From assembly GCF_000027125.1 (NCBI RefSeq), contig NC_017626.1: a DNA stretch of 64,000 nt. One strand, 5' to 3'. The translations under genes were made by a program, and so were the position numbers. This stretch comes from Escherichia coli 042 (GTDB taxonomy: Bacteria; Pseudomonadota; Gammaproteobacteria; Enterobacterales; Enterobacteriaceae). Shown here one piece after another: positions 1-64,000 of the stretch; positions within the stretch are counted from its first letter, which is position 1, and every line of letters starts with the position of its first letter. The notes under the pieces are model-generated. The model was not told where the DNA came from, searched no databases, and saw nothing but the letters and a program-made list of their open reading frames with translations.

Positions 1-522
1 GTTTTCCTCTTTTTTCATCTCAATCGCACTGGCGCGGATATGCACCAGCAGGCGATAGTGGTGGCCGATACTTTCTACCGGCTCAATTTGTTTCCATTCT
101 GTGGCCTGGTCGTCTGAAAAATAGGCAATGACACCGATATAACCGGTTTTCTCATCCAGCTTGATCGGCGGCAGTGTTTTTACGGTGTCCGGCAACAGGT
201 TGAAGTCCTGGTGATCGATATAGTTCTTCCCCAGCACGTCGGGCAGCGCGGTGGTGGCAATCTGATCGTAATCGGCGGCCTGGAATTTGGAGTCGTCGCT
301 CAGATACACCAACTGGACATCCACCGGCGCGGCTTCACCGTCCGCCGTCAGGTTGCTGTCCGGCTCGGTCAGCAGCGTGACGGTCAGCTCGGTTGACTGA
401 TCCATCAGCTTTCCGACCTGAATATCCGGATTGCGGATCACCTGGCTGATTTTTTTCGCTGTTTCACAGCCAGTTAACACAACGCTCATCAGAACGCAGG
501 CCAGAAACGCTTTGCCGTTCAT
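1..522 (-). CDS. tssJ: T6SS outer-membrane lipoprotein TssJ (3' end runs off the left edge of the window)
   Basis: Reverse-strand ORF not in the ORF track because it lacks an in-window stop; N-terminus MNGKAFLACVLMSVVLTGCE is a signal peptide with lipobox LTGC; its ATG (520-522) overlaps the stop of the upstream gene (ATGA); sits in a T6SS operon. Confidence 0.55.
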   Translation of the reverse strand, partial: MNGKAFLACVLMSVVLTGCETAKKISQVIRNPDIQVGKLMDQSTELTVTLLTEPDSNLTADGEAAPVDVQLVYLSDDSKFQAADYDQIATTALPDVLGKNYIDHQDFNLLPDTVKTLPPIKLDEKTGYIGVIAYFSDDQATEWKQIEPVESIGHHYRLLVHIRASAIEMKKEEN

Positions 523-1811
523 GCTTCCGGCTCCCGCTGTTTTTCGCGCAGCACCCGGTCATAGACCTGGGCATAAACTTCATTGAACAGCATTTCAAAT
601 CCCTGCTGTCGGCTGGAGGCCAGTTCATCGTAATAGTTGCTGTACATCTGCCATGCCCAGGCGTTGTCCATTTTCTGGCGCAGCTCATGGCTGCGGCGGT
701 ATTGCGCAAAGCGGCGCATCAGGTTGCCCGGCGAGAAGGCGTCCAGCATGACACGCAACGCTTCCACAATCGCCGCCCGGTTGGCCTCTTCATGATGCCG
801 GATGTTGCGCAGGCTTTCGGCGATGGCCGCAGGTGCGGCGAGATGTACCGGGCTTTTACCCTCGGCGAACATGACGTTCAGCGCGGTGGGATAGTCCATA
901 TCAAGGCGCAACGGGTTGTCTTCCAGTGGACGCAGGTGTTTATCCGACAGGCTGTTCTGTTGTTGTTGCAGACTCAGCAATCCCTTAATGGCGGCCTGCA
1001 ACGCCCGTCCGGCCTCTTCGAGAAACTCATCCGCATCCTGAGAATTGTGCAGCGTCAGCGGACACTCCATACCGCGCAGCAGCGGGGTTACGGCCAGGTG
1101 GTACTGCGCCATGGCAGAAAATTCATCGCCGTCCTCATGACGGGCATTGCCGGGCGGCAGATCCATAAACGGCGTGTTGATCCCGTTTGCACCTGTCAGA
1201 TCGGAGGCGGGGGCAACGGGCCGGGAAACGCGTGGGGCGATCGGATCATCTGCCACCATCAGGCTTTCCGTCTGGAGTGCCTGGAGCGGATCGCTGGAAA
1301 AACCGTGCGCAACCGTGGGGGCAAGCTGATGCTGGAACGGCATTCCCGGATACGCCGGTTGTCCCTCGGTGGTCAACAGGGTGTCCGCCAGACTGTCGCG
1401 GTTCATTACAATCGTTTCCGGGGTCGCCATCCGCTCGTCATAGGTAACAGCTACACCGTCATGCAGAAACACTTTCAGCGCCAGTGCGCCGAGCTGGATC
1501 TCATCCCCCTGGCGCAGGCGGATGAGCGCATCGGAAGAGACCGGGGCCAGATTAATCATCAGTCCCGGCGTCAGGCACCGCAGGCAATAGGCTCCGTCGT
1601 GCCGGATAACGGTACAGGCACGCGCAGCAATGCTTCCCGCCCGGTCCTGTACCTGCCAGTGACATTCCGGCGTATGGCCAATATCACCGCCGTTTTCGCT
1701 GAACAGGCATTTTGCGGCGCGTCCGCTTTCCAGTTCGTTGCCATTCATCACCTGTAAAGTCAGTGAGGCCTGGCGGGATTGCTGTTTTTCCTCAGCCATA
1801 AGTGGTTCCAT
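519..1811 (-). CDS. FHA-domain T6SS-associated protein (TagH/Fha-like); start placed at internal Met MEPLMAEEK 5 nt after the tssG stop
   Basis: N-terminal region (TLQVMNGNELESG...IRHDGAYCLRCLTPGLMINLAPVS...LRQGDEIQLG) reads as a forkhead-associated fold; lies between tssG and tssJ; the track ORF start at 1907 would overlap tssG by 90 nt. Confidence 0.5.
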   Translation of the reverse strand: MEPLMAEEKQQSRQASLTLQVMNGNELESGRAAKCLFSENGGDIGHTPECHWQVQDRAGSIAARACTVIRHDGAYCLRCLTPGLMINLAPVSSDALIRLRQGDEIQLGALALKVFLHDGVAVTYDERMATPETIVMNRDSLADTLLTTEGQPAYPGMPFQHQLAPTVAHGFSSDPLQALQTESLMVADDPIAPRVSRPVAPASDLTGANGINTPFMDLPPGNARHEDGDEFSAMAQYHLAVTPLLRGMECPLTLHNSQDADEFLEEAGRALQAAIKGLLSLQQQQNSLSDKHLRPLEDNPLRLDMDYPTALNVMFAEGKSPVHLAAPAAIAESLRNIRHHEEANRAAIVEALRVMLDAFSPGNLMRRFAQYRRSHELRQKMDNAWAWQMYSNYYDELASSRQQGFEMLFNEVYAQVYDRVLREKQREPEA

Positions 1812-1815
1812 AGAA

Positions 1816-2865
1816 TTATTCCCTGATTCGGATTGTGATGGCGGGCGGTACTTTCGGCTGACCAATAAAGCTGGTTCTGCCGAGGCGGGAGCTGGCAGGA
1901 TCGCCAAGGCGCATCCCTTTAGCCTGCTGTGGTGCTAGGCACAGCCGTAAATCCCAGGCAAACTGGTCGCGCAGAATAAAGGAAAGGAACATGGTCAGCG
2001 GCAGGTGATTTTCGCCATCGGGTAAAAATGAGAGATAACGCTCCCGCGACAGGCCGCCAATCTGCAACAGGAATTTTCCGCTGCGATCCGGCACCCGTGC
2101 GCCGAGGGTAAAATTAACGCCGAGTATGGAGCGTCCCGGAATATGTCCAGCCGTTTTTCCTTTCGGATTACGTACACCCAGCCGGTTCTGGTGTGCCGGA
2201 TCAATGGCGACTTTACGCAGTTGCCAGCGTTCAATGGTGACATCCGGCAAATCAAAACAGTGCGACACCAGATTACAGATAACCTCCGGCGCGCGGCCTG
2301 GTGTTGCCAGAATTCCGGCGTAGGCCAGCATTTTGCTGTGGTTAATGGCAAGCCTGTCACGCACGCTCTGATTACCCAGCCCGACCAGTGCGTACATGCG
2401 CTGTGAAAAGGTGTCAGTACCGCCGTTACGAAAGCAGATGTAGTAGCGGTATTTGCGCCAGGCATGATAGGCAAACTGTGTCCAGCGGTGGCTGAATAGA
2501 TCGAGAAATTCTTTCAGGCCGTCTTCGTTCTGTGCGGACTCCTGCGCCATCTGATCCAGATAATAGCCCGGTAGCGGCGACTGGCTGCCGGAAAAGCCCA
2601 GGAAACGGGTTTGCAGTACATACTGTCCGTTCTGGCTACGGGAAAGCACACTCAGGTCCGTACCCGGAAAACCGATATTGGCGTCAGAGCTGAAACGCAC
2701 GATCTCTTGGGCTGGCTCGGTACGCAGGGAAATATCCTGGCCCGGAGCGCCATACCGACGGTACAGCGCCTCCATCAGCACATAGAAATTGCAGTTGCGC
2801 ACATCCGCCGATAACGGCGGTTTTGTCGCTATATAAGGGCGTGCTGACCCATTTTCTCCTGCCAT
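1816..2865 (-). CDS. tssG: T6SS baseplate subunit TssG
   Basis: 349-aa ORF directly downstream of and overlapping tssF, typical TssG size and position; recognised from translation. Confidence 0.8.
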   Translation of the reverse strand: MAGENGSARPYIATKPPLSADVRNCNFYVLMEALYRRYGAPGQDISLRTEPAQEIVRFSSDANIGFPGTDLSVLSRSQNGQYVLQTRFLGFSGSQSPLPGYYLDQMAQESAQNEDGLKEFLDLFSHRWTQFAYHAWRKYRYYICFRNGGTDTFSQRMYALVGLGNQSVRDRLAINHSKMLAYAGILATPGRAPEVICNLVSHCFDLPDVTIERWQLRKVAIDPAHQNRLGVRNPKGKTAGHIPGRSILGVNFTLGARVPDRSGKFLLQIGGLSRERYLSFLPDGENHLPLTMFLSFILRDQFAWDLRLCLAPQQAKGMRLGDPASSRLGRTSFIGQPKVPPAITIRIRE

Positions 2866-4688
2866 TCCCAGGCCTCCTGACTTTCCGTGTTGATGATTTT
2901 CAGACAGTGGTACGAATTGATGCTGGCGTAGAGAGCAAAAAAGTGCGAGAGCACTGTACCAAGAAGATAAATTTCACCTTCGCAGATAAATGGATCGGGA
3001 CGTATCCACAGCGTGGTCGCCAGCCCGCGAACCGGCACGCCTTTAAACAACCTGTCAACAGGTTTGGTTTCGAGTTTTTCTATGGCATCCAGTTTCTGGC
3101 GCGACAGTCTGGCCCGCTGCGGATGGTGAGCGCCTGGCAGGTCGAAGGTCCGCAGGATCTGGATCAGTGTCTCCCTGTCCAGCAGGGATAGGTAGTTCAG
3201 GTTCATCGCGGAAATCAGCGACCAGTGCATGTCGCCGTCCGTGACTGGCCAGAGCGGCTGCGTCGGGCGTGTGACATTATGAAATGAGGCCACCGCCGGG
3301 TTTTTGTTGACGGCCACGCAGATATCGCCGATATGCAGCCGAGCAGGGATCATACGGTTGGTACAGATTAATGACGTGGTGATCACATCATCATTAAACC
3401 GTGAGCTGTCCGGAATGCTGCCGTCCGCATGGACAAAGGCGATACTATGTTCAAGCCCGCGGTGAAACAGGGATGTTTTAGTCCGGTGATGCCAGTAGAC
3501 GACTTCCCGCTGGCGGCTGTACTCCATCTGGTGCTGGAAACTTTCAAATTCGGGCCAGACACGCGCCTGGCTGCCAGGGTTGGATTCAGTACCTGAAACT
3601 TTGACTTTGCTGGTGACTGTGCTTATCTGAAAAATGTCATAAGCGTCGGGATGCCGGTGGCTGGCGCGCAGCGGGTATTCCGCTATCCGCCCATCAGGCC
3701 TGACGGGTTCCGCATAATGCGTAAACAGGTTAATGGCTGGCGTACAGTGCAGACGCAGTGAGTCCCGGCGTAGCTTGATGTCGGCAGGTAACGGGCGGTT
3801 AAAGTGCAGGCGCAGCGTAAACGCGCTGGCCGGGAAATCGTCCGGTAGTGGCGCAACATCGCGCAGATGGAAAAAAAAGAAGGCTTCGGGATAGCAGAAA
3901 TACTCCTGGAGTACCCGATAGCCGCTGTGGACATTTTTCGGCCACGGCAGCAGTGCGTCCTGGTTTTCAAATCCGGCGGCCTCCAGCCACAGATCCGGCA
4001 GCGGCAGGCGGTACTCTCCGGCAATCAGTTCCGCATCCATCAGGCATTCGCAAAACCACAGATAAAGTTGGTGTCGGGTATAATCGTCTTCATTACCCAG
4101 CCAGAACGTTATTTTGTTCAGGTCAAGCATGGCGGGGGAGACATTGTTATCTGCGGTAAAACTGATATCTATGATGCCTTCTTTCAGGCTGCTGGCGTTG
4201 TGGGTGTCGAGAATGCGCAGTGGTTGCAGCCAGATATCGCGCGCCAGCGTGAAATGACAGGCTACGGAAGAAACGATTTTATCATGATTGTCAGACAGCA
4301 CCTTCTGAGCAGCCAGGGCGGACTTTTCTGAGCGGCTTCTGATCAGTTCATTACGGCAGACTTGAACAGGGACTTTTAACTGATCGGTTTTGGGTTCATA
4401 GGCAATAACCGTCATGGCCGGAACTGGGCGTAAATAGTTTGCCCACAGCATACGGATTAGCCCATGGGTGAATTCGGGGAATTCGTCCTCAAGTTTCTGA
4501 CGCAGGCTACCGGACATAAAGGCAAAGGCTTCCATCAGACGCTCCACGTCCGGATCACCCTCTTTCTCGGCCAGAAAGTGGGCCAGATGTGGTTTTTCCT
4601 GCGCCAGCAGTTTGCCAAGCTGGCGAAGATAATCCAGCTCTTCGCGGTAGTAACGTTCTTCAAAAGCCACAGAGATCACTCCACACAA
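2829..4688 (-). CDS. tssF: T6SS baseplate subunit TssF
   Basis: 619-aa ORF, size and order (tssE-tssF-tssG) typical of TssF. Confidence 0.85.
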   Translation of the reverse strand: MCGVISVAFEERYYREELDYLRQLGKLLAQEKPHLAHFLAEKEGDPDVERLMEAFAFMSGSLRQKLEDEFPEFTHGLIRMLWANYLRPVPAMTVIAYEPKTDQLKVPVQVCRNELIRSRSEKSALAAQKVLSDNHDKIVSSVACHFTLARDIWLQPLRILDTHNASSLKEGIIDISFTADNNVSPAMLDLNKITFWLGNEDDYTRHQLYLWFCECLMDAELIAGEYRLPLPDLWLEAAGFENQDALLPWPKNVHSGYRVLQEYFCYPEAFFFFHLRDVAPLPDDFPASAFTLRLHFNRPLPADIKLRRDSLRLHCTPAINLFTHYAEPVRPDGRIAEYPLRASHRHPDAYDIFQISTVTSKVKVSGTESNPGSQARVWPEFESFQHQMEYSRQREVVYWHHRTKTSLFHRGLEHSIAFVHADGSIPDSSRFNDDVITTSLICTNRMIPARLHIGDICVAVNKNPAVASFHNVTRPTQPLWPVTDGDMHWSLISAMNLNYLSLLDRETLIQILRTFDLPGAHHPQRARLSRQKLDAIEKLETKPVDRLFKGVPVRGLATTLWIRPDPFICEGEIYLLGTVLSHFFALYASINSYHCLKIINTESQEAWEWQEKMGQHALI

Positions 4689-5101
4689 TAGCGTTGATGA
4701 TTGTCCAGCAAAATGTCAAATTCAAACACTCCCCTGGTTTCGCTGACATCGACCGTAGCCACAATATGAAAACGTAGTTCCACAGGGGCGTATTCATCCG
4801 GTGCCGCAGCCGTAACAACAACATCGGTAATACGAGGTTCGTAATGTAAAATGCACTGGCTAATGGACTTACGGATTTCTCGTCTGAAATCGCTGGAGGC
4901 CAGCGATTCATCATTTAAATCAGTAATCCCCAGCTCTGGTGAGCCATAACAACTGCCGGAGCGGGTATTCAGGACCTGTCGCAGGTTACGTCTGATGGAA
5001 CGTATCAGTGCTTCTTTTGTATTCTGGTATGAAGGCGGGTTGGCCGCCTCACGAATACGTTCAAAAAGACTGCTGGTTGGCCCTGAATCCCGTCTTTGCA
5101 T
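4676..5101 (-). CDS. tssE: T6SS baseplate subunit TssE (gp25-like)
   Basis: 141-aa ORF immediately after tssC; gp25/GPW-like small protein by size and sequence character. Confidence 0.8.
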   Translation of the reverse strand: MQRRDSGPTSSLFERIREAANPPSYQNTKEALIRSIRRNLRQVLNTRSGSCYGSPELGITDLNDESLASSDFRREIRKSISQCILHYEPRITDVVVTAAAPDEYAPVELRFHIVATVDVSETRGVFEFDILLDNHQRYCVE

Positions 5102-5105
5102 CTGA

Positions 5106-6590
5106 TTATTCCTTATCCAGTCGTCCGACCAGACTCAGGTCGAAACTGGCACCCATGTATTTAAAATGCGGTCTGACAGAAATCGCGACCTGGTACCAGC
5201 CTGGCTCACCATCCACATCAAGTACCTCGATCTTCGCCTGACGTAATGGTCGGTGGCTGCGGACTTCGGCAGGCGGATTCTCCTGGTCGGCCACATACTG
5301 GCGAATCCAGGTGTTCAGCTCACGCTCCAGGTCACTGCGTTCTTTCCATGAGCCAAGCTGTTCGCGCTGAATTACCTTGATGTAATGCGCTAACCTACTG
5401 ATTACAAATAAGTATGGCAGCTGAGTGCCGAGTTTATAGTTGGTCTCCGCAGCCTTGCCTTCGGGGGTTTTGGGGAATTTTTTGGGTTTCTGCACCGAGT
5501 TGGCCGAGAAAAAGCACGCATTATCAGATCCTTTACGCATGGTCAGTGTGATAAAGCCTTCTTCCGCCAGCTCATACTCTCTCCGGTCAGTGATCAACAC
5601 TTCAGTCGGAATTTTTGCCTGCATTTGCCCCATGGATTCATACAGATGCACCGGGAGGTCTTTGACTGCGCCGCCGCTGGAAGGGCCAATGATATTGGGA
5701 CACCAGCGATATTTAGCAAAACTTTCAGCCAGGTTCGCAGCTAGTAAAAACGAGGTGTTCCCCCACAAATAAGACTCGTGACTCTGGCTGACGTCTTCAT
5801 GGTAACGGAAGGTCCTGGCTGGGTTCTCATCTGGCGAGTAAGGGTGACGCAGCAGGAACCGGGGGGCAGTCAGTCCCAGGTAGCGTGAATCTTCAGATTC
5901 ACGCAAGGCACGCCAGCGGGAATAGGCCGGGCCTTCAAAGATTGCTCCTGGTTCTTTGATCCCTGGTAACTCTGTCCATGAGTCCAGACCGAAAAATTCG
6001 GATGATACTGATGAGAGGAACGGGCTGTGCGCCATCGCACTGACCTGGCTGATATATTTCAGCAACTTCATATCCGGCGTGGTGTTCTTAAAGGCAAAGT
6101 TGCCGATTACCGCCGCCACTGGCTCACCGCCAAATTGTCCGTAACCGCTTGAATATACATGCTTGTAATACGCAGACTGCGTGATTTCAGGTGCAAATTC
6201 GAAATCATCCAGCAGTTCTTCCTGAGTGACATTCAGGAAATGGACCTTGATGTTTTCCCGTGTATCCGCGCGTTCAACCAGCAGCTTCAGCGAGCGCAGC
6301 AGGGATTCCAGTTCCTGAAACTCCGGGGCATGAATAATGGCATCCATCTGCCTGCTGGTTCGGGCATCAATATCAGCAATCATGGCGTCAACGGCCAGGA
6401 TATTGATAGGTTCAGCGCTACTGTCGCCCTGTAACATGGCGGCAATAAAGGCGCTCACGCCCTGGCGGGTGATATCGTAGCTTTCTGATTTAGGCTGGAC
6501 GCGGGTTTGCGCCATGATTTCATCAAGCAGAGATGGGGGCGCGGCGGTTTGCGACGCGCTGACGGGAGCAATATCTTCCTTTACTGACAT
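5106..6590 (-). CDS. tssC: T6SS contractile sheath large subunit TssC (VipB)
   Basis: 494-aa ORF following tssB; sheath large-subunit size and conserved character. Confidence 0.9.
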   Translation of the reverse strand: MSVKEDIAPVSASQTAAPPSLLDEIMAQTRVQPKSESYDITRQGVSAFIAAMLQGDSSAEPINILAVDAMIADIDARTSRQMDAIIHAPEFQELESLLRSLKLLVERADTRENIKVHFLNVTQEELLDDFEFAPEITQSAYYKHVYSSGYGQFGGEPVAAVIGNFAFKNTTPDMKLLKYISQVSAMAHSPFLSSVSSEFFGLDSWTELPGIKEPGAIFEGPAYSRWRALRESEDSRYLGLTAPRFLLRHPYSPDENPARTFRYHEDVSQSHESYLWGNTSFLLAANLAESFAKYRWCPNIIGPSSGGAVKDLPVHLYESMGQMQAKIPTEVLITDRREYELAEEGFITLTMRKGSDNACFFSANSVQKPKKFPKTPEGKAAETNYKLGTQLPYLFVISRLAHYIKVIQREQLGSWKERSDLERELNTWIRQYVADQENPPAEVRSHRPLRQAKIEVLDVDGEPGWYQVAISVRPHFKYMGASFDLSLVGRLDKE

Positions 6591-6612
6591 ACTGAAAATC
6601 CTTCTGTGAAAA

Positions 6613-7116
6613 TTATTTCTGAGCGGCGATACCCAGTTCTTGGATCAGCTGCTCGCGGCTGTCTTCGTTTTCCAGTAGCGCCTGAAGTTGTGCGCGGAAG
6701 GCCGGAATATTGCCTAGTGGAGACTTAAGTGCGACCAGAGCTTCACGCAATTCGAGCAGACGTTTTATTTCTGGTACCTGGCTGGCAATATGGTCCGGAG
6801 AAAGGTCATCCATAGATTTGACTTTCAGGTTGACGTACATTTGCTCATTGGGAGCGTCACTGAGTTCAGCCGGAACAACAAACTCCCGTTCAATGTCAGC
6901 TTCTGAAATGACTGCGTTGAGGTTATAGCGGTTGATAGCAATGGCAGTTCGCTCGTCCAACGGCGTGTTATCTGGTTTCCCTTTCAGATTGCCGGTGATC
7001 AATAAATTCAGCGGCAATTCGATATCAGCAGCCACCCCATCAACTTTTGGTGTATACCGAACGCTGATTCTTTCTTTCGGCGCGACACTGCCGCCATTGT
7101 TGTTCATTTTGCTCAT
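6613..7116 (-). CDS. tssB: T6SS contractile sheath small subunit TssB (VipA)
   Basis: 167-aa ORF, first gene of the minus-strand operon, divergent from hcp. Confidence 0.9.
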   Translation of the reverse strand: MSKMNNNGGSVAPKERISVRYTPKVDGVAADIELPLNLLITGNLKGKPDNTPLDERTAIAINRYNLNAVISEADIEREFVVPAELSDAPNEQMYVNLKVKSMDDLSPDHIASQVPEIKRLLELREALVALKSPLGNIPAFRAQLQALLENEDSREQLIQELGIAAQK

Positions 7117-7818
7117 AAAAATGTTCCCGTTCAGGCCATGAGCACAGCATTTTCGTACTGCATAAAAATACCGAAGATACCGTTTCAGTGGCAGTTAGAT
7201 AATGTAACCTTCCTTCTGTTGTGATCGGTATTCTACTCATGAAATAAAATATTAAAAGAACTATTTATATTTTAGAAAGAGATGTATTCTTCCTTGCTAA
7301 TATATTATAGTGAAATAAATTTTGGTATTTATAGACTTGATGAATATGATTTTACGGTCAATAAAATGCCATAATATATTGATTTATATGTATTTATTAA
7401 ATTTATTAATAAGTTTTATGTATGGTTTTATCAATTGATTAATTGCTGGCAATACATCATAAGGAATTCCTTTAAGGAATGTCTTAATTGCGTGCTGGAA
7501 CGATGGCTGAGTAAGTGTCGTAATAATTTGTTTTTGACGCGGCTGTGGATTTTTATGGGGGGAAGGATACGTTATGGATAATTCTGCTGTTGAAGTTGAT
7601 ATATTTTTAGCTTATGTGACCGTGTTCTGAAATTGACTAAAAATATATTTAAACACCATAAAAGAGTTTTTCAGTAGGTGCTAATTACGTGTGCCTGTAA
7701 CTCGAATAAAGAAAAGGGTGTGGTTCCTGATGTGAGCCGCATCACACTCTAACCCGTCGGGGATTAACGACGGGTTGTTCGTAAAACAGCAGTTGATAAT
7801 TTCACAAGGAGTTCATAA
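7117..7818. promoter_or_regulatory. AT-rich ~700 bp divergent control region between tssB and hcp
   Basis: No credible ORF; very low GC compared with flanking genes; contains a single GATC (about 7224) and the palindrome AAGGAATTCCTT (about 7463-7474); must hold promoters for both divergent operons. Confidence 0.5.
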
Positions 7819-8337
7819 ATGCCAACCCCATGTTACATTTCAATTACAGGTCAGACCCAGGGGAACATCACTGCCGGTGCTTTCACCGCAGATTCTGTCG
7901 GCAATATCTACGTGCAGGGACACGAAGATGAAATGCTGGTGCAGGAGTTTCTGCATAACGTTACTGTTCCAACCGATCCACAGTCTGGTCAACCTTCCGG
8001 GCAGCGCGCGCACAAACCGTTCATTTTCACCGTGGCGCTGAACAAAGCCGTTCCGCTGCTGTACAACGCGCTGGCCTCCGGTGAAATGCTGCCGAAAGTG
8101 GAGCTGCACTGGTGGCGTACTTCAGTTGAAGGCAAGCAGGAGCACTACTTCACCACACGTCTTACTGACGCGACGATTGTGGACATGAACCTGCACATGC
8201 CGCACTGCCAGGACCCTGCACAGCGTGAGTTTACGCAATTGCTCGCAGTATCACTGGCATACCGTAAGGTTGAGTGGGAGCACATCAAATCCGGTACTTC
8301 TGGTGCCGATGACTGGCGTGCACCGCTGGAAGCATAA
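7819..8337 (+). CDS. hcp: T6SS inner tube protein Hcp
   Basis: 172-aa ORF with Hcp-family character; RBS AAGGAG 8 nt upstream; strong terminator downstream. Confidence 0.9.
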   Translation: MPTPCYISITGQTQGNITAGAFTADSVGNIYVQGHEDEMLVQEFLHNVTVPTDPQSGQPSGQRAHKPFIFTVALNKAVPLLYNALASGEMLPKVELHWWRTSVEGKQEHYFTTRLTDATIVDMNLHMPHCQDPAQREFTQLLAVSLAYRKVEWEHIKSGTSGADDWRAPLEA

Positions 8338-8348
8338 ATCTGAGTCAA

Positions 8349-8385
8349 CAACATCCTGCCTTCGTGCAGGATGTTGTTTTTGTAC
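8349..8385 (+). terminator. Rho-independent terminator after hcp
   Basis: Stem ACAACATCCTGC / GCAGGATGTTGT with 6-nt loop followed by TTTTT. Confidence 0.6.
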
Positions 8386-8557
8386 GTGTAAAAAATGAGT
8401 GTCAGTAAGGAGTTACGCTTTCATGAGGGAGATGGCGGATGCCGGAAACCCGGGCGGTAGCGTACCTGAAAATGTAAAGATGAGTGTAACGCTGCACTGG
8501 CACCCTTTGCTGCATGGTAAGAATCATTTGGTCCGTGAATAAATCAGGGAGGTCATT

Positions 8558-10516
8558 ATGTCCTTAAAAGGTCTGCGCTTTACGCTGGAGATTGACGGCC
8601 AGGAGCCGGACACCTTTGCAGTGGTGCATTTCAGGTTAATCCAGAACCAGTCTTATCCGTTTGTGATGAGTGTGGATGTTGCCAGCGACTCTTTTATGCA
8701 GACGGCGGAGATGCTGCTGGAGAAGAAGGCGACGCTGACCATCTGGCAGGGCGTCATCCCGCTGCGTTATGTCACCGGCGTGGTGGCGGGTTTTGGCATG
8801 CAGGAGAACAATGGCTGGCAGATGCGTTATCACCTGCGTATTGAGCCGCCGTTATGGCGGTGCGGGCTGCGGCAGAACTTCCGTATCTTCCAGCAGCAGG
8901 ATATCCGGACGATATCGGCCACGTTACTGAACGAGAACGGCGTCACGGAGTGGACACCGCTGTTTTATGAGGACCATCCGGCGCGGGAGTTCTGTGTCCA
9001 GTACGGGGAAAGCGACCTGGCGTTTCTGGCGCGGTTGTGGGCGGAGGAGGGAATTTTCTTCTTTGAGCGGTTTGCGGCGGACAGTCCGGAGCAGAAGCTG
9101 ACGCTGTGCGACGATGTGGCGGGGCTGTCACAGGCGGGAGAGCTTCCGTTTAACCCGGACACATCGGCAGGAGCGGAGACAGAGTGTGTCAGTATGTTCC
9201 GTTATGAGGCGTATGTCCGCCCGTCGTCGGTGCAGAGCCAGGATTACACGTTTAAGGTGCCGGACTGGCCGGGGATGTATGAGCAGCAGGGTGAGAACCT
9301 GAACGGACAGCTGGAGCAGTATGAGATATTTGATTATCCGGGAAGGTTCAAGGATGAACAGCACGGCAAGGATTTCACGCTGTACCAGATGGAGAGCCTG
9401 CGCAGTGATGCGGAAAAGGCCACAGGGCAGAGTAATTCACCGAAGCTGTGGCCGGGAACGCGGTTTACGCTGACGGGGCATCCGCAGAAGATGCTGAACC
9501 GTGAATGGCAGGTGGTACAGAGTATTCTGTCAGGGGACCAGCCGCAGGCGCTGCACGGCAGCCAGGGGAGAGGAACCACGCTGGGAAATCAGTTAGAGGT
9601 GATACCGGCGGACCGGACGTGGCGTCCACGGCTGCAAAGCAAACCGAAGGTGGACGGGCCACAGAGCGCCATTGTCACCGGTCCTGCGGGAGAGGAAATC
9701 TTCTGCGACGAACACGGACGTGTGCGAGTGCAGTTTCACTGGGACAGGTATAACCCGGCAACGGAGGCGAGTTCATGCTGGGTGAGGGTGTCGCAGGCGT
9801 GGGCGGGGCCGGGATTTGGTAACCTGGCGATACCGCGCATCGGCCAGGAAGTGATTGTAGACTTCCTGAACGGCGACCCGGACCAGCCGATAATCATGGG
9901 GCGGACGTACCATGAGGACAACCGTTCGCCGGGGAGTCTGCCGGGGACGAAGACGCAGATGACGATACGGTCGAAGACCTATAAAGGAAGCGGCTTTAAT
10001 GAACTGCGGTTCGAGGACGCGACGGACAAGGAAGAAATTTACCTGCACGCACAGAAAAATATGCAAGTCGTTGTGCTGAACAGCAAGGATAAGCGGGTCA
10101 ACTATGACCGGACGGTCAGCATCGGGCATGATGAATCCCTGGTGGTGGCAAATGACCGGAAAGTGACGGTTGAAGGTAAACAGGACCATAAAACCACCAA
10201 AGACCATGTCAGCCTGACAGAGGGCAATCAGGGGCTGGAGGTGAAAGGCGATCTGGCACAGAAAATAAGCGGCGCGCTGGGTATCAGCGTACAGGGCGAT
10301 ATTGTTTTACAGAGCGACAGCAAAATCAGTCTGCGGGTGGGCGGTTCATTTGTGGTGATCCATTCCGGCGGCGTGGATATTAAGGGCGCGAAAATCAATC
10401 TTAACGGCGGAGGCAGTCCGGGAGACGTGATCCTGCCGATGCGCCCGGTGATCCTGAAAGCCGCAGCCGGAAGCGGGACAATGTTTGTGGCGCACTGCCC
10501 GAAGGAGGATAAGTGA
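8558..10516 (+). CDS. vgrG: T6SS spike protein VgrG (core gp27/gp5-like, no long C-terminal extension)
   Basis: 652-aa ORF with VgrG character including the C-terminal repetitive beta-helix region (VVLNSKDKRVNYDRTVSIGHDESLVVANDRKVTVEG...). Confidence 0.9.
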   Translation: MSLKGLRFTLEIDGQEPDTFAVVHFRLIQNQSYPFVMSVDVASDSFMQTAEMLLEKKATLTIWQGVIPLRYVTGVVAGFGMQENNGWQMRYHLRIEPPLWRCGLRQNFRIFQQQDIRTISATLLNENGVTEWTPLFYEDHPAREFCVQYGESDLAFLARLWAEEGIFFFERFAADSPEQKLTLCDDVAGLSQAGELPFNPDTSAGAETECVSMFRYEAYVRPSSVQSQDYTFKVPDWPGMYEQQGENLNGQLEQYEIFDYPGRFKDEQHGKDFTLYQMESLRSDAEKATGQSNSPKLWPGTRFTLTGHPQKMLNREWQVVQSILSGDQPQALHGSQGRGTTLGNQLEVIPADRTWRPRLQSKPKVDGPQSAIVTGPAGEEIFCDEHGRVRVQFHWDRYNPATEASSCWVRVSQAWAGPGFGNLAIPRIGQEVIVDFLNGDPDQPIIMGRTYHEDNRSPGSLPGTKTQMTIRSKTYKGSGFNELRFEDATDKEEIYLHAQKNMQVVVLNSKDKRVNYDRTVSIGHDESLVVANDRKVTVEGKQDHKTTKDHVSLTEGNQGLEVKGDLAQKISGALGISVQGDIVLQSDSKISLRVGGSFVVIHSGGVDIKGAKINLNGGGSPGDVILPMRPVILKAAAGSGTMFVAHCPKEDK

Positions 10517-11355
10517 TGGAAACGGCACCCGTGCAGTACGCCATTGTGGATGGCGCTGTGGAGGAAGGATTGCTGGATTTTCTGAACGAGGTGAATCCCC
10601 CGCACTGTTGTCTGTATGCAGAACCCATACAACTGGATCTGGTCGCGCTAGCCCCCTATCTCGTGGAAGTCGTTCCGGAGGTTGAAGCATGGCTGAGTGT
10701 TAAGGCGTCGCCATGGGGAATATATCTGACTTCTGAGTCATCCATGCGTGAGCTACAGCAACACTTCAGACGTTATCTGTGGGTTAGGATCCCCGAACAG
10801 GAGAAACCTGTTCTCATGCGATTTTATGATCCCCGGAATATATGGGTATTAGTGGAAGTTCTGACCCCCCGCCAGCGTCTTTCTTTTATCAGTCCCGTCA
10901 GACAGCTAAGTACCCGTTATGGTGAAGAATGTCGTGAGGATAATTTTTCTTCCGTCCGTCCCGCAGAAACTATGAATATAAGGGCAGAACGGCCATCACA
11001 ACTGACGCTGAGTTACAGACAATATAGCCAACTGGAACGAAAGGCACGGGATAATTATCTTGATATATTATCTGCATTTATCGAAGAAAATGTAGATAAA
11101 AACGGATGGGATGATTCATCAAAAGCTGAATCATCCCGAATTCTGGCAGAAGATTATTTCTCTTTTTGCCAGTCATTAAATATAGCAGATGATCGTTCCG
11201 TCAGAACAATGACGCTTATATTACTGAAAAAAAATATAATCGATCTCAGATATATTCCGGATGACTGGTATGAACAACTCAGCAATCAGTCATACCCGGG
11301 ACATATTCGGGTACATGAACTTGCACAACAGGAACTGGGATTTATCCCACAATAA
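10516..11355 (+). CDS. DUF4123-family T6SS effector adaptor/chaperone
   Basis: Start overlaps the vgrG stop; sequence character (YAIVDGA...LAPYLVE...LMRFYDPRN) matches DUF4123 adaptors that load cargo onto VgrG. Confidence 0.75.
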   Translation: METAPVQYAIVDGAVEEGLLDFLNEVNPPHCCLYAEPIQLDLVALAPYLVEVVPEVEAWLSVKASPWGIYLTSESSMRELQQHFRRYLWVRIPEQEKPVLMRFYDPRNIWVLVEVLTPRQRLSFISPVRQLSTRYGEECREDNFSSVRPAETMNIRAERPSQLTLSYRQYSQLERKARDNYLDILSAFIEENVDKNGWDDSSKAESSRILAEDYFSFCQSLNIADDRSVRTMTLILLKKNIIDLRYIPDDWYEQLSNQSYPGHIRVHELAQQELGFIPQ

Positions 11356-11376
11356 AAAGACAAACGGATAGATTAT

Positions 11377-12948
11377 ATGACATCTCCATCTTCGACAGCC
11401 GGAAAGCCCTGTGTGGAATGCGGCATTCCTGATCCATGTATTTTTGATGTTATTAGTGATTTTCCAGAGGCCGGCGAGAAACATTTCTGGTCAAAAGAAG
11501 GAGTGGCGCGTTTTAAGCTACTGGATGATGGTTCCGGATGTGATGGTATAATTACCATTACCTACCAGTGCGATAAAAGTGGAACACATGAGGCATGGTT
11601 AGAGGAAGAATCAGAAAATAATCATAAGATACTGCAACCTTTCGGAATACCTAATAAGGTCACTTTGGATGATAACTTGTCTGAAGGTGAAATAATTGCT
11701 ATGGGTACATTTCGAGTACCATGGGATTATTTGGGGGCAATATCCTCTCCACTTAAGAATCATTATGAACCTGCCCATTATTCAGTCAGAATTGACAGTT
11801 GTTACGAATGTGGCAATTATGTTGAAATTGATGTTTATCCTACAGTGGAAATTAGGTTTACTACAGGGTTCAGCTATGAGATTTCGTCATCAAAACAGAC
11901 GAGAACAGTAAAAGAGCGGCGTGACGAAAGAATAAAAGCCAGGGACGCAATGGAGAACACCAAGCCCAGGGATAAAAATAAACTCCGTAGCGGCTGGACA
12001 AATACCACTGCTGAGTTTGAGTGGATAAACAAGACTTCCCTGACTGTCGATTTTGGCGTAAAAATAGCTAATGTTGAACACACAAGTGAATATGAAAAAG
12101 AGATAAAAAAACTTCGACAAACAAAGCAACTGGAACAGATAGGAAGAATTGACTCTCTGGTCAAGAATGTCAATAAATATTTTGCGCCAGATCCTGACAA
12201 TAATAATGGTACGCGCAAATATGCATTGTTCAGTGCAAAAATAGAACCCGTTAAACTGGGTATATCGTATGCCTATCAATATACCGATATCCAGGATGGC
12301 CCCTGTCATTTTTATGGTTTGTTTGGTGCCCCATTTTTTGAAGCGTCGTTCAGATTCGATATTATTTCATTTATATGTGCATATTGTAAAGTCGAGTCAT
12401 TGGTCAACAGATGTCGTGAATATCTCCGTAAAAACGGAGCCAGTGTTGAATGCTATATCGAGATTTCAGCGGAGATTAATCTTGATCTTGGCGCAGTATA
12501 CGCTGAAAAGGATAAAAAATGGGAGTTTAATGTAAAGGAAAGTAACATCAAGCTCGGTTTAAAAGGTGTGGTGAGTGCGACGTTTGAGGCGAATGTTTTT
12601 GTTGTACAACTGACCGCCGAAGCGACTGCCTCTATAGAAGCGAAAGCTGGATTTGGATTTGATTCACATGATGACGGACTGGACCTAGCATTATTTCATG
12701 ACGGCATTAAAGGGAAGTTTGAATTTAAGATTGATGTGTCTCATGGTGAAGTTGATGAAAAAGGAAAGGGGAAGGAAAAGAGCGAAAAACCTGAGAAGAA
12801 AGATACCGTTGAGTGGCAGTTATGTGATCCTATGGAGGTAAAGGATTCACCATTACGGGTTAATTTATACGGTAAAGAACGCACTGTGGAGAAAAAAGTA
12901 ACACCGCCGAAGCCAGTGACAACGTGGACGATAGGTATGGATTATTAA
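11377..12948 (+). CDS. Candidate VgrG-delivered T6SS effector, family not recognised
   Basis: 523-aa AT-rich ORF immediately after vgrG and DUF4123; Cys-rich N-terminus (CVECGIPDPC), Lys/Glu-rich C-terminus; no GxSxG or HxKxxxxD motif seen. Confidence 0.45.
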   Translation: MTSPSSTAGKPCVECGIPDPCIFDVISDFPEAGEKHFWSKEGVARFKLLDDGSGCDGIITITYQCDKSGTHEAWLEEESENNHKILQPFGIPNKVTLDDNLSEGEIIAMGTFRVPWDYLGAISSPLKNHYEPAHYSVRIDSCYECGNYVEIDVYPTVEIRFTTGFSYEISSSKQTRTVKERRDERIKARDAMENTKPRDKNKLRSGWTNTTAEFEWINKTSLTVDFGVKIANVEHTSEYEKEIKKLRQTKQLEQIGRIDSLVKNVNKYFAPDPDNNNGTRKYALFSAKIEPVKLGISYAYQYTDIQDGPCHFYGLFGAPFFEASFRFDIISFICAYCKVESLVNRCREYLRKNGASVECYIEISAEINLDLGAVYAEKDKKWEFNVKESNIKLGLKGVVSATFEANVFVVQLTAEATASIEAKAGFGFDSHDDGLDLALFHDGIKGKFEFKIDVSHGEVDEKGKGKEKSEKPEKKDTVEWQLCDPMEVKDSPLRVNLYGKERTVEKKVTPPKPVTTWTIGMDY

Positions 12949-13014
12949 GTGATATTACAGAAATTAAAAGTGAACAGTATAATGAGTATTTTCCCCTTTT
13001 GAGAGAGAATAATT

Positions 13015-14025
13015 ATGAAGGCAAAACATTTAATATCGGTTATTTTACTGTCAGGAGTTGTTATGGGAACTGGATTTTGCTCTAACGATAACCAGCAAAA
13101 AATTCGCAGTAAGTTTAATATTGAAGAGTCATATTGTGCCATTAAGACTAATGGCGTCCTCGGGTTCAGTAACCGAAGAAGTGCCTGGCGGGCAAATGGT
13201 GATTCAACCGGGGCCATATCCAGCACCAATGCCATGATGCTGATGGCGAATGGAGAAAATGAAATCAGTCTGGAGATTGGGGCATTAGGATGGTTTTCTG
13301 ACAAGCCTGCCAGTATGGAAGAACGGGGGCGTTTTTTTCCAAAAGCAGGATGCAGCCTGGATTTGGTTCGTTTTATTAAACAGGAGGAAACGCTGCTTTC
13401 TTCAATAAAAGTGACCATCAACCAGCAGGGCATACCTGAAGCCCGGCCAGACAGCGTGCATCCCGTTATCCGGAAAGAGATTTTGGCTGAGCAGGCGGAG
13501 CCAGGATTTATTGATCCAGATTATTTTGATGAAACCTATTTCCCGAAAGGGATGAAGGTGTATCAGTTCACTCAAAAAGTTACCGTGACAGGGCTTCCTG
13601 AATGGGCCTGGACGCGGGCAACCCCCTATACCGGAAGCGACGAGCAGTTACGGAAGTTAAAAGCCGCCTATACCGAAATGGCAAGCATCATCAGTAGCCG
13701 GGACAGGGCACGTCTGAAAGCTTATAACAAAGAGGCGCTGAAGGCATGGTCAGCCACAACCGGTGACTCTGAGGATGACATATTACTCTCACTCTTCTCA
13801 AAAGATAATGTGGAGGGAGGGAAAGCCAGAATGCAGCCCATCAGGTGGGACGATTATGCCGTCCGGGTTATGAATGGTGGACGTATGGTGCAGCTATATA
13901 ATAAATCGAAACCAATATATTCCCCACTGACTTACCGTTTTACAGATGAAAGTGGTGAAGAGCGTATGGGGTATTACGCTCCGGTATTTTCGCTGATTGA
14001 TGGTCAGTTTATCCCTGTTACTTGA
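13015..14025 (+). CDS. Exported protein, candidate cognate immunity protein
   Basis: 336-aa ORF with N-terminal signal peptide and a Cys after the hydrophobic core (MGTGFC); sits directly downstream of the candidate effector. Confidence 0.4.
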   Translation: MKAKHLISVILLSGVVMGTGFCSNDNQQKIRSKFNIEESYCAIKTNGVLGFSNRRSAWRANGDSTGAISSTNAMMLMANGENEISLEIGALGWFSDKPASMEERGRFFPKAGCSLDLVRFIKQEETLLSSIKVTINQQGIPEARPDSVHPVIRKEILAEQAEPGFIDPDYFDETYFPKGMKVYQFTQKVTVTGLPEWAWTRATPYTGSDEQLRKLKAAYTEMASIISSRDRARLKAYNKEALKAWSATTGDSEDDILLSLFSKDNVEGGKARMQPIRWDDYAVRVMNGGRMVQLYNKSKPIYSPLTYRFTDESGEERMGYYAPVFSLIDGQFIPVT

Positions 14026-14054
14026 TTAACCTGTTGGGCTACAAATCAGGATGT

Positions 14055-14098
14055 CCGGTAAGGTGATTATTACTGAGTTAAGCACCTTACCGTTTTTT
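14055..14098 (+). terminator. Rho-independent terminator after the effector/immunity pair
   Basis: Stem CCGGTAAGGTG / CACCTTACCG followed by TTTTTT. Confidence 0.55.
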
Positions 14099-14334
14099 AA
14101 ATTTTTTGTCGCTGATATTCCAGACAGGAAAACAATATGCCTTTAGCTGCCAGATTAAACGACAAAGGTACCGGCACAGGGAAAGATCACGTAACGCTGC
14201 TTTTTTGTACTAAATAATTCGCATTTTATGTTTAAAATTTGAGATATTCCTCATTACCTGAGGCTGTTTTTTATTACTTATACATGATCAAATACTCCTT
14301 ACATAATTAAGGGGAACAAAATGGAACTTAAAAA

Positions 14335-15262
14335 TTGATGGAACATATTTCTGTTATTCCCGATTACAGACAAGCCTGGAAAGTGGAACATAAATTGTCG
14401 GATATTCTACTGTTGACTATTTGTGCCGTTATTTCGGGTGCAGAAGGTTGGGAAGATATAGAGGATTTTGGGGAAACACATCTCGATTTTTTAAAACAAT
14501 ACGGTGATTTTGAAAATGGTATTCCTGTTCACGATACCATCGCCAGAGTTGTATCCTGTATCAGTCCTGCAAAATTTCACGAGTGCTTTATTAACTGGAT
14601 GCGAGATTGCCATACTTCAGATGATAAAGACGTCATCGCAATTGATGGAAAAACGCTCCGGCACTCTTATGACAAGAGTCGCCGCAGGGGAGCGATTCAT
14701 GTCATTAGTGCGTTCTCAACAATGCACAGCCTGGTCATCGGACAGATCAAGACGGATGAGAAATCCAATGAGATTACAGCTATCCCAGAACTTCTTAACA
14801 TGCTGGATATTAAAGGAAAAATCATCACAACTGATGCGATGGGTTGCCAGAAAGATATTGCAGAGAAGATACAAAAACAGGGCGGTGATTATTTATTCGC
14901 TGTAAAAGGAAATCAGGGGCGGCTTAATAAAGCCTTTGAGGAAAAATTCCCACTGAAAGAATTAAATAATCCAGAGCATGACAGTTACGCAATGAGTGAA
15001 AAGAGTCACGGCAGAGAAGAAATCCGTCTTCATATTGTTTGCGATGTCCCTGATGAACTTATTGATTTCACGTTTGAATGGAAAGGACTGAAGAAATTAT
15101 GCGTGGCAGTCTCCTTTCGGTCCATAATAGCAGAACAAAAGAAAGAGCCAGAAATGACGGTCAGATATTATATCAGTTCTGCTGATTTAACCGCAGAGAA
15201 GTTCGCCACAGCAATCCGAAACCACTGGCACGTGGAGAATAAGCTGCACTGGCGTCTGGACG
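14335..15262 (+). CDS. ISAs1-family transposase, exon 1 (reading frame interrupted by the group II intron)
   Basis: Near-identical to the intact copy-B transposase up to ...HWRLD; one base fewer than copy B in the A-run near the start codon region. Confidence 0.8.
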
Positions 15263-17153
15263 GTGTGCCGCAGGAACACAAGATAGCTGCATAAGGATAC
15301 GCAGTTAGCTTTTGTATAAGCTCATAAAGAGATGGTGGAAGGCCCACCGGGATCGGCTGTCGGAAGCAGATTCCAAACCACTTCATGCTGCTGTGGTAAA
15401 GAGCCATGGTAGTGAGCGATGAAGTAAAGCGTGAGTGAAAACTCAGCAGGTAAGATACTCATGAGACGAGTGAACCCGAACCCATGTTGACGCGTCGTAA
15501 ACCAGAGACTGACATCAAAACCGAAGGGGCGTCCAGCCTTCGGGATAAGTCTGCGAGTGAATTCCGAATGCTGCGCAGACGGTGTCCGGCGTAAAGTGGG
15601 CGTGACGGAGTATCAGGCTCTTCCTGGGAACTGCGGGAACCTGTCGTTGTGATGATAAGGGAGAAATGCAAGTCACTGAATTGGCGAGCATGAAAGTACC
15701 GATGCACAGCACAGGGACGGAGCCGTTCGTAGTAGTGATGAAGCTTCTGTAATGGAGGTGGAGCGAAGGGGCGGCATCAGACAGTCTTTGGACAGTGTTC
15801 AACTGAACATGTTCAGGAGGAGACAATGACAAAGACAAAAGCGTTTAACATTGATAAGTCACTGGTGGTCAGCGCGTACAGGCGAGTGAAGACCAGTGCA
15901 GGCGCGGCGGGAATTGATAAGCAATCGCTGGCGGACTTTGATAAACGGTTAGTTGATAATCTGTACAAAATCTGGAACCGACTTTCTTCAGGAAGTTATT
16001 TCCCACCGGCAGTGAAAGCGGTGGCAATTCCGAAGAAATTGGGTGGAGAGAGAATTCTGGGTATCCCGACAGTCAGCGATCGTATCGCGCAGACGGTGGT
16101 AAAACTGGCCTTTGAGCCACAGGTTGAGCCACATTTTCTGGCAGACTCTTACGGCTACAGACCGAATAAATCGGCACTGGATGCTATAGGGGTAACGCGT
16201 AAGCGTTGCTGGTATTACGACTGGGTACTGGAATTTGACATCAAAGGGCTGTTCGATAACATCCCGCACGAACTGATAATGAAAGCCGTGGACAAACACA
16301 ATCCGGCCCGGTGGGTAAAATTGTATATACAGCGGTGGCTGACAGCGCCGATGGTGATGTCAGACGGAGAAGTCAGAGCACGAACAATGGGAACGCCGCA
16401 GGGAGGTGTCATAAGTCCGTTGCTGGCAAACCTGTTCATGCATTATGTGTTTGATAAATGGCTGGCAAAATATTATCCGAAAGTGCCGTGGTATCGATAT
16501 GCTGATGATGGCATTTTGCATTGTCACAGCGAAGCAGAAGCGACTGAAATGCGAGAAGTATTACGCAAAAGATTTAGCGAATGCGGACTGGAAATGCATC
16601 CGGAGAAAACGCGAGTTATCTACTGCAAAGATGGAAGCCGGAAGGGTGATTATGAACATACCATGTTCGACTTTCTGGGGTACACATTCAGGCGACGCGT
16701 AGTAAAGAACGTTAAGCGAAACAGTCTGTTTGTAAGTTTTACCCCCGCAGCGAGCAAATCAGCGCTAAAGGCAATGCGTCGGGAAATCAAAGCGACAGGG
16801 ATAAGGAAAAGAGTGGATTTAAGCATTGAGCAGATAGCGAAATGGATAAATCCAAAACTGAATGGCTGGATAAATTATTACGGGCGATATACCTGTTCGG
16901 AATTATACAGCGTGTTCAGATATATCAATAAAGCACTGGTGAGGTGGGGGCGTAAGAAATATAAAATGCTCAGCCGATACAAGACAAGAGCCTCAAAATT
17001 TCTGGAAGAAATGGCGAAGCGAAGTCCACAGTTGTTTGCCCACTGGCGTCTGAAGATGAGAGGCGGACTTGTTTGATGGGAGCGGTATGAGCCGAGAGGT
17101 TCACGTACCGTTCTGCGAGAGGCTGCGGGGGAGGTTCCTGCGGCCTACTCACC
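15263..17153 (+). mobile_element. Group II intron, same orientation as the host transposase gene
   Basis: Exactly fills the gap between the copy-A junction CTGGACG|TGGTAATG and the uninterrupted copy B; starts GTGTG; encodes an RT/maturase; a domain V-like hairpin (GAGCCGAGAGGTTCACGTACCGTTC) lies near the 3' end. Confidence 0.8.
15826..17076 (+). CDS. Group II intron-encoded reverse transcriptase/maturase
   Basis: 416-aa ORF with RT motifs ([10 protein letters not shown], the YADD box in [12 protein letters not shown]) and a C-terminal maturase-like region. Confidence 0.9.
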
Positions 17154-17347
17154 TGGTAATGAATGAAGACGACTGCAAAATAAGAAGAGGAAATGCAGCA
17201 GAATTATTTTCAGGGATACGGCACATCGCTATTAATATTTTGACGAATGATAAGGTATTCAAGGCAGGGTTAAGACGTAAGATGCGAAAAGCAGCCATGG
17301 ACAGAAACTATCTGGCGTCAGTCCTTGCGGGGTGCGGGCTTTCGTAA
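17154..17347 (+). CDS. ISAs1-family transposase, exon 2 (C-terminal segment)
   Basis: Translation [64 protein letters not shown] matches the C-terminus of copy B. Confidence 0.75.
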
Positions 17348-17378
17348 TCTTTCCCTGGATGTGAAAAGCAGCTGCGGA

Positions 17379-18669
17379 CAGGGAAAGATCATCAGAAGTA
17401 CACTTTTTGTACTAAACAATTCGCATTTTATGTTTAAAAATTGAGATATTCCTCATTACCTGAAGCTGTTTTTTATTGCTTATACATGATCAAATACTCC
17501 TTACATAATTAAGGAGAACAAAATGGAACTTAAAAAATTGATGGAGCATATTTCTATTATCCCCGATTACAGACAAGCCTGGAAAGTGGAACATAAATTA
17601 TCGGATATTCTACTGTTGACTATTTGTGCCGTTATTTCTGGTGCAGAAGGTTGGGAAGATATAGAGGATTTTGGGGAAACACATCTCGATTTTTTGAAGC
17701 AATATGGTGATTTTGATAATGGTATTCCTGTTCACGATACCATTGCCAGAGTTGTATCCTGTATCAGTCCTGCAAAATTTCACGAGTGCTTTATTAACTG
17801 GATGCGTGACTGCCATTCTTCAGATGATAAAGACGTCATTGCAATTGATGGAAAAACGCTCCGACACTCTTATGACAAGAGTCGCCGCAGGGGAGCGATT
17901 CATGTCATTAGTGCGTTCTCAACAATGCACAGCCTGGTCATCGGACAGATCAGGACGGATGAGAAATCTAATGAGATTACAGCTATCCCTGAACTTATTA
18001 ACATGCTGGATATTAAAGGAAAAATCATCACAACTGATGCGATGGGTTGCCAGAAAGATATTGCAGAGAAGATACAAAAACAGGGAGGTGATTATTTATT
18101 CGCTGTAAAAGGAAACCAGGGGCGGCTAAATAAAGCCTTCGAGGAAAAATTTCTGCTGAAAGAATTAAATAATCCAGAGCATGACAGTTACGCAATTAGT
18201 GAAAAGAGTCACGGCAGAGAAGAAATCCGTCTTCACATTGTTTGCGATGTCCCTGATGAACTTATTGATTTCACGTTTGAATGGAAAGGTCTGAAGAAAT
18301 TATGCGTGGCAGTCTCCTTTCGGTCAATAATAGCAGAACAAAAGAAAGAGCCCCAAATGACGGTCAGATATTATATCAGTTCTGCTGATTTAACCGCAGA
18401 GAAGTTCGCCACAGCAATCCGAAACCACTGGCACGTGGAGAATAAGCTGCACTGGCGTCTGGACGTGGTAATGAATGAAGACGACTGCAAAATAAGAAGA
18501 GGAAACGCAGCAGAATTATTTTCAGGGATACGGCACATTGCTATTAATATTTTGACGAATGATAAGGTATTCAAGGCAGGGTTAAGACGTAAGATGCGAA
18601 AAGCAGCCATGGACAGAAACTACCTGGCGTCAGTCCTTGCGGGGAGCGGGCTTTCGTAATCTTGCCCTG
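17379..18669 (+). mobile_element. ISAs1-family (H-repeat) insertion sequence, copy B (intact)
   Basis: Same terminal inverted repeats as copy A; single uninterrupted transposase ORF. Confidence 0.8.
17523..18659 (+). CDS. ISAs1-family (H-repeat-associated) transposase
   Basis: 378-aa ORF; recognised H-repeat protein family. Confidence 0.9.
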
Positions 18670-18778
18670 GTACAGTAAACAAACGAAAGTTGTTATTTCA
18701 ATGGTCAGGGCAAGAGCATGAAGTGTTTACTACACACTATGCTCTTGTCCTGGAGTCAGGTCTTGTTTGGAGGGATAA

Positions 18779-19282
18779 ATGGTAGATATTGTCGAGGCCG
18801 ATAAAACGGATATTTATTTCATTCAGGAGAGTGTTTATGGCAAAATCGGGTTGCCAGCTTTTGGTAATACAATAGGACCATCCGCACAGCAAGTTGTTAA
18901 AAAGGTATTCGCTGTCGTTAAAGAACGAGATAAGACACATGCAAAACAGAGATTATTGTTGGAATATAATGGTAACAAACTCTGGATGAATGCTATTGAT
19001 GGCAGTGAAGCTATCCTACCAACAGAATTTTCTAAGCGATACGAACTTTCATTATTTAATACTACTAATTTTGGAGAAGATCCTTTTCCTGATGTTAATT
19101 TATATAATAATATGAAATCAAGTTTTTTTGTAAGGTTTGGTGGAACATCCCATCCCGAGGCTTGGGCTATTTATAATGCAAGTACGAAAGAGGTTAAATA
19201 TATAGAAACTGCAAGAGAAATTGATAAAATATTCAGTGATTTTAACTTGAGTGGTACATTGCCAATTCACATTGGTCGATGA
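18779..19282 (+). CDS. Hypothetical protein (AT-rich orphan ORF)
   Basis: 167-aa ORF in a low-GC segment between the IS copies and the IS remnant; no recognisable motif. Confidence 0.3.
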   Translation: MVDIVEADKTDIYFIQESVYGKIGLPAFGNTIGPSAQQVVKKVFAVVKERDKTHAKQRLLLEYNGNKLWMNAIDGSEAILPTEFSKRYELSLFNTTNFGEDPFPDVNLYNNMKSSFFVRFGGTSHPEAWAIYNASTKEVKYIETAREIDKIFSDFNLSGTLPIHIGR

Positions 19283-19348
19283 TTTTTTAAATTGTGTGAT
19301 TAAATAATTGAACATTAATGATGATTTATAGCATTATTATTCTATAAC

Positions 19349-19861
19349 ATGAATAAACGGATTGAATGTGTTATGTTAAAAATAAGTTTATACGTAATAA
19401 TATTGTTATTTTCCTTTCAGATTAGTGCAGCCATTACTAGCAAGGAAAGTGAGGTTGTTTCACCATTATTAATGGATGTTAATTCTTCACTAACAATGGA
19501 AAATATTTCTGAATTATCCACATCATCGGAACCATCGCAACAGGGGGTATTTCCTGTAATATGTACTCGACTTCATCCTGGCTCCGTAATGAAACGCCAG
19601 TTATTAACCGGCTGGGGGCCTGTTTTTATAATTGGTGATGATCCTTTTTCTCTGCGCTGGATGAGTGAACATCTGGAGATCCTTAAATCGCTAAATGCCC
19701 TTGGTTTGGTTGTTAATGTTGAATCAGTAGAACGAATGGAGGTATTACAGCAGCGGGCTGATGGGTTATTGTTATTGCCAGTTATCTGCGATAATTTCGT
19801 GCAAACTCTGCAATTAAATGCTTATCCGGTATTAATCACAGAGATGGAAATATCACAATGA
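19349..19861 (+). CDS. Hypothetical secreted protein; C-terminal motif resembles an integrating-conjugative-element protein family
   Basis: 170-aa ORF with N-terminal signal peptide; FIIGDD...GLVVNVESVE...YPVLIT recalled as typical of the PFL_4695-type ICE protein family (from memory, unverified). Confidence 0.35.
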   Translation: MNKRIECVMLKISLYVIILLFSFQISAAITSKESEVVSPLLMDVNSSLTMENISELSTSSEPSQQGVFPVICTRLHPGSVMKRQLLTGWGPVFIIGDDPFSLRWMSEHLEILKSLNALGLVVNVESVERMEVLQQRADGLLLLPVICDNFVQTLQLNAYPVLITEMEISQ

Positions 19862-19889
19862 TTAATAACATAATTACTGCAAATAATAT

Positions 19890-20105
19890 CGTAATTTTGA
19901 AAATGGTAATCCTGTTCACGGCACCATAATTAGAGTTATGTCTTGTATCCGTTCAGTATAATTTCACGAATGCTTTATTAACTGGATGCGAGATTGCCAT
20001 TCATCAAATGATAAAGACGTCATCGCAATTGATGGAAAAGCGCTTCCACACTCCTATGATAAAAGTGGTCGCAGGGGAGCGGGCTTTCGTAGTCTTAGCC
20101 CGACT
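19890..20105 (+). mobile_element. Internally deleted ISAs1-family remnant
   Basis: Transposase codons about 60-120 (ENGNPVHGTI...[24 protein letters not shown]) fused directly to the IS right end CGGGCTTTCGTAGTCTTAGCCCG. Confidence 0.6.
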
Positions 20106-20132
20106 CTCCCCGGCCCTAAACACAACACCCAC

Positions 20133-20912
20133 TCACCACAACCTAAACTCATCCGCATCCCGCCATGCCGGAAACTTTTCTCTATATTCCCGCAATGCCG
20201 CCATCGACAGCTCCGCATCAATGCGCGTTGCCTGATGCGCGTCGGCGGTGGCGATAATCTCGCCCTGTGGATTAATCACCCGGCTGTCACCGCGATAATG
20301 GCAGCCGTTGCCATCGCTGCCGACGCGATTGCATCCCGCCACATACGCTTGATTCTCAATCGCGCGGGCCGTCAGCAATGCCTGCCAGTGCAGAGAGCGC
20401 GGAGCCGGCCAGTTGGCGACGTACAGGGCGAGGTCGTAATCGTTGAGATTGCGCGACCACACAGGAAAACGTAAGTCGTAGCACACCAGCGGCAAAATAC
20501 GCCAGCCGCGCCATTCCACAATCACTCGCGCATTGCCCGCTTTATAATGCAGATGCTCATCTGCCATGCGGAACAGATGACGCTTATCATAAAAATGTAC
20601 CGTGCCGCCTGGCTCAACCAGCAAAAAGCGGTTAACCGAACCAGACTCCGTTTGTAATGCAACACTGCCTGCAATCAGCGCATTGCACTGCTGCGCTTTG
20701 GCTGTCATCCAGTTCACTACGTCATCTTGTGCTAGCGACGAAGCTGCCGCTTCCATGGCAAAGCCGCTGGTAAACATCTCCGGTAGAACGATCACATCGC
20801 GTCCGGTAATATCTTCCAGTTGACGATCAAAATGACGCAGGTTGGCAGGACCATCCATCCACACCAGTGGTTGCTGCAAAAGCGTAATCTTCAAACCAGG
20901 CACGGTGTACAA
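20133..20912 (-). CDS. yafV: Omega-amidase / carbon-nitrogen hydrolase family protein YafV
   Basis: 259-aa ORF recognised as E. coli YafV (nitrilase-superfamily). Confidence 0.9.
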
Positions 20913-21056
20913 CTCCTTTATGCGAAGGGTTTTATAACTTTAACACCTTATCAGGCAGTTGCCTTAGCGCAGAATAAATTGATAACAAATGCTGATATTG
21001 GAAATATCTGATTTGCAAATTATCGTGTTATCGCCAGGCTTTAGGAGGTTAATAAC

Positions 21057-21530
21057 ATGGGCAGGATAAGCTCGGGAGGAATGATGTTTAAGGCAATAAC
21101 GACAGTCGCCGCTCTGGTCATCGCCACCAGTGCAATGGCGCAGGATGATTTAACCATTAGCAGCCTTGCAAAGGGCGAAACCACCAAAGCTGCGTTTAAT
21201 CAGATGGTGCAAGGGCATAAGCTGCCTGCATGGGTGATGAAAGGCGGTACTTATACTCCCGCACAAACCGTAACGTTGGGAGATGAGACGTATCAGGTGA
21301 TGAGCGCGTGCAAACCGCATGACTGTGGCTCGCAACGTATCGCTGTGATGTGGTCCGAGAAATCTAATCAGATGACGGGGCTGTTCTCGACTATTGATGA
21401 GAAAACGTCGCAAGAGAAACTCACCTGGTTGAATGTGAACGATGCGCTTTCGATTGATGGTAAAACGGTGCTGTTCGCGGCGTTGACCGGCAGCCTGGAA
21501 AACCATCCGGATGGTTTTAATTTTAAATAA
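21057..21530 (+). CDS. ivy: Inhibitor of vertebrate lysozyme Ivy
   Basis: 157-aa ORF with signal peptide and the CKPHDCG lysozyme-inhibitory loop. Confidence 0.9.
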   Translation: MGRISSGGMMFKAITTVAALVIATSAMAQDDLTISSLAKGETTKAAFNQMVQGHKLPAWVMKGGTYTPAQTVTLGDETYQVMSACKPHDCGSQRIAVMWSEKSNQMTGLFSTIDEKTSQEKLTWLNVNDALSIDGKTVLFAALTGSLENHPDGFNFK

Positions 21531-21544
21531 TTAGCGGATAAAGA

Positions 21545-21570
21545 AACGGAGCCTTTCGGCTCCGTTATTC
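21545..21570. terminator. Bidirectional hairpin terminator between convergent ivy and fadE
   Basis: AACGGAGCC TTTC GGCTCCGTT stem-loop flanked by A/T-rich tracts. Confidence 0.6.
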
Positions 21571-21572
21571 AA

Positions 21573-24017
21573 TTACGCGGCTTCAACTTTTCGCACTTTC
21601 TCCGGCAACTTTACCGGCTTCGTCGCAAGCTCTTCCGGATCAAAGTCATCGACATTAATACTGCGCAGACGGCTTTCTTCAGCTTTCACAAGAATAGCGG
21701 CTTCATCTTTATCAATCAGCCCCTTCGCCAGCGCGTTATGCGCCAGTTCATCCAGACGGGTAAACGGCAGGTTTTTACCCAGCTCTTTACAGATCCGCTG
21801 ATGAATTGGGTCGGCGGCAATCACATCCACCAGCGCCTCTTCCAGTAAACCAACCGGGTTATGCTCGCTCGGGGTCAGGTACTGACCGCGACCAATACGT
21901 GAACGGGTGGCGTTCGGCACTTGTAAAATCTTCGCCACCTTATGATCCAGCTTGTCAGACGGTGCCAGATAATGACGTCCGGTCGGGAAGATCACCACAT
22001 TCAGCAGCCCGGCAACCACGCGGTTCGGGAAGTTTTGCAGTAAATCGTCCATCGCCTGCTCTGCCTGATACAGCGCATCCTGTACGCCCCAGTGCACCAG
22101 CGGCAGGTCGGCTTCATTACGGCCTTCGTCGTCATAACGCTTCAGAACGGCAGAGGCGAGGTAAAGCTGGCTTAAAATATCCCCCAGACGTGCCGAGATA
22201 CGCTCGCGACGTTTCAAGCTGCCGCCCAGCACAGCCATCGAGACATCAGAAAGCAGGGCGAGGTTGGCGCTCAGGCGGTTCAGGTGCTGATAGTAGCGTT
22301 TAGTGGCATCGCCGGTTGGCGTGCTGCTGGTTAAACCGCGCGTCAGGCCCAGCCAGAAGCTGCGAACTTTGTTGCTACCGACGTGACCGATATGTTTGAA
22401 CAGCAGTTTATCGAACGCGTTTACGTCATTGTTCTTCGCCGCTTCCATCTCTTCCAGCACGTACGGATGGCAACGAATCGCCCCCTGACCGAAGATCATC
22501 ATGCTACGGGTCAGAATGTTGGCCCCTTCAACGGTGATGGCAATCGGTGCGCCCTGGTAAGCACGGGCCAGGAAGTTGCTCTGCCCGAGCATAATGCCTT
22601 TGCCACCAGTGATATCCATCGCATCAATAATCGACTGCTGCCCACGGTGGGTACAGTGATACTTAACGATAGCCGACAGCACGGCAGGTTTTTCACCGAG
22701 CATAATGCCGTAGGTAATCAGCGATGCCGCAGCATCCATTACATAAGCGTTTCCGGCAATACGCGCCAGCGGCTCTTCAATCCCTTCCATCTTACCAATA
22801 GAGATTTTGAACTGACGGCGGATGTGCGCATACGCACCCGTTGCCAGCGCTACCGATTTCACGCCGCCGGTTGAGTTGGAAGGCAGGGTGATACCGCGGC
22901 CTACCGAGAGGCACTCCACCAGCATCCGCCAGCCTTGTCCGGCCATTTTCGGCCCGCCGATAATGTAATCGATCGGTACGAAGACATCTTTACCGCGCGT
23001 CGGTCCGTTCTGGAACGGCACGTTCAGCGGGAAGTGGCGACGACCAATTTCCACGCCCGGCGTGGTGGTCGGGATCAGCGCACAGGTAATACCTAAATCT
23101 TCTGCGCCACCCAGCAGTTTTTCCGGGTCGGATAGTTTAAACGCCAGACCAAGCACGGTCGCAATCGGTGCGAGCGTAATGTAACGTTTGTTCCAGGTCA
23201 GACGCATCCCCAGCACCTGCTGGCCCTGCCATTCCCCCATGCAGACAATTCCGGTATCCGGAATCGCGCCCGCATCGGAACCCGCTTCCGGGCTGGTCAG
23301 TGCAAAGCAAGGGATTTCCTGACCACGCGCCAGACGCGGCAGATAGTGATCTTTCTGCTCGTCAGTGCCGTAATGTTGCAGTAGCTCACCCGGGCCTAAT
23401 GAGTTTGGCACACCGACGGTAATCGCCAGGATCCCGCTCACGCCGGAGAGTTTTTGCAGCACGCGAGACTGGGCATAAGCCGAGAACTCCAGCCCGCCGT
23501 ACTCTTTTTTGATGATCATCGCGAAGAAACGATGCTCTTTAAGGTACGCCCACAACTCCGGCGGCAGATCCGCCAGCTCATGAGTAATCTGGAAATCATT
23601 CGCCATCCGGCAGGCTTCTTCTACCGGGCCGTCGAGAAACGCTTGCTCTTCTGCGGTCAGGCGCGGCTGCGGATAGTTATGCAGCTTTTTCCAGTCCGGC
23701 TTGCCCTGGAACAAGTCGCCCTCCCACCAGGTGGTGCCCGCATCAATCGCTTCTTTCTCAGTGCGCGACATCGGCGGCATTACCTTACGGAAACCGCGAA
23801 ATACCGGCGCGGAAATCATCGACTTACGCATAGGCGCAAAGTTAAATGGCACGAGGATAATGGCCAGAGGCACCAGTACCCACGCCGACCACAGACCAGC
23901 AACGCCGAGGGCGGCTGTCCAGGCGAGCAAAATCAGACTGCTGATAAATAAGCTCACGCGGTGATAGAACAACGCGCCGAGCAGGACAACCGTAGCGAGA
24001 ATACTCAAAATCATCAT
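21573..24017 (-). CDS. fadE: Acyl-CoA dehydrogenase FadE
   Basis: Recognised FadE; start placed at [13 protein letters not shown] (814 aa) rather than the longer track ORF. Confidence 0.95.
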
Positions 24018-24256
24018 AACGAAAAGCCCCTTACTTGTAGGAGGTCTGACCACTTGTGATGATATGGTTGTAGTGGATGTAAAAACATTTAGCAATGTGT
24101 TTACAATATAATTACAACAAAGCTCACATTGTTGCTGTTTTTATCCGCACTTCAGGTCAAAAAGTCCTGGTCATAGCACCTGCCCGTACTTCTCGCTTTT
24201 GGCGGTATCCGGTACACTGCATTTTGTCTATTACATTTATGCTGAAGGATATCCTC

Positions 24257-24835
24257 ATGTACCAGGATCTTATTCGTAACGAACTGAACGAAGCGGCGGA
24301 AACGCTGGCTAACTTTTTAAAAGATGACGCCAATATTCACGCCATTCAGCGCGCGGCGGTCCTGTTAGCAGACAGCTTTAAAGCTGGTGGCAAAGTGCTT
24401 TCCTGCGGCAACGGCGGCTCCCATTGCGACGCTATGCACTTTGCCGAAGAGTTGACCGGTCGCTACCGTGAAAACCGTCCGGGCTACCCGGCGATTGCCA
24501 TTTCCGACGTTAGTCATATTTCCTGCGTCGGTAACGATTTTGGTTTCAATGATATTTTCTCCCGTTACGTTGAAGCGGTAGGTCGCGAAGGCGATGTACT
24601 GCTGGGGATCTCCACCTCAGGTAACTCTGCAAACGTGATCAAAGCGATCGCGGCGGCGCGTGAGAAGGGGATGAAAGTGATCACCCTGACCGGTAAAGAC
24701 GGCGGTAAAATGGCTGGCACAGCGGATATCGAAATTCGCGTACCGCACTTTGGTTATGCCGACCGCATTCAGGAGATCCACATTAAAGTGATCCATATCC
24801 TGATCCAGTTAATTGAAAAAGAGATGGTTAAGTAA
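24257..24835 (+). CDS. gmhA: Phosphoheptose isomerase GmhA
   Basis: 192-aa [17 protein letters not shown]... SIS-domain protein recognised as GmhA/LpcA; start at the internal Met of the track ORF. Confidence 0.95.
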
Positions 24836-24841
24836 GTCTGG

Positions 24842-24980
<139 letters not shown>

Positions 24981-25040
24981 AAAATACTTAAATCAATCTT
25001 CGCCGGGGGCCATGCGCTCCCGCTGTTGTGGAGGTTACCC

Positions 25041-25808
25041 ATGTGCGAATTGCTCGGGATGAGCGCCAACGTCCCTACCGATATCTGCTTTAGTTTCACC
25101 GGGCTTGTACAGCGTGGTGGTGGAACCGGGCCACATAAAGATGGCTGGGGCATCACCTTTTACGAAGGTAAAGGCTGTCGCACATTTAAAGATCCACAAC
25201 CCAGCTTTAATTCCCCCATCGCCAAACTTGTCCAGGACTACCCGATAAAATCCTGTTCGGTTGTGGCTCATATTCGGCAGGCCAATCGGGGCGAGGTGGC
25301 GCTGGAAAATACTCACCCGTTTACCCGCGAGTTATGGGGACGCAACTGGACTTATGCCCATAACGGGCAACTGACGGGCTACAAATCACTGGAAACCGGC
25401 AACTTCCGCCCGGTCGGTGAAACCGATAGCGAAAAAGCCTTTTGCTGGCTCCTGCATAAATTAACGCAGCGTTACCCGCGCACACCGGGCAACATGGCGG
25501 CAGTGTTTAAATATATCGCCTCACTGGCGGATGAACTGCGGCAGAAGGGCGTTTTCAACATGCTGCTTTCAGACGGGCGCTATGTAATGGCGTATTGCTC
25601 GACTAATTTACACTGGATCACCCGCCGCGCGCCGTTTGGCGTGGCAACGTTGCTGGATCAGGATGTGGAAATCGACTTCAGCTCGCAGACCACACCTAAT
25701 GATGTGGTCACGGTGATTGCGACACAGCCGCTGACGGGCAATGAAACCTGGCAAAAGATTATGCCAGGCGAATGGCGCTTATTTTGCCTCGGGGAGCGTG
25801 TAGTTTGA
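25041..25808 (+). CDS. yafJ: Class II glutamine amidotransferase-like protein YafJ
   Basis: Starts [19 protein letters not shown], the N-terminal Cys nucleophile type; recognised as YafJ. Confidence 0.9.
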
Positions 25809-26519
25809 TGCCAGCTGTGGTTGCACAACTTCGTGGCTTAACGGCTTGCTGACCACGTAACGGCCATTGACCACAGAAACGGTCGGTGGCTTACGGGTTT
25901 GCTCAAAGTAGTCGTAGCCCGGTTTCAGTTGCTCCCAGAAGTCCTTAAAGTTGGAATACTTATGGCGCTTCATATTAGCGTCGGTCATACGGAACGGGTA
26001 AATACTCACTTGCACGCTCGGCTGACCAAACACCAGCGCACCAGTAACGAACTGGAAGATCTCATCAATACCCTGATTGGTCATCGCGTAGCAGCCGATG
26101 GAAACACAATCGCCGTGGATCATCAGGTATTTCCCTTCATAACCATGCGCACGGTCATAGGCATTGGGGAATCCAATATTAATCGCTTTGTAGTAACGGC
26201 TGTCTGGTTTTAACTGATTACGCTGGACGCTATAAAACCCTTCCGGGCTTTTGAAATCGCCCTGACGCTGTTTTGGTCCTAAGCCGCCGGAATATTTACA
26301 GATTTTATAGCTGTCGAGCAGTTGATATTGCTCGCCCATTTTGACGTAGAGATCGAGCGTACGTTCTTCCTTGAAGATCTGGATGTAGACAGGGGATCCC
26401 ATCAACTGCTGCTTATACTCTTTGCTCACTGGCGTGGTCGAGCTACTGCTGCCCAGCAAACCGGCAAACGAAACGCACGGGATCAACAACATCGCAAGAA
26501 TTAATGCGATTTTACGCAT
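25779..26519 (-). CDS. yafK: L,D-transpeptidase-family periplasmic protein YafK
   Basis: 246-aa ORF with signal peptide; recognised as YafK. Confidence 0.9.
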
Positions 26520-26810
26520 ACTGCTTATTCCTTGATAAAACGGTTACACACGCCAGGACGGCAAAATGGATCCCAAATCGGAATAGTCTGGATTTGGAAG
26601 GCTCACATTATCACCAAAAGAGTTTTACGCAAGCCTGTCGGCGCAGGGTTTACAAATTTAGCACAGGGGCAGTTTTCATTAGTCCGAAAAGCGCATGTAT
26701 CATTTATTTCCTAAGATTATGAAACCTCAATAGTAATATGCAAATAAGCAATTAATAATCCCGTTTACTCCTCCGGTCTTTTAAAATTCTCCCCTTCATT
26801 CAGCCGGTTT

Positions 26811-27569
26811 ATGTCCTTCATGTCTTCGTTCTTTCACGGCAGATTTCTGCATCCAGGCGTGTTTTCGTTATGCGTTTTGCTCCCTTTACTCGCCAGCGCC
26901 ACCACATCACATATCTCTTTCAGCTACGCCGCCCGCCAGCGGATGCAAAACCGTGCGCGTTTATTAAAACAGTACCAAACCCATCTGAAAAAACAGGCCA
27001 GCTATATTGTGGAAGGCAATGCCGAAAGCAGAAAGGCGCTGCGCCAGCACAACCGCGAACAGATAAAACAGCATCCAGAATGGTTTCCTGCGCCGCTCAA
27101 GGCGAGTGACAGACGCTGGCAGGCGCTGGCGGAGAACAACCATTTCTTAAGCAGCGACCATCTGCACAACATCACCGAAGTGGCGATTCACCGCCTGGAG
27201 CAGCAGCTTGGTAAGCCTTACGTCTGGGGCGGCACGCGGCCCGATCAAGGCTTCGACTGTAGCGGGTTGGTTTTTTATGCCTACAACAAGATCCTCGAGG
27301 CGAAGCTCCCGCGCACGGCCAATGAGATGTATCACTACCATCGGGCAACGATTGTGGCGAATAACGACCTGCGCCGGGGAGATTTGCTGTTTTTCCATAT
27401 TCACAGCCGTGAGATTGCCGATCATATGGGCGTGTATCTGGGAGACGGTCAGTTTATCGAGTCGCCGCGCACCGGGGAAACCATTCGGGTAAGTCGGTTA
27501 GCTGAACCTTTCTGGCAGGATCATTTTTTAGGCGCGCGCAGGATTTTGACGGAAGAGACGATTTTGTAG
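26811..27569 (+). CDS. yafL: NlpC/P60-family peptidoglycan peptidase lipoprotein YafL
   Basis: 252-aa ORF with the NlpC/P60 catalytic Cys context (GFDCSGLVFYAY) and His (HMGVYLGDGQFIESP). Confidence 0.85.
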   Translation: MSFMSSFFHGRFLHPGVFSLCVLLPLLASATTSHISFSYAARQRMQNRARLLKQYQTHLKKQASYIVEGNAESRKALRQHNREQIKQHPEWFPAPLKASDRRWQALAENNHFLSSDHLHNITEVAIHRLEQQLGKPYVWGGTRPDQGFDCSGLVFYAYNKILEAKLPRTANEMYHYHRATIVANNDLRRGDLLFFHIHSREIADHMGVYLGDGQFIESPRTGETIRVSRLAEPFWQDHFLGARRILTEETIL

Positions 27570-27655
27570 GACGGATAAGGCGTTCACGCCGCATCCGGCA
27601 ATAGTGCACCGATGCCTGATGCGACGCTGCCGCGTCTTATCATGCCTACGAGTCT
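27568..27655. repeat. REP elements
   Basis: GGATAAGGCGTTCACGCCGCATCCGGCA ... TGCCTGATGCGACGCTGCCGCGTCTTATCATGCCTAC. Confidence 0.8.
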
Positions 27656-27745
27656 GCGAATTTTTTGCGAGCTGCTTTCCCGATATAACACAACTTCATT
27701 GTCGACTTTTCCTTTTCTTCTTATCGTTGAGAAAAAGGAGTCGCC

Positions 27746-28243
27746 ATGTCTGAATATCGTCGTTATTACATCAAGGGGGGAACATGGTTTTTCACGGTAC
27801 ATTTACGGAATCGTCGAAGCCAACTTTTGACCACCCAGTACCAGACACTCCGTAACGCCATTATTAAAGTTAAGCAGGCCAGACCTTTTGAAATTAACGC
27901 CTGGGTAGTTTTGCCAGAGCATATGCACTGTATCTGGACATTACCCGAAAGTGATGATGATTTTTCCTCTCGCTGGCGGGAGATTAAAAAGCAGTTCACC
28001 CATGCTTGCGGATTGAAAAATATCTGGCAACCGCGTTTTTGGGAGCATGCCATTCGCAATACAAAAGATTATCGCCATCATGTTGATTATATTTATATAA
28101 ATCCAGTGAAACATGGCTGGGTAAAGCAGGTGAGTGATTGGCCATTCTCAACGTTCCATCGCGATGTAGCGCGAGGGTTATATCCCATTGATTGGGCGGG
28201 AGACATAACGGATTTTAGTGCCGGGGAGCGTATTATTTTATAA
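27746..28243 (+). CDS. rayT: REP-associated tyrosine transposase RayT (TnpA-REP, YafM)
   Basis: 165-aa ORF with the IS200/IS605-like HxH region (LPEHMHCIW) and catalytic Tyr region; recognised as rayT. Confidence 0.9.
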   Translation: MSEYRRYYIKGGTWFFTVHLRNRRSQLLTTQYQTLRNAIIKVKQARPFEINAWVVLPEHMHCIWTLPESDDDFSSRWREIKKQFTHACGLKNIWQPRFWEHAIRNTKDYRHHVDYIYINPVKHGWVKQVSDWPFSTFHRDVARGLYPIDWAGDITDFSAGERIIL

Positions 28244-28247
28244 TTGT

Positions 28248-28665
28248 GCGCGGATGCCTGATGCGACGCAGGCGCGTCTTATCATGCCTACAAACTTGTG
28301 CCGGATCGGTGGGCCGGATAAGGCGTTCACACCGCATCCGGCAATTGTGCACCGGTGCCTGATGCGACGCTGGCGCGTCTTATCATGCCTACAAACCTGT
28401 GCCGGATCGGTGGGCCGGATAAGGCGTTCACACCGCATCCGGTAATTGTGCACCGGTGCCTGATGCGACGCTGGCGCGTCTTATCATGCCTACAAACCTG
28501 TGCCGGATCGGTGGGCTGGATAAGGCGTTCACACCGCATCCGGCAATTGTGCGCAGATGCCTGATGCGACGCTGACGCGTCTTATCATGCCTACAAACTT
28601 GTGCCGGATCGGTAGGCCGGATAAGGCGTTCACGCCGCATCCGGCAATTGTGCACCGATGCCGGA
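28248..28665. repeat. BIME/REP array (about four ~100-bp units) directly downstream of rayT
   Basis: Unit TGCCTGATGCGACGCTGGCGCGTCTTATCATGCCTACAAACCTGTGCCGGATCGGTGGGCCGGATAAGGCGTTCACACCGCATCCGG repeats with about 100-bp period. Confidence 0.85.
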
Positions 28666-28681
28666 TTCGCCCCAAAGGCCA

Positions 28682-30775
28682 TCAACTCAACGCCCCCATA
28701 ATCTTCAACTCCAGCTCATCCGGCACTTCGTTATACGACAGCACATGCAGACCCGGCGCAAACAACCTTGCATAACGCGCCAGCAAAGGACGCAGCTGCG
28801 GCGGCACCAGCAGCACAGGGGCTTTCCCCGCTGCTTTCATCTGCTCCTTCACCTGCGGCATCGTACTCTGGAACTGGTTGAGCATATTCGGGTCAACCGG
28901 CACGCTGTCGAGCATCACTTTGCCGGCCTGTTGCGCCTGATTCACCACATTGGTCAGCAGATTTTCCAGCTCATTATTCAGCGTATACACCGTCAGCTCC
29001 TGTTTGCGAACGAACGGATGGGTAATGCTGCGCCGCAGCGCCAGGCGCACATCGGCCGCCAGCAGAATATGATCTTTGGTCAATGTGCTACTGGCGACCA
29101 GCACAGTGGCGATGGTGACGATATCGCGCAGGGAAACGCCTTCGGTCAGTAATGCACGGTACACTTTCAGCAACTGGCTGTAATTGAGCGCTGCGCTCAA
29201 ATCTTCCGCCAGTCGCGGTGCCATCGACGACAAACGATTATGCAACTGCGTAATATCGTCATAGTTAAATAAATCAGGAATATAGCTGCGCACAATCTTA
29301 TTCACATGGGTGGCAATCACGCTGGCGCTGTCGATCACCTGATACCCCATATTCAGCGCCTTCGCTTTCTGCGCGGGCTGGATCCAGGTCACCGGCATCC
29401 CGTACGCCGGGTCGTTCCCCAGCACGCCGTCAATCTCGCCGTAGGTTTCGCTGGAGGGCAGGGCCATCAGTTTATCCGCCGGAATATCCGCTTCATCAGC
29501 CTTAATGCCATTGATGAAAATGGCGTACTGGCTGGGCTTGAGGCGGAAGTTTTCCCGAATACGGATCTCCGGCAGCAGCACGCCGTTGCCGTCGGAAATC
29601 ACCTGCCGCACGCCGCGAATCCGCTGGGTGAGCGGGTTACCTTGGGCTTTATCGACTAGCGCCACCAGCTTGTAGCCGAGGCTTAAGCTGATGGGCTCGA
29701 TCAGCGGAATGGTTTCCCAACTGACCTGTTGCTCGCTGGTTTCGGTGATGGTTCGGGTCAGCGTTTCGAGGCTTTTCTCCTCCGCCTCCGCCGCCTGCGG
29801 GCGTTTGCTCATCCGCCAGCCGGTAAAGCCAAGCAGGGCGCTGAACAGCAAAAATGGCAGATGCGGCATCCCCGGCACCACCGCCAGCACAAACATGATC
29901 CCGGTGGCGGTGTAGAGCACCGACGGGCTTGCCAGCAGCTGGTGGCGCACGTCATGGGCGATATCGCCGTTGTCGCTGACGCGGGTGACGATAATTGCCG
30001 CTGCGGTGGAGAGCAGCAGGGACGGGATCTGCGCCACCAGCCCGTCGCCGATGGTCATCAGCACATACTGCTGGAAGGCGGCGTCGGCGCTCAGGTTGTA
30101 TTTGAAGATGCCGATACAGACGCCGCCGATCAGGTTGATCGCCAGAATCATCATCCCGGCGATGGCGTCCCCGCGCACAAACTTCGATGCCCCGTCCATC
30201 GCGCCGTAGAAATCGGCCTCGCTGGCAACATCTTTACGCCGGGTTTGCGCCTGCGCCTGGTTGATCAACCCAGCGTTAAGATCGGCGTCAATCGCCATCT
30301 GTTTACCGGGCATCGCGTCTAAGGTAAAGCGGGCAGAAACCTCGGAAATACGCTCGGCCCCTTTGGTGACGACGATAAAGTTGATGATCATCAGGATGAT
30401 AAACACCACAAAGCCGACGACAAAGTTGCCGCCAATCACCACCTGACCAAATGACTCAATTACCTTACCCGCCGCGCCCGCGCCGAGATGCCCGTGCAGC
30501 AACACCACGCGCGTAGAAGCAACGTTGAGCGTCAGGCGCATTAAGGTGGTGATCAGCAAAATGGTCGGGAACAGGCTGAATTCCAGCGGCCTTTTCGCTG
30601 ACACCGCCACCAGCAGTACCATCACCGCCAGCACAATGTTGAAGGTGAACAGAATATCCAGCAGCGCAGGCGGCAGCGGCAAAATAACCATCGCCAGAAT
30701 ACACAGGATCACCAGCGGCACGCCGAGATTGCCGCCGCGCAGTAGCGCGAGGAACGATTTAGTTGTTTTCGCCAT
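28682..30775 (-). CDS. lfhA: Lateral flagellar export apparatus protein FlhA homolog
   Basis: 697-aa full-length FlhA-family ORF. Confidence 0.95.
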   Translation of the reverse strand: MAKTTKSFLALLRGGNLGVPLVILCILAMVILPLPPALLDILFTFNIVLAVMVLLVAVSAKRPLEFSLFPTILLITTLMRLTLNVASTRVVLLHGHLGAGAAGKVIESFGQVVIGGNFVVGFVVFIILMIINFIVVTKGAERISEVSARFTLDAMPGKQMAIDADLNAGLINQAQAQTRRKDVASEADFYGAMDGASKFVRGDAIAGMMILAINLIGGVCIGIFKYNLSADAAFQQYVLMTIGDGLVAQIPSLLLSTAAAIIVTRVSDNGDIAHDVRHQLLASPSVLYTATGIMFVLAVVPGMPHLPFLLFSALLGFTGWRMSKRPQAAEAEEKSLETLTRTITETSEQQVSWETIPLIEPISLSLGYKLVALVDKAQGNPLTQRIRGVRQVISDGNGVLLPEIRIRENFRLKPSQYAIFINGIKADEADIPADKLMALPSSETYGEIDGVLGNDPAYGMPVTWIQPAQKAKALNMGYQVIDSASVIATHVNKIVRSYIPDLFNYDDITQLHNRLSSMAPRLAEDLSAALNYSQLLKVYRALLTEGVSLRDIVTIATVLVASSTLTKDHILLAADVRLALRRSITHPFVRKQELTVYTLNNELENLLTNVVNQAQQAGKVMLDSVPVDPNMLNQFQSTMPQVKEQMKAAGKAPVLLVPPQLRPLLARYARLFAPGLHVLSYNEVPDELELKIMGALS

Positions 30776-31898
30776 CCAGTTTAAGCACCTCTTTGGGAAT
30801 GGAAATATGTCTGTTCAGGGCCGGGCGCGGCTGTGCACCATCGCGCCAGTGTTTCATTTGCAGGACGTAGGTCAGAACGTGGGCGATAGCCCGGTAAAGC
30901 TGAAAAGGAATTTGCTGATTCACCTGAGTGGTGTAGTAAACCGAGCGCGCCAGCCGCGGGAACTCGACCACTTCCACCTGACTTTCAGCAGCGACCTGGC
31001 GAATATAGAGGGCGATTTCATCGGTGCCTTTCGCCACCACAAACGGCGCGGCGGCACGCGACTGGTCATACTGCAACGCCACGGCGTAGTGGGTCGGGTT
31101 GGTGATCACCACGTTGGCCTTTGGCACCACTTTGCGAATTTGCCCCATCGCCAGTTGCCGTTGCAGCCGCCGCACGCGCGCCTTCACTTCCGGCTTGCCT
31201 TCCTGATTTTTGTACTCTTCTTTCAGTTTTTGTTTGGTCATCTTCAGCCCTTTGGTGAACAGGGCTTTCGCCAGCGGCACGTCGAGAAGCGCAAAGAAAA
31301 TAAACAGGATGACAAAGTTGCGCATCACGCTGGCGTAGAGCGACAAACCGTCATTCATCGCCAGTTTGAACGGCAGCGCCTGCAGGCCGAGAAAGGCGGC
31401 AAAGTTATTGCGCAGGCTTACCCACAGCATCACCAGCACCACGGCAGACTTCACCGTCATCTTTCCCGTTTCCGCCAGATGTTCACTGGAAAACAGCCGC
31501 CTAATCCCTTTTAACGGACTGATTTTGCTGAAATCCGGGAGGATTTTTTTCGGCAGAAACAGCCAGCCGCCGGGCACCAGTGAGGAGAGCAGCGCGGCGG
31601 CGGGCATTGGCAGCAAGGTAAGAATAAACTTGCCGAGAATTAACAGGTGATGGCGCAGAAACTGGCCGATAGCGTCCGGGTTATTAATCTCCTGCGCGTA
31701 CTGATGCACGCTGATAAAACTCTCGCGCACAAAATCGGCATACCACGGGAAGCTGCTGGAGATCACCACAAACGCCGCAAACAGGCTCGCCGCCAGCCCC
31801 ATATCCTTCGAGCGCGGCAGTTGCCCCTCTTCACGCGCTTTACGCAGCTTTTGCGCCGAGGGTTTCTCTGTTTTTTCTTCGCTGCTGCTATCCGCCAT
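30759..31898 (-). CDS. lfhB: Lateral flagellar export switch protein FlhB homolog
   Basis: 379-aa FlhB-family ORF overlapping lfhA by 17 nt. Confidence 0.95.
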   Translation of the reverse strand: MADSSSEEKTEKPSAQKLRKAREEGQLPRSKDMGLAASLFAAFVVISSSFPWYADFVRESFISVHQYAQEINNPDAIGQFLRHHLLILGKFILTLLPMPAAALLSSLVPGGWLFLPKKILPDFSKISPLKGIRRLFSSEHLAETGKMTVKSAVVLVMLWVSLRNNFAAFLGLQALPFKLAMNDGLSLYASVMRNFVILFIFFALLDVPLAKALFTKGLKMTKQKLKEEYKNQEGKPEVKARVRRLQRQLAMGQIRKVVPKANVVITNPTHYAVALQYDQSRAAAPFVVAKGTDEIALYIRQVAAESQVEVVEFPRLARSVYYTTQVNQQIPFQLYRAIAHVLTYVLQMKHWRDGAQPRPALNRHISIPKEVLKLDGENN

Positions 31899-32670
31899 AG
31901 TGACCTTTCAGCGCGTCGAGTTGTTGCAGGACAAAATTCGCCAGATGCAGATAGTGATCCGGCAGGTTGTAAAGCAGGGTGGCAAAGCAGACCAGCCCCA
32001 CCAGCATGTTGATGGGAAAGCCGAGCGAAAAGAGGTTCAGCGGCGGCGCAATGCGGTTAAGCAGGCCAAAGCAGCCCTGCACAATCAGCATGATAAAAGT
32101 GGTCGGCAGCGCCAGCAGCGATGCGGACGCCAGCACCCAGCTAAAGGCCAGCGCGATGGTGCGCAGGGTTTGCGGATGCAGCGCGTTGCCGATCGGCCAG
32201 TAGGTGAAGCCCTTATACAAAACGCTCACCAGCAGCAGATGCCCGTCCATGGCAAAAAATAGCAGGATCGCATAGACGTTAATTAACTCCGCCAGCACGG
32301 TGGTCGATGCGCCGCTGCTCGGGTCGTTCATCACCGCCATGCTCATCCCCATATTGAACGAGAGAATTTGCCCGGCGAGTTGTAGCGCGAGAAACAGAAA
32401 CTGAAACATCAGCCCGAACAACATGCCCCATAAAATTTGCTCCACCGTCAGGATCAGGCTGTTGAGCGATAGCAAATCATGGGGAATGGGATGGGGGATC
32501 AACGGCGTGATGATGATCGCCAGCGCCAGCGACAAAATAATCCTCACACGAACGGTCAGGGCGCTGTTATCCAGCACCGGCACATAGCGCAGAAACGCCA
32601 TAATGCGCACGAAGGGGAACCACAGCCCCAGCGCCAGATCCATCAGTTGCGTAACGTCGCTTGTGCGCAT
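31888..32670 (-). CDS. lfiR: Lateral flagellar export protein FliR homolog
   Basis: Polytopic membrane ORF; start placed at MRTSDVTQLMDL overlapping the fliQ stop. Confidence 0.85.
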   Translation of the reverse strand: MRTSDVTQLMDLALGLWFPFVRIMAFLRYVPVLDNSALTVRVRIILSLALAIIITPLIPHPIPHDLLSLNSLILTVEQILWGMLFGLMFQFLFLALQLAGQILSFNMGMSMAVMNDPSSGASTTVLAELINVYAILLFFAMDGHLLLVSVLYKGFTYWPIGNALHPQTLRTIALAFSWVLASASLLALPTTFIMLIVQGCFGLLNRIAPPLNLFSLGFPINMLVGLVCFATLLYNLPDHYLHLANFVLQQLDALKGHYGG

Positions 32671-32671
32671 C

Positions 32672-32944
32672 TTAATGCACCAGCAGGGCGGCCTGGGTAA
32701 ACAGGTGAATGCAGAGATCATGCAACTGGATAATCATCCATTTGCCGCACACGCCCAGCACCACCAGCGTGACAATCAGCCTTGGCAAAAAGCTCAGGGT
32801 CTGTTCATTAATCTGCGTCACCGCCTGGAACACGCTCACCAGCAGGCCGACCAGCAGGCTTGGCACCACCAGTACCGAAACCAGCAAAATCACTACTTTA
32901 ATGCCGCTGGCGACAATGTCGGCGGCTACGTCTACGGTCAACAT
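32672..32944 (-). CDS. lfiQ: Lateral flagellar export protein FliQ homolog
   Basis: 90-aa two-helix membrane protein, FliQ size and character. Confidence 0.9.
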   Translation of the reverse strand: MLTVDVAADIVASGIKVVILLVSVLVVPSLLVGLLVSVFQAVTQINEQTLSFLPRLIVTLVVLGVCGKWMIIQLHDLCIHLFTQAALLVH

Positions 32945-32946
32945 AA

Positions 32947-33699
32947 TCAGCCCAGCCCCAGCCCGCGAATGCTGGTGGTGAGCGTACCGATGGTCAGCGA
33001 CCAGCCGTCGATCAGCACAAACAGCATCAGCTTAAAGGGCAGCGAAACGATCAGCGGCGACAGCATCATCATCCCCATCGCCATCAATACGCTGGCGACA
33101 ATCAGGTCGATAACCAGAAACGGGATGTAAATCATAAAGCCAATCTGGAAAGCGGTTTTCAGCTCGCTCAACACATAGGCGGGCACCACAATCGAGAGAT
33201 CCTGATCGGCAGCATTGCCCTTTGCGCCGCCGATGGTCATGATTTGCGCCATCGCTTTTTTGTCGGTCTGCGCCAGCATAAAGCGTTTCAGCGGCGTCGC
33301 GGCGGTGCTTAACGCATCGGTCAGGGTTATCTGATCGTTTTCAAACGGCACCACCGCGTGGTCGTAAATATTGAGCCAGACAGGGCGCATCACCAGCATG
33401 GTGAGGGAGAGCGCAATACCAATCAGAATGCGGTTTGGCGGCGTTTGTTGCAGCCCCAGCGCCTGGCGCAGCAGCGACAGCACGATAATAAAGCGCGTAA
33501 AGCAGGTCATCATCAGCACCATCGTCGGCAGCAAACCGACGAGGGTCATCAGAATCAGCACCTGGATTTTGACGCTGTACTCCTGAGTGTTGCCGTGGGT
33601 GACCACGTTAAGCAGCGCAATATCGCCCCCCTGGGCCAACGCCACCGGCGCAAGCGCCAGCAGCCCAAGGCCCAGCGTCAGTTGAGTGCGGCGTTTCAT
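32947..33699 (-). CDS. lfiP: Lateral flagellar export protein FliP homolog
   Basis: 250-aa ORF with signal peptide and FliP character. Confidence 0.9.
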   Translation of the reverse strand: MKRRTQLTLGLGLLALAPVALAQGGDIALLNVVTHGNTQEYSVKIQVLILMTLVGLLPTMVLMMTCFTRFIIVLSLLRQALGLQQTPPNRILIGIALSLTMLVMRPVWLNIYDHAVVPFENDQITLTDALSTAATPLKRFMLAQTDKKAMAQIMTIGGAKGNAADQDLSIVVPAYVLSELKTAFQIGFMIYIPFLVIDLIVASVLMAMGMMMLSPLIVSLPFKLMLFVLIDGWSLTIGTLTTSIRGLGLG

Positions 33700-34067
33700 G
33701 GTGCCAGGTCGTTGATATCGCGGGTGTTAAACTCCAGCACGCGCAGGCCGTACTTCTCGTTGACCACCACCACTTCTGCTTTGCCCAGCAGGATATTGTT
33801 CACTTTAATATCCAGCGGCTCCCCGGCGAGTTTATCCAGCTCAATCACCGTGTCGTCGTCGATGTTTAGCAGGTCGGCTAACATAATTTCCACCGACGAC
33901 ACTTCCAGCGTTAAGGTCACCGGAATGCGTTTCAACAGCGTCATCGAGTCGGAAAAGCGGTCTTCCAGGCGGGTGACCAGCGTTTCAGCGTCGGCGGATT
34001 TCGCGACAGGCGCAACTTCATCGGTGAGGCCAAAATCCCCGGCTAAAATATCTTCTTGCTTACTCAT
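33696..34067 (-). CDS. lfiN: Lateral flagellar C-ring protein FliN homolog
   Basis: Start placed at MSKQEDI (123 aa) just after the fliM stop; C-terminal SpoA-like region. Confidence 0.85.
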   Translation of the reverse strand: MSKQEDILAGDFGLTDEVAPVAKSADAETLVTRLEDRFSDSMTLLKRIPVTLTLEVSSVEIMLADLLNIDDDTVIELDKLAGEPLDIKVNNILLGKAEVVVVNEKYGLRVLEFNTRDINDLAP

Positions 34068-34911
34068 GGCTATTCTCATTTTTGCCCGCCAGCTCCGACA
34101 AAAACAGTTTGTCTTTGTCTTCCACAATCAGGGCGCTAAATAATTCAGATTGCCCAATCGCCACCGGGAACGTTTCTCCCAGCGAGATGGGTAAAATATC
34201 CCCGGCTTTTATCTGCGTGAGATCCGCGACATTCAGCGACAGCTCGGCGATTTTGACGTTCAGGGTCAGCGGCAGGGAGCGGATGATTTCTTTAATCAGG
34301 GCCGGTTTATTAACGGATTTCGCCACCTGCTGCGGTTTACTGTGCTCGCTGTGGCGGATCAGATTCAAAATAAAATCGGTGTGGGCGTCGTCGAGCAAAA
34401 TACGAAAACTGCTCTCTTCATCGTCCGCAAGGGTAAAGGTTAATTGATACGCCCAGTGGGTAATCACCGTGCTGCTGTCCAGTTTTAATTTCAGCGCAAT
34501 ACCGGAGGTTTGCAGATTAAATATCAGCGTGCAGATATCCAGCGCCAGACGGTTTTTTAAACGCGTTTCGGTTTTGGTCGGCAACCCGTTATGGGCTTTC
34601 GCCTCTTCAAGAGACGACTCCAGACCATAAAAATTGCCCAGCAGCATTAACAATAAGGAGCGATCAATATCAAACGCCAGATGCCCGACCTGGGAAACCA
34701 TCAGTTCGGCGTTTTTATTAATAATATCCATTTCGCAGCCAATCTTTTTTAAGGTGATATTGCTGCGATGCTTTTTGAGAAAGTAGCTGCCAAGATGCGA
34801 ATCAATCACGTCAAAATTCCCCGTAAACAGGGTCGGCAGGCGATGGTAGGGGCGTCCGAGCCGATTACCTTCTAATTTAAAGATGCCTGGCGTTTTACTG
34901 TACTTCAGCAT
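34060..34911 (-). CDS. lfiM: Lateral flagellar C-ring protein FliM homolog
   Basis: 283-aa ORF, first gene of the minus-strand operon lfiMNPQR-lfhBA. Confidence 0.9.
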   Translation of the reverse strand: MLKYSKTPGIFKLEGNRLGRPYHRLPTLFTGNFDVIDSHLGSYFLKKHRSNITLKKIGCEMDIINKNAELMVSQVGHLAFDIDRSLLLMLLGNFYGLESSLEEAKAHNGLPTKTETRLKNRLALDICTLIFNLQTSGIALKLKLDSSTVITHWAYQLTFTLADDEESSFRILLDDAHTDFILNLIRHSEHSKPQQVAKSVNKPALIKEIIRSLPLTLNVKIAELSLNVADLTQIKAGDILPISLGETFPVAIGQSELFSALIVEDKDKLFLSELAGKNENSHE

Positions 34912-35059
34912 GGCTTACTTTCTCTGCTGTAATGGTATGGGTGTTTCTGTGCACGCAAATCCGGCTGTGACACAAGGTGAGGTATTAAATAGAGGGGGAG
35001 TGAAAGGGGCAAATTATTAATAGGGTGAAGATATAATTAAATTATTAATGGGTGATATA

Positions 35060-35168
<109 letters not shown>

Positions 35169-35298
35169 GGTGTTGCATGTAACTGGTTGTTTAATAACAA
35201 TTAATATTTTTATTATCGTTTAATTCGAACTTGTTAATCCCGCCGGTGATACGCTTCAGAACATCCTGATTAATGTCGCTACTTATATCGTTCACCCT

Positions 35299-36279
35299 AT
35301 GTCTGAACTTATTGCAACTGCCGCTTCCAGCATTAACGCTTTTACTCTGGCAAAGCGTGTCGCCGCATTTAACGTGCCGGTGCTCATTCAGGGCGAAACC
35401 GGTGCGGGCAAAGAGTGCGTGGCGAAATATATTCACTCCGTAGCCTTTGGTGAAAACGCGCCCTATATCGGCGTGAACTGCGCGGCGATCCCGGAAAATA
35501 TGCTGGAAGCGACCTTATTTGGCTACGACAAAGGCGCATTTACCGGCGCAATTGCCAGCGTACCAGGCAAAATGGAACTGGCGAATAACGGCACCTTATT
35601 GCTCGATGAAATTGGCGATATGCCGCTGGCGCTACAGGCCAAAATATTACGCGTATTGCAGGAACAGCAGGTTGAGCGATTAGGCAGTAACCGACAAATT
35701 AAACTCAATTTTCGCCTGATTGCCTGCACCAATAAAAACCTTGAGCAGGAAGTCGCCGCCGGGCGTTTTCGTGAAGATCTCTATTATCGTCTGGCGGTTA
35801 TTCCTATTACCATGCCGCCGCTGCGTGAACGCCTGAACGATATTATCCCGCTGGCAGAGTCATTTATTAAAAAATACTCCACAGTGCTGGTGAAAAATAT
35901 CACCCTTTCAGAATCTACTCGCCGGGCGCTGCTCAATTACCGCTGGCCCGGCAACGTGCGCCAGCTGGAGAACGCCATTCAGCGTGGAATGATTTTAAAT
36001 CGCGACGGCGTGATTTTCCCGGATGCCTTAGGCCTGCCGGAAATAGACGTTGCCGATCACAGTGAACTGCAATGGCCTGTTCAGCCCTCCGTATCTGTTG
36101 CGGAAACCAGCGATTTAGGCCAGGCCGGACGTAGCGCCCAGTATCAATATATCGCCGACCTGATGCGTAAATATCAGGGCAACCGCAGCAAAATTGCCGA
36201 CCTGTTAGGCATTACCCCGCGCGCACTGCGCTATCGACTGGCCTCCATGCGCAAGCAAGGTATCGAAGTTTTCTCCTGA
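35299..36279 (+). CDS. lafK: Sigma-54-dependent transcriptional activator LafK, AAA+ plus HTH only, no N-terminal regulatory domain
   Basis: Walker A GETGAGKE about 30 aa from the start, GAFTGA motif present, C-terminal HTH (KIADLLGITPRALRYRL). Confidence 0.85.
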   Translation: MSELIATAASSINAFTLAKRVAAFNVPVLIQGETGAGKECVAKYIHSVAFGENAPYIGVNCAAIPENMLEATLFGYDKGAFTGAIASVPGKMELANNGTLLLDEIGDMPLALQAKILRVLQEQQVERLGSNRQIKLNFRLIACTNKNLEQEVAAGRFREDLYYRLAVIPITMPPLRERLNDIIPLAESFIKKYSTVLVKNITLSESTRRALLNYRWPGNVRQLENAIQRGMILNRDGVIFPDALGLPEIDVADHSELQWPVQPSVSVAETSDLGQAGRSAQYQYIADLMRKYQGNRSKIADLLGITPRALRYRLASMRKQGIEVFS

Positions 36280-36293
36280 CCCGGAAGTTAAAA

Positions 36294-36635
36294 ATGAGCA
36301 TTACCACAATCAACAGCACCATGCAGGCGCAAATCATGCAGGACGTGCAGCGGATGCAGGCCAACGCCCAGGCACCGGTGCTGCCCGCCATGACCTTCAG
36401 TTCCACCGACCCGGACGTTTCGTTTAACCGCATTATGTCCGGCGCGCTCGGTCACGTTGACCAGTTCCAGCAGGTGGCGGAGCAGCAGCAAACAGCTATC
36501 GACACGGGCAAAAGTGATGATTTAGCAGGTGCGATGATCGCCAGCCAGCAGGCGTCGCTCTCTTTCTCCGCGCTGGTGCAGGTGCGCAACAAAATCGCCA
36601 CCGGATTTAACGATCTGATGAGTATGTCGATCTAA
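36294..36635 (+). CDS. lfiE: Lateral flagellar MS-ring/rod junction protein FliE homolog
   Basis: 113-aa ORF, FliE size and character. Confidence 0.85.
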   Translation: MSITTINSTMQAQIMQDVQRMQANAQAPVLPAMTFSSTDPDVSFNRIMSGALGHVDQFQQVAEQQQTAIDTGKSDDLAGAMIASQQASLSFSALVQVRNKIATGFNDLMSMSI

Positions 36636-36639
36636 CCCT

Positions 36640-38286
36640 ATGAATGCACAAATAAAGAAGTTAACCCAGGCGTTTCCGGCGTTTCGACTGCGTCTTGCAG
36701 ATAACAAACGCTGGGCATTGATGGCGGGAGTGGGGCTTGCCGTTGCGGCGACGGCGATTATCGTTAGTGTGCTGTGGACCGGTAATCGCGGCTACGTCTC
36801 GCTCTACGGACGCCAGGAAAATCTGCCCGTGTCGCAGATTGTCACCGTGCTGGACGGTGAAAAGCTCAGCTACCGCATTGACCCGCAGAGCGGGCAAATT
36901 CTGGTGCCGGAAGACGCGTTGTCGAAAACGCGCATGACCCTTGCCGCCAAAGGCGTGCAGGCGATATTGCCCAGCGGCTACGAGCTGATGGACAAAGACG
37001 AAGTGCTCGGCAGCAGCCAGTTCGTGCAGAACGTGCGCTACAAACGCAGCCTCGAAGGGGAGCTGGCGCAGAGCATTATGTCGCTGGACTCGGTGGAGAG
37101 TGCGCGGGTGCATCTGGCGCTTAACGAAGAAAGTTCGTTTGTGGTCAGCGATGAGCCGCAAAACAGCGCCTCGGTGGTGGTGCGCCTGCACTACGGCGCG
37201 AAGCTGAATATGGACCAGGTGAACGCCATTGTGCATCTGGTGTCCGGCAGCATTCCGGGGCTGCACGCCAGCAAAGTTAGCGTCGTCGATCAGGCGGGAA
37301 ATCTGCTGACCGACGGCATTGGCGCAGGCGAGGCGGTTTCTGCCGCCACCCGTAAACGCGATCAAATCCTCAAAGATATCCAGGACAAAACCCGCGCCAG
37401 CGTGGCGAACGTGCTGGATTCGCTGGTTGGTACGGGGAATTACCGCGTCAGCGTCATGCCGGATCTCGACCTCAGTACCATCGACGAAACCCAGGAACAC
37501 TACGGCGACGCGCCGAAAATCAACCGCGAAGAAAACGTGCTGGACAGCGACACTAATCAGGTGGCGATGGGCGTACCCGGCTCGCTCAGCAACCGTCCGC
37601 CCGTTGCGGCGAATCAGATGACCAACGGTACGGAAGAAAATCGCTCGCCGGAAGCGTTATCCAAACACAGCGAAAGCAAGCGCGATTACTCTTACGACCG
37701 CAGCGTCCAGCATATTCAGCATCCCGGATTTGCGGTGAAACGCCTTAACGTGGCGGTGGTGCTCAATCAAAACGCCCCGGCGATGAAAAACTGGAAGCCG
37801 GAGCAGACCGCACAGCTTACCGCGCTGCTGAACAATGCCGCCGGGATCGACGTCCAGCGCGGTGACAATCTCACCTTATCGCTGCTTAACTTTGTCCCGC
37901 AGGCGGTGCCGGTCGAACCAATTATTCCGCTGTGGAAAGATGACAGCGTGCTGGCCTGGGTACGCCTGATTGGCTGCGGCCTGCTGGCGCTGTTGTTGCT
38001 GTTCTTTGTGGTGCGCCCGGTAATGAAACGCCTGACGGCGGTGCGTGCGCCGGTTATCACACCAGAACCGGAAGCTGTCAGCGAACCGTGGATTGCCATG
38101 CCGGAAGAGGAGCGCAAAAACGTCGACCTGCCGTCGCTGCCTGGTGATGACAGCCTGCCGTCCCAGAGTTCCGGCCTCGAAGTAAAACTCGAGTTCCTGC
38201 AAAAACTGGCCATGAGCGACACCGATCGCGTAGCCGAAGTTCTCAGACAATGGATCACCAGCAATGAGCGAATTGACAACAAATAA
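36640..38286 (+). CDS. lfiF: Lateral flagellar MS-ring protein FliF homolog
   Basis: 548-aa ORF with N- and C-terminal TM segments. Confidence 0.9.
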   Translation: MNAQIKKLTQAFPAFRLRLADNKRWALMAGVGLAVAATAIIVSVLWTGNRGYVSLYGRQENLPVSQIVTVLDGEKLSYRIDPQSGQILVPEDALSKTRMTLAAKGVQAILPSGYELMDKDEVLGSSQFVQNVRYKRSLEGELAQSIMSLDSVESARVHLALNEESSFVVSDEPQNSASVVVRLHYGAKLNMDQVNAIVHLVSGSIPGLHASKVSVVDQAGNLLTDGIGAGEAVSAATRKRDQILKDIQDKTRASVANVLDSLVGTGNYRVSVMPDLDLSTIDETQEHYGDAPKINREENVLDSDTNQVAMGVPGSLSNRPPVAANQMTNGTEENRSPEALSKHSESKRDYSYDRSVQHIQHPGFAVKRLNVAVVLNQNAPAMKNWKPEQTAQLTALLNNAAGIDVQRGDNLTLSLLNFVPQAVPVEPIIPLWKDDSVLAWVRLIGCGLLALLLLFFVVRPVMKRLTAVRAPVITPEPEAVSEPWIAMPEEERKNVDLPSLPGDDSLPSQSSGLEVKLEFLQKLAMSDTDRVAEVLRQWITSNERIDNK

Positions 38287-39274
38287 GAGCAACAGCTACC
38301 TGGAACAGGCGGCGATCCTGCTGCTGTGTCTGGGCGAAGAAGCGGCGGCGACGGTGATGCAAAAACTCAGCCGCGAAGAAGTGGTGCGCCTGAGCGAAAA
38401 CATGGCGCGGCTTTCCGGCGTCAAAACCAGCATGGCGCGCAGAGTGATCAACAACTTCTTTGATGAATTCCGCGAACAGAGCGGCATCAACGGCGCATCG
38501 CGATCCATGTTGCAGGGGATCCTCAACAAAGCCCTCGGCACCGAGATCGCCAGCAGCGTGATCAACGGCATCTACGGCGATGAGATCCGCTCGCGGATGG
38601 CGCGCCTGCAATGGGTGGAACCGCGCCAGTTAGCGATGCTGATCTCCGAAGAACATCTGCAATTGCAGGCGGTATTCCTCGCGTTTCTGACGCCGGAAAT
38701 CTCGGCAGCGGTGCTCTCTTATCTCAACGAATCGGTGCAAAACGAAATTCTCTACCGGGTGGCGAAACTCAACGATGTTAACCGCGACGTGGTGGATGAA
38801 CTGGATCGCCTGATCGAACGCGGCCTGTCGGTGCTTTCGGAGCACGGCTCGAAGGTAAAAGGCATCAAACAGGCGGCGGATATCGTCAACCGCTTCCAGG
38901 GTAACCAGCAGGTGATCCTCGACCAGATGCGCGAGCGCGACGAAGAGGTGCTGGAGCAGCTTCAGGATGAGATGTACGACTTCTTTATCCTCAGCCGCCA
39001 GAACGAAGAGGTGCGTCGACGTCTGCTCGACGAAGTACCGATGGAAGACTGGGCGGTAGCGCTGAAAGGCACCGAAGCCCTGTTGCGCCGTTCCATTTAC
39101 GCTGTGATGCCAAAACGTCAGGCGCAGCAACTGGAAGCCATTACCGCGCGTCTGGGGCCGGTGCCGGTCAGCCGTATCGAACAGATCCGCCGCGAAATCA
39201 TGGGCATTGCCCGTGAACTGGAAGAGGCGGGCGAAATTCAGCTACAGCTCTTTGCGGAACAGACGGCGGAGTAA
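38264..39274 (+). CDS. lfiG: Lateral flagellar motor switch protein FliG homolog
   Basis: 336-aa FliG-like ORF. Confidence 0.9.
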   Translation: MSELTTNKSNSYLEQAAILLLCLGEEAAATVMQKLSREEVVRLSENMARLSGVKTSMARRVINNFFDEFREQSGINGASRSMLQGILNKALGTEIASSVINGIYGDEIRSRMARLQWVEPRQLAMLISEEHLQLQAVFLAFLTPEISAAVLSYLNESVQNEILYRVAKLNDVNRDVVDELDRLIERGLSVLSEHGSKVKGIKQAADIVNRFQGNQQVILDQMRERDEEVLEQLQDEMYDFFILSRQNEEVRRRLLDEVPMEDWAVALKGTEALLRRSIYAVMPKRQAQQLEAITARLGPVPVSRIEQIRREIMGIARELEEAGEIQLQLFAEQTAE

Positions 39275-39277
39275 CCC

Positions 39278-39988
39278 ATGACCATTGAAACACTGCGCGG
39301 GCGCTATCGCCTGCACCGTTTTCCGCCGCGCCAGCGTGCGGTGACAGGAGAACCGCTCACCGCCAGCATTAGCGCCGCCGATTACCAGCGCCAGTTGATG
39401 GACGGTTTTCAGGAAGGGCTGCAAAAAGGCTTTGCTCAGGGAATGACCGAAGGTCAGGAGCAGGGCTTTAGCGAAGGTCATCAGCAAGGTTTTGCCGAGG
39501 GGCGACGCCAGGGTTACACCGAAGGCAGCCTCGCCGGGCAGCAGGAAGGGCGCAAACAGTTTGTTGAGGCGGCGCAGCCGCTGAAAGCCATCACCGGAAA
39601 AGTGAACGACTTCCTCGCCCATATCGAACGTAAACAGCGGGAAGATTTGCTGCAACTGGTGGAAAAAGTCACCCGCCAGGTGATCCGCTGCGAACTGGCG
39701 CTGCAACCGACGCAGTTGCTGGCGCTGGTGGAAGAGGCACTGGCGGCCTTCCCGGCGATGCCGGAGACCCTGCAAGTAATGCTGAGCACGGAAGAATTTA
39801 ACCGCCTGCGCGACGCGGTGCCGGAAAAGGTCAGTGAATGGGGGCTGACGCCTTCGCCGGATCTGCCGCCGGGGGAATGCCGGGTGATCACTGATAAATC
39901 AGAACTGGATATCGGCTGCGAGCATCGCCTGGAACAGTGCATGACCGCACTGAAAGAAACCCTAACGCCGGAGTCTCAGGGTGAGTGA
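39278..39988 (+). CDS. lfiH: Lateral flagellar export ATPase regulator FliH homolog
   Basis: 236-aa ORF with the AxxxG/GxxxG repeat tract (GFQEGLQKGFAQGMTEGQEQGFSEGHQQGFAEG). Confidence 0.85.
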   Translation: MTIETLRGRYRLHRFPPRQRAVTGEPLTASISAADYQRQLMDGFQEGLQKGFAQGMTEGQEQGFSEGHQQGFAEGRRQGYTEGSLAGQQEGRKQFVEAAQPLKAITGKVNDFLAHIERKQREDLLQLVEKVTRQVIRCELALQPTQLLALVEEALAAFPAMPETLQVMLSTEEFNRLRDAVPEKVSEWGLTPSPDLPPGECRVITDKSELDIGCEHRLEQCMTALKETLTPESQGE

Positions 39989-41318
39989 TTTTTCCGCTTT
40001 CGATAACGCGCTGCGCTCGCTGGAGTCGATCCCGCTGGCCCGCGTCGCCGGGCGGCTGGTGCGGCTTAACGGCATCCTGCTGGAGTGCGTCGGCTGCTCG
40101 CTAATGACCGGACAACTGTGCCGCATCGAAAGCGCCAATCACACGCTGATCGACGCGCAGGCCGTGGGCTTTAACCGCGACATCACCTACTTAATGCCGT
40201 TTAAACAGCCGGTCGGACTGATGGCGGGCGCACGCGTCTTCCCGGAAGAAAAAGCCCACGACATCCTGATTGGCGAAAGCTGGTTAGGCCGCGTGGTTAA
40301 CGGCCTCGGCGAACCGCTGGATGGCAAAGGTCGCCTGAACGGCAACGATCTTCTGCCGCCGCTGCCGCCGTCGGTCAATCCCTTAACCCGCCGATCGGTG
40401 GACGAACCGCTGGACGTGGGCGTGAAAGCGATCAACGGCCTGCTGACCATCGGCAAAGGCCAGCGCGTCGGTCTGATGGCGGGCAGCGGCGTCGGGAAAA
40501 GTGTGCTGCTGGGGATGATCACCCGCCAGACCAAAGCCGATATCGTGGTGGTCGGGCTGATTGGCGAACGCGGGCGCGAAGTGAAAGAGTTTATCGACCA
40601 CTCACTGGGCGCGGACGGGTTGGCAAAGTCTATCGTCGTCGTCGCGCCTGCCGATGAATCGCCGCTGATGCGCCTGAAAGCCACCGAACTGTGCCACTCC
40701 ATCGCTGCCTGGTTTCGCGACCGCGGGCATCACGTTTTACTGCTGGTGGATTCCCTGACCCGTTACGCGATGGCCCAGCGGGAAATAGCTCTCTCGCTCG
40801 GCGAACCGCCCGCCACCAAAGGCTATCCGCCGTCGGCATTCGGCATGATCCCCAAACTGGTCGAGAGCGCAGGCAACAGCGAAAGCTCGGGATCGATGAC
40901 CGCCATCTACACCGTGCTGGCGGAAGGCGACGATCAGCAAGATCCGATTGTCGACTGCGCCCGTGCGGTGCTGGACGGGCATATCGTATTAACCCGCAAA
41001 CTGGCGGAAGCGGGGCATTATCCGGCCATTGATATCGGCCAGTCGATCAGCCGCTGCATGAATCAGGTGACCAGCCTGGAACATCAGCAATCCGCCCGTG
41101 CGTTAAAGCAAAACTACGCCGCGTATATGGAGATCAAACCGCTGATCCCGCTCGGCGGCTACGTGGCAGGTGCCGACGCCAGCGTCGACAAAGCGGTAAA
41201 AATGTTCCCGGCTATCGAGCGGTTTTTGCGCCAGGAGATGCGCGAACCCGCCTCCCTGGAACTGGTGCAAAGCCGCCTGCAAATCCTCTTTCCTGGCGTC
41301 AAAAAGGCAGAACAGTAA
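39981..41318 (+). CDS. lfiI: Lateral flagellum-specific export ATPase FliI homolog
   Basis: 445-aa ORF with Walker A GSGVGKS and F1-ATPase-like fold character. Confidence 0.95.
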   Translation: MSDFSAFDNALRSLESIPLARVAGRLVRLNGILLECVGCSLMTGQLCRIESANHTLIDAQAVGFNRDITYLMPFKQPVGLMAGARVFPEEKAHDILIGESWLGRVVNGLGEPLDGKGRLNGNDLLPPLPPSVNPLTRRSVDEPLDVGVKAINGLLTIGKGQRVGLMAGSGVGKSVLLGMITRQTKADIVVVGLIGERGREVKEFIDHSLGADGLAKSIVVVAPADESPLMRLKATELCHSIAAWFRDRGHHVLLLVDSLTRYAMAQREIALSLGEPPATKGYPPSAFGMIPKLVESAGNSESSGSMTAIYTVLAEGDDQQDPIVDCARAVLDGHIVLTRKLAEAGHYPAIDIGQSISRCMNQVTSLEHQQSARALKQNYAAYMEIKPLIPLGGYVAGADASVDKAVKMFPAIERFLRQEMREPASLELVQSRLQILFPGVKKAEQ

Positions 41319-41320
41319 CC

Positions 41321-41755
41321 ATGCGACAAATCATCGACACCCTCGCGCAGTTGCAGCGCCTGCGGGATAAATCGGTCAAAGACAAAACTGTCGAGCTGGC
41401 AAAGCAAAAACAGATCTGCGCGGGCTATGACAACAATATTAAGGCGTTAGGCTACCTGGTAGAGAAAACGTCTGCGGGCGCGGCGGCGTCGGTGGAATCG
41501 CTGAAAAACGTCAGCGGCTACAAAGGCACCCTGCGCAAGGTGATCGCCTGGCAGGAACAGGAAAAAACGCTGGCTAACATCAAAGCCACGCGAATGCAGA
41601 AAAACCTGACGGCGGCGGCGTGCGAAGAGAAAGTGGTGGCCCTGACGCTGGACGACAAACGCCGCGAGCAGCAGGAAAGCGCCACGGCGAAAGCGCAAAA
41701 AGCGGTGGATGACATTGCCGTTCAGTGCTGGCTACGGCATAAATTAGCGGAGTAG
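41321..41755 (+). CDS. lfiJ: Lateral flagellar export chaperone FliJ homolog
   Basis: 144-aa coiled-coil-type ORF following fliI. Confidence 0.8.
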   Translation: MRQIIDTLAQLQRLRDKSVKDKTVELAKQKQICAGYDNNIKALGYLVEKTSAGAAASVESLKNVSGYKGTLRKVIAWQEQEKTLANIKATRMQKNLTAAACEEKVVALTLDDKRREQQESATAKAQKAVDDIAVQCWLRHKLAE

Positions 41756-41757
41756 CG

Positions 41758-42162
41758 ATGAAAACGGTCATCACCTTCGGCACCTTTGATGTGTTTCACG
41801 TCGGTCATCTGCGCCTTTTACAACGCGCCCGCACGCTGGGCGAACGGTTGCTGGTCGGCGTATCGTCCGATGCCCTGAACATCGCCAAAAAGGGCAGGGC
41901 ACCGGTTTACCATCAGGATGACCGCATGGCGATCATCGCCGGGCTGGCGTGCGTGGAGGGCGTATTTCTGGAGGAATCGCTGGAGCAGAAAGCGGAGTAT
42001 TTGCGGGGGTACGGTGCGGATATTTTGGTGATGGGCGATGACTGGGCGGGGAAGTTTGACGATTTCTCGTGTGTCTGTGAGGTGGTCTATTTTCCCCGTA
42101 CGCCATCGGTATCGACGACGGAGATTATTGAGGTGATTAGGGGTAAATCAGCCACCTACTGA
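41758..42162 (+). CDS. Glycerol-3-phosphate cytidylyltransferase-like protein (TagD-like)
   Basis: 134-aa ORF with the cytidylyltransferase signature TFGTFDVFHVGHLRLL (HxGH) and C-terminal RTPSVSTTEII. Confidence 0.8.
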   Translation: MKTVITFGTFDVFHVGHLRLLQRARTLGERLLVGVSSDALNIAKKGRAPVYHQDDRMAIIAGLACVEGVFLEESLEQKAEYLRGYGADILVMGDDWAGKFDDFSCVCEVVYFPRTPSVSTTEIIEVIRGKSATY

Positions 42163-42217
42163 TTTAATTCCCGCGGTGAGAGAAGATGATGCCGTCTGCC
42201 GTTTGGCTATGTTAAAT

Positions 42218-42320
42218 ATGTTTAAAAAATCGCGTTTTTTCGACATATCCCCAAAACATGTCGATGGCATAAACGTATTCCAACGACATGTTTAAAAATC
42301 GCATTTTATCGACATATCCC
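42218..42320. repeat. Two direct copies of a ~33-bp hairpin-forming element between the convergent transferase genes
   Basis: ATGTTTAAAAAATCGCGTTTTTTCGACATATCCCC (about 42218-42252) and ATGTTTAAAAATCGCATTTTATCGACATATCCC (about 42288-42320); each has an A-run/T-run hairpin core. Confidence 0.6.
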
Positions 42321-51248: not shown

Positions 51249-52034
51249 ATGAACGCAGCACTATGGATCAGCAAAACCGGCCTCTCGGCGCAGGATGCTG
51301 AAATGAGCGCGATTGCCAACAACATCGCCAACGTTAACACCACCGGCTTCAAGCGTGACCGGGTGATGTTTCAGGATCTGTTCTACCAGACCCAGGAAGC
51401 GCCGGGCGCGATGCTCGATCAGAACAACATCATGCCGACCGGGCTGCAATTCGGTAGCGGCGTGCGCATTGTCGGCACCCAGAAAACCTTCACCGAAGGC
51501 AACGTCGAAACCACCGACAACGCCATGAATGTCGCCATTATGGGGCAGGGGTTTTTGCAGGTGCAAAAGGCCAACGGCGATATCGCCTATACCCGCGACG
51601 GCAACTTGCAGGTGAACGCCGACGGCGTACTGACCAACTCGCAGGGCTTGCCGTTGCAGCCGGAAATCGACGTTCCGGCGGGGGCGACCAACGTCGCGTT
51701 TGGCGAGGACGGCACGGTGACGGCGATCTTACCCGGCGACAGCGATGTGACCGAGTTAGGGCAACTGACACTGGTGAACTTCGCCAACCCAGCGGGGCTT
51801 TCTGCCGAGGGCGACAACCTGTATCTGGAAACCGCCGCCAGCGGTCAGCCGACCGAAGGTGTGCCGGGCGAAGATGGGCTTGGCACCTTGCAGGACAACG
51901 CGCTCGAAGGCTCGAACGTGGATATCGTCAACGAAATGGTGGCGATGATTACGGTGCAACGCGCGTACGAGATGAACGCCAAAATGGTGTCGGCAGCGGA
52001 CGATATGTTGCAGTACATCAGCCAGACGCTGTAA
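51249..52034 (+). CDS. lfgG: Distal rod protein FlgG homolog
   Basis: Start at MNAALWISKTGL (261 aa); the track ORF start lies inside the REP element. Confidence 0.9.
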   Translation: MNAALWISKTGLSAQDAEMSAIANNIANVNTTGFKRDRVMFQDLFYQTQEAPGAMLDQNNIMPTGLQFGSGVRIVGTQKTFTEGNVETTDNAMNVAIMGQGFLQVQKANGDIAYTRDGNLQVNADGVLTNSQGLPLQPEIDVPAGATNVAFGEDGTVTAILPGDSDVTELGQLTLVNFANPAGLSAEGDNLYLETAASGQPTEGVPGEDGLGTLQDNALEGSNVDIVNEMVAMITVQRAYEMNAKMVSAADDMLQYISQTL

Positions 52035-52048
52035 GGGAGTGGGGGCAA

Positions 52049-52172
52049 CGTGCGGTCTGATGCCCTCACCCCGGCCCTCTCCCACAGGGAGAGGGGGAAA
52101 AGCGGTGCACGATGTAACAACGCGCACAGGTCAGTCCCCTCTCCCTTGAGGGAGAGGGTTAGGGTGAGGGGG
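52049..52172. repeat. GC-rich composite palindromic repeat, copy 2
   Basis: CTGATGCCCTCACCCCGGCCCTCTCCCACAGGGAGAGGG ... CCCCTCTCCCTTGAGGGAGAGGGTTAGGGTGAGGGG. Confidence 0.75.
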
Positions 52173-52240
52173 AACAAACAGCTCCGCACCCACTAAACAA
52201 CCGGCCACCCCCGTGGCCTGCAACACTAAACAGGCAGAAC

Positions 52241-52906
52241 GTGAAAAATTATCTCTGGCTGGTGGCGCTGCTTCCACTCCTTAGCGGGTGTGAATCACAG
52301 GCCATTCTGGTCAAAAAAGACGACGCATACTTTGCGCCACCCAAAACCGAAGCGCCGCCTCCGGCAGACGGGCGTGCCGGGGGCGTGTTTGAAACTGGCT
52401 ACAACTGGTCGCTAACCGCCGACCGGCGGGCTTACCGCGTGGGCGATATCCTGACGGTGATCCTCGAAGAATCTACCCAGTCGAGCAAACAGGCGAAAAC
52501 CAACTTCGGCAAAAACAACACCGTCGATATCGGCGCGCCGACCATTTTTGGTCACACCAAAGATAAGCTTTCCGGCTCTATCGACGCCAACCGCGACTTT
52601 GACGGCAGCGCCACTTCCCAGCAGCAGAACAGCCTGCGCGGGGAGATCACCGTTTCCGTCCATGCGGTGCAGCCCAACGGCATTCTGGAAATTCGCGGCG
52701 AAAAATGGCTCACCCTCAACCAGGGTGATGAGTACATCCGCTTAAGCGGCCTGGTGCGCGCCGACGATATCCAGAACGACAACTCGGTTTCCTCCCAGCG
52801 GATCGCCGACGCCCGCATTTCCTATGCCGGACGCGGCGCGTTAAGCGACGCCAACGCCGCAGGCTGGCTGACGCGGTTGTTTAACCATCCTCTGTTCCCG
52901 ATTTAA
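52241..52906 (+). CDS. lfgH: L-ring lipoprotein FlgH homolog
   Basis: 221-aa ORF with lipobox LLSGC. Confidence 0.9.
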
Positions 52907-54021
52907 TGCCGGAGAGTGCAATGCAAAACTGGATAAAGGCCGCAGCGATCGCTGTAAGCCTGGCGCTGCCCGGCGTGGCGCTGGCGCAATCGCTGGAGTC
53001 GCTGGTCAACGTACAGGGCGTGCGTGAAAACCAACTGGTCGGCTACAGCCTGGTGGTCGGCCTCGACGGCACGGGTGATAAAAACCAGGTCAAATTCACC
53101 AACCAGACCATCACCAATATGCTGCGCCAGTTTGGCGTGCAGCTGCCGAATAAAATCGACCCGAAGGTGAAAAACGTCGCGGCGGTGGCGGTGAGCGCCA
53201 CGCTGCCGCCGATGTACTCGCGCGGGCAGACCATTGACGTCACCGTTTCGTCGATTGGCGATGCCAAAAGTATTCGCGGCGGCACTTTATTGCTTACGCA
53301 GCTGCACGGCGCAGATGGCGAAGTGTATGCCCTGGCGCAGGGAAGTGTGGTGGTGGGCGGGATGAATGCCACCGGGGCCAGCGGTTCCAGCGTGACGGTT
53401 AACACACCGACCGCCGGGTTAATTCCCAACGGCGCGACGGTGGAGCGTGAGATCCCCAGCGATTTTCAGATGGGCGACACCATCACCCTCAACCTGAAAC
53501 GCCCGTCGTTTAAAGATGCCAACAATATTGCGGCGGCGATCAACGCTTCGTTTGGCGGCATCGCCACCGCGCAGAGTTCCACCAACGTTACCGTGCGCGC
53601 GCCCACCAGCCCCGGCGCGCGGGTGGCGTTTATGTCGCAACTGGATGATGTACAGGTGCAGGTAGAGAAAATCCGCGCCCGCGTGGTGTTTAACTCGCGC
53701 ACTGGCACGGTGGTAATGGGCGATGGCGTTGCGCTGCACGCGGCGGCGGTGTCGCACGGCAGTTTGACCGTCTCGATTAACGAAACCAGCAACGTCAGCC
53801 AGCCGAATGCCTTTGCGGGCGGGCGCACGGCGGTAACGCCGCAGAGCAATATCGCGGTGAATCACGCCCGTCCGGGGGTGGTGAGTTTGCCGGAGTCGAG
53901 CAGCCTGAAAACGTTGGTTAATGCGTTGAACAGTTTAGGCGCGACGCCGGATGACATTATGTCGATTTTGCAGGCGCTGCATGAAGCGGGCGCGCTGGAT
54001 GCCGACCTGGAGGTGATCTGA
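52906..54021 (+). CDS. lfgI: P-ring protein FlgI homolog
   Basis: 371-aa ORF with signal peptide, FlgI-like. Confidence 0.9.
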
Positions 54022-54320
54022 TGAAAGTTAACGGCAGCGGCGGGATTGATGGCAGCGACGCATTAATGGGGCCGAAGGTTCAGGCCAATGATATCAAGCA
54101 GGCTGCGGAACAGTTTGAGGCGATTTTTTTACGCAACATGTTGAAAGAGATGCGTAAAACCAACGAGTTGTTCGATTCGAAAGATAACCCGTTTAACAGC
54201 GATTCGGTGCGCATGATGCAGGGGTTTTATGACGATGAGTTGTGTAACACCCTGGCGCAGCAGCACGGGATTGGGATTGCGGCGATGATTGTGAAGCAGT
54301 TGTCGCCGAAGCATAAATGA
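54021..54320 (+). CDS. lfgJ: Rod-binding FlgJ-like protein, single domain, no muramidase domain
   Basis: 99-aa ORF with the FlgJ N-terminal rod-binding motif (FEAIFLRNMLKEMRKT); too short for a peptidoglycan hydrolase domain. Confidence 0.75.
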   Translation: MKVNGSGGIDGSDALMGPKVQANDIKQAAEQFEAIFLRNMLKEMRKTNELFDSKDNPFNSDSVRMMQGFYDDELCNTLAQQHGIGIAAMIVKQLSPKHK

Positions 54321-54335
54321 GGCTCCGACGTTCGG

Positions 54336-54420
54336 TGCCTGATGCGACGCTGGCGCGTCTTATCAGGCCTACGAGTCGCCCGTATGTAGGCCGGATAAGG
54401 CGTTCACGCCGCATCCGGCA
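54336..54420. repeat. REP elements between lfgJ and lfgK
   Basis: TGCCTGATGCGACGCTGGCGCGTCTTATCAGGCCTAC ... GTAGGCCGGATAAGGCGTTCACGCCGCATCCGGCA. Confidence 0.8.
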
Positions 54421-54495
54421 CCCGGTTTACGGAACTTAAGAATCCCCAACCTAACGCCGCTTTTAACCGGCACGATTTACCGGTAAGGATCCAAC

Positions 54496-55872
54496 ATGGA
54501 CATGATTAACATCGGCTACAGCGGCGCATCAACCGCGCAGGTGGAGCTGAACGTCACGGCGCAAAACACCGCCAACGCCATGACCACGGGCTACACCCGT
54601 CAGGTGGCGGAGATCAGCACCATCGGTGCCAGCGGCGGTTCGCCGAACAGCGCCGGTAACGGCGTGCAGGTCGATAGCATTCGCCGCGTCTCCAACCAGT
54701 ATCAGGTGAATCAGGTGTGGTATGCCGCCAGCGATTACGGCTATTACAGCACCCAGCAAGGGTATCTCACGCAACTGGAAGCGGTACTGAGCGACGATAA
54801 CAGCAGCCTGAGCGGCGGCTTCGATAACTTTTTCGCCGCCCTTAACGAAGCGACCACCAGCCCCGATGATTCCGCCCTGCGCGAGCAGGTGATCAGCGAA
54901 GCCGGGGCGCTGTCGCTGCGTATCGACAACACGCTGGATTACATCGACTCGCAAAGCACGGAAATCATCAGCCAGCAGCAGGCGATGGTGTCGCAAATTA
55001 ATACGCTCACCAGCGGTATCGCCAGCTATAACCAGCAAATCGCTCAGGCCGAAGCCAACGGCGATAACGCCTCCGCGCTGTACGACGCCCGCGACCAGAT
55101 GGTGGAAGAACTCAGCGGGATGATGGATGTGCAGGTCAATATCGACGACCAGGGCAACTACAACGTTACCCTGAAAAACGGTCAACCGCTGGTGAGCGGG
55201 CAGCAAAGCTCGACCATCGCGCTGGAAACCAACGCCGACGGCACGCCGACCATGTCGCTGACCTTCGCCGGAACCACCTCGACGATGACCACCGACACTG
55301 GAGGTTCATTAGGCGCACTGTTTGATTATCAAAACGACGTGCTGACGCCGCTGACCGACACCATCAACAGCATGGCGTCGCAGTTTGCCGATGCGGTCAA
55401 CAATCAACTGGCGCAGGGCTACGATCTCAACGGCAACCCCGGCGAGCCGCTGTTTATTTATGACGCCAGCAACGCCGATGGCCCGCTGACCGTCAACCCG
55501 GATATCACCGCCGATGAGCTGGCGTTTTCCAGTTCACCGGACGAAAGCGGTAACAGCGACAACTTACAGGCGCTGATCAATATCTCCACCGAACCGCTGG
55601 AGATAGCCAACCTCGGCAGCGTGACGGTCGGGCAGGCGTGCTCGTCAATCATCAGCAATATCGGCATTTACAGCCAGCAAAACCAGACGGAAGTCGATGC
55701 CGCGTCCAATGTCTATTCCGCAGCGCAAAACCAGCAGAGCAGCGTCAGCGGCGTCAGCATGGACGAAGAGGCGGTTAACCTGATCACCTATCAACAAATT
55801 TATGAAGCCAATCTGAAAGTCATTTCCGCCGGGGCCGAGATTTTCGATTCGGTGCTGGAAATGTGCAGCTAA
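54496..55872 (+). CDS. lfgK: Hook-associated protein 1 FlgK homolog
   Basis: 458-aa ORF with conserved axial-protein N- and C-termini. Confidence 0.85.
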   Translation: MDMINIGYSGASTAQVELNVTAQNTANAMTTGYTRQVAEISTIGASGGSPNSAGNGVQVDSIRRVSNQYQVNQVWYAASDYGYYSTQQGYLTQLEAVLSDDNSSLSGGFDNFFAALNEATTSPDDSALREQVISEAGALSLRIDNTLDYIDSQSTEIISQQQAMVSQINTLTSGIASYNQQIAQAEANGDNASALYDARDQMVEELSGMMDVQVNIDDQGNYNVTLKNGQPLVSGQQSSTIALETNADGTPTMSLTFAGTTSTMTTDTGGSLGALFDYQNDVLTPLTDTINSMASQFADAVNNQLAQGYDLNGNPGEPLFIYDASNADGPLTVNPDITADELAFSSSPDESGNSDNLQALINISTEPLEIANLGSVTVGQACSSIISNIGIYSQQNQTEVDAASNVYSAAQNQQSSVSGVSMDEEAVNLITYQQIYEANLKVISAGAEIFDSVLEMCS

Positions 55873-55886
55873 GCGGGAGCGCGAAA

Positions 55887-56816
55887 ATGCGAGTAACCAC
55901 CCAACAAACCTACGTCTCGATGACGCAAAGTTTTAATAATCTCTCCGGCGATCTGGCGCATGTGGTCGAGCAGATGGCAACCGGCAAGGAAATTTTGCAG
56001 CCGTCGGATGACCCGATCGCCGCCACGCGCATCACCCAGTTGAACCGCCAACAGTCGGCGATTGAGCAGTATCAGAGCAATATCGACTCCGCGTCGGCGG
56101 GGTTAAGTCAGCAGGAATCAATCCTTGATGGCGTCAACAACAGCCTGCTGGCGGTGCGCGACGACCTGCTGGAAGCGGCGAATGGCACCAATACCGCCGA
56201 TTCGCTCGCAAGTCTCGGGCAGGATATTGAGTCGCTCACCGAATCAATGGTCGTGGCGCTGAACTATCAGGACGAAGACGGGCATTACGTGTTTGGCGGT
56301 ACCATCAACGATCAGCCGCCGATTGTGGCGGTGGACGATGACGGCGATGGCGTGACCGACAGCTACAGCTATCAGGGCAACAGCGACCACCGCCAGACCA
56401 CGGTGTCGAACGGCGTGGAAGTGGATACCAACGTGGCGGTGAGCGATTTCTTCGGCAGCAATTTAGATGTGCTCAACACACTGAATACCCTGTCGCAGGA
56501 GTTGCAAGACCCAAACGTTGACCCGGCCGATCCGCAGGTGCAGAGCGATATTCAGAACGCCGTTGATGTGGTGGACACCGCCTCGGATAACCTCAACGCC
56601 TCGATTGCGTCGCTCGGCGAGACGCAGAACACCATGTCGATGTTGAGCGATGCGCAGACCGATATCTCTACCTCTAATGATGAGCTGATTGGTTCATTAC
56701 AGGATCTCGATTACGGCCCGGCGTCGATCACCTTTACCGGACTGGAAGTAGCAATGGAAGCTACCCTCAAGACTTACTCGAAAGTGAGTGAGTTGAATTT
56801 GTTCAGCGTTCTCTAA
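55887..56816 (+). CDS. lfgL: Hook-associated protein 3 FlgL homolog
   Basis: Start at MRVTTQQTYVSM; flagellin-like N-terminus. Confidence 0.8.
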   Translation: MRVTTQQTYVSMTQSFNNLSGDLAHVVEQMATGKEILQPSDDPIAATRITQLNRQQSAIEQYQSNIDSASAGLSQQESILDGVNNSLLAVRDDLLEAANGTNTADSLASLGQDIESLTESMVVALNYQDEDGHYVFGGTINDQPPIVAVDDDGDGVTDSYSYQGNSDHRQTTVSNGVEVDTNVAVSDFFGSNLDVLNTLNTLSQELQDPNVDPADPQVQSDIQNAVDVVDTASDNLNASIASLGETQNTMSMLSDAQTDISTSNDELIGSLQDLDYGPASITFTGLEVAMEATLKTYSKVSELNLFSVL

Positions 56817-56832
56817 CTCTTTCAGGAACAGT

Positions 56833-57810
56833 ATGCAGGTCGGACTTACATCTTCGTCACTCGCCACCGGCGGCGCGCATAGCGCTGCGGTATCGTCGTC
56901 AACCGTTGCGCCCACTCAGGCGGTGCGGCAAAAACTCCCGGCGACGGCGAGTGAATATCCGGCCTCGCCGCTGATTACCACTCGCCCGCAGCGTTACAGC
57001 GTGCAGCTTAACGACCAGCTCACCACGTTGCAGCAGGCGGATCACTATCTCGGGCAACTGGAGCAGCAGTTGCTCGATTATCGTCACAGCCAGCGCAAAG
57101 GCGGGCAGGCGCAGAGTTCGGCGCTGATGCAGATGCTGGACAAACGCACCGCGCTTTCCGGCGGTGCGGTGGACCGCCAGTTGCAGCCAGTGTTGCAGGG
57201 GGAAGCGCGGGTGACTTTTCACTCGCCGGATCTGGCGAATCTGGTACACAATCCCACGCCGGGAACGCGCATGTTCAGCGTCTCTGACGGGCGGCAGACT
57301 CAGCTTTCGGCGGTGATGCTGTCTGAGGATGACAGCGCTGGGCAGTACCAGACGCGGCTGACCAACGCCCTGCGCCGCGTGGGCGTGCAGATGCATCAAA
57401 ACGCCGATGGTATAAGTTTCTCCACCACTGAAAAACAGTGGCCCAACATTGAAAGCACCCTAAGCGTGCGCACCGATGGTGATAAATCAGCGTTTATGCC
57501 ACTAAAAACCTTTGCCGAACCGTCGCAGGCGGACCGCTTAGTGCAAAGCCTGCAACAGGGCGGAGCGGGGATTTCTCAGACGTTAGAAAGCATTAATCAG
57601 CAGCGTGTGCAGATGGCGGTACAGCAGGAAAAGGCGCGGCAGTTGATCGACGGCATGTCGCGCTTCCCGCAAACGGAAAGCGCCGTGCAGGCGTCGGAAA
57701 ATCTCGGCGGCGTGCTGGATAGCGCCAATCATAACTATCAGGTTTTATTGCAGGCGGTGAACGGTCAGGCGCGAATTTCCAGCCAGACGGTGAGGAGTTT
57801 ATTGGGTTAG
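56833..57810 (+). CDS. Hypothetical flagellar-cluster protein (possibly the Flag-2 gene named lafW; assignment from memory, unverified)
   Basis: 325-aa Gln/Ala/Ser-rich ORF directly after flgL; no recognisable catalytic motif. Confidence 0.5.
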   Translation: MQVGLTSSSLATGGAHSAAVSSSTVAPTQAVRQKLPATASEYPASPLITTRPQRYSVQLNDQLTTLQQADHYLGQLEQQLLDYRHSQRKGGQAQSSALMQMLDKRTALSGGAVDRQLQPVLQGEARVTFHSPDLANLVHNPTPGTRMFSVSDGRQTQLSAVMLSEDDSAGQYQTRLTNALRRVGVQMHQNADGISFSTTEKQWPNIESTLSVRTDGDKSAFMPLKTFAEPSQADRLVQSLQQGGAGISQTLESINQQRVQMAVQQEKARQLIDGMSRFPQTESAVQASENLGGVLDSANHNYQVLLQAVNGQARISSQTVRSLLG

Positions 57811-57831
57811 GGTTATTGTCATTGTTGCTTT

Positions 57832-57872
57832 TATAGCTATTAAGCTATAGTTTATCTATAGCATAAAAGCTA
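57832..57872 (+). promoter_or_regulatory. Palindromic operator-like repeats upstream of the toxin gene
   Basis: TATAGCTAT / AAGCTATAG / TCTATAGCA / AAGCTAT: four ATAGC/GCTAT half-sites in about 40 bp immediately 5' of the toxin ATG. Confidence 0.45.
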
Positions 57873-57882
57873 TGAGGGACCG

Positions 57883-58227
57883 ATGATGTGGGACGTCGAG
57901 ACAACGGAGACTTTCGACAACTGGTTTGATGCCCAGACTGTTGCGCTGAAAGAAGATTTACTTGCTGCAATGCTGATTCTTGCTGAGTATGGCCCACAGT
58001 TGGGCAGACCCTTTGCGGATACGGTTAATGATTCACAGTTTTCAAATATGAAAGAATTACGCGTCCAACATCAGGGAAACCCGGTACGTGCTTTTTTTGC
58101 TTTCGATCCTGCGCGCCGTGGCATTGTATTATGTGCGGGTGATAAAACGGGGTTAAATGAGAAAAAGTTTTATCGCGATATGATCAAGCTCGCTGATTCT
58201 GAATACCGTAAGCATCTGAAAAAGTAA
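57883..58227 (+). CDS. RelE/ParE-superfamily toxin (HigB-like, toxin-first arrangement)
   Basis: 114-aa ORF (MMWDVETTETFDNWFD...GPQLGRPFADT...KELRVQHQGNPVRAFFAFDPARRGIVLCAGDKTG) matching the addiction-module killer protein family. Confidence 0.7.
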   Translation: MMWDVETTETFDNWFDAQTVALKEDLLAAMLILAEYGPQLGRPFADTVNDSQFSNMKELRVQHQGNPVRAFFAFDPARRGIVLCAGDKTGLNEKKFYRDMIKLADSEYRKHLKK

Positions 58228-58236
58228 GGAACGATA

Positions 58237-58536
58237 ATGGCTACTCTAAAAGAACTGATGGCAAAGCAAAGCCCTGAAAGCCAGGCGCGTATTGCGGCAA
58301 AAGTTGAGGAAATGCGCCAGACCATCGCCTTGCATCAGCTGAGAGAAGAACTCAATATTTCGCAAACGGAAATGGCGGCAGCGATGGGCATTAAGCAACC
58401 GACTCTTGCAAAAATGGAGCAGGCAGATAACGATCCTCGGTTGTCTACGCTAAAACGCTATGTTGCGGCTTTAGGTGGGGAATTGAGTATCGACGTTAAA
58501 CTGCCGAATGGTAAGAGAATTGCATTTCAGATTTAA
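58237..58536 (+). CDS. HTH (XRE-type) antitoxin, HigA-like
   Basis: 99-aa ORF 10 nt after the toxin gene; HTH region ELNISQTEMAAAMGIKQPTLAKME. Confidence 0.7.
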   Translation: MATLKELMAKQSPESQARIAAKVEEMRQTIALHQLREELNISQTEMAAAMGIKQPTLAKMEQADNDPRLSTLKRYVAALGGELSIDVKLPNGKRIAFQI

Positions 58537-58593
58537 TTTTGGGGTGCATTTTATGAACCGGATTAGATAAAACGGTATCTAATCCGGTAAACA

Positions 58594-59487
58594 TCAGCAT
58601 TTCTGCACAGTATTTAACAACTTCTCTAAATTCTGATACATCGCGCTATTAATATCGCTATTCTGCCAGCTATCCACATTAAAAGTTAATTGCCAGCTAC
58701 CGTTGCACTGGTTGCGCAGAACAATATCACTCTCCAGTCGGTTACGAACATATTTATAATAGGTTGTCATTGTCATATTATGCGCTGACAATAAATTATC
58801 GAGTTTGTCTTTTCCTGGTGCGAGGGTTTGTGACAGTAACGGTACGGAATTATTTTCCTTTCCAGAACTAAGATGAAATATTTTTATTCTTGGACTGTTA
58901 ATTGACTCTTTTACCAGTTGCGGGGCGTCAGGTGTACTTTTCAAGTGTGAATACCCCACGGTTGAGCCAACCAATATAACAGCTGCGGCCAACGCTAACC
59001 CCATCAGTCCTTTATGTTTTTTTCTAACAGGCACATACGGTGTTGTCGAAGATATCTCTTCTGGGGCTGTATCCTGTATCTGGTCGGTAATAATCAGCGC
59101 TTCTGCAGGCGATGACTCCGGCAAAGACACATACTCTTTATTGCATAAGTAACCTTTCTTCGGAATTGTTTTAATAATGTTCTGTTGTTTGCCATCATCG
59201 TCGATAGCAACGCGCAACGCATGGATCGCCGTCGGCAGGCTGTTTCCGCCGACAATACGGTTCTTCCATACTTCGGCACATAAATAAGATCGCGATAAAA
59301 CCACATCGGCATTTTTTGCTAATGTTTCCAGCAAAATAAAATGGTATTCGCCGAGACGACGTGTTTCACCCGTTTCGCAATGTATTAAGGCATTAAGCGA
59401 CGGGTCCATCCGCCAGTTGTTGATAATAATACTCATAGTTGAGTTTACCTTAGCAAGGGATAAATGTTTCCTGATAGTGCTTTGCAT
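58594..59487 (-). CDS. lafZ: ToxR/CadC-like single-pass membrane transcriptional regulator
   Basis: N-terminal OmpR-type winged-helix region, central TM helix GLMGLALAAAVILVGSTVGY, periplasmic C-terminus; AT-rich; alternative start MSIIINNW at 59436. Confidence 0.6.
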   Translation of the reverse strand: MQSTIRKHLSLAKVNSTMSIIINNWRMDPSLNALIHCETGETRRLGEYHFILLETLAKNADVVLSRSYLCAEVWKNRIVGGNSLPTAIHALRVAIDDDGKQQNIIKTIPKKGYLCNKEYVSLPESSPAEALIITDQIQDTAPEEISSTTPYVPVRKKHKGLMGLALAAAVILVGSTVGYSHLKSTPDAPQLVKESINSPRIKIFHLSSGKENNSVPLLSQTLAPGKDKLDNLLSAHNMTMTTYYKYVRNRLESDIVLRNQCNGSWQLTFNVDSWQNSDINSAMYQNLEKLLNTVQKC

Positions 59488-59921
59488 AAAGCACAGTCTT
59501 ATACGTCCCTGAGAAGATGATTTTTCTGCGTGATAATTAATATTTTATGGTGATAAGATTATTCTTAATCACTATATAGCGTGGAAATGTAACGAAATGA
59601 CAGGACAGGTACAATAGCCAAATGTGTACTATTTGCAACGCAATGTAAATTTTGGCATCAGTACATTGAGAACAAAACGCGATAATTGATGACAATCTTA
59701 ACTATATCAAGCGTTTGATAAAGACATATTTTGATACCTGGCCATGTGGCAGATATTGCTAATAATCTTTTTATCTGAATTTAAACTCTGCTTTTTTTAG
59801 CTAAAAGTGGCATCGGATAATACGTGGCGAAAAAATTATAACGGCGATTTTAAGTTTGCTCCTGAGGTGTCGTTTTTACAGGGTATCGAAACGAAAACGA
59901 TTAATCCCAAGGAGCAGTATC

Positions 59922-60836
59922 ATGTTATCTATTAACACCAATAACGCCTCAATGGCCGCCGTTAATGCAATCAGCAAAAGCAGCTCTTCTCTGTCTACAT
60001 CTATGGAACGCCTGGCGACAGGTAACCGGATTAACTCTTCTGCCGATGACGCCGCAGGCAAACAAATTGCTAACCGTCTGACAGCACAGTCCAGCGGTAT
60101 GGGTGTTGCGCTGAGCAACATCAATGATGCCACCGCGATGCTGCAAACCGCTGACAGCATGTTCGACGAAATGTCTGACGTGCTGGGTCGTATGAAAGAC
60201 CTGTCAACTCAGGCAGCGAACGGCACCTACAGCGACGACGACCTGCAGGCGATGCAGGACGAATACGACGAACTGGGCCAGCAGATGTCTGACATGCTGC
60301 AAAACACCACTTACGGCGGCACCAACCTGTTCGGTGTTTCCGGTACCAGCAACACCGGTACTGACGGTCTGTTCCAGAGCGCGGTAACTTTCCAGGTGGG
60401 CGCGGAATCTTCCGACACCATGACCGTGAATATTTCAAGCCAGCTGAATACCCTGGTGACGGATCTTTCTGCAATCAGCAACTCCTTTAGTGCGGATCAG
60501 GCTGACACCACTGGCACCGCAGGCGTTTCTGGCGGTACTGAGCTGACTGCGTCTGGCTCGGCTAACCAGATGATCACCAGCATCTCTACCGCGATGGATG
60601 ACGTGTCTCAGATCCAGTCCAAGCTGGGTGCCTCTATCAACCGTCTGAACGACACTGCCAACAACCTGACCAGTATGCAAGACAACACCGAAGTCGCTAT
60701 CGGTAACATCATGGATACCGACTACGCGACGGAAGCGTCCAATATGACCAAACAGCAAGTGCTGATGCAGACTGGCATCACCATGCTGAAACAGTCCAAC
60801 AGCATGTCCAGCATGGTTTCCAGCCTGCTGCAGTAA
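59922..60836 (+). CDS. lafA: Lateral flagellin
   Basis: Start at MLSINTNNASMAAVNAI with RBS AAGGAG; conserved flagellin N- and C-terminal domains, short central region (304 aa). Confidence 0.9.
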   Translation: MLSINTNNASMAAVNAISKSSSSLSTSMERLATGNRINSSADDAAGKQIANRLTAQSSGMGVALSNINDATAMLQTADSMFDEMSDVLGRMKDLSTQAANGTYSDDDLQAMQDEYDELGQQMSDMLQNTTYGGTNLFGVSGTSNTGTDGLFQSAVTFQVGAESSDTMTVNISSQLNTLVTDLSAISNSFSADQADTTGTAGVSGGTELTASGSANQMITSISTAMDDVSQIQSKLGASINRLNDTANNLTSMQDNTEVAIGNIMDTDYATEASNMTKQQVLMQTGITMLKQSNSMSSMVSSLLQ

Positions 60837-60880
60837 TGGCGGACTTGCCGATGCGGCGTAAACGCCTTATCCGGCCACGA

Positions 60881-60906
60881 ACAACACCGCCTGCGGGCGG
60901 TGTTGT
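60881..60906 (+). terminator. Rho-independent terminator after lafA, adjacent to a single REP unit
   Basis: Stem ACAACACCGCC / GGCGGTGTTGT with loop TGCG followed by GCTTTC. Confidence 0.55.
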
Positions 60907-60993
60907 GCTTTCAGCGGCAGGCTTTTTTCCGCCAGAACGGAAACGTCATTTCCGCCTGTTTTTCAATCTATTGATTATTCACATAAAAAATAT

Positions 60994-61009
60994 TGGCACG
61001 CCTTTTGCC
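60994..61009 (+). promoter_or_regulatory. Sigma-54 (-24/-12) promoter upstream of lafB
   Basis: TGGCAC-GCCTT-TTGCC, consensus spacing, about 32 nt upstream of the lafB ATG. Confidence 0.75.
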
Positions 61010-61040
61010 ATTAACCTGACATCGTTACCCGGAGTCATCA

Positions 61041-62357
61041 ATGATTAACCCAAGAACCATTGCGCAAGAAATTGCTTATGCGGATGTCGCCACCCAGGCG
61101 GCAAATTTGCAGGAGAAGCAGACCGAGCTGGACGCTGAAAGCAGCGGCCTGGACTCGCTCAGCTCGGCGTTAAGCGATTTCCAGAGCGCCGTTGACGCGC
61201 TGAACAGCGATACCGACGGCCCGGTGACTTTTGCCGCCACCAGCAATAATGACTCGGCGACCGTTTCCGCTAACTCGCAGGCACAGGCGGGAAGCTACTC
61301 GTTTTTCGTTGAGCAACTGGCGCAGGGGCAGCAAACCACGTTCAGTATGGGCGACGACGCCTTTTCCGCTACCGGTACTTTTGAACTGACGATGGGCGAC
61401 AGCACCATGGATATCGATCTGTCGGCGGCAGATCAGAACGGTGACGGCGACGGTTTTATCGACGCCAGCGAACTGGTGAACGCGATTAACGACTCCGATG
61501 ATAATCCAGGCGTTTCAGCGGCGTTGGTGAAAACCGACGGCACCACCACCATTATGCTCACCTCCGATAGCACCGGGGCGCAGAGCGCGTTTTCGGTGAG
61601 CGTAACGGGGCATGATGCCAGCAACGATAGCACCAGCGCGCCCGTTGCCACGGTTGTTTCCTCAGCCCAGGACGCGATTATTCATCTCGGTAGCGCCACG
61701 GGCCCGGCGATCACCAACAGCAGCAATACGTTTGATGATGTGATCCCCGGCGTCACCATGACTTTTACCGAAGTCAGCGATTCTGACAGCGACCTCACCA
61801 CTTTTAACATCAGCGAAGATTCCAGCTCCAGCCAGGAGAAAGTACAGACTTTTGTCGATGCCTATAACACCTTGATTGATACGGTTGATTCGCTAACCAC
61901 TCACGGTGATGACAGTACCAGCGCCGGGGTATTTGCAGGCGACGCCGGACTCAGTTCACTGGCGAACCAGCTCGATGACATCGCCCATGCCAGCTACAAC
62001 GGCGTGTCGATTGTTGACTATGGCATCACCCTCGATTCTCACGGCCACTTACAGATTGACTCCGACCAGTTCAACGACGAAATGGCGAAAAATCCTGACG
62101 GTCTGACCTCTATTTTCGTTGGCGACAACAGCATGGTAGCGCAGATGGACGACCTGATTAACACCTACACGGACTCCAGCAACGGCATCATCACCCTGCG
62201 CCAGCAGAACATTGACGATCAGATGAGCAAAATTCAGGACGAAGGCGATCAGCTTACTGATACCTATAACGCCAACTACGACCGTTATCTCGAGGAGTAC
62301 ACCAACACGCTGGTCGAGGTGTACACCATGAAAGCCAGCATGGCGGCATTCGCGTAA
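61041..62357 (+). CDS. lafB: Filament cap protein FliD homolog
   Basis: 438-aa ORF with FliD-like N- and C-terminal coiled-coil segments. Confidence 0.85.
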   Translation: MINPRTIAQEIAYADVATQAANLQEKQTELDAESSGLDSLSSALSDFQSAVDALNSDTDGPVTFAATSNNDSATVSANSQAQAGSYSFFVEQLAQGQQTTFSMGDDAFSATGTFELTMGDSTMDIDLSAADQNGDGDGFIDASELVNAINDSDDNPGVSAALVKTDGTTTIMLTSDSTGAQSAFSVSVTGHDASNDSTSAPVATVVSSAQDAIIHLGSATGPAITNSSNTFDDVIPGVTMTFTEVSDSDSDLTTFNISEDSSSSQEKVQTFVDAYNTLIDTVDSLTTHGDDSTSAGVFAGDAGLSSLANQLDDIAHASYNGVSIVDYGITLDSHGHLQIDSDQFNDEMAKNPDGLTSIFVGDNSMVAQMDDLINTYTDSSNGIITLRQQNIDDQMSKIQDEGDQLTDTYNANYDRYLEEYTNTLVEVYTMKASMAAFA

Positions 62358-62379
62358 CTCAGAAGGAATATCCCTAAAG

Positions 62380-62772
62380 ATGTACCAAGTACAGGACGGC
62401 TATTCGCAATATAAAGAGATCGATCTCGCGGCGCGTACCGCGGCGGCATCGCCTCTGGAACTGGTGCTGGTGCTGTTTTCTGGCCTGATGGACGAGCTGG
62501 AACGCGCCAAAAGCCATATTGAAGGGCGGCGTTTCGAGAAGAAAGCCCAGAGCATCAATAAATGCATCGACATTCTCAATGCGCTCACCAGTTCGCTGGA
62601 ATTTGAAACCGGCGGCGAGCTGGTGGTCAACCTTTCGCGCCTCTATGACCACTGCGTTTACCGATTGTATGAAGCCAGCGGCGAACTGTCGGCAGAGAAA
62701 ATCGATGAAGTGATGCTGATCTTAAGCAACCTGCGCGAAGGCTGGGAAGGGCTTTCGGGCAAGCTGGGTTAA
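62380..62772 (+). CDS. lafC: Flagellin chaperone FliS homolog
   Basis: 130-aa ORF with FliS character. Confidence 0.85.
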   Translation: MYQVQDGYSQYKEIDLAARTAAASPLELVLVLFSGLMDELERAKSHIEGRRFEKKAQSINKCIDILNALTSSLEFETGGELVVNLSRLYDHCVYRLYEASGELSAEKIDEVMLILSNLREGWEGLSGKLG

Positions 62773-62776
62773 GACG

Positions 62777-63088
62777 ATGGAAAAACAACGCAGGCAACTT
62801 TTCGTACTGGTCGAGGCGATGAATGAAGCCCTCGACAAGCAACGCTGGCGACGCCTTCCGGCCCTGCATCAGCAGGTGATGCGCCAGTTTCACGATTATG
62901 CGACGGCGGAAACCGATGCGACGCAGTTGTGTGCGGTGAAGGCGCAACTGTACGGCGCGTTTAATGCCCTGATTAAACGACGCGAGCAGCGCGCAGAAGT
63001 GTTGAAAGCGCGTATGGAGCAGCATCAACGGCATCAGGAAGGTGTGCTGGCCTACTCAATTGTTAATTTACTTTCGGAGAAGTCATGA
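62777..63088 (+). CDS. lafD: FliT-like chaperone
   Basis: 103-aa helical ORF following fliS. Confidence 0.65.
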   Translation: MEKQRRQLFVLVEAMNEALDKQRWRRLPALHQQVMRQFHDYATAETDATQLCAVKAQLYGAFNALIKRREQRAEVLKARMEQHQRHQEGVLAYSIVNLLSEKS

Positions 63089-64000
63089 ATCCGGCATTGC
63101 TTGCCACGCTCGGAACGCTTGCGGAAACGGCGTCGCTGAAAGCGGATATTTTACCGCCGATGAGCGGTAAAAACGCGCCCGCGTTTACCCTGCCGAAAAT
63201 GGCGGTCGCGGCGGTGGCGGAGCGCGTTCATAGCGCTAAAACCAGTCAGCAACAGGCGACGCGCCCGCAGGAGAACGATCCGGTGGCGATGCAGGCGCTA
63301 ATGGCGCTGTTACTTCCGCAACCTGCCGCGACGCATCAGGACACGCCGCAGCCGCGAAACGTCGCAACATCGCCGGTTATTCAGCAATTGACGAAAGCGG
63401 TGGTGCAAAACGCGCCGCAACGCCCGACACAACAGCAGGAACTCACGACATTGCCGCCACAGTTGCAGGAACTGATCGGTCAGTTGCCGCAGGCGAAACC
63501 CGAACAGCAGGCCAGACTGGCAATTTACGCCAGTGAAGATTTACATGCCATTGCGCCGACGCAGCCGCGCGTCTCAACACAGCCCGCTCGCCCGAAACCT
63601 GAACTAACCCGTGTGACCGCGCGCCCACAGGTCGAGCGTAAAACGGAAAAAGTGCCGGACAGCGAACCGGTTATTGCGCGTGCGGTGTTGCAGGTTAAGA
63701 CGCCGGAGCTGGTCAGCCAGCATCAGGAGATTGTCGCCAAACCAGCCACGCTTTCAATGGACGAACTGGGCGAAAAACTGACGACGCTGTTGAAAGATCA
63801 GATCCACTTTCAGCTCAACAAACAACAGCAGATCTCCACCATCCGTCTCGATCCACCGTCGCTTGGCAAGCTCGAGATCGTCGTACAACTCGATAACGGC
63901 AAACTGATGGTGCACATCGGCGCGAACCAAAGTGAAGTTTGCCGCGCGTTACAACAGTTTAGCGACGATCTCCGCCAGCATCTGACGGCGCAAAATTTTA
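63085..64000 (+). CDS. lafE: Hook-length control protein FliK homolog (3' end beyond window)
   Basis: ORF starting ATG 63085 (MNPALLATLGTLAE...), Pro/Gln-rich linker then conserved FliK C-terminal region; no stop before the window end, so absent from the ORF track. Confidence 0.75.
   Translation, partial: MNPALLATLGTLAETASLKADILPPMSGKNAPAFTLPKMAVAAVAERVHSAKTSQQQATRPQENDPVAMQALMALLLPQPAATHQDTPQPRNVATSPVIQQLTKAVVQNAPQRPTQQQELTTLPPQLQELIGQLPQAKPEQQARLAIYASEDLHAIAPTQPRVSTQPARPKPELTRVTARPQVERKTEKVPDSEPVIARAVLQVKTPELVSQHQEIVAKPATLSMDELGEKLTTLLKDQIHFQLNKQQQISTIRLDPPSLGKLEIVVQLDNGKLMVHIGANQSEVCRALQQFSDDLRQHLTAQNF

Follow-up and report, generated by a model that had tools for sequence, protein, structure and literature searches.

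The closest described relatives of the locus analysed here are the 'T6SS2' clusters of APEC TW-XM, APEC DE719 and NMEC RS218, in which vipA2 and hcp2B-vgrG2 form divergent operons, and the 't6sP' region of EHEC O157:H7 (z0264 tssB / z0265 hcp3). In the APEC TW-XM T6SS2, inactivation of hns was found to raise clpV2, hcp2A and hcp2B, and neither clpV2 nor hcp2B was regulated by iron or Fur (PMC5874247). The tssB-hcp spacer of EHEC has been described as an H-NS-repressed bidirectional promoter (PMC13141884; PMC5363993), and either replacing this spacer or deleting hns was still insufficient for full activity (PMC13141884). CsrA is reported to be a repressor of hcp3 and tssC in EHEC (Wang 2017, as cited in PMC13141884), and the spacer of S. 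sonnei was nearly silent in every condition tried (PMC10924462). In EAEC 042, a CRP target was assigned to EC042_0225 by ChIP-seq and EMSA, with CRP shifting the fragment strongly in the gel; the EC042_0224/0225 intergenic fragment was inactive as a promoter in K-12 whichever way it was oriented and whether or not CRP was present (PMC12360894).

The window, by which we mean the whole stretch of 64,000 nucleotides that was analysed, contains a non-coding spacer of 702 bp (7117-7818) which, according to the ORF map, is flanked by the divergent genes tssB on the minus strand and hcp on the plus strand. The control region of about 700 bp which the first-pass annotation had placed between these genes was found to have exactly these coordinates. 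The tssB gene (6613-7116, minus strand, with its ATG at 7116) encodes a VipA-family sheath subunit (Pfam PF05591 T6SS_VipA, E 1.2e-44) and is the first gene of the structural operon, an identification that is further supported by the PGAP annotation in strain 118UI. The hcp gene (7819-8337, plus strand, starting at 7819; Pfam PF05638 T6SS_HCP, E 1.5e-32) heads the hcp-vgrG effector arm. The minus-strand operon of strain 118UI consists of tssB-tssC-tssE-tssF-tssG-tagH-tssJ-tssK-tssL(icmH)-tssH-vasI and the plus-strand arm of hcp-vgrG-DUF4123.

The spacer was found in 552 of the 5426 complete E. coli genomes, with an identity of at least 99% in 174 of them and of 90-95% in another 353, and many chromosomes carry it with 100% identity. 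The window represents one of the two main E. coli alleles, which differ mostly in the AT-rich core. The primer hcp2Ex-F, designed for the T6SS2 of APEC DE719, matches exactly at 7822-7839, and the DE719 primers 'hcp1Ex-F' and 'Hcp1Mu-F' match the tssB start and leader exactly; judged by these sequence matches, the locus is therefore the aspV-island 'T6SS2' of ExPEC, APEC, NMEC, UPEC and EAEC. The DE719 paper names the genes differently, with tssB called 'hcp1' and hcp called 'hcp2'. The T6SS2 of APEC TW-XM, APEC DE719 and NMEC RS218 is thus the same locus as the one in the window, which differs from it by carrying the other main E. coli allele, and the hcp of the window would correspond to the hcp2B of TW-XM from its position beside vgrG. 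The spacers of APEC O1, UTI89 and APEC E19019 are approximately 92% identical to that of the window while their Hcp proteins are identical to it.

The EHEC counterpart occupies the same aspV island site and has the same divergent layout, with a spacer of 696 bp compared to 702 bp in the window, a GC content of 0.33 in both and Hcp proteins that are 94% identical. Both spacers have in common the blocks of the tssB leader (among them an invariant CAGGCCATGA), the two stem-loops upstream of hcp that are described below (HP1, and HP2 with its GGGATTAAC loop) and the TTTAAGGAATATCT box. In contrast, the TssB proteins are only 55% identical, the central parts of the spacers are unalignable (approximately 55% identity), and the right half-site of the CRP site has been lost in EHEC through a deletion of seven nucleotides. 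On these sequence grounds, the cluster of EHEC Sakai is a mosaic relative of the cluster in the window.

Five E. coli alleles were aligned with the spacers of E. whittamii and a Pseudocitrobacter MAG, these two being the only genomes beyond E. coli in which the scan of genome contigs found it, and three EHEC-type spacers were then added. Spacers from Escherichia, Pseudocitrobacter and the EHEC type all measure 694-705 bp, with centres that are only about 55% identical. Between the main E. coli alleles, the two ends are 97% (7117-7290) and 99% (7661-7818) identical and the stretch 7291-7560 is 84-86% identical, compared to about 98.5% for the tssB gene and complete identity for the Hcp protein. 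Against Pseudocitrobacter, the tssB-proximal module is 73% identical and the centre 54%. The alignments divide the spacer into two conserved gene-proximal modules with a fast-evolving (7291-7560), extremely AT-rich core between them.

The tssB-proximal module (7117-7290, minus strand) is delimited by the allele identity and by the blocks in common with the EHEC type, and carries the invariant CAGGCCATGA at 7132-7141. It is taken to comprise the tssB leader, and would probably also hold the core promoter. Conserved blocks exist in this leader, although an RNA structure was only weakly supported by RNAalifold with a covariation term of +0.56, and for this reason no tssB-leader structure is claimed. 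Two further conserved elements were found towards the centre. The box TTTAAGGAAT(A/G)TCT (7471-7484) adjoins a palindrome and is part of a conserved inverted repeat, ATTCCTTTAAGGAAT (7466-7480). Its exact 14-mer, TTTAAGGAATATCT, is common to the APEC O1-type and EHEC-type spacers at offsets of 357 and 362 from the tssB ATG, and a common word of this length was observed in 1.5% of the shuffles. A perfect inverted repeat with 12-bp arms (ATATATTTTTAG / CTAAAAATATAT) separated by 26 bp occupies 7599-7648; the E. coli alleles have retained it, and the EHEC type lacks it.

The much lower GC content that had been noted for the region is evident from the composition, with 0.330 in the spacer compared to 0.490 in tssB, 0.543 in hcp and 0.527 in the window as a whole. 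The GC content falls to 0.207 in the core (7230-7470), while the outer blocks are at 0.42 (7117-7229) and 0.43 (7661-7818), and the 300-bp stretches of lowest GC content in the whole 64 kb start at 7151-7251, within the spacer. The absence of coding potential also held. No RefSeq annotation lies beneath the spacer match among the genomes listed, none of the four longest mechanical ORFs (30-66 aa) has a Pfam hit, and each of the three among them that are confined to the spacer (30-48 aa) is broken by stops when read in the other E. coli allele. Spacer-encoded small proteins were consequently set aside as far as the ORFs of 30-66 aa are concerned, and an ORF of 18 aa was retained only as a low-probability uORF.

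The first-pass annotation had singled out one GATC near 7224 and a palindrome near 7463 as the only distinctive sites. Both are present, the GATC at 7223-7226 and the palindrome AAGGAATTCCTT at 7461-7472, and neither carries weight. One GATC compared to 2.0 expected from the base composition does not amount to a depletion, and the spacer sequence gives no sign of a methylation switch at this position, which has been conserved among Escherichia alleles of this type and has no overlapping Fur box. The palindrome is no more than would be expected by chance, as a perfect palindrome of at least 12 bp occurs in 29% of the dinucleotide shuffles of the spacer. It is also not conserved, being broken to AAGAAATTCCTT in UPEC132, APEC O1 and NCTC11151 (the 90-95% allele, which is the commoner one in E. 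coli) and in E. whittamii. The two sites are furthermore not the only distinctive ones, since the spacer also contains a perfect CRP core (7731-7746) and two strong hairpins (7717-7777).

The consensus sequences of Fur, H-NS, IHF, FNR, Fis, ArcA, PhoP, RcsB, OmpR, Lrp and CRP were matched against the spacer, and among these matches that of CRP alone stood out. The site TGTGAGCCGCATCACA (7731-7746), which overlaps the 3' arm of HP1, agrees with TGTGA-N6-TCACA at 16 of 16 positions, a score equalled by none of 300 shuffles, and is the only CRP site with at most one mismatch in the 64 kb. Its centre (7738.5) lies 80.5 bp upstream of the hcp ATG at 7819. Each of the five E. coli alleles examined has a perfect CRP core, E. 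whittamii and Pseudocitrobacter each depart from it at one position, and in the EHEC type, with roughly 2200 genomes, the 7-nt deletion removes its right half-site. The motif scan that had been proposed as a check was positive for CRP, and none of the Fur, H-NS and other consensus sequences stood out. The best H-NS match in the spacer, 8 of 10, was the same as in the shuffles and is uninformative. IHF was considered and dropped, as its two perfect cores (7429 and 7372) are at the chance level (12% of shuffles) and only the one at 7372 is conserved within Escherichia.

The CRP target reported for EC042_0225 of EAEC 042 consists of the identical 16-mer at the identical -80.5 distance from the translation start (PMC12360894). 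As this T6SS gene also has a divergent neighbour, EC042_0224, in the same layout as in the window, we infer that the whole locus is the EC042_0225 locus, on the grounds of sequence, distance, neighbour and chromosomal coordinate. The CRP site at hcp is thus genuine and already known from the literature; binding has been published for the identical sequence, and the regulatory effect is putative. The best -10-like hexamer on the 3' side of the site, GATAAT (7795-7800), would place CRP at approximately -68. Classical activating CRP sites are centred near -41.5, -61.5 or -71.5 from the start site, so that on the basis of this hexamer the site would not be at a canonical activating distance.

Promoters could not be named from the scan for sigma-70 sites, since the six candidates found compared to 3.5 +/- 2.0 expected are at the level of chance and the best candidates of our own sigma-70 PWM fall in the AT core. 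Several start sites have reportedly been mapped in the spacer of the EHEC homologue by Kim et al. in 2022. On the tssB strand of the window, a conserved -10-like TAGAAT (ATTCTA on the plus strand, 7230-7235) that lacks a -35 element, and that reads TAAAAT in EHEC, is the best candidate for a tssB promoter. A search of 6500-8500 with the Rfam covariance models gave only three hits at the chance level (E > 0.4).

By analogy with the related loci in which H-NS control has been described, the AT-rich core (7230-7470) is most likely an H-NS nucleation tract. H-NS would nucleate within approximately 7230-7560 and spread over both gene-proximal modules, which would leave both operons silent in the laboratory. 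CRP, bound close to hcp, may either help in anti-silencing or have no effect in vitro, and the tssB-proximal module would provide the tssB leader and probably a weak promoter of the -10-only kind that needs anti-silencing or an activator. Taken jointly, we consider it likely that a shared spacer silenced by H-NS, a CRP site, a structured hcp leader with CsrA and a weak tssB promoter together describe this control region. The original reading as a divergent T6SS control region of a type that nucleoid proteins silence is right and matches the published work on the same or sister loci, and the first-pass interpretation is partly supported in that sense.

Two other modes of control known from T6SS clusters were weighed against this H-NS-silenced arrangement. 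The promoter region of sci1 (T6SS-1) in EAEC likewise belongs to an E. coli T6SS and has a GATC close to the putative core promoter, and there a Fur box lies over the promoter and methylation of GATC locks the operon in the ON state. A comparable Fur/Dam epigenetic switch in the spacer would draw on the position of the GATC at 7223-7226, which is conserved in the Escherichia alleles and close to the conserved TAGAAT on the tssB strand. However, sci1 belongs to a different cluster type with a unidirectional operon, and the spacer of the window has neither a Fur box nor a cluster of GATC sites. The best Fur-like matches (12 of 19 positions to GATAATGATAATCATTATC, compared to a shuffle mean of 12.4) lie elsewhere, at 7336 and 7629, and 92% of the shuffles are at least as good, in agreement with the earlier failure to see a convincing Fur box by eye; the single GATC, unremarkable against the 2.0 expected, is outside both matches. 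With a GATC that has no associated Fur box, the sci1-type switch has no counterpart in this spacer. As clpV2 and hcp2B are also free of iron and fur control in APEC TW-XM (PMC5874247), and the literature on this cluster type describes no iron control where sci1 is under Fur/Dam control, a Fur/Dam switch is close to refuted. Sigma-54 clusters of Vibrio cholerae and Aeromonas encode a very similar Hcp, and this resemblance, together with that of the structural gene order to the V. cholerae vas cluster, would favour a sigma-54 promoter with an enhancer-binding protein driving hcp. Yet no match to TGGCAC-N5-TTGCW with three or fewer mismatches was found inside 7117-7818, and the annotated cluster has no vasH-like gene between tssH and vasI, so that we give this possibility almost no credence.

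Besides the CRP site, the feature of the spacer that had been overlooked is the hcp leader. In all lineages, the last 110 nt upstream of hcp form two neighbouring stem-loops. The first, HP1 (7717-7743, plus strand; arms 7717-7726 and 7734-7743), is formed by GGTGTGGTTCC and GAGCCGCATC, and the second, HP2 (7750-7777, plus strand; arms 7751-7759 and 7768-7776), by AACCCGTCG-GGGATTAA-CGACGGGTT with a GGA (7761-7763) in its loop, both being recovered in the MFE fold and by RNAalifold. In the hcp sense, 7712-7780 has a folding energy of -32.5 kcal/mol (z -4.95), which none of 200 shuffles equalled, compared to -21.7 kcal/mol (z -2.66) for the antisense strand. This difference is due to G-U pairs and is predicted by an RNA structure and not by a DNA palindrome.

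The comparative evidence points in the same direction. The alignment given to RNAalifold comprised seven sequences that represent five lineages: the window, APEC O1, E. whittamii, Pseudocitrobacter, two of the EHEC type and L019, the last being the single extra lineage obtained from look-ups of Hcp homologues. The same 18 pairs were predicted across all seven sequences with 96% of the cells paired, and the pairing dropped to 33-48% of the cells when the partners were slid by one to three columns. Five of the 18 pairs change on both sides, a number reached by only two of 500 shuffles. HP1 accounts for ten pairs with 95.7% of the cells paired, and HP2 for eight conserved pairs, four of them changed on both sides, with 96.4% of the cells paired. 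In the window the stem of HP2 pairs AACCCGTCG with CGACGGGTT; the corresponding arms are CCTGTC and GGCAGG in EHEC, AACCTATC and GATGGGTT in Pseudocitrobacter, and TTTGCCG and CGGCAGG in L019. The covariation comes from only five independent lineages, to which a pattern scan of metagenomes added none, its matches being either unrelated or E. coli alleles that had already been included. A two-hairpin RNA structure of the hcp leader is supported by the covariation together with the strand asymmetry, and HP1 and HP2 are predicted to be part of the hcp mRNA. HP1 and the CRP site which overlaps it are separable, as the pairing of HP1 persists in the EHEC type where the half-site is gone.

The inverted repeats in 7717-7777 could also act as DNA sites for dimeric proteins, with CRP on HP1 and another factor on HP2, in which case the RNA structure would be a by-product. 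CRP does bind the palindrome inside HP1 (PMC12360894), and in the window the arms of HP2 form a perfect 9-bp inverted repeat around an 8-bp spacer. The arms of both repeats, however, vary between the lineages and stay complementary by way of G-U intermediates that are mismatched on the opposite strand, and folding is much more favourable for the sense strand than for the antisense strand. The persistence of HP1 pairing in the EHEC type despite the deleted CRP right half-site also speaks against DNA sites, as does the lack of any regulator gene among the annotated genes of the cluster, and we regard this explanation as unlikely. A role for HP2 as a leader terminator or attenuator at which most transcripts would end ahead of hcp, or as the 3' end of a small RNA from the spacer, would fit its GC-rich stem of 9-10 bp and the tail behind it (TTGTTCGT in the window, TTTTTC in Pseudocitrobacter), and the conserved stretch 7561-7777 could be a transcript of approximately 110-200 nt. 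HP2 was nevertheless not flagged by the terminator scan and has no Rfam match, its U-tract is poor in the window and EHEC types, and no mutually exclusive anti-terminator pairing was seen. It also looks quite different from the real hcp terminator at 8348-8384, in which a 13-bp stem is followed by a T run, and termination at HP2 is accordingly rated as quite improbable.

The spacer might also encode a small protein, such as that of the 18-aa ORF at 7574-7630, which is preceded by AAGGA seven nucleotides upstream and whose start, stop and frame have been preserved in each of the six Escherichia sequences, E. whittamii among them. Against this, its substitutions run at about seven non-synonymous to one synonymous, Pseudocitrobacter lacks it, the EHEC type has nothing equivalent at this position, and the Shine-Dalgarno-like motif is weakened in strain 33E. 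The invariant C-terminal half of the ORF coincides with the 12-bp inverted repeat, so that the constraint may be at the level of the nucleotides, and we find a coding role for this ORF very doubtful.

The GGA motifs of the structured hcp leader point to a possible ligand. The GGA in the HP2 loop (GGGAUUAA) is kept in four of the five lineages; the exception is L019, in which the loop reads AAAAUAAC and the stem is kept without the GGA. This motif is presented in a loop of 8-10 nt, 47 nt upstream of the hcp Shine-Dalgarno sequence AAGGAG (7806-7811, plus strand), which contains the second GGA of the leader and is found in six of the seven leaders aligned (AAGGAA in L019). The more distant hcp leaders of C. 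koseri and Salmonella likewise have GGAUUA in a hairpin loop. RsmA binds T6SS mRNAs of P. aeruginosa, and a GGA in a hairpin loop combined with one in the Shine-Dalgarno sequence is the arrangement of leaders controlled by CsrA or RsmA; the likeness of the window to these leaders is known from its sequence, and L019 departs from it by lacking the loop GGA. The loop GGA thus suggests CsrA, a dimer of which would clamp the leader through the GGA of HP2 and that of the Shine-Dalgarno sequence and repress the translation of hcp, while the 5' stem-loops may stabilise the hcp mRNA once transcription is allowed.

As a finding from a genome scan the region is ordinary and largely known, because the region itself, the control by H-NS and the CRP site have already been published, with H-NS dependence, the absence of Fur control and the CRP site all on record for this locus or its sister. 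The two-hairpin leader is a modest new detail, and no mention of a conserved, GGA-presenting hcp leader with two hairpins was found in the literature searched. The open practical problem is the laboratory silence of the widespread E. coli T6SS-2, for which neither promoter swapping nor hns deletion restores full activity in EHEC and S. sonnei. For the ExPEC/EAEC allele, the present map sets out the conserved parts, a validated CRP site and a leader that could explain post-transcriptional blocks, and it can guide what to retain or drop in the spacer when the locus is re-engineered. We put forward as a tentative proposal, one which we hold to be possible and not probable, that the leader is a conserved cis-regulatory RNA, so far undescribed, of the E. 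coli T6SS-2 family, present in approximately half of the complete E. coli genomes, which couples Hcp synthesis to CsrA by means of the hairpin with the GGA loop and the Shine-Dalgarno sequence. If this is true, carbon status would be sensed on two levels in the same place, through cAMP-CRP on the DNA, which also serves as a CRP site, and through CsrA on the RNA.

The T6SS cluster of the window and the sister cluster on the aspV island of EHEC Sakai (L005) were compared over the tssB-spacer-hcp segment (window 6613-8337 against L005 22938-24653). The clusters are mosaic: identity is 94% for Hcp but only 55% for TssB, which places the change from the well-conserved arm to the divergent one inside or beside the spacer. 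Despite the mosaic arms, the spacer has a length of 694-705 bp in all lineages. Between the two main E. coli alleles, the window type and the APEC O1-type, divergence reaches about 15% in the AT core (7291-7560), against about 1.5% in tssB and none in the Hcp protein. This pattern suggests either relaxed constraint on the spacer centre or recombination that replaces alleles there.

The centres of the APEC O1-type (L007) and EHEC-type (L005) spacers are unalignable except for a common 14-mer, TTTAAGGAATATCT, located at a nearly equal offset from tssB (357 and 362 nt respectively). The window allele of this 14-mer (7471-7484) carries a single change and reads TTTAAGGAATGTCT.

Nearer to hcp, a perfect 12-bp inverted repeat was found with arms at 7599-7610 (ATATATTTTTAG) and 7637-7648 (CTAAAAATATAT), where the 26 bp between the arms enclose a TTGACT hexamer. 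The repeat is kept in the E. coli alleles and missing from the EHEC type. An 18-aa ORF, MDNSAVEVDIFLAYVTVF, lies at 7574-7630 and is preceded by AAGGA 7 nt upstream. The frame is intact in all six Escherichia sequences (6/6) and nearly all of the substitutions are non-synonymous; the ORF could be a uORF or a chance occurrence.

Directly past the hcp stop codon, a strong terminator-like hairpin is present at 8348-8384 (AACAACATCCTGC-CTTCGT-GCAGGATGTTGTT and then a T run), with a folding energy of -21.2 kcal/mol and a z of -3.3; it was not detected by a simple terminator scan. Its counterpart in EHEC is 'h3R region I', the element responsible there for uncoupling hcp3 from vgrG3. In 118UI, the identical strain, the region downstream of hcp (L001 13442-22231) contains a vgrG that RefSeq flags as incomplete. 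Beyond the effector arm lie ISAs1-family fragments into which a group II intron (ltrA) is inserted, and the arm thus appears eroded in this strain.

On the tssB side, the primers 'hcp1Ex-F' and 'Hcp1Mu-F' designed for the T6SS2 of APEC DE719 (PMC4224132) match the start and leader of the tssB/VipA gene (window 6613-7161, minus strand), as this gene is assigned by both Pfam and PGAP. Therefore, going by the primer matches, 'Hcp1' of that paper would seem to be the small subunit of the sheath, and the real Hcp-fold gene is its 'hcp2'. According to the paper, RS218 behaves alike.

Among more distant hcp leaders, those of Citrobacter koseri (L010) and Salmonella enterica (L014) also have a hairpin about 105 nt before the ATG whose loop presents GGAUUA, and both contain a second AUGGAUAA motif, which hints that GGA-presenting leaders are common in this Hcp clade. 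In a further lineage (L019; GCA_003382705.1, CP031282.1, 1176-1288), both leader stem-loops, HP1 and HP2, are retained with differing stems, the HP2 loop is AAAAUAAC without GGA, and the Shine-Dalgarno sequence is AAGGAA. This leader provides a natural test case for the proposed CsrA control.

Follow-up and report, generated by a model that had tools for sequence, protein, structure and literature searches.

The closest described relatives of the locus analyzed here are TpeV and TpiV, the effector and immunity protein of the Aux 4 type VI secretion system (T6SS) cluster of Vibrio cholerae BGT49 (Crisan et al., mSphere 2021, PMC8386463). TpeV is delivered in a T6SS-dependent manner and is toxic in the periplasm, causing propidium iodide uptake and depolarization; it kills both V. 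cholerae and E. coli, does not need the Aux 4 PAAR protein to do so, and is neutralized by TpiV (Crisan et al., 2021). The same authors report TpeV homologues, accompanied by several immunity genes, from E. coli, Salmonella, C. koseri, Yokenella, Photorhabdus, and Pectobacterium (Crisan et al., 2021).

[quoted passage not shown] The three genes are transcribed in UMN026, which kills an isolate that lacks them. For the effector, that study reports "no conserved domains"; it describes no mutants and no toxicity assay, and neither TpeV nor the word "mutant" occurs in its text (Casiano Gonzalez et al., 2024).

A DUF4123 adaptor, through which the effector is loaded, is encoded between vgrG and the effector gene at the loci of VasX/VasW/TsiV2 of V. 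cholerae, of Tle lipases with Tla1, and of Rhs, MIX, alpha/beta hydrolase, and MATE effectors (Colautti et al., 2024, PMC11582642); the locus described below shares this arrangement. The adaptors Tap6 and Tap14 bind the C-terminal helix-turn-helix of the cognate VgrG and the effector simultaneously; the survey names five effector families, and the TpeV-like family is not one of them (Colautti et al., 2024).

We analyzed a 64-kb stretch of the E. coli 042 chromosome (the window), in which a first-pass annotation had described a candidate new T6SS effector-immunity pair with unassigned cargo. The toxin-immunity reading is right in kind, yet publications already cover the family, its architecture, and this locus (ECUMN_0231–0233): on its sequence relationships the E. 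coli cassette very probably belongs to the TpeV/TpiV effector-immunity family, and the words "new" and "unassigned" have to be withdrawn.

Organization and distribution of the cassette

The cassette is placed at the hcp-vgrG end of the chromosomal type VI secretion cluster, where all four genes of the first-pass description were found in the list of open reading frames, all on the + strand, in a rightward string of hcp, vgrG, adaptor, effector, and immunity genes. The first of these, hcp (7819–8337, + strand; 172 aa), is annotated in strain 118UI, which is 100% identical, as encoding an "Hcp family type VI secretion system effector". The next gene, vgrG (8558–10516), encodes a 652-aa spike protein that matches TIGR03361 (E = 2.5e-179) and combines gp27-like and gp5-like parts, its only Pfam domains being Phage_GPD, Phage_base_V, and Gp5_trimer_C; since the Pfam search found no toxin domain at the C-terminus, the earlier description of this VgrG as "core-only" is correct. 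In an identical strain PGAP calls vgrG a pseudogene, which is probably an annotation artifact because VgrGs of equal length (652 aa) are conserved upstream of the cassette in Lelliottia, Dickeya, Symbiopectobacterium, and Photorhabdus.

The vgrG stop codon (TGA, 10514–10516) shares one base with the ATG of the adaptor gene (10516–11355; ECUMN_0231). The adaptor, of the Tap/Tec family, had been named a DUF4123 protein from the outset, and its N-terminal lobe (residues 8–121) matches Pfam DUF4123 (PF13503) with an E-value of 2.7e-25; a weak NCBIfam match to Tla1 (4.5e-10) falls under the curated cut-off. A GTG at 10513 is an alternative start, but the Shine-Dalgarno sequence AAGGAGG 8 nt upstream of ATG 10516, together with the one-base overlap with the vgrG stop, makes the ATG the most likely start, and PGAP places it there as well. 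The effector gene (11377–12948; 523 aa; ECUMN_0232) follows after 21 nt, in keeping with the overlapping or tight spacing first noted, and the immunity gene (13015–14025; 336 aa; ECUMN_0233) after a further 66 nt.

The cassette is AT-rich, polymorphic, and mobile between vgrG loci. GC content is 45.1% in the adaptor gene, 40.4% in the effector gene, and 46.6% in the immunity gene, compared with 57.5% in vgrG, 54.3% in hcp, and 52.7% in the full window, so that the cargo genes are, as claimed earlier, richer in AT than the T6SS core. The accompanying suggestion of an exchangeable cassette is supported by an 82%-identical allele in another vgrG island, that of E. coli NE88.

The window genes and ECUMN_0231/0232/0233 appear, from the residues published for UMN026, to be the same genes: effector residues S6, T7, A8, C12, S39, and K40 and adaptor residues L101, A225, D226, D227, Y261, and P262 all match the window proteins, as does the signal peptide MKAKHLISVILLSGVVMG given for the immunity protein (Casiano Gonzalez et al., 2024). 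The cassette is present in 339 of 5426 complete E. coli genomes (about 6%), and all four of its open reading frames are full length; many genomes carry them with 100% identity, and 174 records reach an identity of at least 99%.

Linkage of the genes extends well beyond E. coli. A full adaptor gene lies immediately upstream of the effector gene in 19 of the 22 loci that could be judged, usually with vgrG before it, and immunity genes, from one to five or more, lie downstream in 20 of 21. The vgrG-DUF4123-effector-immunity order proposed for checking is kept in nine genera (Escherichia, Lelliottia, Kluyvera, Brenneria, Dickeya, Symbiopectobacterium, Photorhabdus, Pectobacterium, and Serratia); with protein identity as low as 32% among them, the conserved gene set is not a chance association. 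The Aux 4-like locus of Vibrio fluvialis reads hcp, vgrG, DUF4123, tpeV, tpiV, PAAR, and the TpeV/TpiV loci share this order, with a Sec-exported immunity protein and transposases nearby, with the E. coli cassette. They differ in setting: the E. coli 042 cassette belongs to the main T6SS cluster, whereas that of V. cholerae is on an auxiliary mobile island. The gene set and the TpeV/TpiV homology set out below support the architecture originally proposed, a VgrG-loaded, DUF4123-dependent effector with periplasmic immunity.

The effector and immunity proteins

By profile comparison, the 523-aa protein is a full-length distant homologue of TpeV, the V. cholerae Aux 4 effector, a relationship traced via the V. 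fluvialis and Photorhabdus homologues of Table S1 in Crisan et al. (2021) rather than via V. cholerae TpeV directly. A profile built from 30 homologues of the effector aligned in hhalign with the Vibrio TpeV clade at 99.9% (E = 3.5e-36) over 483 columns, the full length. The same profile matched a cluster (E = 2.2e-25) whose members A0A0F7LUJ5, A0A0F7LS95, A0A0F7LUE8, and A0A0F7LUE5 are TpeV homologues according to Table S1, and a cluster of 541-aa V. fluvialis proteins (E = 2.3e-6); BLASTP of the window effector against the V. fluvialis orthologue P0259 gave 2e-8 over residues 151–499. A Foldseek search with the AF2 model of the effector retrieved A0A380QA02, A0A1C7W8W6, and C7BTS6 (1e-21 to 4e-16), all of them in Table S1. 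The remote-homology and fold searches advised for this gene thus led to a proven antibacterial T6SS toxin. Identity to the Vibrio clade is only 13–21%, so the E. coli protein represents a separate Enterobacterales subfamily and its activity could have drifted.

The two proteins are alike in size (523 and 535 aa in E. coli and V. cholerae, respectively) and cysteine content (13 and 11), are homologous over their full length in sequence and predicted fold, and both lack a signal peptide or hydrophobic segment. From its hydropathy (top 19-residue Kyte-Doolittle mean, 1.19) and its polar N-terminus, MTSPSSTAGKPC, the E. coli effector is predicted to be a Cys-rich protein with neither a signal peptide nor a hydrophobic transmembrane segment. 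Its cysteines include four that are near-invariant across the superfamily, and its N-terminal domain is Cys-rich and beta. The AF2 model (pLDDT 71.9) is mostly beta, with long amphipathic strands predicted for residues about 285–456.

The protein had been said to match no toxin family and to lack the lipase GxSxG and phospholipase D HxK motifs, and for direct database and motif searches this stands: no match was found in Pfam, NCBIfam, PADLOC, or PDB sequences, and no conserved GxSxG, GDSL, or HxK motif was found in the family. A Tle phospholipase or other alpha/beta hydrolase was rejected, there being no Pfam or NCBIfam match, motifs that are absent or unconserved, and a model that is mostly beta; a MIX effector was rejected because the motifs hRxGhhYhh and shhPhR occur in 0 of 40 sequences, and a MACPF/perforin-like pore former because the MACPF domain profile gave no match. 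VasX and the other DUF4123-dependent effectors resemble the window effector in having the cell envelope as target, predicted in the case of the window effector, and VasX also permeabilizes cells; they are, however, unrelated in sequence. The window effector lacks a MIX motif, a colicin domain, and a lipase motif, and its predicted fold is all beta rather than helical.

The 336-aa protein is a predicted TpiV-like immunity protein in which a Sec signal peptide is followed by a beta-sandwich and, at the C-terminus, an NTF2-like domain. In hhalign its alignment matched the gene after V. fluvialis tpeV (7831–8619 of that locus) at 99.4% (E = 5.6e-22), so that the search advised for this gene also found a homologue, in the TpiV position. 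The signal peptide first read from the window is hydrophobic, N-terminal, and kept in 28 homologues (29 sequences), which also keep an invariant Cys pair; the start at 13015 is therefore right, and the PGAP start at 13063 would strip it. A lipoprotein signal was proposed for UMN026 (Casiano Gonzalez et al., 2024), whereas the Cys at position 22 is unconserved in the homologues examined here. The E. coli protein is longer than the product of the Vibrio gene in the TpiV position (336 compared with 262 aa, although the Vibrio gene may be called short) and differs from it in a Pro-rich tail at the C-terminus. The immunity family is larger than the effector family (193 and 37 clusters, respectively) and its genes also occur in arrays, the pattern expected of immunity genes. 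The signal peptide and Cys pair of the immunity protein and the near-invariant Cys of the effector point to the periplasm as the site of action.

These features bear on whether the cassette serves uropathogenic E. coli chiefly as a virulence factor against the host, delivered to eukaryotic cells by T6SS-2. The three genes were reported to be over-represented in urinary isolates, in work cited by Casiano Gonzalez et al. (2024), who also state that T6SS-2 is the cluster type usually linked to virulence; the same authors saw no relation to symptoms. Export of the immunity protein, arrays of immunity genes, and orphan modules are the typical signs of bacteria shielding themselves from an antibacterial toxin that acts in the periplasm, the prey of TpeV are V. 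cholerae and E. coli, and the effector family is also found in plant and insect pathogens and environmental Enterobacterales, all of which makes a mainly anti-host role very unlikely.

The PAAR gene remnant and the ISEc1 junction

Downstream of the immunity gene, a perfect 10-bp stem (14056–14092) is followed by UUUUUU, the whole terminator-like element spanning 14056–14098 (+ strand; ΔG −16.6 kcal/mol, z −3.2). The first-pass annotation took this terminator to close the unit. The hairpin and its U-run are present as described, but the element does not close the ancestral unit because the remnant of a PAAR gene comes after it (14137–14172, + strand; first 12 codons, MPLAARLNDKGT), so that the ancestral module runs on into a gene truncated after codon 12. 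In E. coli NE88 the PAAR gene is intact, and almost the same hairpin (98% identity over the stretch) separates it from the immunity gene; the residues of the remnant are identical to the NE88 PAAR protein at 12 of 12 positions and to that of Lelliottia at 10 of 12. The DNA match to NE88 stops at 14172, and matches to ISAs1/ISEc1 begin at about 14172–14177; farther downstream come two copies of ISEc1, the first of them interrupted by a group II intron. The PAAR gene expected 3′ of the immunity gene is thus reduced to 12 codons at an ISEc1-related junction, a new detail that is absent from the account of the UMN026 locus and a difference from the TpeV/TpiV loci.

With the PAAR gene destroyed in this strain, secretion competence is not assured, and the module in E. 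coli 042 could be a decaying relic, its genes intact and its effector no longer deliverable after PAAR loss and mobile-element invasion. The truncation, the ISEc1-related sequence beyond it, the intron-split and second ISEc1 copies, the lack of any further PAAR-like sequence in the 64-kb window, and the pseudogene flag on vgrG would all fit such decay. Yet the four open reading frames are full length and identical in many genomes, 652-aa VgrGs are conserved in other genera, further PAAR genes may exist elsewhere in the genome, the Aux 4 PAAR is dispensable for TpeV killing, and UMN026 transcribes the genes and kills an isolate without them; we regard decay as quite improbable.

Proposed mode of action

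As a functional member of the TpeV/TpiV family, the cassette would act as follows. From the conserved gene order and published work on other DUF4123 adaptors, the adaptor would attach the effector to the C-terminus of VgrG, which has no toxin domain of its own, and sheath contraction would carry spike and cargo into the periplasm of a neighboring Gram-negative cell. There the Cys-rich effector would damage the cytoplasmic membrane, leading to permeability and loss of membrane potential, effects shown only for V. cholerae TpeV and extended here by homology. The most likely molecular mode, suggested by the model and held at somewhat short of even confidence, is that the C-terminal amphipathic beta-sheet inserts or oligomerizes into a pore. 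The Sec-exported 336-aa protein would bind the toxin in the periplasm and protect sister cells, as shown for TpiV.

Known T6SS pore formers are helical, often with membrane-embedded immunity proteins. A soluble immunity protein, as here, suits an enzyme just as well as a pore former. At least 95% of the superfamily keeps Asp328, His441, and Ser491 of the effector although identity is otherwise 13–20%, a degree of conservation seen more typically in enzymes than in pore formers. The effector may instead be a hydrolase that associates with membranes, perhaps degrading lipids, and uses these three residues, with permeabilization secondary to lipid damage; such a protein would still be a TpeV-family effector with its immunity partner, differing in biochemical mode alone. 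OMPLA, PagL, and LpxR are outer-membrane enzymes built on a beta-sheet or barrel scaffold, and by analogy a scaffold of this kind may serve here. However, searches of Pfam, NCBIfam, and PDB sequences matched the effector to no family of hydrolases, the GxSxG, GDSL, and HxK motifs are absent or unconserved, and position 442, adjoining His441, varies, so that a hydrolase is unlikely.

As a discovery the cassette is ordinary, since its family, architecture, and locus are published. The link to TpeV, which the 2024 locus paper did not make, gives ECUMN_0232 a concrete and testable predicted function as a periplasm-acting, membrane-permeabilizing antibacterial toxin; according to Casiano Gonzalez et al. 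(2024), the cassette genes have been put forward as markers for isolates from urine. The predicted long-stranded beta architecture, whose amphipathic strands in the model resemble those of outer-membrane barrels, and the conserved Asp, His, and Ser lead to two sharp hypotheses on how the TpeV family acts. We put forward, as a tentative and on balance doubtful proposal, that TpeV-family toxins, the E. coli protein included, may be the first T6SS toxins to insert into membranes by a beta-sheet or beta-barrel, either as a cytoplasmic-membrane pore or as a membrane-embedded hydrolase using Asp328, His441, and Ser491. If true, either form would set the family apart from the T6SS pore formers described to date, which are helical and colicin-like.

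Homology of the effector and its partner to TpeV and TpiV

TpeV, an effector of the Aux 4 type VI secretion system (T6SS) cluster of Vibrio cholerae BGT49, was originally reported as a protein of 535 aa that contains 11 cysteines and lacks any recognisable domain (PMC8386463). [quoted passage not shown] The same paper places TpeV homologues in E. coli, Salmonella, Citrobacter koseri, Yokenella, Serratia, Photorhabdus and Pectobacterium, where they are often accompanied by multiple immunity genes (PMC8386463). Figure 4 of that paper shows an "E. coli homologue" of TpeV, and its Table S1 contains no E. coli accession. A search for later papers on the mechanism of TpeV found none in the literature collection covered.

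Direct family searches with the 523-aa effector and with its 336-aa partner gave no match in Pfam, NCBIfam, PADLOC or PDB sequences, and a 40-member alignment of the effector superfamily had no match in Pfam or PDB profile searches. The motifs MIX, GxSxG, GDSL, HxK and HxSxG are absent from the effector family or not conserved in it. The cargo looks unassigned only to such direct searches. Its close relatives form 37 clusters (90% identity), all from Enterobacterales and down to 35% identity, and a profile of 30 of these relatives (A1) retrieves no more than 80 representatives from 1.84 billion proteins. Among its matches are cluster P0180 (2.2e-25), which holds A0A0F7LUJ5, A0A0F7LS95, A0A0F7LUE8 and A0A0F7LUE5, all entries in Table S1 of the TpeV paper (PMC8386463), and a cluster of 541-aa proteins from Vibrio fluvialis (2.3e-6); two V. 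fluvialis proteins of 541 aa are entered in Table S1, at ~1e-133 to TpeV (PMC8386463). BLASTP of the window effector against the V. fluvialis protein P0259 gave 2e-8 over residues 151–499, and comparing A1 with an alignment of the Vibrio TpeV clade in hhalign gave 99.9% probability (E 3.5e-36) across the full length (483 columns). A Foldseek search of AFDB50 with the AF2 model of the effector returned A0A380QA02, A0A1C7W8W6 and C7BTS6 at 1e-21 to 4e-16; these too are Table S1 entries (PMC8386463). The V. fluvialis locus has the order hcp, vgrG, DUF4123, tpeV-like gene, 262-aa gene and PAAR, and its 262-aa gene product matches the family of the 336-aa E. coli protein (hhalign 99.4%, E 5.6e-22). 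Taken together, these profile, pairwise and fold comparisons and the homology of the 262-aa product identify the effector and its partner as distant homologues of TpeV and TpiV, respectively.

Two leads were dropped. The 535-aa Pectobacterium member of A1 (P0032) was initially assumed to be the Table S1 entry C6DI52_PECCP, and the E-values suggest two Pectobacterium subfamilies; the UniRef name of one member of the V. fluvialis orthologue cluster P0259 ("MACPF domain-containing protein") had no counterpart in a Pfam MACPF match, even at E<=10. The AFDB50 matches ranked 10–27 are uncharacterised proteins of ~620–1080 aa (E 1e-14 to 4e-4) from Colwellia, Flavobacterium, Niabella, Nitrincola and Halomonas, some named "fibronectin type-III domain-containing"; because of these fold matches, the toxin fold may also be used outside T6SS-adaptor contexts.

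The first-pass annotation had proposed a new effector–immunity pair. The cassette is instead a member of the TpeV/TpiV family, which was described in 2021, and the locus itself was described in 2024 as ECUMN_0231–0233 (PMC11114119). The signal peptide MKAKHLISVILLSGVVMG quoted in the latter paper and its twelve named contact residues all match the window proteins. That study comprised PCR prevalence, RT-PCR, competition assays with the wild type and docking; it reported no conserved domain in ECUMN_0232 (the effector) and mentions neither TpeV nor mutants (PMC11114119).

Gene order and the truncated PAAR gene

The four open reading frames were recovered as first annotated, along with the VgrG and DUF4123 domains, the GC contrast and the hairpin. 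The vgrG gene (8558–10516, plus strand; 652 aa) matches TIGR03361 at 2.5e-179, and its product has no toxin domain, since only Phage_GPD, Phage_base_V and Gp5_trimer_C were found in Pfam. The adaptor gene (plus strand; Pfam DUF4123 at 2.7e-25) most plausibly starts at the ATG at 10516; this codon shares 1 base with the vgrG stop codon and is preceded by AAGGAGG at a distance of 8 nt. The effector gene (11377–12948, plus strand) follows after 21 nt and the immunity gene (13015–14025, plus strand) after a further 66 nt. GC content is 40.4% in the effector gene, 46.6% in the immunity gene and 45.1% in the adaptor gene, vs. 57.5% in vgrG and 52.7% in the whole window, in which no further (orphan) immunity or effector copies were found.

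The segment 10513–14100 is 100% identical in many complete E. coli genomes, e.g., strain 118UI, where its equivalent lies at the end of a T6SS cluster and adjoins yafV, ivy and fadE. The minus strand of the 118UI cluster carries tssH, tssL, tssK, tssJ, tagH, tssG, tssF, tssE, tssC and tssB; hcp and vgrG are encoded on its plus strand. RefSeq/PGAP flags this vgrG as a pseudogene "missing C-terminus"; VgrGs of equal length (652 aa) precede the cassette in other genera, and the flag is probably an annotation problem.

A 10-bp hairpin with a U-run (14056–14092; dG −16.6 kcal/mol, z −3.2) had been taken to close the unit, but it is not the end of the ancestral unit: beyond it, 112 nt after the immunity gene, lies the stub of a PAAR gene (14137–14172), whose 12 remaining codons are those of the N-terminus, MPLAARLNDKGT. 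This peptide is identical to the start of the intact PAAR 3' of the immunity gene in E. coli NE88, and similar to Lelliottia and Vibrio PAAR genes. Homology to NE88 ends at 14172, where ISEc1-related sequence starts, and no other PAAR-like sequence was found within the 64-kb window. The truncation need not inactivate the system, because the Aux 4 PAAR is reported to be dispensable for killing by TpeV (PMC8386463). Further downstream, an ISEc1 (ISAs1-family) transposase gene (14335–17347) is interrupted by a group II intron (RF01999, 15334–15451; ltrA reverse transcriptase, 15826–17076; RF00029, 17078–17153), and a second, intact ISEc1 copy lies at 17523–18659. Unrelated to these findings, the window holds six Rfam matches to naRNA4 (CssrE), at 24846–24923, 27569–27646, 28312–28591 (three in tandem) and 51083–51159.

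Linkage and spread of the cassette

Searching a single genome for each species yielded 25 loci, which were mapped by tblastn. At 19 of the 22 loci with enough upstream sequence, the gene immediately 5' of the effector gene is a complete adaptor gene, usually preceded by a vgrG of equal length; two others have adaptor remnants and one has a vgrG fragment only. Downstream, 20 of 21 judgeable loci have immunity genes, from a single one up to a tandem series of five or more. The linked module occurs in Escherichia, Lelliottia, Kluyvera, Brenneria, Dickeya, Symbiopectobacterium, Photorhabdus, Pectobacterium and Serratia, and the immunity family is the larger of the two (193 clusters vs. 37). The linkage to vgrG and DUF4123 that the first-pass annotation had suggested looking for in other genomes is conserved, homology to a proven toxin is likewise positive, and the effector–immunity reading of that annotation was correct.

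Of 5426 complete E. coli genomes, 339 carry the cassette, which comes in at least two allele classes. In NE88 (L029, NZ_CM130026.1 2614949–2625700), an 82%-identical allele with a 516-aa effector occupies another vgrG island of the chromosome, close to yncG, in the order PAAR, vgrG, DUF4123, effector, immunity, PAAR, a second, longer vgrG and a "peptidase M35" gene. The location of this allele in another vgrG island supports the earlier suggestion of an exchangeable cassette. Tandem arrays of four to at least five immunity paralogues are found at three Photorhabdus loci (L011, L014 and L023), and P. asymbiotica (L017, 9268–12479) carries a second full effector–immunity module behind short remnants of vgrG and of the adaptor gene, an arrangement similar to that of orphan toxin modules at Rhs and CDI loci.

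Protein anatomy and proposed mode of action

The AF2 model of the immunity protein is confident (pLDDT 89.8): the signal peptide is disordered, and the rest comprises a beta-sandwich and, at the C-terminus, an NTF2-like domain. Both the signal peptide and two invariant cysteines (Cys41 and Cys113) are retained in homologues; a lipoprotein signal is doubtful, because Cys22 is not. Conservation of the signal peptide shows that 13015 is the true start. The RefSeq/PGAP start at 13063 corresponds to an internal Met17, removes the conserved signal peptide and is probably an annotation problem.

By homology to TpeV and TpiV, the effector would be delivered by the T6SS, act in the periplasm of the target cell and cause permeabilisation and depolarisation, from which the exported partner would protect; gene order and other DUF4123 adaptors (PMC11582642) suggest that the adaptor links the effector with the C-terminus of VgrG. 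The effector model is of medium confidence (pLDDT 71.9, pTM 0.64), with an N-terminal beta domain and a few helices, and between residues ~285 and 456 it has long strands of 18–23 residues with strict hydrophobic/polar alternation. Insertion of an amphipathic beta-sheet as a pore is the mode we tentatively favour. Next comes an enzymatic mode acting through Asp328 (motif xDhhQ), His441 (YHDGI) and Ser491 (SxxRhxL), which we consider rather unlikely; these three residues and four cysteines are kept in at least 90–95% of a superfamily whose members are 13–20% identical, and this could reflect either a catalytic triad or a structural core. Across the superfamily alignment (40 members, 13–76% identity), Cys15 and Cys21 are invariant, and Cys65, Cys142, Tyr135, Pro155, Pro319, Arg347 and Gly443, like the three candidate residues, are kept in at least 90%. 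Many homologues (among them P0031, P0032, P0034, P0036 and P0159) end in the motif PWAMGxNP (A1 columns ~535–570), which occurs twice in Pectobacterium-type sequences and is degenerate in the E. coli allele (TWTIGMDY).

To the published family and locus, this analysis adds an explicit link between ECUMN_0232/0233 and TpeV/TpiV, a corrected start for the immunity gene and the PAAR stub, together with structural and conservation leads on the mechanism of the TpeV family.

Follow-up and report, generated by a model that had tools for sequence, protein, structure and literature searches.

How the edge of a T6SS island loses or exchanges its cargo is the question raised by a cluster of insertion sequences (IS) next to yafV in Escherichia coli 042. 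The original prediction was that close direct repeats at this position are substrates for deletion and mark a recombination hot spot. The window, that is the whole stretch of DNA that was analysed, consists of 64,000 nucleotides of contig NC_017626.1. It includes a T6SS island inserted at aspV, with the order tRNA-Asp, T6SS core genes, Hcp-VgrG-DUF4123-effector cargo, IS copies and yafV. This gene order agrees with the earlier placement of the interval at the island edge, which is the distal one. The yafV gene itself (20133..20912, minus strand), a 2-oxoglutaramate amidase gene by RefSeq annotation with a Pfam CN_hydrolase match, is the first core-genome gene past that edge, and its stop codon is at 20133.

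We are confident that old ISAs1-family elements have accumulated in this interval, as in a graveyard, where the aspV T6SS/Rhs island has its distal edge, and that one copy (A) carries the group II intron E.c.I2 and recombines with its neighbor (B). This reading is built on the anatomy of the interval, the identities of its elements, their distribution among genomes, the genomes that have a hybrid IS, the tracts of gene conversion and the presence of the intron at the same site of another ISAs1 elsewhere. The components are ordinary elements that have already been described, and the new detail is modest.

ISAs1 copies, spacer and remnant

Copy A (14177..17357, plus strand, 3,181 bp) and copy B (17379..18669, plus strand, 1,291 bp) are members of the ISAs1 family (ISEc1 or H-repeat type). 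The predicted direct orientation and spacing of about 20 bp are correct; the spacer measures 21 bp, and repeat detection places the direct repeats 3,202/3,203 bp apart. The prediction that the copies are near-identical is true of their sequence, which is 96.05% identical (51 differences) when the intron is removed, but not of their length. Copy A is 3,181 bp instead of about 1.3 kb because a 1,891-nt group II intron splits its transposase gene; without the intron, it is 1,290 bp. A 1.3-kb repeat with 96% identity is far beyond chance. Among the differences are a patch of divergence at IS positions 13-26 and the loss of 1 bp from an A-run where the copy A ORF begins; throughout IS positions 976-1126, around the homing site of the intron, the two copies are identical.

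Members of the ISAs1 family are 1.2-1.5 kb long and have imperfect terminal inverted repeats that start with CAGGG, as described in ISfinder. Both copies have this size, copy A when its intron is removed, and these ends. They are bounded by CAGGGAAAGATCA.../...TCTT(T/G)CCCTG (copy A begins with CAGGGAAAGATCAC... and ends with ...TAATCTTTCCCTG), and their terminal inverted repeats match at 19 of 24 positions. The transposase ORF of copy B (17523-18659, plus strand, 378 aa) is intact; it has a score of 413.9 bits against NCBIfam NF033564 (cutoff 70) and matches both Pfam DDE_Tnp_1_assoc and DDE_Tnp_1. The transposase exons of copy A are located at 14338-15262 and 17154-17347 on the plus strand. 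Once spliced, they are collinear with the copy B ORF and open for 372 aa from MEHIS; the MELKKL start that copy B uses is closed in copy A because of the 1-bp deletion in the A-run.

The tandem copies could in principle be a duplicated or mis-joined repeat, and such an assembly artefact was the objection that the original prediction had raised against itself. Nothing was found in its favor, and it is next to impossible. The whole 8.5-kb arrangement is present with at least 99% identity in 168 of 5,426 complete E. coli genomes, which are independent of each other, and duplication by an assembler would not produce copies that differ by 4% (the 51 differences) and a 1.9-kb intron.

The spacer (GATGTGAAAAGCAGCTGCGGA, 17358..17378, plus strand) is also a fragment of an ISAs1. 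At the orthologous locus, strain ST95-32 (L002 6903) has an ISAs1 allele in which the spacer plus the next three bases, CAG, occurs without a mismatch, inside the element and 56 bp from its right end; the homologous segment of A and B shows 83% identity to the spacer. The short distance between the right end of copy A and the left end of copy B, only 21 bp, would fit an active (IS)2-type transposition intermediate or a composite transposon. However, either one is very improbable here. The spacer is IS-internal sequence and not a short junction, the copies have diverged by 4% with nothing between them to mobilise, and the pair is stably inherited at one chromosomal site in 168 genomes. No A-spacer-B unit with target duplications at other genomic sites was seen in any search.

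The DNA between copy B and the next ISAs1 sequence (18670-19883) is not IS DNA, a point that the original prediction did not notice. It contains two ORFs on the plus strand (18779..19861), which encode a 167-aa hypothetical protein (18779-19282) and an integrating-conjugative-element protein of the DUF2859/PFL_4695 family (19349-19861; Pfam PF11072, E=2e-28; NCBIfam TIGR03765, 120.6 bits). The same pair of ORFs was found in ST95-32. Inverted-repeat detection also found a 47-bp palindrome (18706..18752) that resembles a miniature ISEc26-type element, with left and right terminal repeats separated by 5 nt; compared with the ends of ISEc26 in O157 strain F8797, its arms agree in 16/17 and 13/15 positions. 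This palindrome occurs in ST95-32 too.

A third ISAs1 sequence, the remnant at 19884..20105 (plus strand, by local alignment to copy B), ends 28 bp from the yafV stop codon. It had been described as internally deleted, and it is, but it also lacks IS positions 1-322. What is left is positions 323-519 joined to the outermost ~30 bp of an IS right end, and the fusion point is an 8-bp repeat, GGGGAGCG (20074-20081). The 323-519 piece is only about 82-85% identical to every ISAs1 copy examined. The right-end piece is contiguous with the yafV flank, and the two together are 98% identical to the right end, with its flank, of the full-length yafV-adjacent ISAs1 of CUWW10 and 55989. In this reading, an ancestral ISAs1 was situated some 30-40 bp away from where yafV ends. 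The right end of that element persists here as the remnant and also in CUWW10, 55989, ST95-32 and K-12, that is, in every other inspected lineage that keeps an ISEc1-type copy. The present lineage has two more head-to-tail copies upstream of the remnant.

A group II intron in copy A

The largest single feature of the interval, a group II intron, was overlooked in the original prediction. The intron is 1,891 nt long (15263..17153, plus strand), belongs to bacterial class D and has the same orientation as the transposase gene. Comparison with the uninterrupted copy B sets its boundaries at ...CTGGACG/TGGTAATG..., where the slash marks the insertion point. Mobile group II introns are ribozymes with a 5' GUGYG, a domain I-IV core, a domain V and a domain VI that has a bulged A close to the 3' end, and in domain IV they encode a reverse transcriptase with a maturase domain. 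The intron in copy A agrees with this description: the 5' end is GTGTG, and there are full-length model matches to Rfam group-II-D1D4-2 (RF01999; 105.5 bits, gathering 36; 15334-15451) and to Intron_gpII, which covers domains V/VI (RF00029; 58.3 bits, gathering 40; 17078-17153).

Between the match to domains I-IV and the match to domain V is the ORF for the protein that the intron encodes (IEP), a 416-aa reverse transcriptase with a maturase (X) domain (15826..17076, plus strand; RefSeq name ltrA). It contains the YADD motif and matches Pfam RVT_1 (E=1.5e-39) and GIIM (E=7.3e-16), as well as NCBIfam TIGR04416 (412 bits, cutoff 300). No HNH/endonuclease family was found in the IEP by Pfam at E<=0.01, and the protein stops 28 residues past the maturase match. 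The intron has the sense orientation and appears intact, so its splicing should restore the 372-aa transposase reading frame of copy A.

The intron is most simply identified with the published E.c.I2, a name that is derived from the published coordinates and length in UMN026 and not from direct alignment. Tables S2/S3 of PMC3522654 list E.c.I2-1 of UMN026 (NC_011751) at 269264-271154, as a class D intron of 1,891 bp that is 99% identical to the reference and lies 'in a Rhs region'. The same paper gives its target as 'Rsh IS (= ISEc1-5)' and applies the name to introns with >90% nucleotide identity to the E.c.I2 reference (PMC3522654). In strain 118UI, an intron that is 100% identical to the one described here occupies 269263-271153 in the same gene context.

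E.c.I2 would recognise CTGGACG/T in the transposase gene through RNA-DNA pairing (EBS1/IBS1) and would insert through reverse splicing, after which its own endonuclease-less reverse transcriptase/maturase would copy the RNA into DNA. Domain I of the intron has a hairpin loop that contains a candidate EBS1, CGTCCAG (15530..15536, plus strand), flanked by the stem CCGAAGG/CCTTCGG. The candidate pairs by 7/7 Watson-Crick matches with IBS1, the 7 nt (CTGGACG, 15256-15262) with which the 5' exon ends. For the EBS2/IBS2 pairing of the intron, no convincing candidate was found. Copy B has an empty, sequence-perfect E.c.I2 homing site between 18465 and 18466, and the homing-site string occurs once in the window, at 18452.

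The 2012 survey by Leclercq and Cordaux listed E.c.I2 in one genome (UMN026), with no evidence of retrohoming (PMC3522654). At a threshold of at least 99% identity, 172 of the 5,426 complete genomes contain the intron. M11957 and M7424, which are related strains, each have it twice. The second copy of M11957 is 100% identical and is located at the same point (...CTGGACG/TGGTAATG...) of a different ISAs1, at another T6SS-cargo locus. From these genome comparisons, it appears that the intron of one sub-lineage has placed a copy of itself at the same position in a distant ISAs1, while the identical site in copy B is still empty. Mobility is expected to follow the replication-fork-primed route that is typical of class D introns.

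Recombination between the copies and older deletions

The direct repeats A and B, which are 96% identical, undergo homologous recombination. Events that are resolved without a crossover leave conversion tracts; a crossover deletes the 3.2 kb between equivalent points, so that the intron is lost together with the final part of A, the spacer and the first part of B, and one hybrid IS remains. Among strains, the differences inside A and B are mostly at A/B-diagnostic sites and switch in runs to the base of the other copy. Several strains show A/B gene-conversion tracts, a pattern that repeat collapse or short-read polishing across the 96%-identical repeats of public assemblies could mimic.

A query composed of the left flank, an A/B hybrid and the right flank was 100% covered only in strains 300444 and GF60. 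In both strains, the same left and right flanks as those of the tandem pair enclose a single 1,290-bp IS, whose left part is A-type and whose right part is B-type. In 300444, the A markers extend to position 974 and the B markers start at 1127; in GF60, these limits are 857 and 911. The right-flank haplotypes of the two strains also differ, and that of 300444 is the haplotype of an intact-pair strain, L018. The hybrid IS has the structure predicted for the A/B deletion product, which in public assemblies could be mimicked by repeat collapse or short-read polishing.

The hybrid could also be the ancestral state that preceded the pair, or a collapsed assembly of A and B. It occurs in only two genomes, 300444 is a chromosome-level WGS record, and assemblers can collapse similar repeats. 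We give this explanation little credence. An ancestral hybrid would require in-register insertion of the 3' end of A, the intron, the spacer and the 5' part of B, and this 5' part differs from A at about 45 sites. A collapse would have to throw away 1.9 kb of unique intron sequence. In addition, the two hybrids differ in both switch interval and flank haplotype, and one haplotype is shared with an intact-pair genome. We therefore prefer a crossover between A and B as the origin of both hybrids.

The view that close direct repeats are a substrate for deletion is consequently borne out by 300444 and GF60, but the part concerning cargo is not. The A/B events strip only IS and intron DNA, and the T6SS cargo genes are untouched. 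Furthermore, of about 174 genomes that have this haplotype, only 2 show the deletion; the pair is therefore fairly stable, and 'hot spot' is a relative term.

The tiny ORF cut off at the left end of copy A, from which it had been suggested that the IS landed in a gene, is the truncated start of a T6SS PAAR gene, its first 12 codons (MPLAARLNDKGT, 14137..14172, plus strand). They are identical to the start of the PAAR gene WP_001127502 of strain 'clone D i14' (L006 9717-10001). The homology ends after ...GGTACC and the ORF is cut at 14172, 4 bp before the end of the IS, so that four unexplained bases, GGCA (14173-14176), separate the PAAR break from copy A. A tblastn search of the whole window found no part of the remaining PAAR protein. 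No target-site duplications were found at A, at B, at the second intron-bearing copy of M11957 or at the copies in CUWW10, O157 and 55989. Such duplications mark an undisturbed simple insertion and do not define the family; they bear on the history of the copies. A gene was indeed truncated but, because the duplications are missing, not by simple insertion, and DNA was lost at the junction.

The precise termini, the missing target-site duplications, the beheaded PAAR gene and the IS-internal 21-bp spacer show that the junctions were shaped by earlier deletions associated with the IS. We infer the order and mechanism of these deletions, which probably removed a PAAR-VgrG cargo module. The cargo to the left of the fixed IS/yafV junction is different in ST95-32, CUWW10, 55989 and O157, and this lineage-specific cargo points, indirectly, to cargo exchange at the junction.

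One possible explanation, which we regard as doubtful, is intramolecular transposition as the main origin of the junctions (PAAR gene/left end of A, and spacer): starting from precise IS ends, the transposase would have deleted the adjacent DNA. Homologous recombination between repeats would then not be their main source, yet this is compatible with present-day recombination between A and B. All of the IS termini are precise (CAGGG.../...CCCTG) and none has a target-site duplication. The left-end neighbor of the resident IS also varies by lineage: it can be the PAAR gene or the interior of an ISEc1, while in 55989 it is the interior of an ISEc26 (at position ~1205 of 1304) and in CUWW10 a fragment of the intron E.c.I9. 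However, transposition of an H-repeat/ISEc1 element is reported as never observed (PMC3032704), the extra GGCA between the PAAR break and the IS end does not fit, and recombination of IS copies with different flanks would likewise erase target-site duplications.

Relatives of the IS and of the intron

The IS copies resemble the H-repeat/ISEc1 elements of the E. coli Rhs loci, which are of the same family (NF033564, 414 bits for copy B) and the same size (1,291 bp) and are likewise located at the distal end of vgrG/rhs cargo arrays. In K-12, yafF (the 'min 5' H-rpt remnant) occupies the same chromosomal site, 40 bp from yafV. It consists of IS positions 1001-1280 and is 98.9% identical to copy B, and its truncation is unlike that of the remnant described here. 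The region b0215-b0221 has already been listed as a Rhs ('rearrangement hot spot') region (PMC3032704). Compared with the K-12 H-rpt, the present lineage has two extra full-length head-to-tail copies, one of them with an intron, and it carries a DUF4123-type effector module and no rhs gene.

The intron shows no structural difference from E.c.I2 (Zimmerly-lab nomenclature), which has the same 1,891 nt, a syntenic position (~269.26-271.15 kb), an ISEc1-5 host, class D membership and an endonuclease-less IEP. A related class D intron, E.c.I9, targets the same host IS family 'at another position' and is found at the same chromosomal locus in other lineages; BL21-type fragments of it are listed at ~242.5 kb (PMC3522654). 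In CUWW10, just upstream of the yafV-adjacent IS, a ~170-bp 5' fragment of E.c.I9 is found 14 bp into the left end of an ISAs1. Its identity to the intron described here is only ~86%, and it is inserted at IS position 14/15, whereas E.c.I2 is inserted at 1086/1087. E.c.I9 is not present in this window.

RmInt1 of Sinorhizobium meliloti is a class D intron of ~1.9 kb with a ~420-aa IEP that has no En domain; it homes in the sense orientation into the transposase gene of ISRm2011-2, and its mobility and replication-fork priming have been demonstrated experimentally. E.c.I2 differs from RmInt1 in its host IS family, bacterium and target, and its mobility is deduced from comparative data only. However, the two introns are alike in their size, in an IEP without an En domain and in a sense-oriented homing site within an IS transposase gene.

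Organization of the locus

A repeat search of the window revealed long direct repeats spaced 3,202/3,203 bp and 1,312 bp apart, and a third repeat copy of 201 bp at 19881-20081. The two spacings are unequal because the first of two head-to-tail ISAs1-family (ISEc1 or H-repeat) elements is interrupted. From the sequence reading and the conserved termini (CAGGGAAAGATCA... and ...TCTT(T/G)CCCTG), copy A occupies 14177-17357 and the 1,291-bp copy B 17379-18669, both on the + strand, with a 21-bp spacer (17358-17378, + strand) between them. The original prediction had placed two direct ISAs1 copies about 20 bp apart; its coordinates were right and its observation essentially so, but it was incomplete in that it missed an intron, the 1,891 extra bases at 15263-17153 of copy A relative to copy B (...CTGGACG|TGGTAATG...). 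Without the intron the two copies are 96.05% identical, with 51 differences, and IS positions 13-26 (counted from the left end of the element) form a divergent patch. The copy B transposase scores 414 bits against the ISAs1 family model, above its cutoff of 70, and a 1-bp deletion in an A-run puts the start of the copy A ORF six codons downstream of that of copy B. The identities of the elements were settled with curated models and annotated genomes.

The 21-mer spacer, together with the CAG that opens copy B, exactly matches an internal segment of another ISAs1 allele, 56 bp from its right end, at the orthologous locus of ST95-32. Thus, the spacer is a sliver of a further ISAs1 copy. At 18354, copy B of the window reads C, but the nine other sampled genomes of the same arrangement that were compared base by base all read G; because of this C, IS position 976 looked diagnostic for A versus B, which it truly is not.

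The third copy is a remnant at 19884-20105, in which IS positions 323-519 are joined, at an 8-bp repeat (GGGGAGCG), to the last ~30 bp of an IS right end. From the end of the remnant it is 28 bp to the yafV stop. The terminal piece and the yafV flank are contiguous and 98% identical to the right end of the full-length ISAs1 copies of CUWW10 and 55989, which adjoin yafV. The 197-bp inner piece reaches at most 82-85% identity against every copy examined. The K-12 yafF pseudogene is another truncation (positions 1001-1280) at the place of the remnant. We read the remnant as what survives of an ancestral ISAs1 next to yafV, possibly fused to a diverged member of the family through microhomology.

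Between copy B and the remnant is a perfect-looking 47-bp hairpin (palindrome) at 18706-18752, with 5 nt between its arms. The arms resemble the terminal repeats of ISEc26 (left 16/17, right 13/15), and the hairpin looks like a miniature ISAs1-family (ISEc26-type) relic. The same interval contains a 167-aa ORF and an orphan PFL_4695/DUF2859 conjugative-element gene (18779-19861), with no further ICE genes nearby. Both the hairpin and the gene pair are also present in ST95-32.

An annotated twin genome has the order tRNA-Asp (aspV), a full T6SS core cluster, Hcp, a truncated VgrG, DUF4123, 523-aa and 320-aa hypothetical proteins, the IS copies, yafV, ivy and fadE. Therefore, the prediction that the IS copies mark an island edge is correct. 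The paper on the E. coli W genome (PMC3032704) had already counted b0215-b0221 among the Rhs ("rearrangement hot spot") regions, and it notes that no H-repeat has ever been seen to transpose. Downstream of DUF4123, at 11377-14025 of the window, are ORFs of 523 aa and 336 aa (the latter annotated as 320 aa); neither has a Pfam match, and their position suggests a T6SS effector/immunity pair. A cassette 82.5% identical to this interval is present at the yncG-yddH (K-12 RhsE) locus of ST73 strains, inside a PAAR-VgrG-DUF4123 array that likewise ends in an ISAs1 fragment.

The intron is present at 99% identity or more in 172 of the 5,426 complete E. coli genomes, the whole 13000-21500 arrangement in 168 and the left-flank cassette, again at 99% or more, in 173. 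These numbers rule out that the copies are assembly artefacts, a concern raised with the original prediction. IS traffic at the locus is ongoing, with additional insertions in some strains of the lineage: IS1 occurs in or near copy B in one compared locus (L011, 7716-8413) and in the left-flank cassette of B1.H1.1 (H66), and IS3-family elements occur in the left flank of another locus (L015, 191-1419) and within the intron match of SCU-105 (H1).

The group II intron in copy A

The 15263-17153 insert starts with GTGTG and holds a 416-aa ORF. Rfam models give full-length matches both for the domain I-IV 5' core (105.5 bits, gathering threshold 36) and for domains V/VI (58.3 bits, gathering threshold 40). 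The ORF has an RVT_1 domain and a group II maturase domain and scores 412 bits with the NCBI equivalog model for group II RT/maturases, whose cutoff is 300; a domain search found no endonuclease domain in it. A 7-nt loop, CGTCCAG (15530-15536), can pair at every position with the 7 nt that end the 5' exon and is a plausible EBS1 partner of IBS1, while a search of the intron for an EBS2/IBS2 pairing gave just weak, G-U-rich candidates. The intron is in the sense orientation relative to the transposase gene, and joining the exons of copy A computationally restores an open frame of 372 aa. Splicing would ligate the exons across 15262/17154, giving the predicted junction ...CTGGACGTGGTAATG....

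Leclercq and Cordaux list E.c.I2 as a class D intron whose target is specifically "Rsh IS (= ISEc1-5)", with a single 1,891-bp copy at 269264-271154 of UMN026 "in a Rhs region" (PMC3522654). The window intron is equal in length to that of UMN026, and in 118UI a 100% match with the same gene context spans 269263-271153. Length, coordinates and context, rather than a direct alignment with UMN026, are strong but indirect evidence that the window intron is E.c.I2. RefSeq already labels the intron gene ltrA, between two ISAs1 pseudogene halves. The original survey of E.c.I1-5 is said to be that of Dai and Zimmerly in 2002; our literature search for a group II intron together with H-rpt found no paper.

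The gene for the intron-encoded RT/maturase is present at 174 places in the 172 genomes. A second copy is present in just two of them, those of the related strains M7424 and M11957, where it was located through the genomic context of the exact protein match; M00057 does not have it. In M11957 the second intron is 100% identical to the first and occupies exactly the same site as in copy A (...CTGGACG|TGGTAATG...), but its host is a different ISAs1, 97% identical to copy A, which lies at another locus next to a Tox-PAAR-like gene (3351-6532 of L013, the reversed interval 1183644-1194894 of CP061337.1). This arrangement is the product expected of retrohoming, and the second copy in the two strains looks like a recent retrohoming event. 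No evidence of retrohoming was recorded for E.c.I2 in the 2012 survey (PMC3522654), and the M11957 copy exceeds that record. With what looks like fresh retrohoming in one sub-lineage, E.c.I2 appears to be still mobile in nature.

Copies A and B are perfectly identical over IS positions 976-1126, so copy B has an identical intron target, in the same orientation, 1.3 kb downstream of the intron. No intron occupies this target in the window or in any of the tandem-pair genomes inspected; low intron activity is the ordinary explanation. Copy B of M7424 was also checked as the site of that strain's second intron, which is not there. Replication-fork priming is typical of endonuclease-less class D introns such as RmInt1, and by analogy E.c.I2 would need it to move.

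In CUWW10, which represents a T6SS-depleted lineage, the same chromosomal locus (L003, NZ_CP182145.1, 5934-6108) has an ISAs1 left end of 14 bp, a ~170-bp intron 5' fragment and then a complete ISAs1 by yafV. This fragment, presumably E.c.I9, shares 86% identity with the window intron. Fragments of this type are probably behind the ~2,000 genomes with partial intron matches of 80-90%. The insertion point (IS position 14/15) falls in the 13-26 patch, where A and B are most divergent.

Recombination between the two copies

Recombination between A and B is demonstrable in the assembled sequences of public genomes. The query was the predicted product of an A×B crossover: the hybrid IS preceded by 600 bp of left flank and followed by 300 bp of right flank. 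At this size, no parental genome could match more than 77% of the query. Exactly two genomes, 300444 (GCF_052907805.1) and GF60 (GCF_044324875.1), out of about 174 with this haplotype, cover the query fully, and each has a single 1,290-bp IS with normal flanking genes. The IS of 300444 is A-type through position 974 and B-type from 1127, and its right flank differs at one site from that of a genome with an intact pair (L018). The IS of GF60 is A-type through 857 and B-type from 911, as well as at the isolated sites 167 and 431, and its right-flank haplotype is different. The simplest reading is that these are two independent crossover deletions. A clustering of both crossovers at the intron site, which would have hinted at intron-stimulated breaks, was considered and rejected: the GF60 switch is at 858-910 and the 300444 switch at 975-1126, the longest block of perfect A/B identity.

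Strain-to-strain differences within A and B are mostly at A/B-diagnostic sites, which switch to the base of the other copy in runs. For example, four consecutive sites in copy A of M7424/M11957 have turned B type, and six consecutive sites in copy B of 118UI have turned A type. Such runs are the signature of gene conversion between the copies. Both the deletions and the conversion runs were read from public assemblies, where repeat collapse or polishing errors could imitate either one.

The original interpretation is partly supported: the two hybrid-IS genomes match the deletion proposed for such close repeats, and the conversion runs likewise point to recombination between the copies. However, an A×B deletion takes out intron and IS DNA only, and so the cargo loss that the original prediction attributed to these repeats does not follow from it.

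Possible cargo turnover and relation to known systems

The small ORF at the left end of copy A is identical, in its DNA and its first 12 codons (MPLAARLNDKGT), to the start of a T6SS PAAR gene found at another locus in ST73-type strains, where it follows the homologous (82.5% identical) effector cassette and has a VgrG gene next to it. The homology ends at 14172, followed by four bases of unexplained origin and then the IS end, and the rest of the PAAR protein is encoded nowhere in the window. Target-site duplications of 8-10 bp, suggested earlier as a check, were sought around six IS copies, including A and B, and none was found. Therefore, the gene is indeed cut at the IS end, but the event responsible was not the simple landing of an IS, and it took DNA away as well. 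The truncation is a record of a T6SS cargo module probably lost at this IS end.

Lineages also differ in the cargo to the left of the fixed IS/yafV junction, which is of the DUF4123 type in this window, DUF2169/PAAR-like in ST95-32, Rhs/YdcD in 55989 and O157, and almost nothing in CUWW10. This variation and the truncated PAAR gene indirectly support cargo turnover at the locus, and it is only through them that the cargo part of the original interpretation stands.

A head-to-tail ISAs1-family pair is present at the same chromosomal locus of 55989 (L004, NC_011748.1, 4802-7293). There, the first ~1,205 of 1,304 bp of an ISEc26-like copy run directly into an ISEc1-like copy, whose left end is precise and whose junction with yafV is still the ancestral one. 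Precise IS ends without duplications fit transposase-mediated adjacent deletions, and they also fit recombination between IS copies with different flanks. It seems to us quite unlikely that ISAs1-family elements preferentially attach their precise left end within the 3' part of a family member already in place, so building island-edge arrays and trimming cargo; such joining might proceed by self-targeted insertion or by adjacent deletion. If true, it would account for head-to-tail arrays at T6SS/Rhs island edges, with cargo trimming as a by-product, and the 21-bp IS-internal spacer of the window and the ISEc26(1-1205)/ISEc1 junction of 55989 would be two of its relics.

Beyond annotation, the locus matters little, and the gains are corrective and incremental. 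The locus should be relabelled as an intron-bearing IS with a neighbouring intron-free copy, and in public genomes the two can be seen directly to have exchanged sequence, by crossover deletion and by gene conversion. It could serve as a natural reporter of recombination between diverged repeats or of class D intron mobility in E. coli. The ISEc26(1-1205)/ISEc1 junction of 55989 is similar to the spacer/copy B junction of the window. All of the components belong to described families and pass the tests that could be applied to them, and the association itself, an H-repeat/ISEc1 element that ends a T6SS/Rhs array and has E.c.I2 inside, is already published and annotated.

Follow-up and report, generated by a model that had tools for sequence, protein, structure and literature searches.

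A class D group II intron, very probably E.c.I2, in the transposase gene of an ISEc1-type element of Escherichia coli 042, beside an intron-less copy of the same element

Introduction

The first group II introns of E. coli mobile DNA, including one in the Rhs H-repeat ORF, were reportedly described by Ferat, Le Gouar and Michel (1994) and by Knoop and Brennicke (1994), and E. coli group II introns are said to have been surveyed across the ECOR collection by Dai and Zimmerly (2002). A full-text literature search for 'H-repeat' together with group II intron retrieved nothing. Under the naming rule quoted in PMC3552965, an intron takes the name of a database reference if more than 95% of their nucleotides agree. 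Among the E. coli introns, E.c.I2-1 of strain UMN026 was listed as a class D intron of 1,891 bp 'in a Rhs region' (NC_011751:269264-271154, + strand), full-length and 99% identical to the database reference (Leclercq and Cordaux, 2012; PMC3522654). E.c.I2 specifically targets the Rhs IS (= ISEc1-5) (PMC3522654), and homing into IS transposase genes is shared with E.c.I4 and E.c.I3, whose hosts are the IS629/IS911/IS3 family and IS679, respectively (PMC3522654).

The model of the class D (IIB3) introns is RmInt1 (Sr.me.I1) of Sinorhizobium meliloti, an element of about 1.9 kb that lies in sense orientation in the transposase gene of ISRm2011-2 and encodes a protein with reverse transcriptase (RT) and X domains and without D/En domains. 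Class D introns carry a class-specific C-terminal extension after domain X (PMC3552965). In RmInt1, which is functional, the 3′ end deviates from the conserved AY (PMC4238363), exon ligation in vivo was measured at 0.07% (PMC3035460), and the intron is held by its authors to limit the spread of the host IS (PMC3035460, PMC4238363). Splicing efficiency, lagging-strand targeting and interaction with DnaN have been shown for RmInt1 only. A published table of group II intron terminal pairs lists E.c.I2 together with RmInt1 (PMC8283771).

In this study, we report the analysis of an insert in an ISEc1-type element of E. coli 042, with regard to its limits, its anatomy, its distribution among E. coli genomes and its probable effect on the host IS.

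Results and Discussion

The window, that is, the whole stretch of DNA that was analysed, comprises 64,000 nucleotides of contig NC_017626.1 (assembly GCF_000027125.1), and the IS and intron features for which coordinates are given below lie on its + strand. It covers an E. coli chromosomal locus with yafV, ivy, fadE, lpcA and dinB downstream and a type VI secretion cluster upstream. Two IS of ISEc1 type (ISAs1 family, the Rhs 'H-repeat') are arranged head to tail at the distal end of this type VI secretion/effector island, adjoining yafV: copy A at 14176-17359 and copy B at 17378-18673. Both copies are bounded by the inverted repeats CAGGGAAAGAT and ATCTTTCCCTG, the left one of copy A being located at 14176-14186. 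Copy B is intact and intron-less; its 378-aa transposase (17523-18659) matches NF033564 (ISAs1 transposase) with 413.9 bits and is annotated by PGAP as 'ISAs1-like element ISEc1 family transposase'. In copy A, PGAP places an ltrA gene between two ISAs1 pseudogene halves, the 3′ half being labelled 'missing N-terminus'. The left part of copy A, which constitutes the 5′ exon (14176-15262), is 96% identical to copy B and contains an ORF at 14335-15294, while the right part, the 3′ exon (17154-17359), comprises the last 64 transposase codons and the right inverted repeat. A third, degraded ISEc1 fragment adjoins yafV at 19890-20090 (83% match to query nucleotides 345-545 of copy A); it is devoid of the homing site and is annotated by PGAP as an ISAs1 pseudogene with an internal stop.

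The insert of copy A extends from 15263 to 17153 (1,891 nt). When it was removed, copy A aligned colinearly with copy B (1247 of 1299 positions, 96%), and around the junction the two copies were identical over about 115 nt, with neither gaps nor mismatches in approximately 74 nt upstream and 41 nt downstream. At the 5′ junction of copy A, GCTGCACTGGCGTCTGGACG is followed by GTGTGCC, and at the 3′ junction CTACTCACC is followed by TGGTAATGAATG, the first bases after the insert being TGGTAATG. The vacant site of copy B reads CTGGACG directly followed by TGGTAATG, with the junction between 18465 and 18466, or, in its longer form, GCTGCACTGGCGTCTGGACG directly followed by TGGTAATGAATG. Since the bases flanking each boundary differ, the boundaries cannot slide and the limits 15263 and 17153 are unambiguous. 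An alternative 3′ boundary, with an intron ending in ...CAC that would fit the AY consensus, was rejected given that it leaves a spare C in the ligated exons with respect to the empty site. The 30-nt sequence of the empty site occurs only once in the window and in none of 100 shuffles.

A preliminary description of this DNA, made from the letters alone, had proposed a sense-oriented group II intron in an ISAs1-family transposase gene with an intact empty-site sister downstream, and this held on the points tested: the insert had been described correctly in its coordinates, its GTGTG start, its 416-aa ORF and the hairpin close to its 3′ end, and the base-for-base correspondence of the junctions with copy B was borne out by the alignment. 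Two details of it have to be corrected. The insertion had been placed exactly at a codon junction, while it interrupts codon 315 (G/TG, Val) in phase 1, between the first and second bases; and it had been called in-frame, while its length of 1,891 nt leaves a remainder of 1 when divided by three.

The sequence features identify the segment 15263-17153 as a complete bacterial group II intron that reads in the same direction as the transposase and is probably of class D (IIB3-like), the class to which E.c.I2 is assigned in PMC3522654. Its limits are given by the junctions against copy B, and its termini are a 5′ GUGUG and a 3′ CC. The GUGUG at 15263-15267 corresponds to the conserved GUGYG and is located directly behind the exon junction set by copy B. 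Rfam matches were taken at the gathering threshold. The conserved part of domain I (15334-15451) matched RF01999 (group-II-D1D4-2) over the full model, positions 1-118, with 105.5 bits (E = 1e-20). The covariance-model search for domains V and VI that the preliminary description had suggested gave a match to RF00029 (Intron_gpII) at 17078-17153 with 58.3 bits (E = 7e-9), above the gathering score of 40. According to the RF00029 alignment, the 34-nt catalytic hairpin of domain V spans 17080-17113 and contains the AGC triad (17081-17083) and a GAGA tetraloop, and it was also recognized by the D5 model RF04356 (37.4 bits). In the same alignment domain VI occupies 17116-17151, and the predicted branch point is A17147, the 7th nucleotide from the 3′ splice site, in a bulged UA.

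IBS1 (CUGGACG, 15256-15262) consists of the 7 nt that end the 5′ exon and is complementary to an EBS1 (CGUCCAG, 15530-15536) that is found in the terminal loop of a hairpin with the stem CCGAAGG...CCUUCGG. All seven pairs are of Watson-Crick type, and this is the sole perfect 7-mer complement within the first 600 nt of the intron. For the EBS2-IBS2 pairing, complementarity and an alignment of three introns yielded several short overlapping candidates, which are ambiguous because the exon repeats CUGG (twice). No EBS3 was found. It must be noted that the intron ends in ...CUCACC, so that the conserved 3′ AY is replaced by CC. As RmInt1 shows the same deviation (PMC4238363), this end represents a known variant of the subclass and is not evidence against membership.

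The intron-encoded protein (15826-17076) has 416 aa and is preceded by an AGGAGG Shine-Dalgarno sequence 8 nt upstream of its ORF. It consists of an RT domain (Pfam RVT_1, residues 68-288, 2.7e-39) with an intact YADD motif and a maturase X domain (GIIM, residues 314-388, 7.3e-16), and it matches NCBIfam TIGR04416 with 412 bits against a cutoff of 300. Pfam returned only RVT_1 and GIIM, with no HNH match or other sign of a DNA-binding/endonuclease domain. The protein ends 28 aa after GIIM in a short C-terminal tail, which aligns with REPALFAHWRLLYRATA of a Rhizobium intron-encoded protein of 52% identity. The exact protein sequence is present on at least 1,000 contigs, in all cases under the name of group II intron RT/maturase.

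With high confidence, the insert can be assigned to the already catalogued E. coli intron E.c.I2, the name being given by length, coordinates, host element and context. E.c.I2-1 of UMN026 and the window intron have in common the length of 1,891 nt, ISEc1 as host and the Rhs/T6SS context, and both are of class D without an En domain, with no difference seen in these traits. In addition, the window intron is 100% identical to the copy of strain 118UI, which shows the same gene order and whose coordinates (269263-271153) are within 1 bp of those of E.c.I2-1. The element is already known, catalogued and routinely annotated, and nothing in the window itself is new. The consequences for genome annotation are therefore small, considering that the NCBI pipeline already calls ltrA.

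The full-length intron was found at 99% identity or more in 172 of 5,426 complete E. coli genomes (about 3%), and 179 records covered at least 80% of the 4.6-kb block formed by copy A, the intron and copy B. The yafV-adjacent locus was the same in four sampled RefSeq genomes and in nine of the ten places listed by an exact-protein look-up. The copy B homing site, 1.3 kb downstream of the intron and in the same orientation, was empty in every carrier genome sampled. As the number of records with the block (179) is so close to that of records with the intron (172), almost all copies are, as far as these comparisons go, one orthologous insertion that has been vertically inherited. Its mobility appears to be low, because the perfect site in copy B is always empty and nearly all copies occupy one locus. 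In copy number it differs from the class A intron E.c.I4, which reaches up to 15 copies per genome, while E.c.I2 is single-copy in nearly all carriers. The essentially single locus, the similar counts of block and intron and the ever-empty neighbouring site would also suit an element that is intact but fixed, a vertically inherited and immobile relic, of which any further copy would be due to homologous recombination or gene conversion from the yafV locus.

In this regard, two strains are informative. M11957 and M7424 carry a second copy of the intron, identical at 1891 of 1891 positions, at precisely the corresponding position of another ISEc1, whose exons are 97.1% and 98.0% identical to those of copy A. 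This second locus lies between nfrB and cusS, in a PAAR/HNH-toxin region. In the near-identical sister strain M00057 it contains two ISEc1 copies, both without the intron; in M11957, the intron takes the place of the 2,151 bp that separate the two homing sites. The sequences on either side of the second copy in M11957 are 100% identical to the ISEc1 copies of M00057 and differ by 2-3% from copy A.

The second identical copy points to recent mobility, and the arrangement is one that retrohoming would produce if recombination between the two IS (or IS::intron) copies took place before or after it. Recombination has acted at this locus, as the 2,151-bp deletion between two ISEc1 copies indicates, and to that extent a relic copied from the yafV locus would be in agreement with it. 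However, the M11957 intron is 100% identical to the one at the yafV locus, yet it is surrounded by exons of the M00057 type, and no co-converted tract of donor exon is visible. This is what retrohoming predicts and would favour it over gene conversion, although all copies share the same sequence over approximately 115 nt around the site, which makes the comparison a weak test. Moreover, the protein ORF, the YADD motif, the domain V triad, the branch-point A and EBS1 are all intact, contrary to what an immobile relic would lead one to expect. An immobile relic is, accordingly, considered unlikely. We tentatively interpret the difference between M00057 and M11957/M7424 as a natural and very recent retrohoming of E.c.I2 that went along with the loss of a toxin-immunity segment through an intron- or IS-mediated deletion, a scenario that we regard as a serious possibility while stopping short of calling it probable. 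If it is true, gut E. coli would show directly, in nature, a group II intron that both moves and reshapes an Rhs/PAAR effector locus, and it would follow that E.c.I2 is active in vivo even though most carriers have a single copy.

With respect to the transposase gene, the preliminary description had suggested that splicing could restore it. The part of this that concerns the junction stands: unspliced read-through of copy A meets a stop 10 codons into the intron (15292-15294), while exact splicing would re-join an open frame of 372 codons with 9 substitutions relative to copy B. The part that concerns the whole gene is not clearly valid, given that the normal start codon of copy A leads to an ORF of only 5 codons. 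A 1-bp deletion in the A-run of codons 4-6 (ATG GAA CTT AAA AAT TGA) brings the frame from the first ATG (14321) to a TGA at 14336-14338, and the long frame can begin only at the ATG of codon 7 (14338), which overlaps that TGA. PGAP flags the 5′ half of copy A as a pseudogene, with 'internal stop' in one record.

The sense orientation, the exact junction and the long, little-altered spliced frame could be taken to mean that the intron is a benign passenger, spliced so efficiently that copy A yields a working ISEc1 transposase. We find this improbable, more so than the immobile relic, since the canonical start is closed by the deletion, copy A is treated as a pseudogene by PGAP, a 3′ splice site ending in CC goes with low splicing fidelity in RmInt1 (PMC4238363), and the exon ligation of that intron, which is likewise inside an IS transposase gene, is as low as 0.07% in vivo (PMC3035460). 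By analogy with RmInt1, the intron would more probably silence copy A than leave it functional.

That the insert is an RT element of another kind (a retron, a DRT defence RT or the like) lying in the IS by chance has next to no probability, as the weak sub-threshold NCBIfam matches to Drt3a, Drt2 and retron RTs, which are expected for any RT domain, score far below their cutoffs against 412 bits over a cutoff of 300 for TIGR04416, and the insert shows several features that are specific to group II introns, namely GIIM, the Rfam domain I and V/VI matches, GUGUG, the EBS1-IBS1 pairing and the exact empty site.

With its anatomy, exact junctions, empty site, conservation across genomes and second same-site copy all observed directly, the element is very probably the known mobile intron E.c.I2 of class D (IIB3-type, RmInt1-like), which has retrohomed into a specific site of the ISEc1 transposase gene. 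For splicing, priming and the effect on the IS, we infer the following course. The intron would be carried on the transcript of the IS, and the RT/maturase, translated from its own Shine-Dalgarno sequence, would bind the intron RNA. The ribozyme would then excise as a lariat through A17147, with the 5′ exon held by the pairing of EBS1 with IBS1. The resulting ribonucleoprotein would reverse-splice into the same 14-30-nt sequence of intron-less ISEc1 copies, and cDNA synthesis would presumably start from nascent strands of the replication fork, as demonstrated for RmInt1; this mode of priming is presumed because the intron-encoded protein is without an endonuclease domain. Splicing would re-join the transposase ORF exactly at the junction, and the main effect of the intron, if RmInt1 is a guide, would probably be that the host IS stays mostly silent instead of being expressed normally.

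With a group II intron nested in an IS and its empty homing site alongside, the locus is a clean textbook example. It could also serve as a natural system for examining whether introns of class D hold back the activity of the IS that they occupy, as has been proposed for RmInt1, and M00057 together with M11957/M7424 forms a natural before-and-after pair for the study of mobility.

Among the relatives, RmInt1 resembles E.c.I2 in the protein with RT and X and without D/En domains, in the length of about 1.9 kb, in the sense orientation within an IS transposase gene and in the 3′ end CC instead of AY. It differs in the family of the host IS and in the target sequence; in addition, the first base of the 3′ exon of E.c.I2 is U, so that no CCCC run is formed across the 3′ splice site, unlike in RmInt1. 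A Medicago-associated Rhizobium plasmid intron encodes a protein with 52% identity over 413 aa and the same tail, P.LFAHWRL. Its homologous EBS1 loop reads CUUCGU and is complementary to the tail of its own 5′ exon, ACGAGG, which corresponds to the co-variation expected between EBS1 and its target.

Within E. coli, strain 13E0780 (and also L006) carries an intron with 72% nucleotide identity over 70% of E.c.I2. It is probably E.c.I9 (of ATCC 8739), a class D intron that targets the Rhs IS 'at another position' (PMC3522654). Like E.c.I2, it lies inside an ISEc1-type element in an Rhs region. Unlike E.c.I2, it is inserted near the left IS end and not in the region of the transposase C-terminus, it ends in ...CUCAC in agreement with the AY consensus, and its intron-encoded protein has 440 aa. 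The loop of the 13E0780 intron that is homologous to EBS1, UGAUGAU, suits the canonical left end of ISEc1, AUCAUCA, better than the actual exon. Finally, a relic of about 100 bp, 86% identical to nucleotides 54-156 of the intron, is present in approximately 2,000 E. coli genomes, and these relics fit the E.c.I9 fragments of PMC3522654.

A second copy of E.c.I2 between nfrB and cusS

In E. coli strains M11957 and M7424, a second copy of the class D group II intron E.c.I2 was found between nfrB and cusS, where it occupies the same homing site within the transposase gene of a different ISEc1 element. In both strains it is 100% identical to the first copy; in M11957 it lies at about 1188568-1190458 of NZ_CP061337.1, on the minus strand. 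When M11957 was compared with its near-identical sister strain M00057, the intron was seen to stand in place of 2,151 bp lying between two tandem ISEc1 homing sites. Within this segment M00057 carries a small hypothetical gene alongside an immunity-like gene of the SUKH-3 type. The comparison of both sequences suggests that the arrangement in M11957 may have arisen by recent retrohoming together with a recombination-mediated deletion.

With respect to replication, we infer from the K-12 map that, in the clockwise replichore, lagging-strand synthesis uses the sense strand of the intron in the window (15263-17153, plus strand) as its template. RmInt1, the model class D intron of Sinorhizobium meliloti, prefers this orientation. 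On the same map the second copy in M11957, which is on the opposite strand, would belong to the same replichore.

The host elements and their surroundings

Copy A, the ISEc1 element hosting the intron in the window, lacks 1 bp of the A-run right behind the start codon (14321-14340; AAAAA vs. AAAAAA in copy B, the intron-less ISEc1), giving rise to the reading ATG GAA CTT AAA AAT TGA. This TGA overlaps the next in-frame ATG (TGATG). In the ISEc1 element hosting the second copy in M11957 the A-run is intact, and an internal stop is found at another position according to the PGAP annotation.

Directly upstream of copy A (11377-14025 and beyond), a T6SS effector module ends with VgrG, a DUF4123 adaptor and hypothetical proteins of 523 aa and 320/336 aa; the intron-bearing element is at the distal edge of this island. 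The sequence downstream of copy B encodes a hypothetical protein of 167 aa and a DUF2859 "integrating conjugative element protein"; it also contains a degraded fragment of a third ISEc1 (19890-20090), which abuts yafV.

Disrupted and related introns

In strain SCU-105 (NZ_CP051738.1, 4077775-4081001), E.c.I2 is interrupted by an IS3-family insertion, the match consisting of two pieces with an annotated IS3 transposase inside. In E. coli 13E0780 (NZ_CP020106.1, 2872651-2878964), an ISEc1-like element in an Rhs region adjoining pptA carries, close to its left end, a class D relative of E.c.I2; this intron shares 72% identity with E.c.I2, has a 440-aa intron-encoded protein and is probably E.c.I9. 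The loop at its EBS1 position (UGAUGAU) fits the canonical ISEc1 left end (AUCAUCA) better than the exon actually adjacent to it. In addition, about 2,000 of the 5,426 complete E. coli genomes contain an unannotated relic of ~100 bp, 85-86% identical to intron nucleotides 54-156; these relics presumably correspond to the E.c.I9 fragments of 159 and 193 bp listed by Leclercq and Cordaux (2012; PMC3522654).

Other repeats in the window

Six Rfam matches to naRNA4 (RF02564; 72-80 bits), which are REP/BIME-type repeats, were identified in the window at 24846-24923, 27569-27646, 28312-28591 (three copies) and 51083-51159. The three tandem copies lie close to rayT, which in matching genomes encodes the REP-associated tyrosine transposase.

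Follow-up and report, generated by a model that had tools for sequence, protein, structure and literature searches.

The window, by which we mean the whole stretch of 64 000 nucleotides of the Escherichia coli 042 chromosome that was analyzed, holds a T6SS island followed by the core genes yafV-ivy-fadE; between the two lies a pair of small genes, ORF1 and ORF2. Annotation of this region was drawn from strain 118UI, which is 99.9% identical here (PGAP). The genes are arranged in the order tssK...tssB, hcp, vgrG, DUF4123 adaptor, 523-aa protein and 320-aa protein, continuing with a PAAR fragment, ISAs1 copy A, ISEc1, ORF1-ORF2, an IS remnant and yafV. The features for which we give coordinates are on the plus strand, with the exception of yafV.

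The T6SS cargo region upstream of the pair (7819..14025) was delineated from its ORFs and from the annotation of strain 118UI. It contains hcp (7819-8337), vgrG (8558-10516; a pseudogene according to the annotation of the near-identical strain 118UI), the DUF4123 adaptor gene (10513-11355), the gene of a putative effector of 523 aa (11377-12948) and the gene of a putative immunity protein of 320 aa (13063-14025). Next is what the cut by IS copy A has left of a PAAR gene, its first 13 codons (14137..14176, MPLAARLNDKGTG in translation); for comparison, the intact PAAR protein of the Enterobacter locus L008 starts with MPTAARLNDKGTQHDG... ISAs1 copy A (14177..17356) is in turn interrupted by a group II intron with ltrA (15826-17076).

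The left flank of the pair is formed by an intact ISEc1 of the ISAs1 family, copy B (17380..18668), with terminal inverted repeats and a transposase ORF at 17523-18659 (seen in the sequence, the repeat families and the PGAP annotation). On the right the pair is flanked by an internally deleted ISAs1/ISEc1 remnant (~19881..20101), in which approximately IS positions 317-517 are fused to the last ~28 bp of the element (repeat families D1 and D5) and which PGAP calls a pseudogene. The first core gene, yafV (20133..20912, minus strand), marks the island boundary.

Two ORFs of low GC content between IS copy B and the IS remnant had been predicted from the sequence, and both are indeed present: GC content is 34.7% in ORF1 and 37.9% in ORF2 versus ~50-58% in the flanking core genes. 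The two genes lie on one strand, a gene for a signal-less protein followed by a gene for an exported one, with an intergenic gap of 90 bp to the ORF2 start at 19373 or 66 bp to an upstream ATG at 19349. We found no conjugation, ICE or T4SS genes within 20 kb on either side of the pair and no hidden ORF for a small membrane protein within 18660-19990. A promoter and terminator scan of the locus gave matches at no more than chance level.

ORF1 and its relatives

ORF1 (18779..19282) encodes a protein of 167 aa and 18.9 kDa, a putative small T6SS cargo effector. A Shine-Dalgarno sequence, GGAGGG (18769..18774), is read 4 nt 5′ of the ATG; its GGAG core is kept in all four alleles of the gene (described below), and the full GGAGGG in the three E. 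coli alleles. The protein is soluble, with no cysteine, no signal peptide and no transmembrane segment (maximum KD19 value 0.51).

ORF1 had no match in Pfam, NCBIfam, the PADLOC defense-system models or PDB sequences, and the same was true for ORF1 together with 20 members of its family in Pfam and NCBIfam. No effector marker or toxin domain (MIX, FIX, PAAR, Rhs or a known Tox domain) was recognized in it. The AF2 model (pLDDT 84.8, pTM 0.80) is mostly beta and has no significant structural neighbor in PDB. Weak Foldseek matches to the epsilon-toxin/aerolysin fold (probability 0.02, TM ~0.1) were regarded as noise. A diverged SLT-type lytic transglycosylase was first suspected from the motif ES...GPSAQQ...AIYNAS; this possibility was ruled out, as neither S18 nor Y132 is conserved and structure comparison gave no lysozyme-like match, and a comparison with the SLT lytic transglycosylase of ICEs by hhalign (probability 0.1%) shows the two to be unrelated.

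In an exhaustive HMMER search of 1.84 billion proteins we observed 31 representative relatives of ORF1 at E≤1e-3, none of them annotated. The description of the two ORFs as orphans thus holds for ORF1 in that its family is unannotated, though not in the strict sense. Of the searches that had been proposed, by HMM and by structure, those with ORF2 led to a known family and fold, while those with ORF1 led to no known domain or structural neighbor. Members of the ORF1 family are mostly ~190 aa long; ORF1 and its close alleles represent a short form with ~27 residues fewer. Conserved in the family are a near-invariant Glu17 and the motifs GNTxGPS, GxDPxPxxxLYxN and GGxxxPxA. A search for related loci with a narrow family alignment found only Escherichia whittamii.

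The genomic context of the family is variable. One relative is situated 16 bp downstream of an orphan hcp; another directly follows tssB-tssC within a T6SS core cluster, where its neighbor is a gene for a 145-aa four-helix (4-TM) membrane protein and then an array of effector/immunity-like genes. In Serratia marcescens, Pantoea agglomerans, Morganella morganii and a soil bacterium the family appears in isolated cassettes, consisting of a gene for an ORF1-family protein of 193-196 aa, then, with an overlap or a short gap, a gene for a polytopic membrane protein of 141-157 aa and often, after it, a gene for a DUF805 protein. Linkage to hcp, vgrG, PAAR or the T6SS cluster is seen in the window and the homologous loci, and several relatives, from Serratia, Pantoea and Morganella, adjoin no T6SS gene. 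Most ORF1 relatives are paired with a 4-TM membrane protein, not with a DUF2859 protein. The conserved three-gene module of ORF1-family protein, membrane protein and DUF805 protein could serve another function.

ORF2, a DUF2859 protein outside an ICE

ORF2 (19373..19861) encodes a putative periplasmic immunity protein of 162 aa belonging to the PFL_4695/DUF2859 family. The original prediction had the gene at 19349-19861, where an ORF of 170 aa does exist; its ATG is probably 8 codons too early, since the start at 19373 is conserved across alleles and chosen by PGAP, and the upstream ATG runs into a stop codon in allele L007. The ICE-protein-like motif noticed in ORF2 was borne out by significant similarity over the full length of the family profile: the match to TIGR03765 (ICE_PFL_4695) has E=2.2e-35 and 120.6 bits at profile positions 1-105 of 105, and the match to Pfam PF11072 (DUF2859) has 99.5 bits, with curated cutoffs of 59.75 and 25 bits, respectively. 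The signal peptide noticed in it is likewise supported. The predicted Sec signal peptide (MLKISLYVIILLFSFQISA|A, 19373..19429), located by hydropathy and an AXA-like site, has an N-terminal hydrophobic core (residues 4-22, mean Kyte-Doolittle value 2.07) and, after it, ISA|A.

The rest of the protein is largely a thioredoxin-like domain (residues ~57-162, 19541..19858), modeled at pLDDT >90 over residues 60-162, with a low-confidence linker in front. This secreted domain has no CxxC; the CxxC position is occupied by G-D-D-P-F-S. In the DUF2859 family this position carries the invariant G-D-D-x-x-S-x-x-W, and YPVLI is the motif of the cis-Pro loop. ORF2 shares both motifs with the family and keeps every residue that is invariant in the ICE proteins, including D90, S93 and W96 at the thioredoxin ‘active-site’ position.

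A published point of comparison is Orf71178 of ICEclc, a DUF2859 protein for which an SPI signal peptide and a fold like that of thiol-disulfide oxidoreductases are predicted; its gene sits between iceD4 and the VirB1-like iceB1 (PMC10018362). A functional Orf71178-mCherry fusion localizes to the cell envelope, and deletion of the gene reduces ICEclc transfer only ~10-fold (PMC10018362). Orf71178 is the only member of the family with a known contribution to conjugative transfer. In genuine Salmonella ICEs (L002-L004) the genes upstream of DUF2859 encode a lipoprotein, a thioredoxin-like protein with CxxC and a lytic transglycosylase of the SLT type; the genes for the coupling protein T4CP and the remainder of the MPF-G T4SS come downstream. 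In ICEs, DUF2859 always has its place after the VirB1-like transglycosylase.

Similarly to Orf71178/PFL_4695, ORF2 has a signal peptide and a ~105-residue thioredoxin-like domain with no CxxC. Its surroundings are different: ORF2 is not part of an MPF-G operon between a VirB1-like lytic transglycosylase and a coupling protein, with neither of these nor other tfc/ice genes next to it, and, unlike its ICE homologues, the ORF2 found at T6SS island ends is always preceded by a gene of the ORF1 family. The protein also differs from the ICE proteins in that it has no N-terminal ‘ADLGG..S..P.FE’ motif and has two clade-specific cysteines, Cys64 and Cys139. A neighbor-joining tree built on the C-terminal domain groups the T6SS-linked DUF2859 proteins in a single clade, adjacent to that of the enterobacterial ICEs. 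The N-terminal ‘ADLGG’ of the ICE proteins is lost in this clade and Cys139 is shared by its members; Cys64 is present in ORF2 of the window, P0004, P0007 and P0016 and absent from P0020.

TraF and TrbB of the F plasmid are, as are the members of the family of ORF2, periplasmic thioredoxin-fold proteins from conjugation operons. TraF, too, is not known to have a CxxC motif. Still, no sequence similarity to ORF2 was detected and the MPF type is different. The ICEclc study, too, likens Orf71178 to thioredoxin-fold T4SS proteins of the TraF/TrbB type (PMC10018362). Our literature search returned nothing relevant on the protein accessions or on a thioredoxin-like T6SS immunity protein.

Alleles, distribution and selection

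The pair of ORF1 with a DUF2859 gene recurs in at least four diverged alleles. Two of them, besides that of the window, occupy the yafV locus in E. coli: the L010-L012 type, with 95% (ORF1) and 90% (ORF2) amino acid identity to the window, and the L005-L007 type, with 68% and 76%. Upstream of the L010-L012 type are Tox-PAAR-like/GHH2 effector-immunity genes together with a HEAT-plus-thioredoxin pair, and the L005-L007 type has the same upstream genes. An orphan immunity paralogue (342 aa versus 348 aa) lies just upstream in other alleles of the locus. The Enterobacter/Lelliottia allele from metagenomic contigs L008 and L009 (59% for ORF1, 49-52% for ORF2) is found at a different chromosomal site, downstream of both hcp-vgrG-DUF4123-538aa-313aa-PAAR, which repeats the gene order of the window, and a frameshifted N-terminal remnant of vgrG. 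In a further allele, L027 (ORF2 47%; the ORF1 identity was not compared), a truncated fragment of a long-form ORF1-family gene lies directly 5′ of the DUF2859 gene. The conservation of the neighborhood, proposed as a check of the original prediction, is thus evident: the two genes have stayed side by side in diverged alleles from two genera, and in E. coli their position beside yafV is fixed.

The IS elements are placed differently from allele to allele, upstream only in L010, downstream only in L007 and on neither side in L008. Since their positions differ among strains, the IS elements must have arrived later and were not the vehicle of the pair.

Pairwise dN/dS was 0.18-0.30 in ORF1 and 0.26-0.59 in ORF2, with dS reaching about 1.4. 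With dN/dS well under 1, both genes are maintained by selection.

We found some part of the region in 758 of the 5426 complete E. coli genomes and the whole intact pair in 553 of the 5426 (~10%), the carriers including the ExPEC/APEC strains 536 and IMT5155 and ST1193 isolates. Occurrences of the pair on a ‘plasmid’ are chromosomal records that were mislabeled. In a few E. coli genomes ORF1 is interrupted by IS1. About 200 E. coli genomes have the ORF2 region only (96.8% identity), with ORF1 absent. In SCU-112, the one inspected out of these ~200, ORF2 has a 1-bp deletion and two stop codons, ORF1 is gone, and a T1SS/adhesin island, with an IS630 fragment at its end, takes the place of the T6SS island. 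The decay of ORF2 in genomes with no ORF1 is probably one lineage-level event.

A proposed effector and immunity protein, and other explanations

The pair is a conserved and selected unit at the end of a T6SS island and very probably not mobile-element debris. As to what it does, we would give a probability of about one half to an effector-immunity pair, with ORF1 as the small cargo effector of the T6SS and ORF2, derived from an accessory protein of ICE T4SS, as the immunity protein against it in the periplasm; a role in T6SS immunity is the leading idea for ORF2.

In such a case, ORF1, a soluble protein of ~19 kDa residing in the cytoplasm of the producer, would be exported by the T6SS, probably as cargo of the Hcp type, given its size and the existence of an hcp-adjacent relative. 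It would be delivered into the periplasm of neighboring cells and would act on the envelope or on the outer face of the inner membrane. The Sec pathway would carry ORF2 into the periplasm, both in the producer and in its kin, where ORF2 would bind and neutralize incoming ORF1. Joint inheritance and joint decay of a cytoplasmic and a periplasmic protein are understandable chiefly if the two come together once the first has been injected into the periplasm of a sister cell. ORF1 would then act in the periplasm or on the outer face of the inner membrane, a location at which a four-helix membrane immunity protein could work as well. With vgrG called a pseudogene in strain 118UI and the PAAR gene destroyed by an IS, the module may no longer be deliverable in this particular strain.

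Proven pairs of a similar build are known. Ssp6/Sip6 and Ssp4/Sip4 are Hcp-dependent effector-immunity pairs of Serratia marcescens (PMC6889166, PMC12669606), and there, as in the ORF1 pair and in the cassettes, a gene for a small soluble protein with no recognizable domain is followed by a gene for an envelope protein. The variable context of the ORF1 family (beside an orphan hcp, in a T6SS cluster or unlinked) and its enterobacterial distribution also resemble those of the Ssp6 and Ssp4 pairs. Effector markers or toxin domains are not obligatory for Hcp cargo effectors, Ssp6 being an example (PMC6889166). The likeness is one of organization: we found no relation in sequence or fold that would place ORF1 in the families of Ssp6 or Ssp4, and the immunity proteins differ. 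Ssp6 and Ssp4 are alpha-helical pore formers (PMC6889166, PMC12669606), whereas the ORF1 model is mostly beta; their type of partner is a membrane protein, whereas the partner of ORF1 in E. coli is a soluble periplasmic thioredoxin-fold protein; and these effectors are experimentally proven, whereas ORF1 is a putative one. Moreover, as the usual partner of ORF1 relatives is a 4-TM protein, the immunity role of ORF2 is argued from its position rather than from homology to immunity proteins.

On this reading ORF2 does not descend from a typical family of immunity proteins; it belongs to a clade of the CxxC-less DUF2859/PFL_4695 accessory protein of ICE conjugation systems of the MPF-G type. This clade would have departed from the ICE, lost the ADLGG motif, gained two cysteines and become fixed beside ORF1, and in the E. 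coli clade the DUF2859 protein may have taken the place of the membrane partner usual for the ORF1 family. We propose tentatively, and at somewhat less than even odds, that a single exaptation within Enterobacterales turned DUF2859 into the immunity protein of an undescribed T6SS cargo-effector family, the four-helix membrane immunity protein being ancestral and swapped.

The pair might be associated with the T6SS and yet consist of something other than effector and immunity protein, with ORF2 a periplasmic thioredoxin-fold helper of assembly or folding serving an envelope process and the ORF1 family non-toxic partners of membrane proteins. We regard this as unlikely, while noting that several observations agree with it: no toxin-like fold was found for ORF1; Orf71178 of ICEclc is an accessory factor and not a toxin antidote (PMC10018362); in Serratia and Pantoea the three-gene modules with DUF805 have fixed places in the chromosome that are not near T6SS genes; and the retention of all DUF2859-invariant residues in ORF2 could mean that it performs an ancestral biochemical role rather than that of a simple binder. 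One could add that the ORF1 family, with its 4-TM and DUF805 companions, might be accessory or hitch-hike in T6SS islands. However, ORF1 in the cytoplasm and ORF2 in the periplasm would not meet within one cell, and still they are co-inherited and decay together. The relatives directly beside hcp and inside the T6SS core cluster also speak against a helper, as does the order of genes, a soluble protein and then a membrane or periplasmic protein, which is the canonical layout of effector and immunity genes.

The proposal that the two genes are an orphan immunity gene pair, one product cytoplasmic and the other (as predicted for ORF2) periplasmic, directed against effectors of other strains, seems to us improbable. 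Ends of T6SS and Rhs islands are indeed known to accumulate orphan immunity genes, and the paralogue just upstream in other alleles of this very locus is an evident one. Yet ORF1 looks like the effector partner: its relatives are the first genes of isolated, stand-alone cassettes with no toxin gene upstream. Strict pairing over four alleles and two genera would be unexpected for independent immunity genes, and an orphan immunity gene should remain useful after the loss of ORF1 and the T6SS, whereas ORF2 then decays.

Still less probable is the other suggestion of the original prediction, that the genes are debris of a degraded mobile element, taken here as an ICE or another element trapped between IS copies and no longer functional. 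The family of ORF2 is otherwise known from T4SS operons of ICEs, the GC content is low, IS elements flank the pair, and ORF2 is a pseudogene in the group of ~200 genomes without ORF1 (in the one inspected). Nevertheless, no other ICE gene occurs within the 20 kb on either side and ORF1 is not an ICE gene, being unrelated to the ICE transglycosylase; dN/dS well below 1 at dS of ~1.2-1.5 indicates purifying selection; 553 E. coli genomes, and Enterobacter as well, carry the ORFs intact; and the strain-to-strain variation of IS positions makes the IS elements latecomers. Finally, the intact ISEc1 upstream and the ISEc1 remnant downstream, in equal orientation, could be taken for the ends of a composite transposon with the pair as its cargo, but the chance of this is very slight, as IS elements are one-sided in L010 and L007 and absent in L008, the site next to yafV is fixed in E. 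coli, no IS-bounded unit was seen at different locations or in different strains, and the ‘plasmid’ matches proved to be chromosomal.

Returning to the effector-immunity reading, the family and the fold of ORF2 are already known, while it is new that, at the ends of T6SS islands, ORF2 is constantly coupled with a protein family lacking annotation. New as well are the proposal that the ORF1 family is a new effector family and the apparent exaptation from T4SS to T6SS. At present PGAP labels the pair ‘hypothetical protein’ and ‘integrating conjugative element protein’, and the latter label misleads predictors of ICEs and mobile elements at this locus.

Should ORF1 be an effector, it would represent a new family, with no structural neighbor in PDB, extending over Serratia, Pantoea, Morganella, Enterobacter and environmental bacteria, and it would give a hint at the function of DUF2859 in ICEs, where, given its place after the VirB1-like transglycosylase, DUF2859 may be a ligand or a regulator of a periplasmic lytic protein. 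The DUF2859 partner would then be an example of how an immunity protein can be drawn from an unrelated secretion machine. The exaptation, if true, would be a documented transfer of a component from conjugation machinery to interbacterial warfare, and a replacement of the immunity type within a single effector family.

The interrupted PAAR gene and the left flank

The PAAR gene of the T6SS island is represented in the window by its first 13 codons (MPLAARLNDKGTG, 14137-14176). Its last base directly adjoins IS copy A, an ISAs1-family element (14177-17356), at the left inverted repeat, and as the gene beyond codon 13 is missing, the island of the window is left without its terminal PAAR. Copy A is itself split by a group II intron, which carries ltrA for a 416-aa reverse transcriptase/maturase (15826-17076), and this nested insertion abuts a second, intact element, the ISEc1 at 17380-18668. 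In strain 118UI, which is nearly identical, the upstream vgrG is likewise annotated as a pseudogene.

Two other E. coli alleles of the pair, L007 and L010, carry upstream of it (7380-9040 and 3974-5649, respectively) a gene for a conserved HEAT-like protein of 411-419 aa, together with a gene for a cytoplasmic thioredoxin of 137-139 aa with a WCNNC motif; these two genes of the L007 and L010 T6SS islands are missing from the window.

Genomic contexts of ORF1 relatives

Relatives of ORF1 were seen in a conserved three-gene module, in which the ORF1-family protein (∼193 aa) is accompanied by a four-helix membrane protein (141-157 aa) and a DUF805 membrane protein. The module lies at 8001-9380 in the Serratia marcescens loci L022-L024, at 7001-8330 in the Pantoea agglomerans loci L028/L029 and at 3452-4926 in locus L014; the chromosomal sites of these modules are fixed. 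Another relative sits between tssC and impE in a metagenomic T6SS core cluster (L021, 8600-13100), followed by about eight small genes. Several products of this array have a signal peptide, one protein of 126 aa is possibly amidase-like, as judged by eye, and the tssC-impE array has the look of a hotspot for effector and immunity genes.

The pair or an ORF1 relative was also matched in PLSDB 'plasmid' records NZ_CP141089.1, NZ_LN868946.1, NZ_CP010208.1 and NZ_CP061330.1. At least two of these are evidently chromosomal sequence, NZ_CP141089.1 because of its size of 4.9 Mb and NZ_LN868946.1 because it contains rpoBC and the thi operon. NZ_CP010208.1 and NZ_CP061330.1 (56 kb and 127 kb) were both typed as non-mobilizable. 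A Salmonella record among the matches holds a frameshifted ORF1-family remnant flanked by sseK1 and rpoC.

ORF2 remnants and the spacer repeat

About 200 E. coli genomes without ORF1 retain the ORF2 region alone, at 96.8% identity. In SCU-112, the one genome of the ∼200 that was examined, ORF2 (L025, 9001-9534) is frameshifted, has two stop codons and adjoins an IS630 fragment, with a T1SS/large-adhesin island where the T6SS island would be; PGAP still calls a 66-aa 'PFL_4695 family' CDS at this remnant.

The spacer between ORF1 and ORF2 in L010 contains ∼12 tandem copies of GATTAAAC (about 7850-7950), while the equivalent site of the window (19290-19315) holds essentially one degenerate copy. 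The array is a variable-number repeat located shortly upstream of the ORF2 start, and it could influence ORF2 expression.

Follow-up and report, generated by a model that had tools for sequence, protein, structure and literature searches.

The dinJ-yafQ module is a type II toxin-antitoxin (TA) system that consists of a RelB/DinJ antitoxin and the RelE-like toxin YafQ, a ribosome-dependent mRNA interferase, with a LexA box in its promoter. In Escherichia coli K-12, the module is located between dpaA (yafK) and yafL, in the order dpaA/yafK, yafQ, dinJ, yafL, rayT. A sequence-only reading of the 64-kb stretch of E. coli 042 analyzed here (the window) had placed the module correctly, and had proposed that the genome lacks the module, since only a spacer of about 290 bp was seen between the two flanking genes. 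This raises the question of whether dinJ-yafQ is truly missing, what occupies its place, and whether the empty site reflects a loss or a lineage that never acquired the module.

An empty site between dpaA and yafL

The genes around the site are arranged in the window as fadE (minus strand), lpcA/gmhA, yafJ (25026-25808, plus strand), dpaA/yafK (25779-26519, minus strand), the spacer, yafL (26820-27569, plus strand), rayT (27746-28243, plus strand), a REP array, and lfhA/flhA of the Flag-2 cluster (28682-30775, minus strand). The left flank of the site, dpaA, is an ORF of 246 amino acids with a Pfam YkuD domain, named in the RefSeq annotation of the uropathogenic E. coli strain 118UI as a YkuD-fold peptidoglycan meso-DAP protein amidase. 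The right flank, yafL, encodes an NlpC/P60 (C40) peptidase (Pfam NLPC_P60, E = 3e-33). Strain 118UI matches positions 6520-28393 of the window with 99.9% identity, and the approximately 1.5 kb surrounding the spacer is 100% identical between the two.

Measured to the first ATG of yafL, the spacer covers 26520-26810 (291 bp), close to the earlier estimate. This ATG is not kept in other Escherichia, while the ATG at 26820 is the RefSeq start of yafL and aligns with the start codon across all relatives. The spacer is therefore better stated as 26520-26819 (300 bp). It had also been described as free of ORFs, which holds in the sense that no gene is present, but two mechanically called ORFs, 72 and 60 amino acids long (26504-26722 and 26532-26714, respectively), do overlap it. 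Neither of these matched any family in Pfam or NCBIfam, and no gene is annotated by RefSeq at the spacer in any of the matching genomes.

Remnants of the module were searched for in both the spacer and the 64-kb window with tblastn (word size 2, E up to 100) and blastn (word size 7), using K-12 DinJ, K-12 YafQ, and an 830-bp K-12 segment that contains both genes as queries. DinJ yielded chance matches only in tblastn, with E-values of at least 12 in the spacer and at least 6.4 in the window. For YafQ, the best tblastn match in the spacer had an E-value of 0.33 against a database of 441 bp, and those in the window had E-values of at least 1.4; blastn matches of the 830-bp segment were at chance level in both targets. 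In K-12, the dinJ promoter carries the LexA box CTGTATATTTATTCAG (position 3214 of K-12 locus L001), and no CTG-N10-CAG LexA site was found within 26520-26819. The site between dpaA/yafK and yafL is present, and its cargo is absent: a RelB/DinJ-family antitoxin ORF, a YafQ (RelE-fold) toxin ORF, and the LexA box are all missing, and no remnant of dinJ-yafQ aligns within the spacer. The empty dinJ-yafQ site is thus a confirmed observation, and the earlier interpretation of it is supported. That the assembly collapsed or omitted the TA genes can practically be dismissed, given that the same spacer recurs with 98.6-100% identity in many independent complete genomes, and the TA-less architecture in 2,082-2,084 genomes.

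Two alleles related by replacement

Alignment with K-12 and with other genomes showed that the site is orthologous and that the window has 224 bp of other sequence where K-12 has the TA genes. In the global alignment with K-12, identity stays at 98.8% past the end of dpaA until 140 bp into the spacer. The breakpoints lie at 26659/26660 and approximately at 26883/26884 of the window, which correspond to 2640/2641 and 3470/3471 of the K-12 locus. These delimit a haplotype-specific segment (26660-26883, 224 bp), comprising the yafL-proximal part of the spacer and codons 1-21 of yafL. Its K-12 counterpart of 830 bp could not be aligned to it; this segment begins 15 bp past the yafQ stop codon and ends after yafL codon 21, and contains yafQ, dinJ, the promoter with the LexA box, the 209 bp that separate dinJ from yafL, and a yafL 5' end unlike that of the window. 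Identity between the window and K-12 is approximately 40% inside the segment, which is noise level, and rises to 96% just after it. The presence or absence of dinJ-yafQ is therefore a replacement rather than a clean indel.

This also modifies the framing of the difference as one of the spacer. The absence of the module was correctly placed there, but the polymorphism is not limited to the spacer, as yafL codons 1-21 belong to it as well. The window and the K-12 locus share the same site, the same dpaA/yafK and yafL flanks, and the 140 bp next to dpaA, whereas the window, besides lacking both genes and the LexA box, carries a different allele of the region that spans the yafL promoter and the codons of the signal peptide. 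Specifically, the signal peptide of YafL reads MSSFFHGRFLHPGVFSLCVLLPLLASA in the window and MSLPSIPSFVLSGLLLICLPFSSFASA in K-12, while the yafL body beyond codon 21 is 93% identical between the TA-carrying and TA-less alleles. A transposition-style insertion of the TA pair was considered as well and found no support, as no direct repeats or target duplications were found at the breakpoints.

The two parts of the spacer differ in their conservation. The dpaA-proximal half (26520-26659), which presumably holds the promoter and 5' UTR of dpaA, is common to both haplotypes; it matches K-12 at 140 of 140 bases, and its identity to E. albertii and to three further Escherichia lineages is 93.6-97.9%. 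The yafL-proximal part contains an AT-rich element (26711-26750, with the pattern TGAA...TAAT...AATAA...ATTA) upstream of yafL, which is kept in both E. coli alleles, in other Escherichia, and in Citrobacter and Phytobacter, while its surroundings are not kept. The element may represent the promoter of yafL or a binding site for a regulator. Scans of the spacer for promoters and terminators returned two weak promoter-like sites only, along with trivial hairpins at the start of dpaA. An Rfam search of the spacer up to E = 1 gave nothing credible, the sole match being a miRNA model (E = 0.24) inside dpaA, and no repeats of note were found in the spacer.

Distribution of the two alleles among E. 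coli genomes

The locus is present in 5,424 of 5,426 complete E. coli genomes. The window-type segment of 224 bp was found in 2,084 of the 5,426 by blastn with a word size of 11, a search that gave zero matches in K-12-type genomes, and the K-12-type segment of 830 bp was found in 3,340 at megablast sensitivity. As these counts add up to exactly 5,424, the number of genomes with the locus, the two alleles appear to be mutually exclusive and exhaustive. Approximately 38% of complete E. coli genomes are without dinJ-yafQ.

The same counts bear on whether the module might reside elsewhere in the genome. The window covers 64 kb only, and distant DinJ/RelE-family pairs do occur on plasmids, so that a copy outside the window could in principle have gone unseen. 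However, the 3,340 matches of the K-12-type segment were counted anywhere in the genome, and together with the 2,084 window-type genomes they account for precisely the genomes with the locus. Window-type genomes thus appear to carry no dinJ-yafQ copy elsewhere at megablast sensitivity, and we consider such a copy very improbable.

Among the TA-less genomes, three sub-variants of the spacer were seen: one of 291 bp, with an identity of 98.6-100% to the window; one of 302 bp (approximately 94%), which includes ST131; and one of 303 bp (approximately 89%), in O145 strains. The TA-less dpaA-yafL regions of B2, D, and G strains of E. coli, of E. albertii, and of Citrobacter have the same architecture as the window and a homologous spacer. 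They differ from it by minor variants in length and sequence only, and nothing about the arrangement is specific to the window.

This distribution agrees with published surveys. González-Alba et al. (PMC6896753), who used phylogroup D for reference, counted yafQ-dinJ among the gained modules; every genome of the E/B1/A lineage has it, and phylogroup F is the only part of the F/G/B2 lineage that does. A survey of 950 genomes found YafQ to be prevalent in phylogroups A, B1, and F (PMC10790755). Following this literature, the TA-less class of E. coli would correspond to phylogroups B2, D, and G, and the window genome is placed in this class by its allele.

The TA-less state is probably ancestral

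The direction of change was addressed with 80 loci around DpaA homologues, taken from one genome per species and including no E. fergusonii, in which neighboring genes were placed by tblastn. In E. albertii (L005), Escherichia sp. E1V33 (L004), a further Escherichia representative (L003), nine Citrobacter loci, and Phytobacter massiliensis, dpaA adjoins yafL without a TA pair. Among these outgroup loci, dinJ-yafQ is carried only by Escherichia sp. MOD1-EC7003 (L006), and most other Enterobacteriaceae loci have no yafL beside dpaA. Identity between the window-type segment and its counterparts in L003, L004, and L005 is 77-91%, in line with the 89-93% of the neighboring yafL body, so that it looks vertically inherited. 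Across the yafL-side spacer, identity to these three TA-less lineages outside E. coli is 87-91%, and the N-terminus of the window-type YafL (RFL-PG--SLCV-L) is similar to that of Citrobacter YafL.

Since the outgroups are TA-less and the window-type segment appears vertically inherited, the empty site is best read as ancestral, and the K-12 allele as derived. We infer that the window genome lacks dinJ-yafQ in the sense of never having acquired it, rather than of having lost it. Within E. coli, this direction follows from parsimony over few outgroups, and since the TA allele also occurs in L006, the polymorphism could be older than E. coli.

The presence of the pair in L006 also means that the TA allele is old enough to have been lost secondarily, through deletion or through recombination with an allele that has no TA pair, from an ancestor of this lineage that carried it; chromosomal TA loci are known to decay. 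Such a loss seems unlikely to us, as no remnant is left at either the DNA or the protein level, and the segment in the window is not a truncated form of the K-12 segment, but a distinct sequence of 224 bp with counterparts (77-91% identity) in E. albertii and two other Escherichia. In particular, a simple deletion cannot yield a 224-bp segment with a Citrobacter-like YafL N-terminus. Loss through replacement by a TA-less allele is indistinguishable in its outcome from never having had dinJ-yafQ. We therefore hold it highly probable that the interval is the divergent promoter region of dpaA and yafL in its ancestral, TA-less form, and that the K-12 allele is derived and was spread by recombination.

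Probable spread of the TA allele between Escherichia species

A comparison of K-12 with L006 bears on how the TA allele moved. The dinJ-yafQ genes (4304-4842 in L006 and 2656-3197 in the K-12 locus) are 98-99% identical between the two, and the flanking genes 89-96%. At the level of individual sites, yafQ and dinJ differ at 7 of 540, compared with 69 of 1,649 for yafJ, dpaA, and the shared spacer (Fisher p = 0.001 against the TA pair), and 110 of 1,184 for yafL and rayT (p = 8e-12). This suggests that the TA allele was transferred recently between Escherichia species, after its flanks had diverged.

A second question is whether the TA pair entered as a cassette or as part of a larger allele. 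The yafL 5' end of K-12 is itself distantly similar to that of Citrobacter, with 47-60% DNA identity and a similar signal-peptide pattern, so that neither allele is clearly foreign. Together with the AT-rich element that is found in all alleles and genera, this points to the 830 bp being a divergent allele of the same region. Under the mechanism proposed here, the 830-bp segment would have replaced 224 bp of ancestral sequence, bringing with it yafQ, dinJ, their LexA-regulated promoter, a divergent yafL promoter, and the first 21 codons of yafL. It would not have arrived by insertion of a bare cassette, but would have entered by homologous recombination with the TA pair already inside, and the TA allele would then have spread through Escherichia lineages by homologous recombination at the conserved flanks. 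On balance we lean towards such an allelic replacement, in which the TA allele came with its own yafL promoter and signal-peptide codons (approximately 40% identity over some 180 bp) and moved between species recently. A search of a plasmid collection returned no donor of the TA allele, only F-prime or chromosome-derived records and pairs of approximately 68% identity. The latter are DinJ/RelE-family pairs (approximately 68% DNA identity) on enterobacterial plasmids of about 40 kb, and such plasmid-borne relatives would fit a mobile origin of the TA pair.

A predicted HigBA-like pair and other features of the window

The suggestion that a different TA pair is present inside Flag-2 was borne out by domain searches. 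A gene for a Gp49/HigB-like toxin of the RelE/ParE superfamily (57883-58227, plus strand, 114 amino acids) matched PF05973 with E = 1.2e-20 and 73.8 bits, against a cut-off of 23.9. It is followed by an antitoxin-like gene with an HTH_3 (XRE-type) domain (58237-58536, plus strand, 99 amino acids; PF01381, E = 1.8e-12), which showed additional weak matches to HipB/MqsA-type antitoxins, under the curated cut-offs. The toxin gene comes first, with the adjacent gene on the same strand after a gap of 9 bp. In strain A10, RefSeq names the two products as a "type II toxin-antitoxin system RelE/ParE family toxin" and a "helix-turn-helix domain-containing protein".

The toxin-first order and the Gp49 and HTH_3 domains, as predicted from sequence, resemble those of HigB/HigA-type TA pairs. 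Unlike dinJ-yafQ, the pair has no significant similarity to DinJ or YafQ, YafQ giving tblastn E-values of at least 1.4 across the window. Its neighbors are lafW on the left (56833-57810) and lafZ on the right (58594-59487, minus strand), and the stretch between these two genes is known as VR2, the hotspot for cargo genes in Flag-2 loci of enterobacteria (De Maayer et al. 2020, PMC6993521). We thus regard 57883-58536 as a predicted, HigBA-like type II TA pair, carried as VR2 cargo.

In K-12, Flag-2 is reduced to an lfhA pseudogene, and the window genome apparently retains the full cluster. Positions 27500-52400 (24.9 kb, from the end of yafL over rayT into Flag-2, most of which is included) are covered for at least 80% in only 938 of the 5,426 genomes. 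Between rayT and lfhA lies a REP-like array (28240-28680), recognizable from its numerous short, overlapping ORFs, whose peptides are nearly identical (for example, MPDATLARLIMPTNL); at this position, strain 118UI has an ISEc31 insertion that is absent from the window. Further features were carried over from the annotation of 118UI (positions 1-13500 of its locus, L002) to approximately 6520-20000 of the window on the basis of the 99.9% identity. These include type VI secretion system genes (tssC, tssB, hcp, and a truncated vgrG), and an ISAs1-family transposase gene that is interrupted by a group II intron (ltrA).

Implications

The presence or absence of dinJ-yafQ and its distribution over lineages have been published before, and the empty site is an ordinary strain difference. 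A review noted that no TA system is common to four reference strains of phylogroups A, B1, E, and B2, citing earlier work in which chromosomal type II TA systems were unevenly distributed across phylogroups and horizontally transferred (PMC7167474). In the literature searched, no description was found of a TA module linked to a swapped yafL 5' end. The modest addition made here is the exact shape of the polymorphism, in which 224 bp stand against 830 bp and the exchange includes, besides the TA genes, the promoter region of yafL and the codons for its signal peptide.

The presence or absence of dinJ-yafQ is a sound lineage marker. The set of TA systems in K-12 is not species-wide, which bears on studies of persistence and stress that generalize from deletions of the K-12 TA systems. 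Comparisons of yafL expression or export between strains should allow for the difference in allele. If the allelic replacement is correct, E. coli strains with and without the TA pair would make YafL with different export signals and under different regulation.
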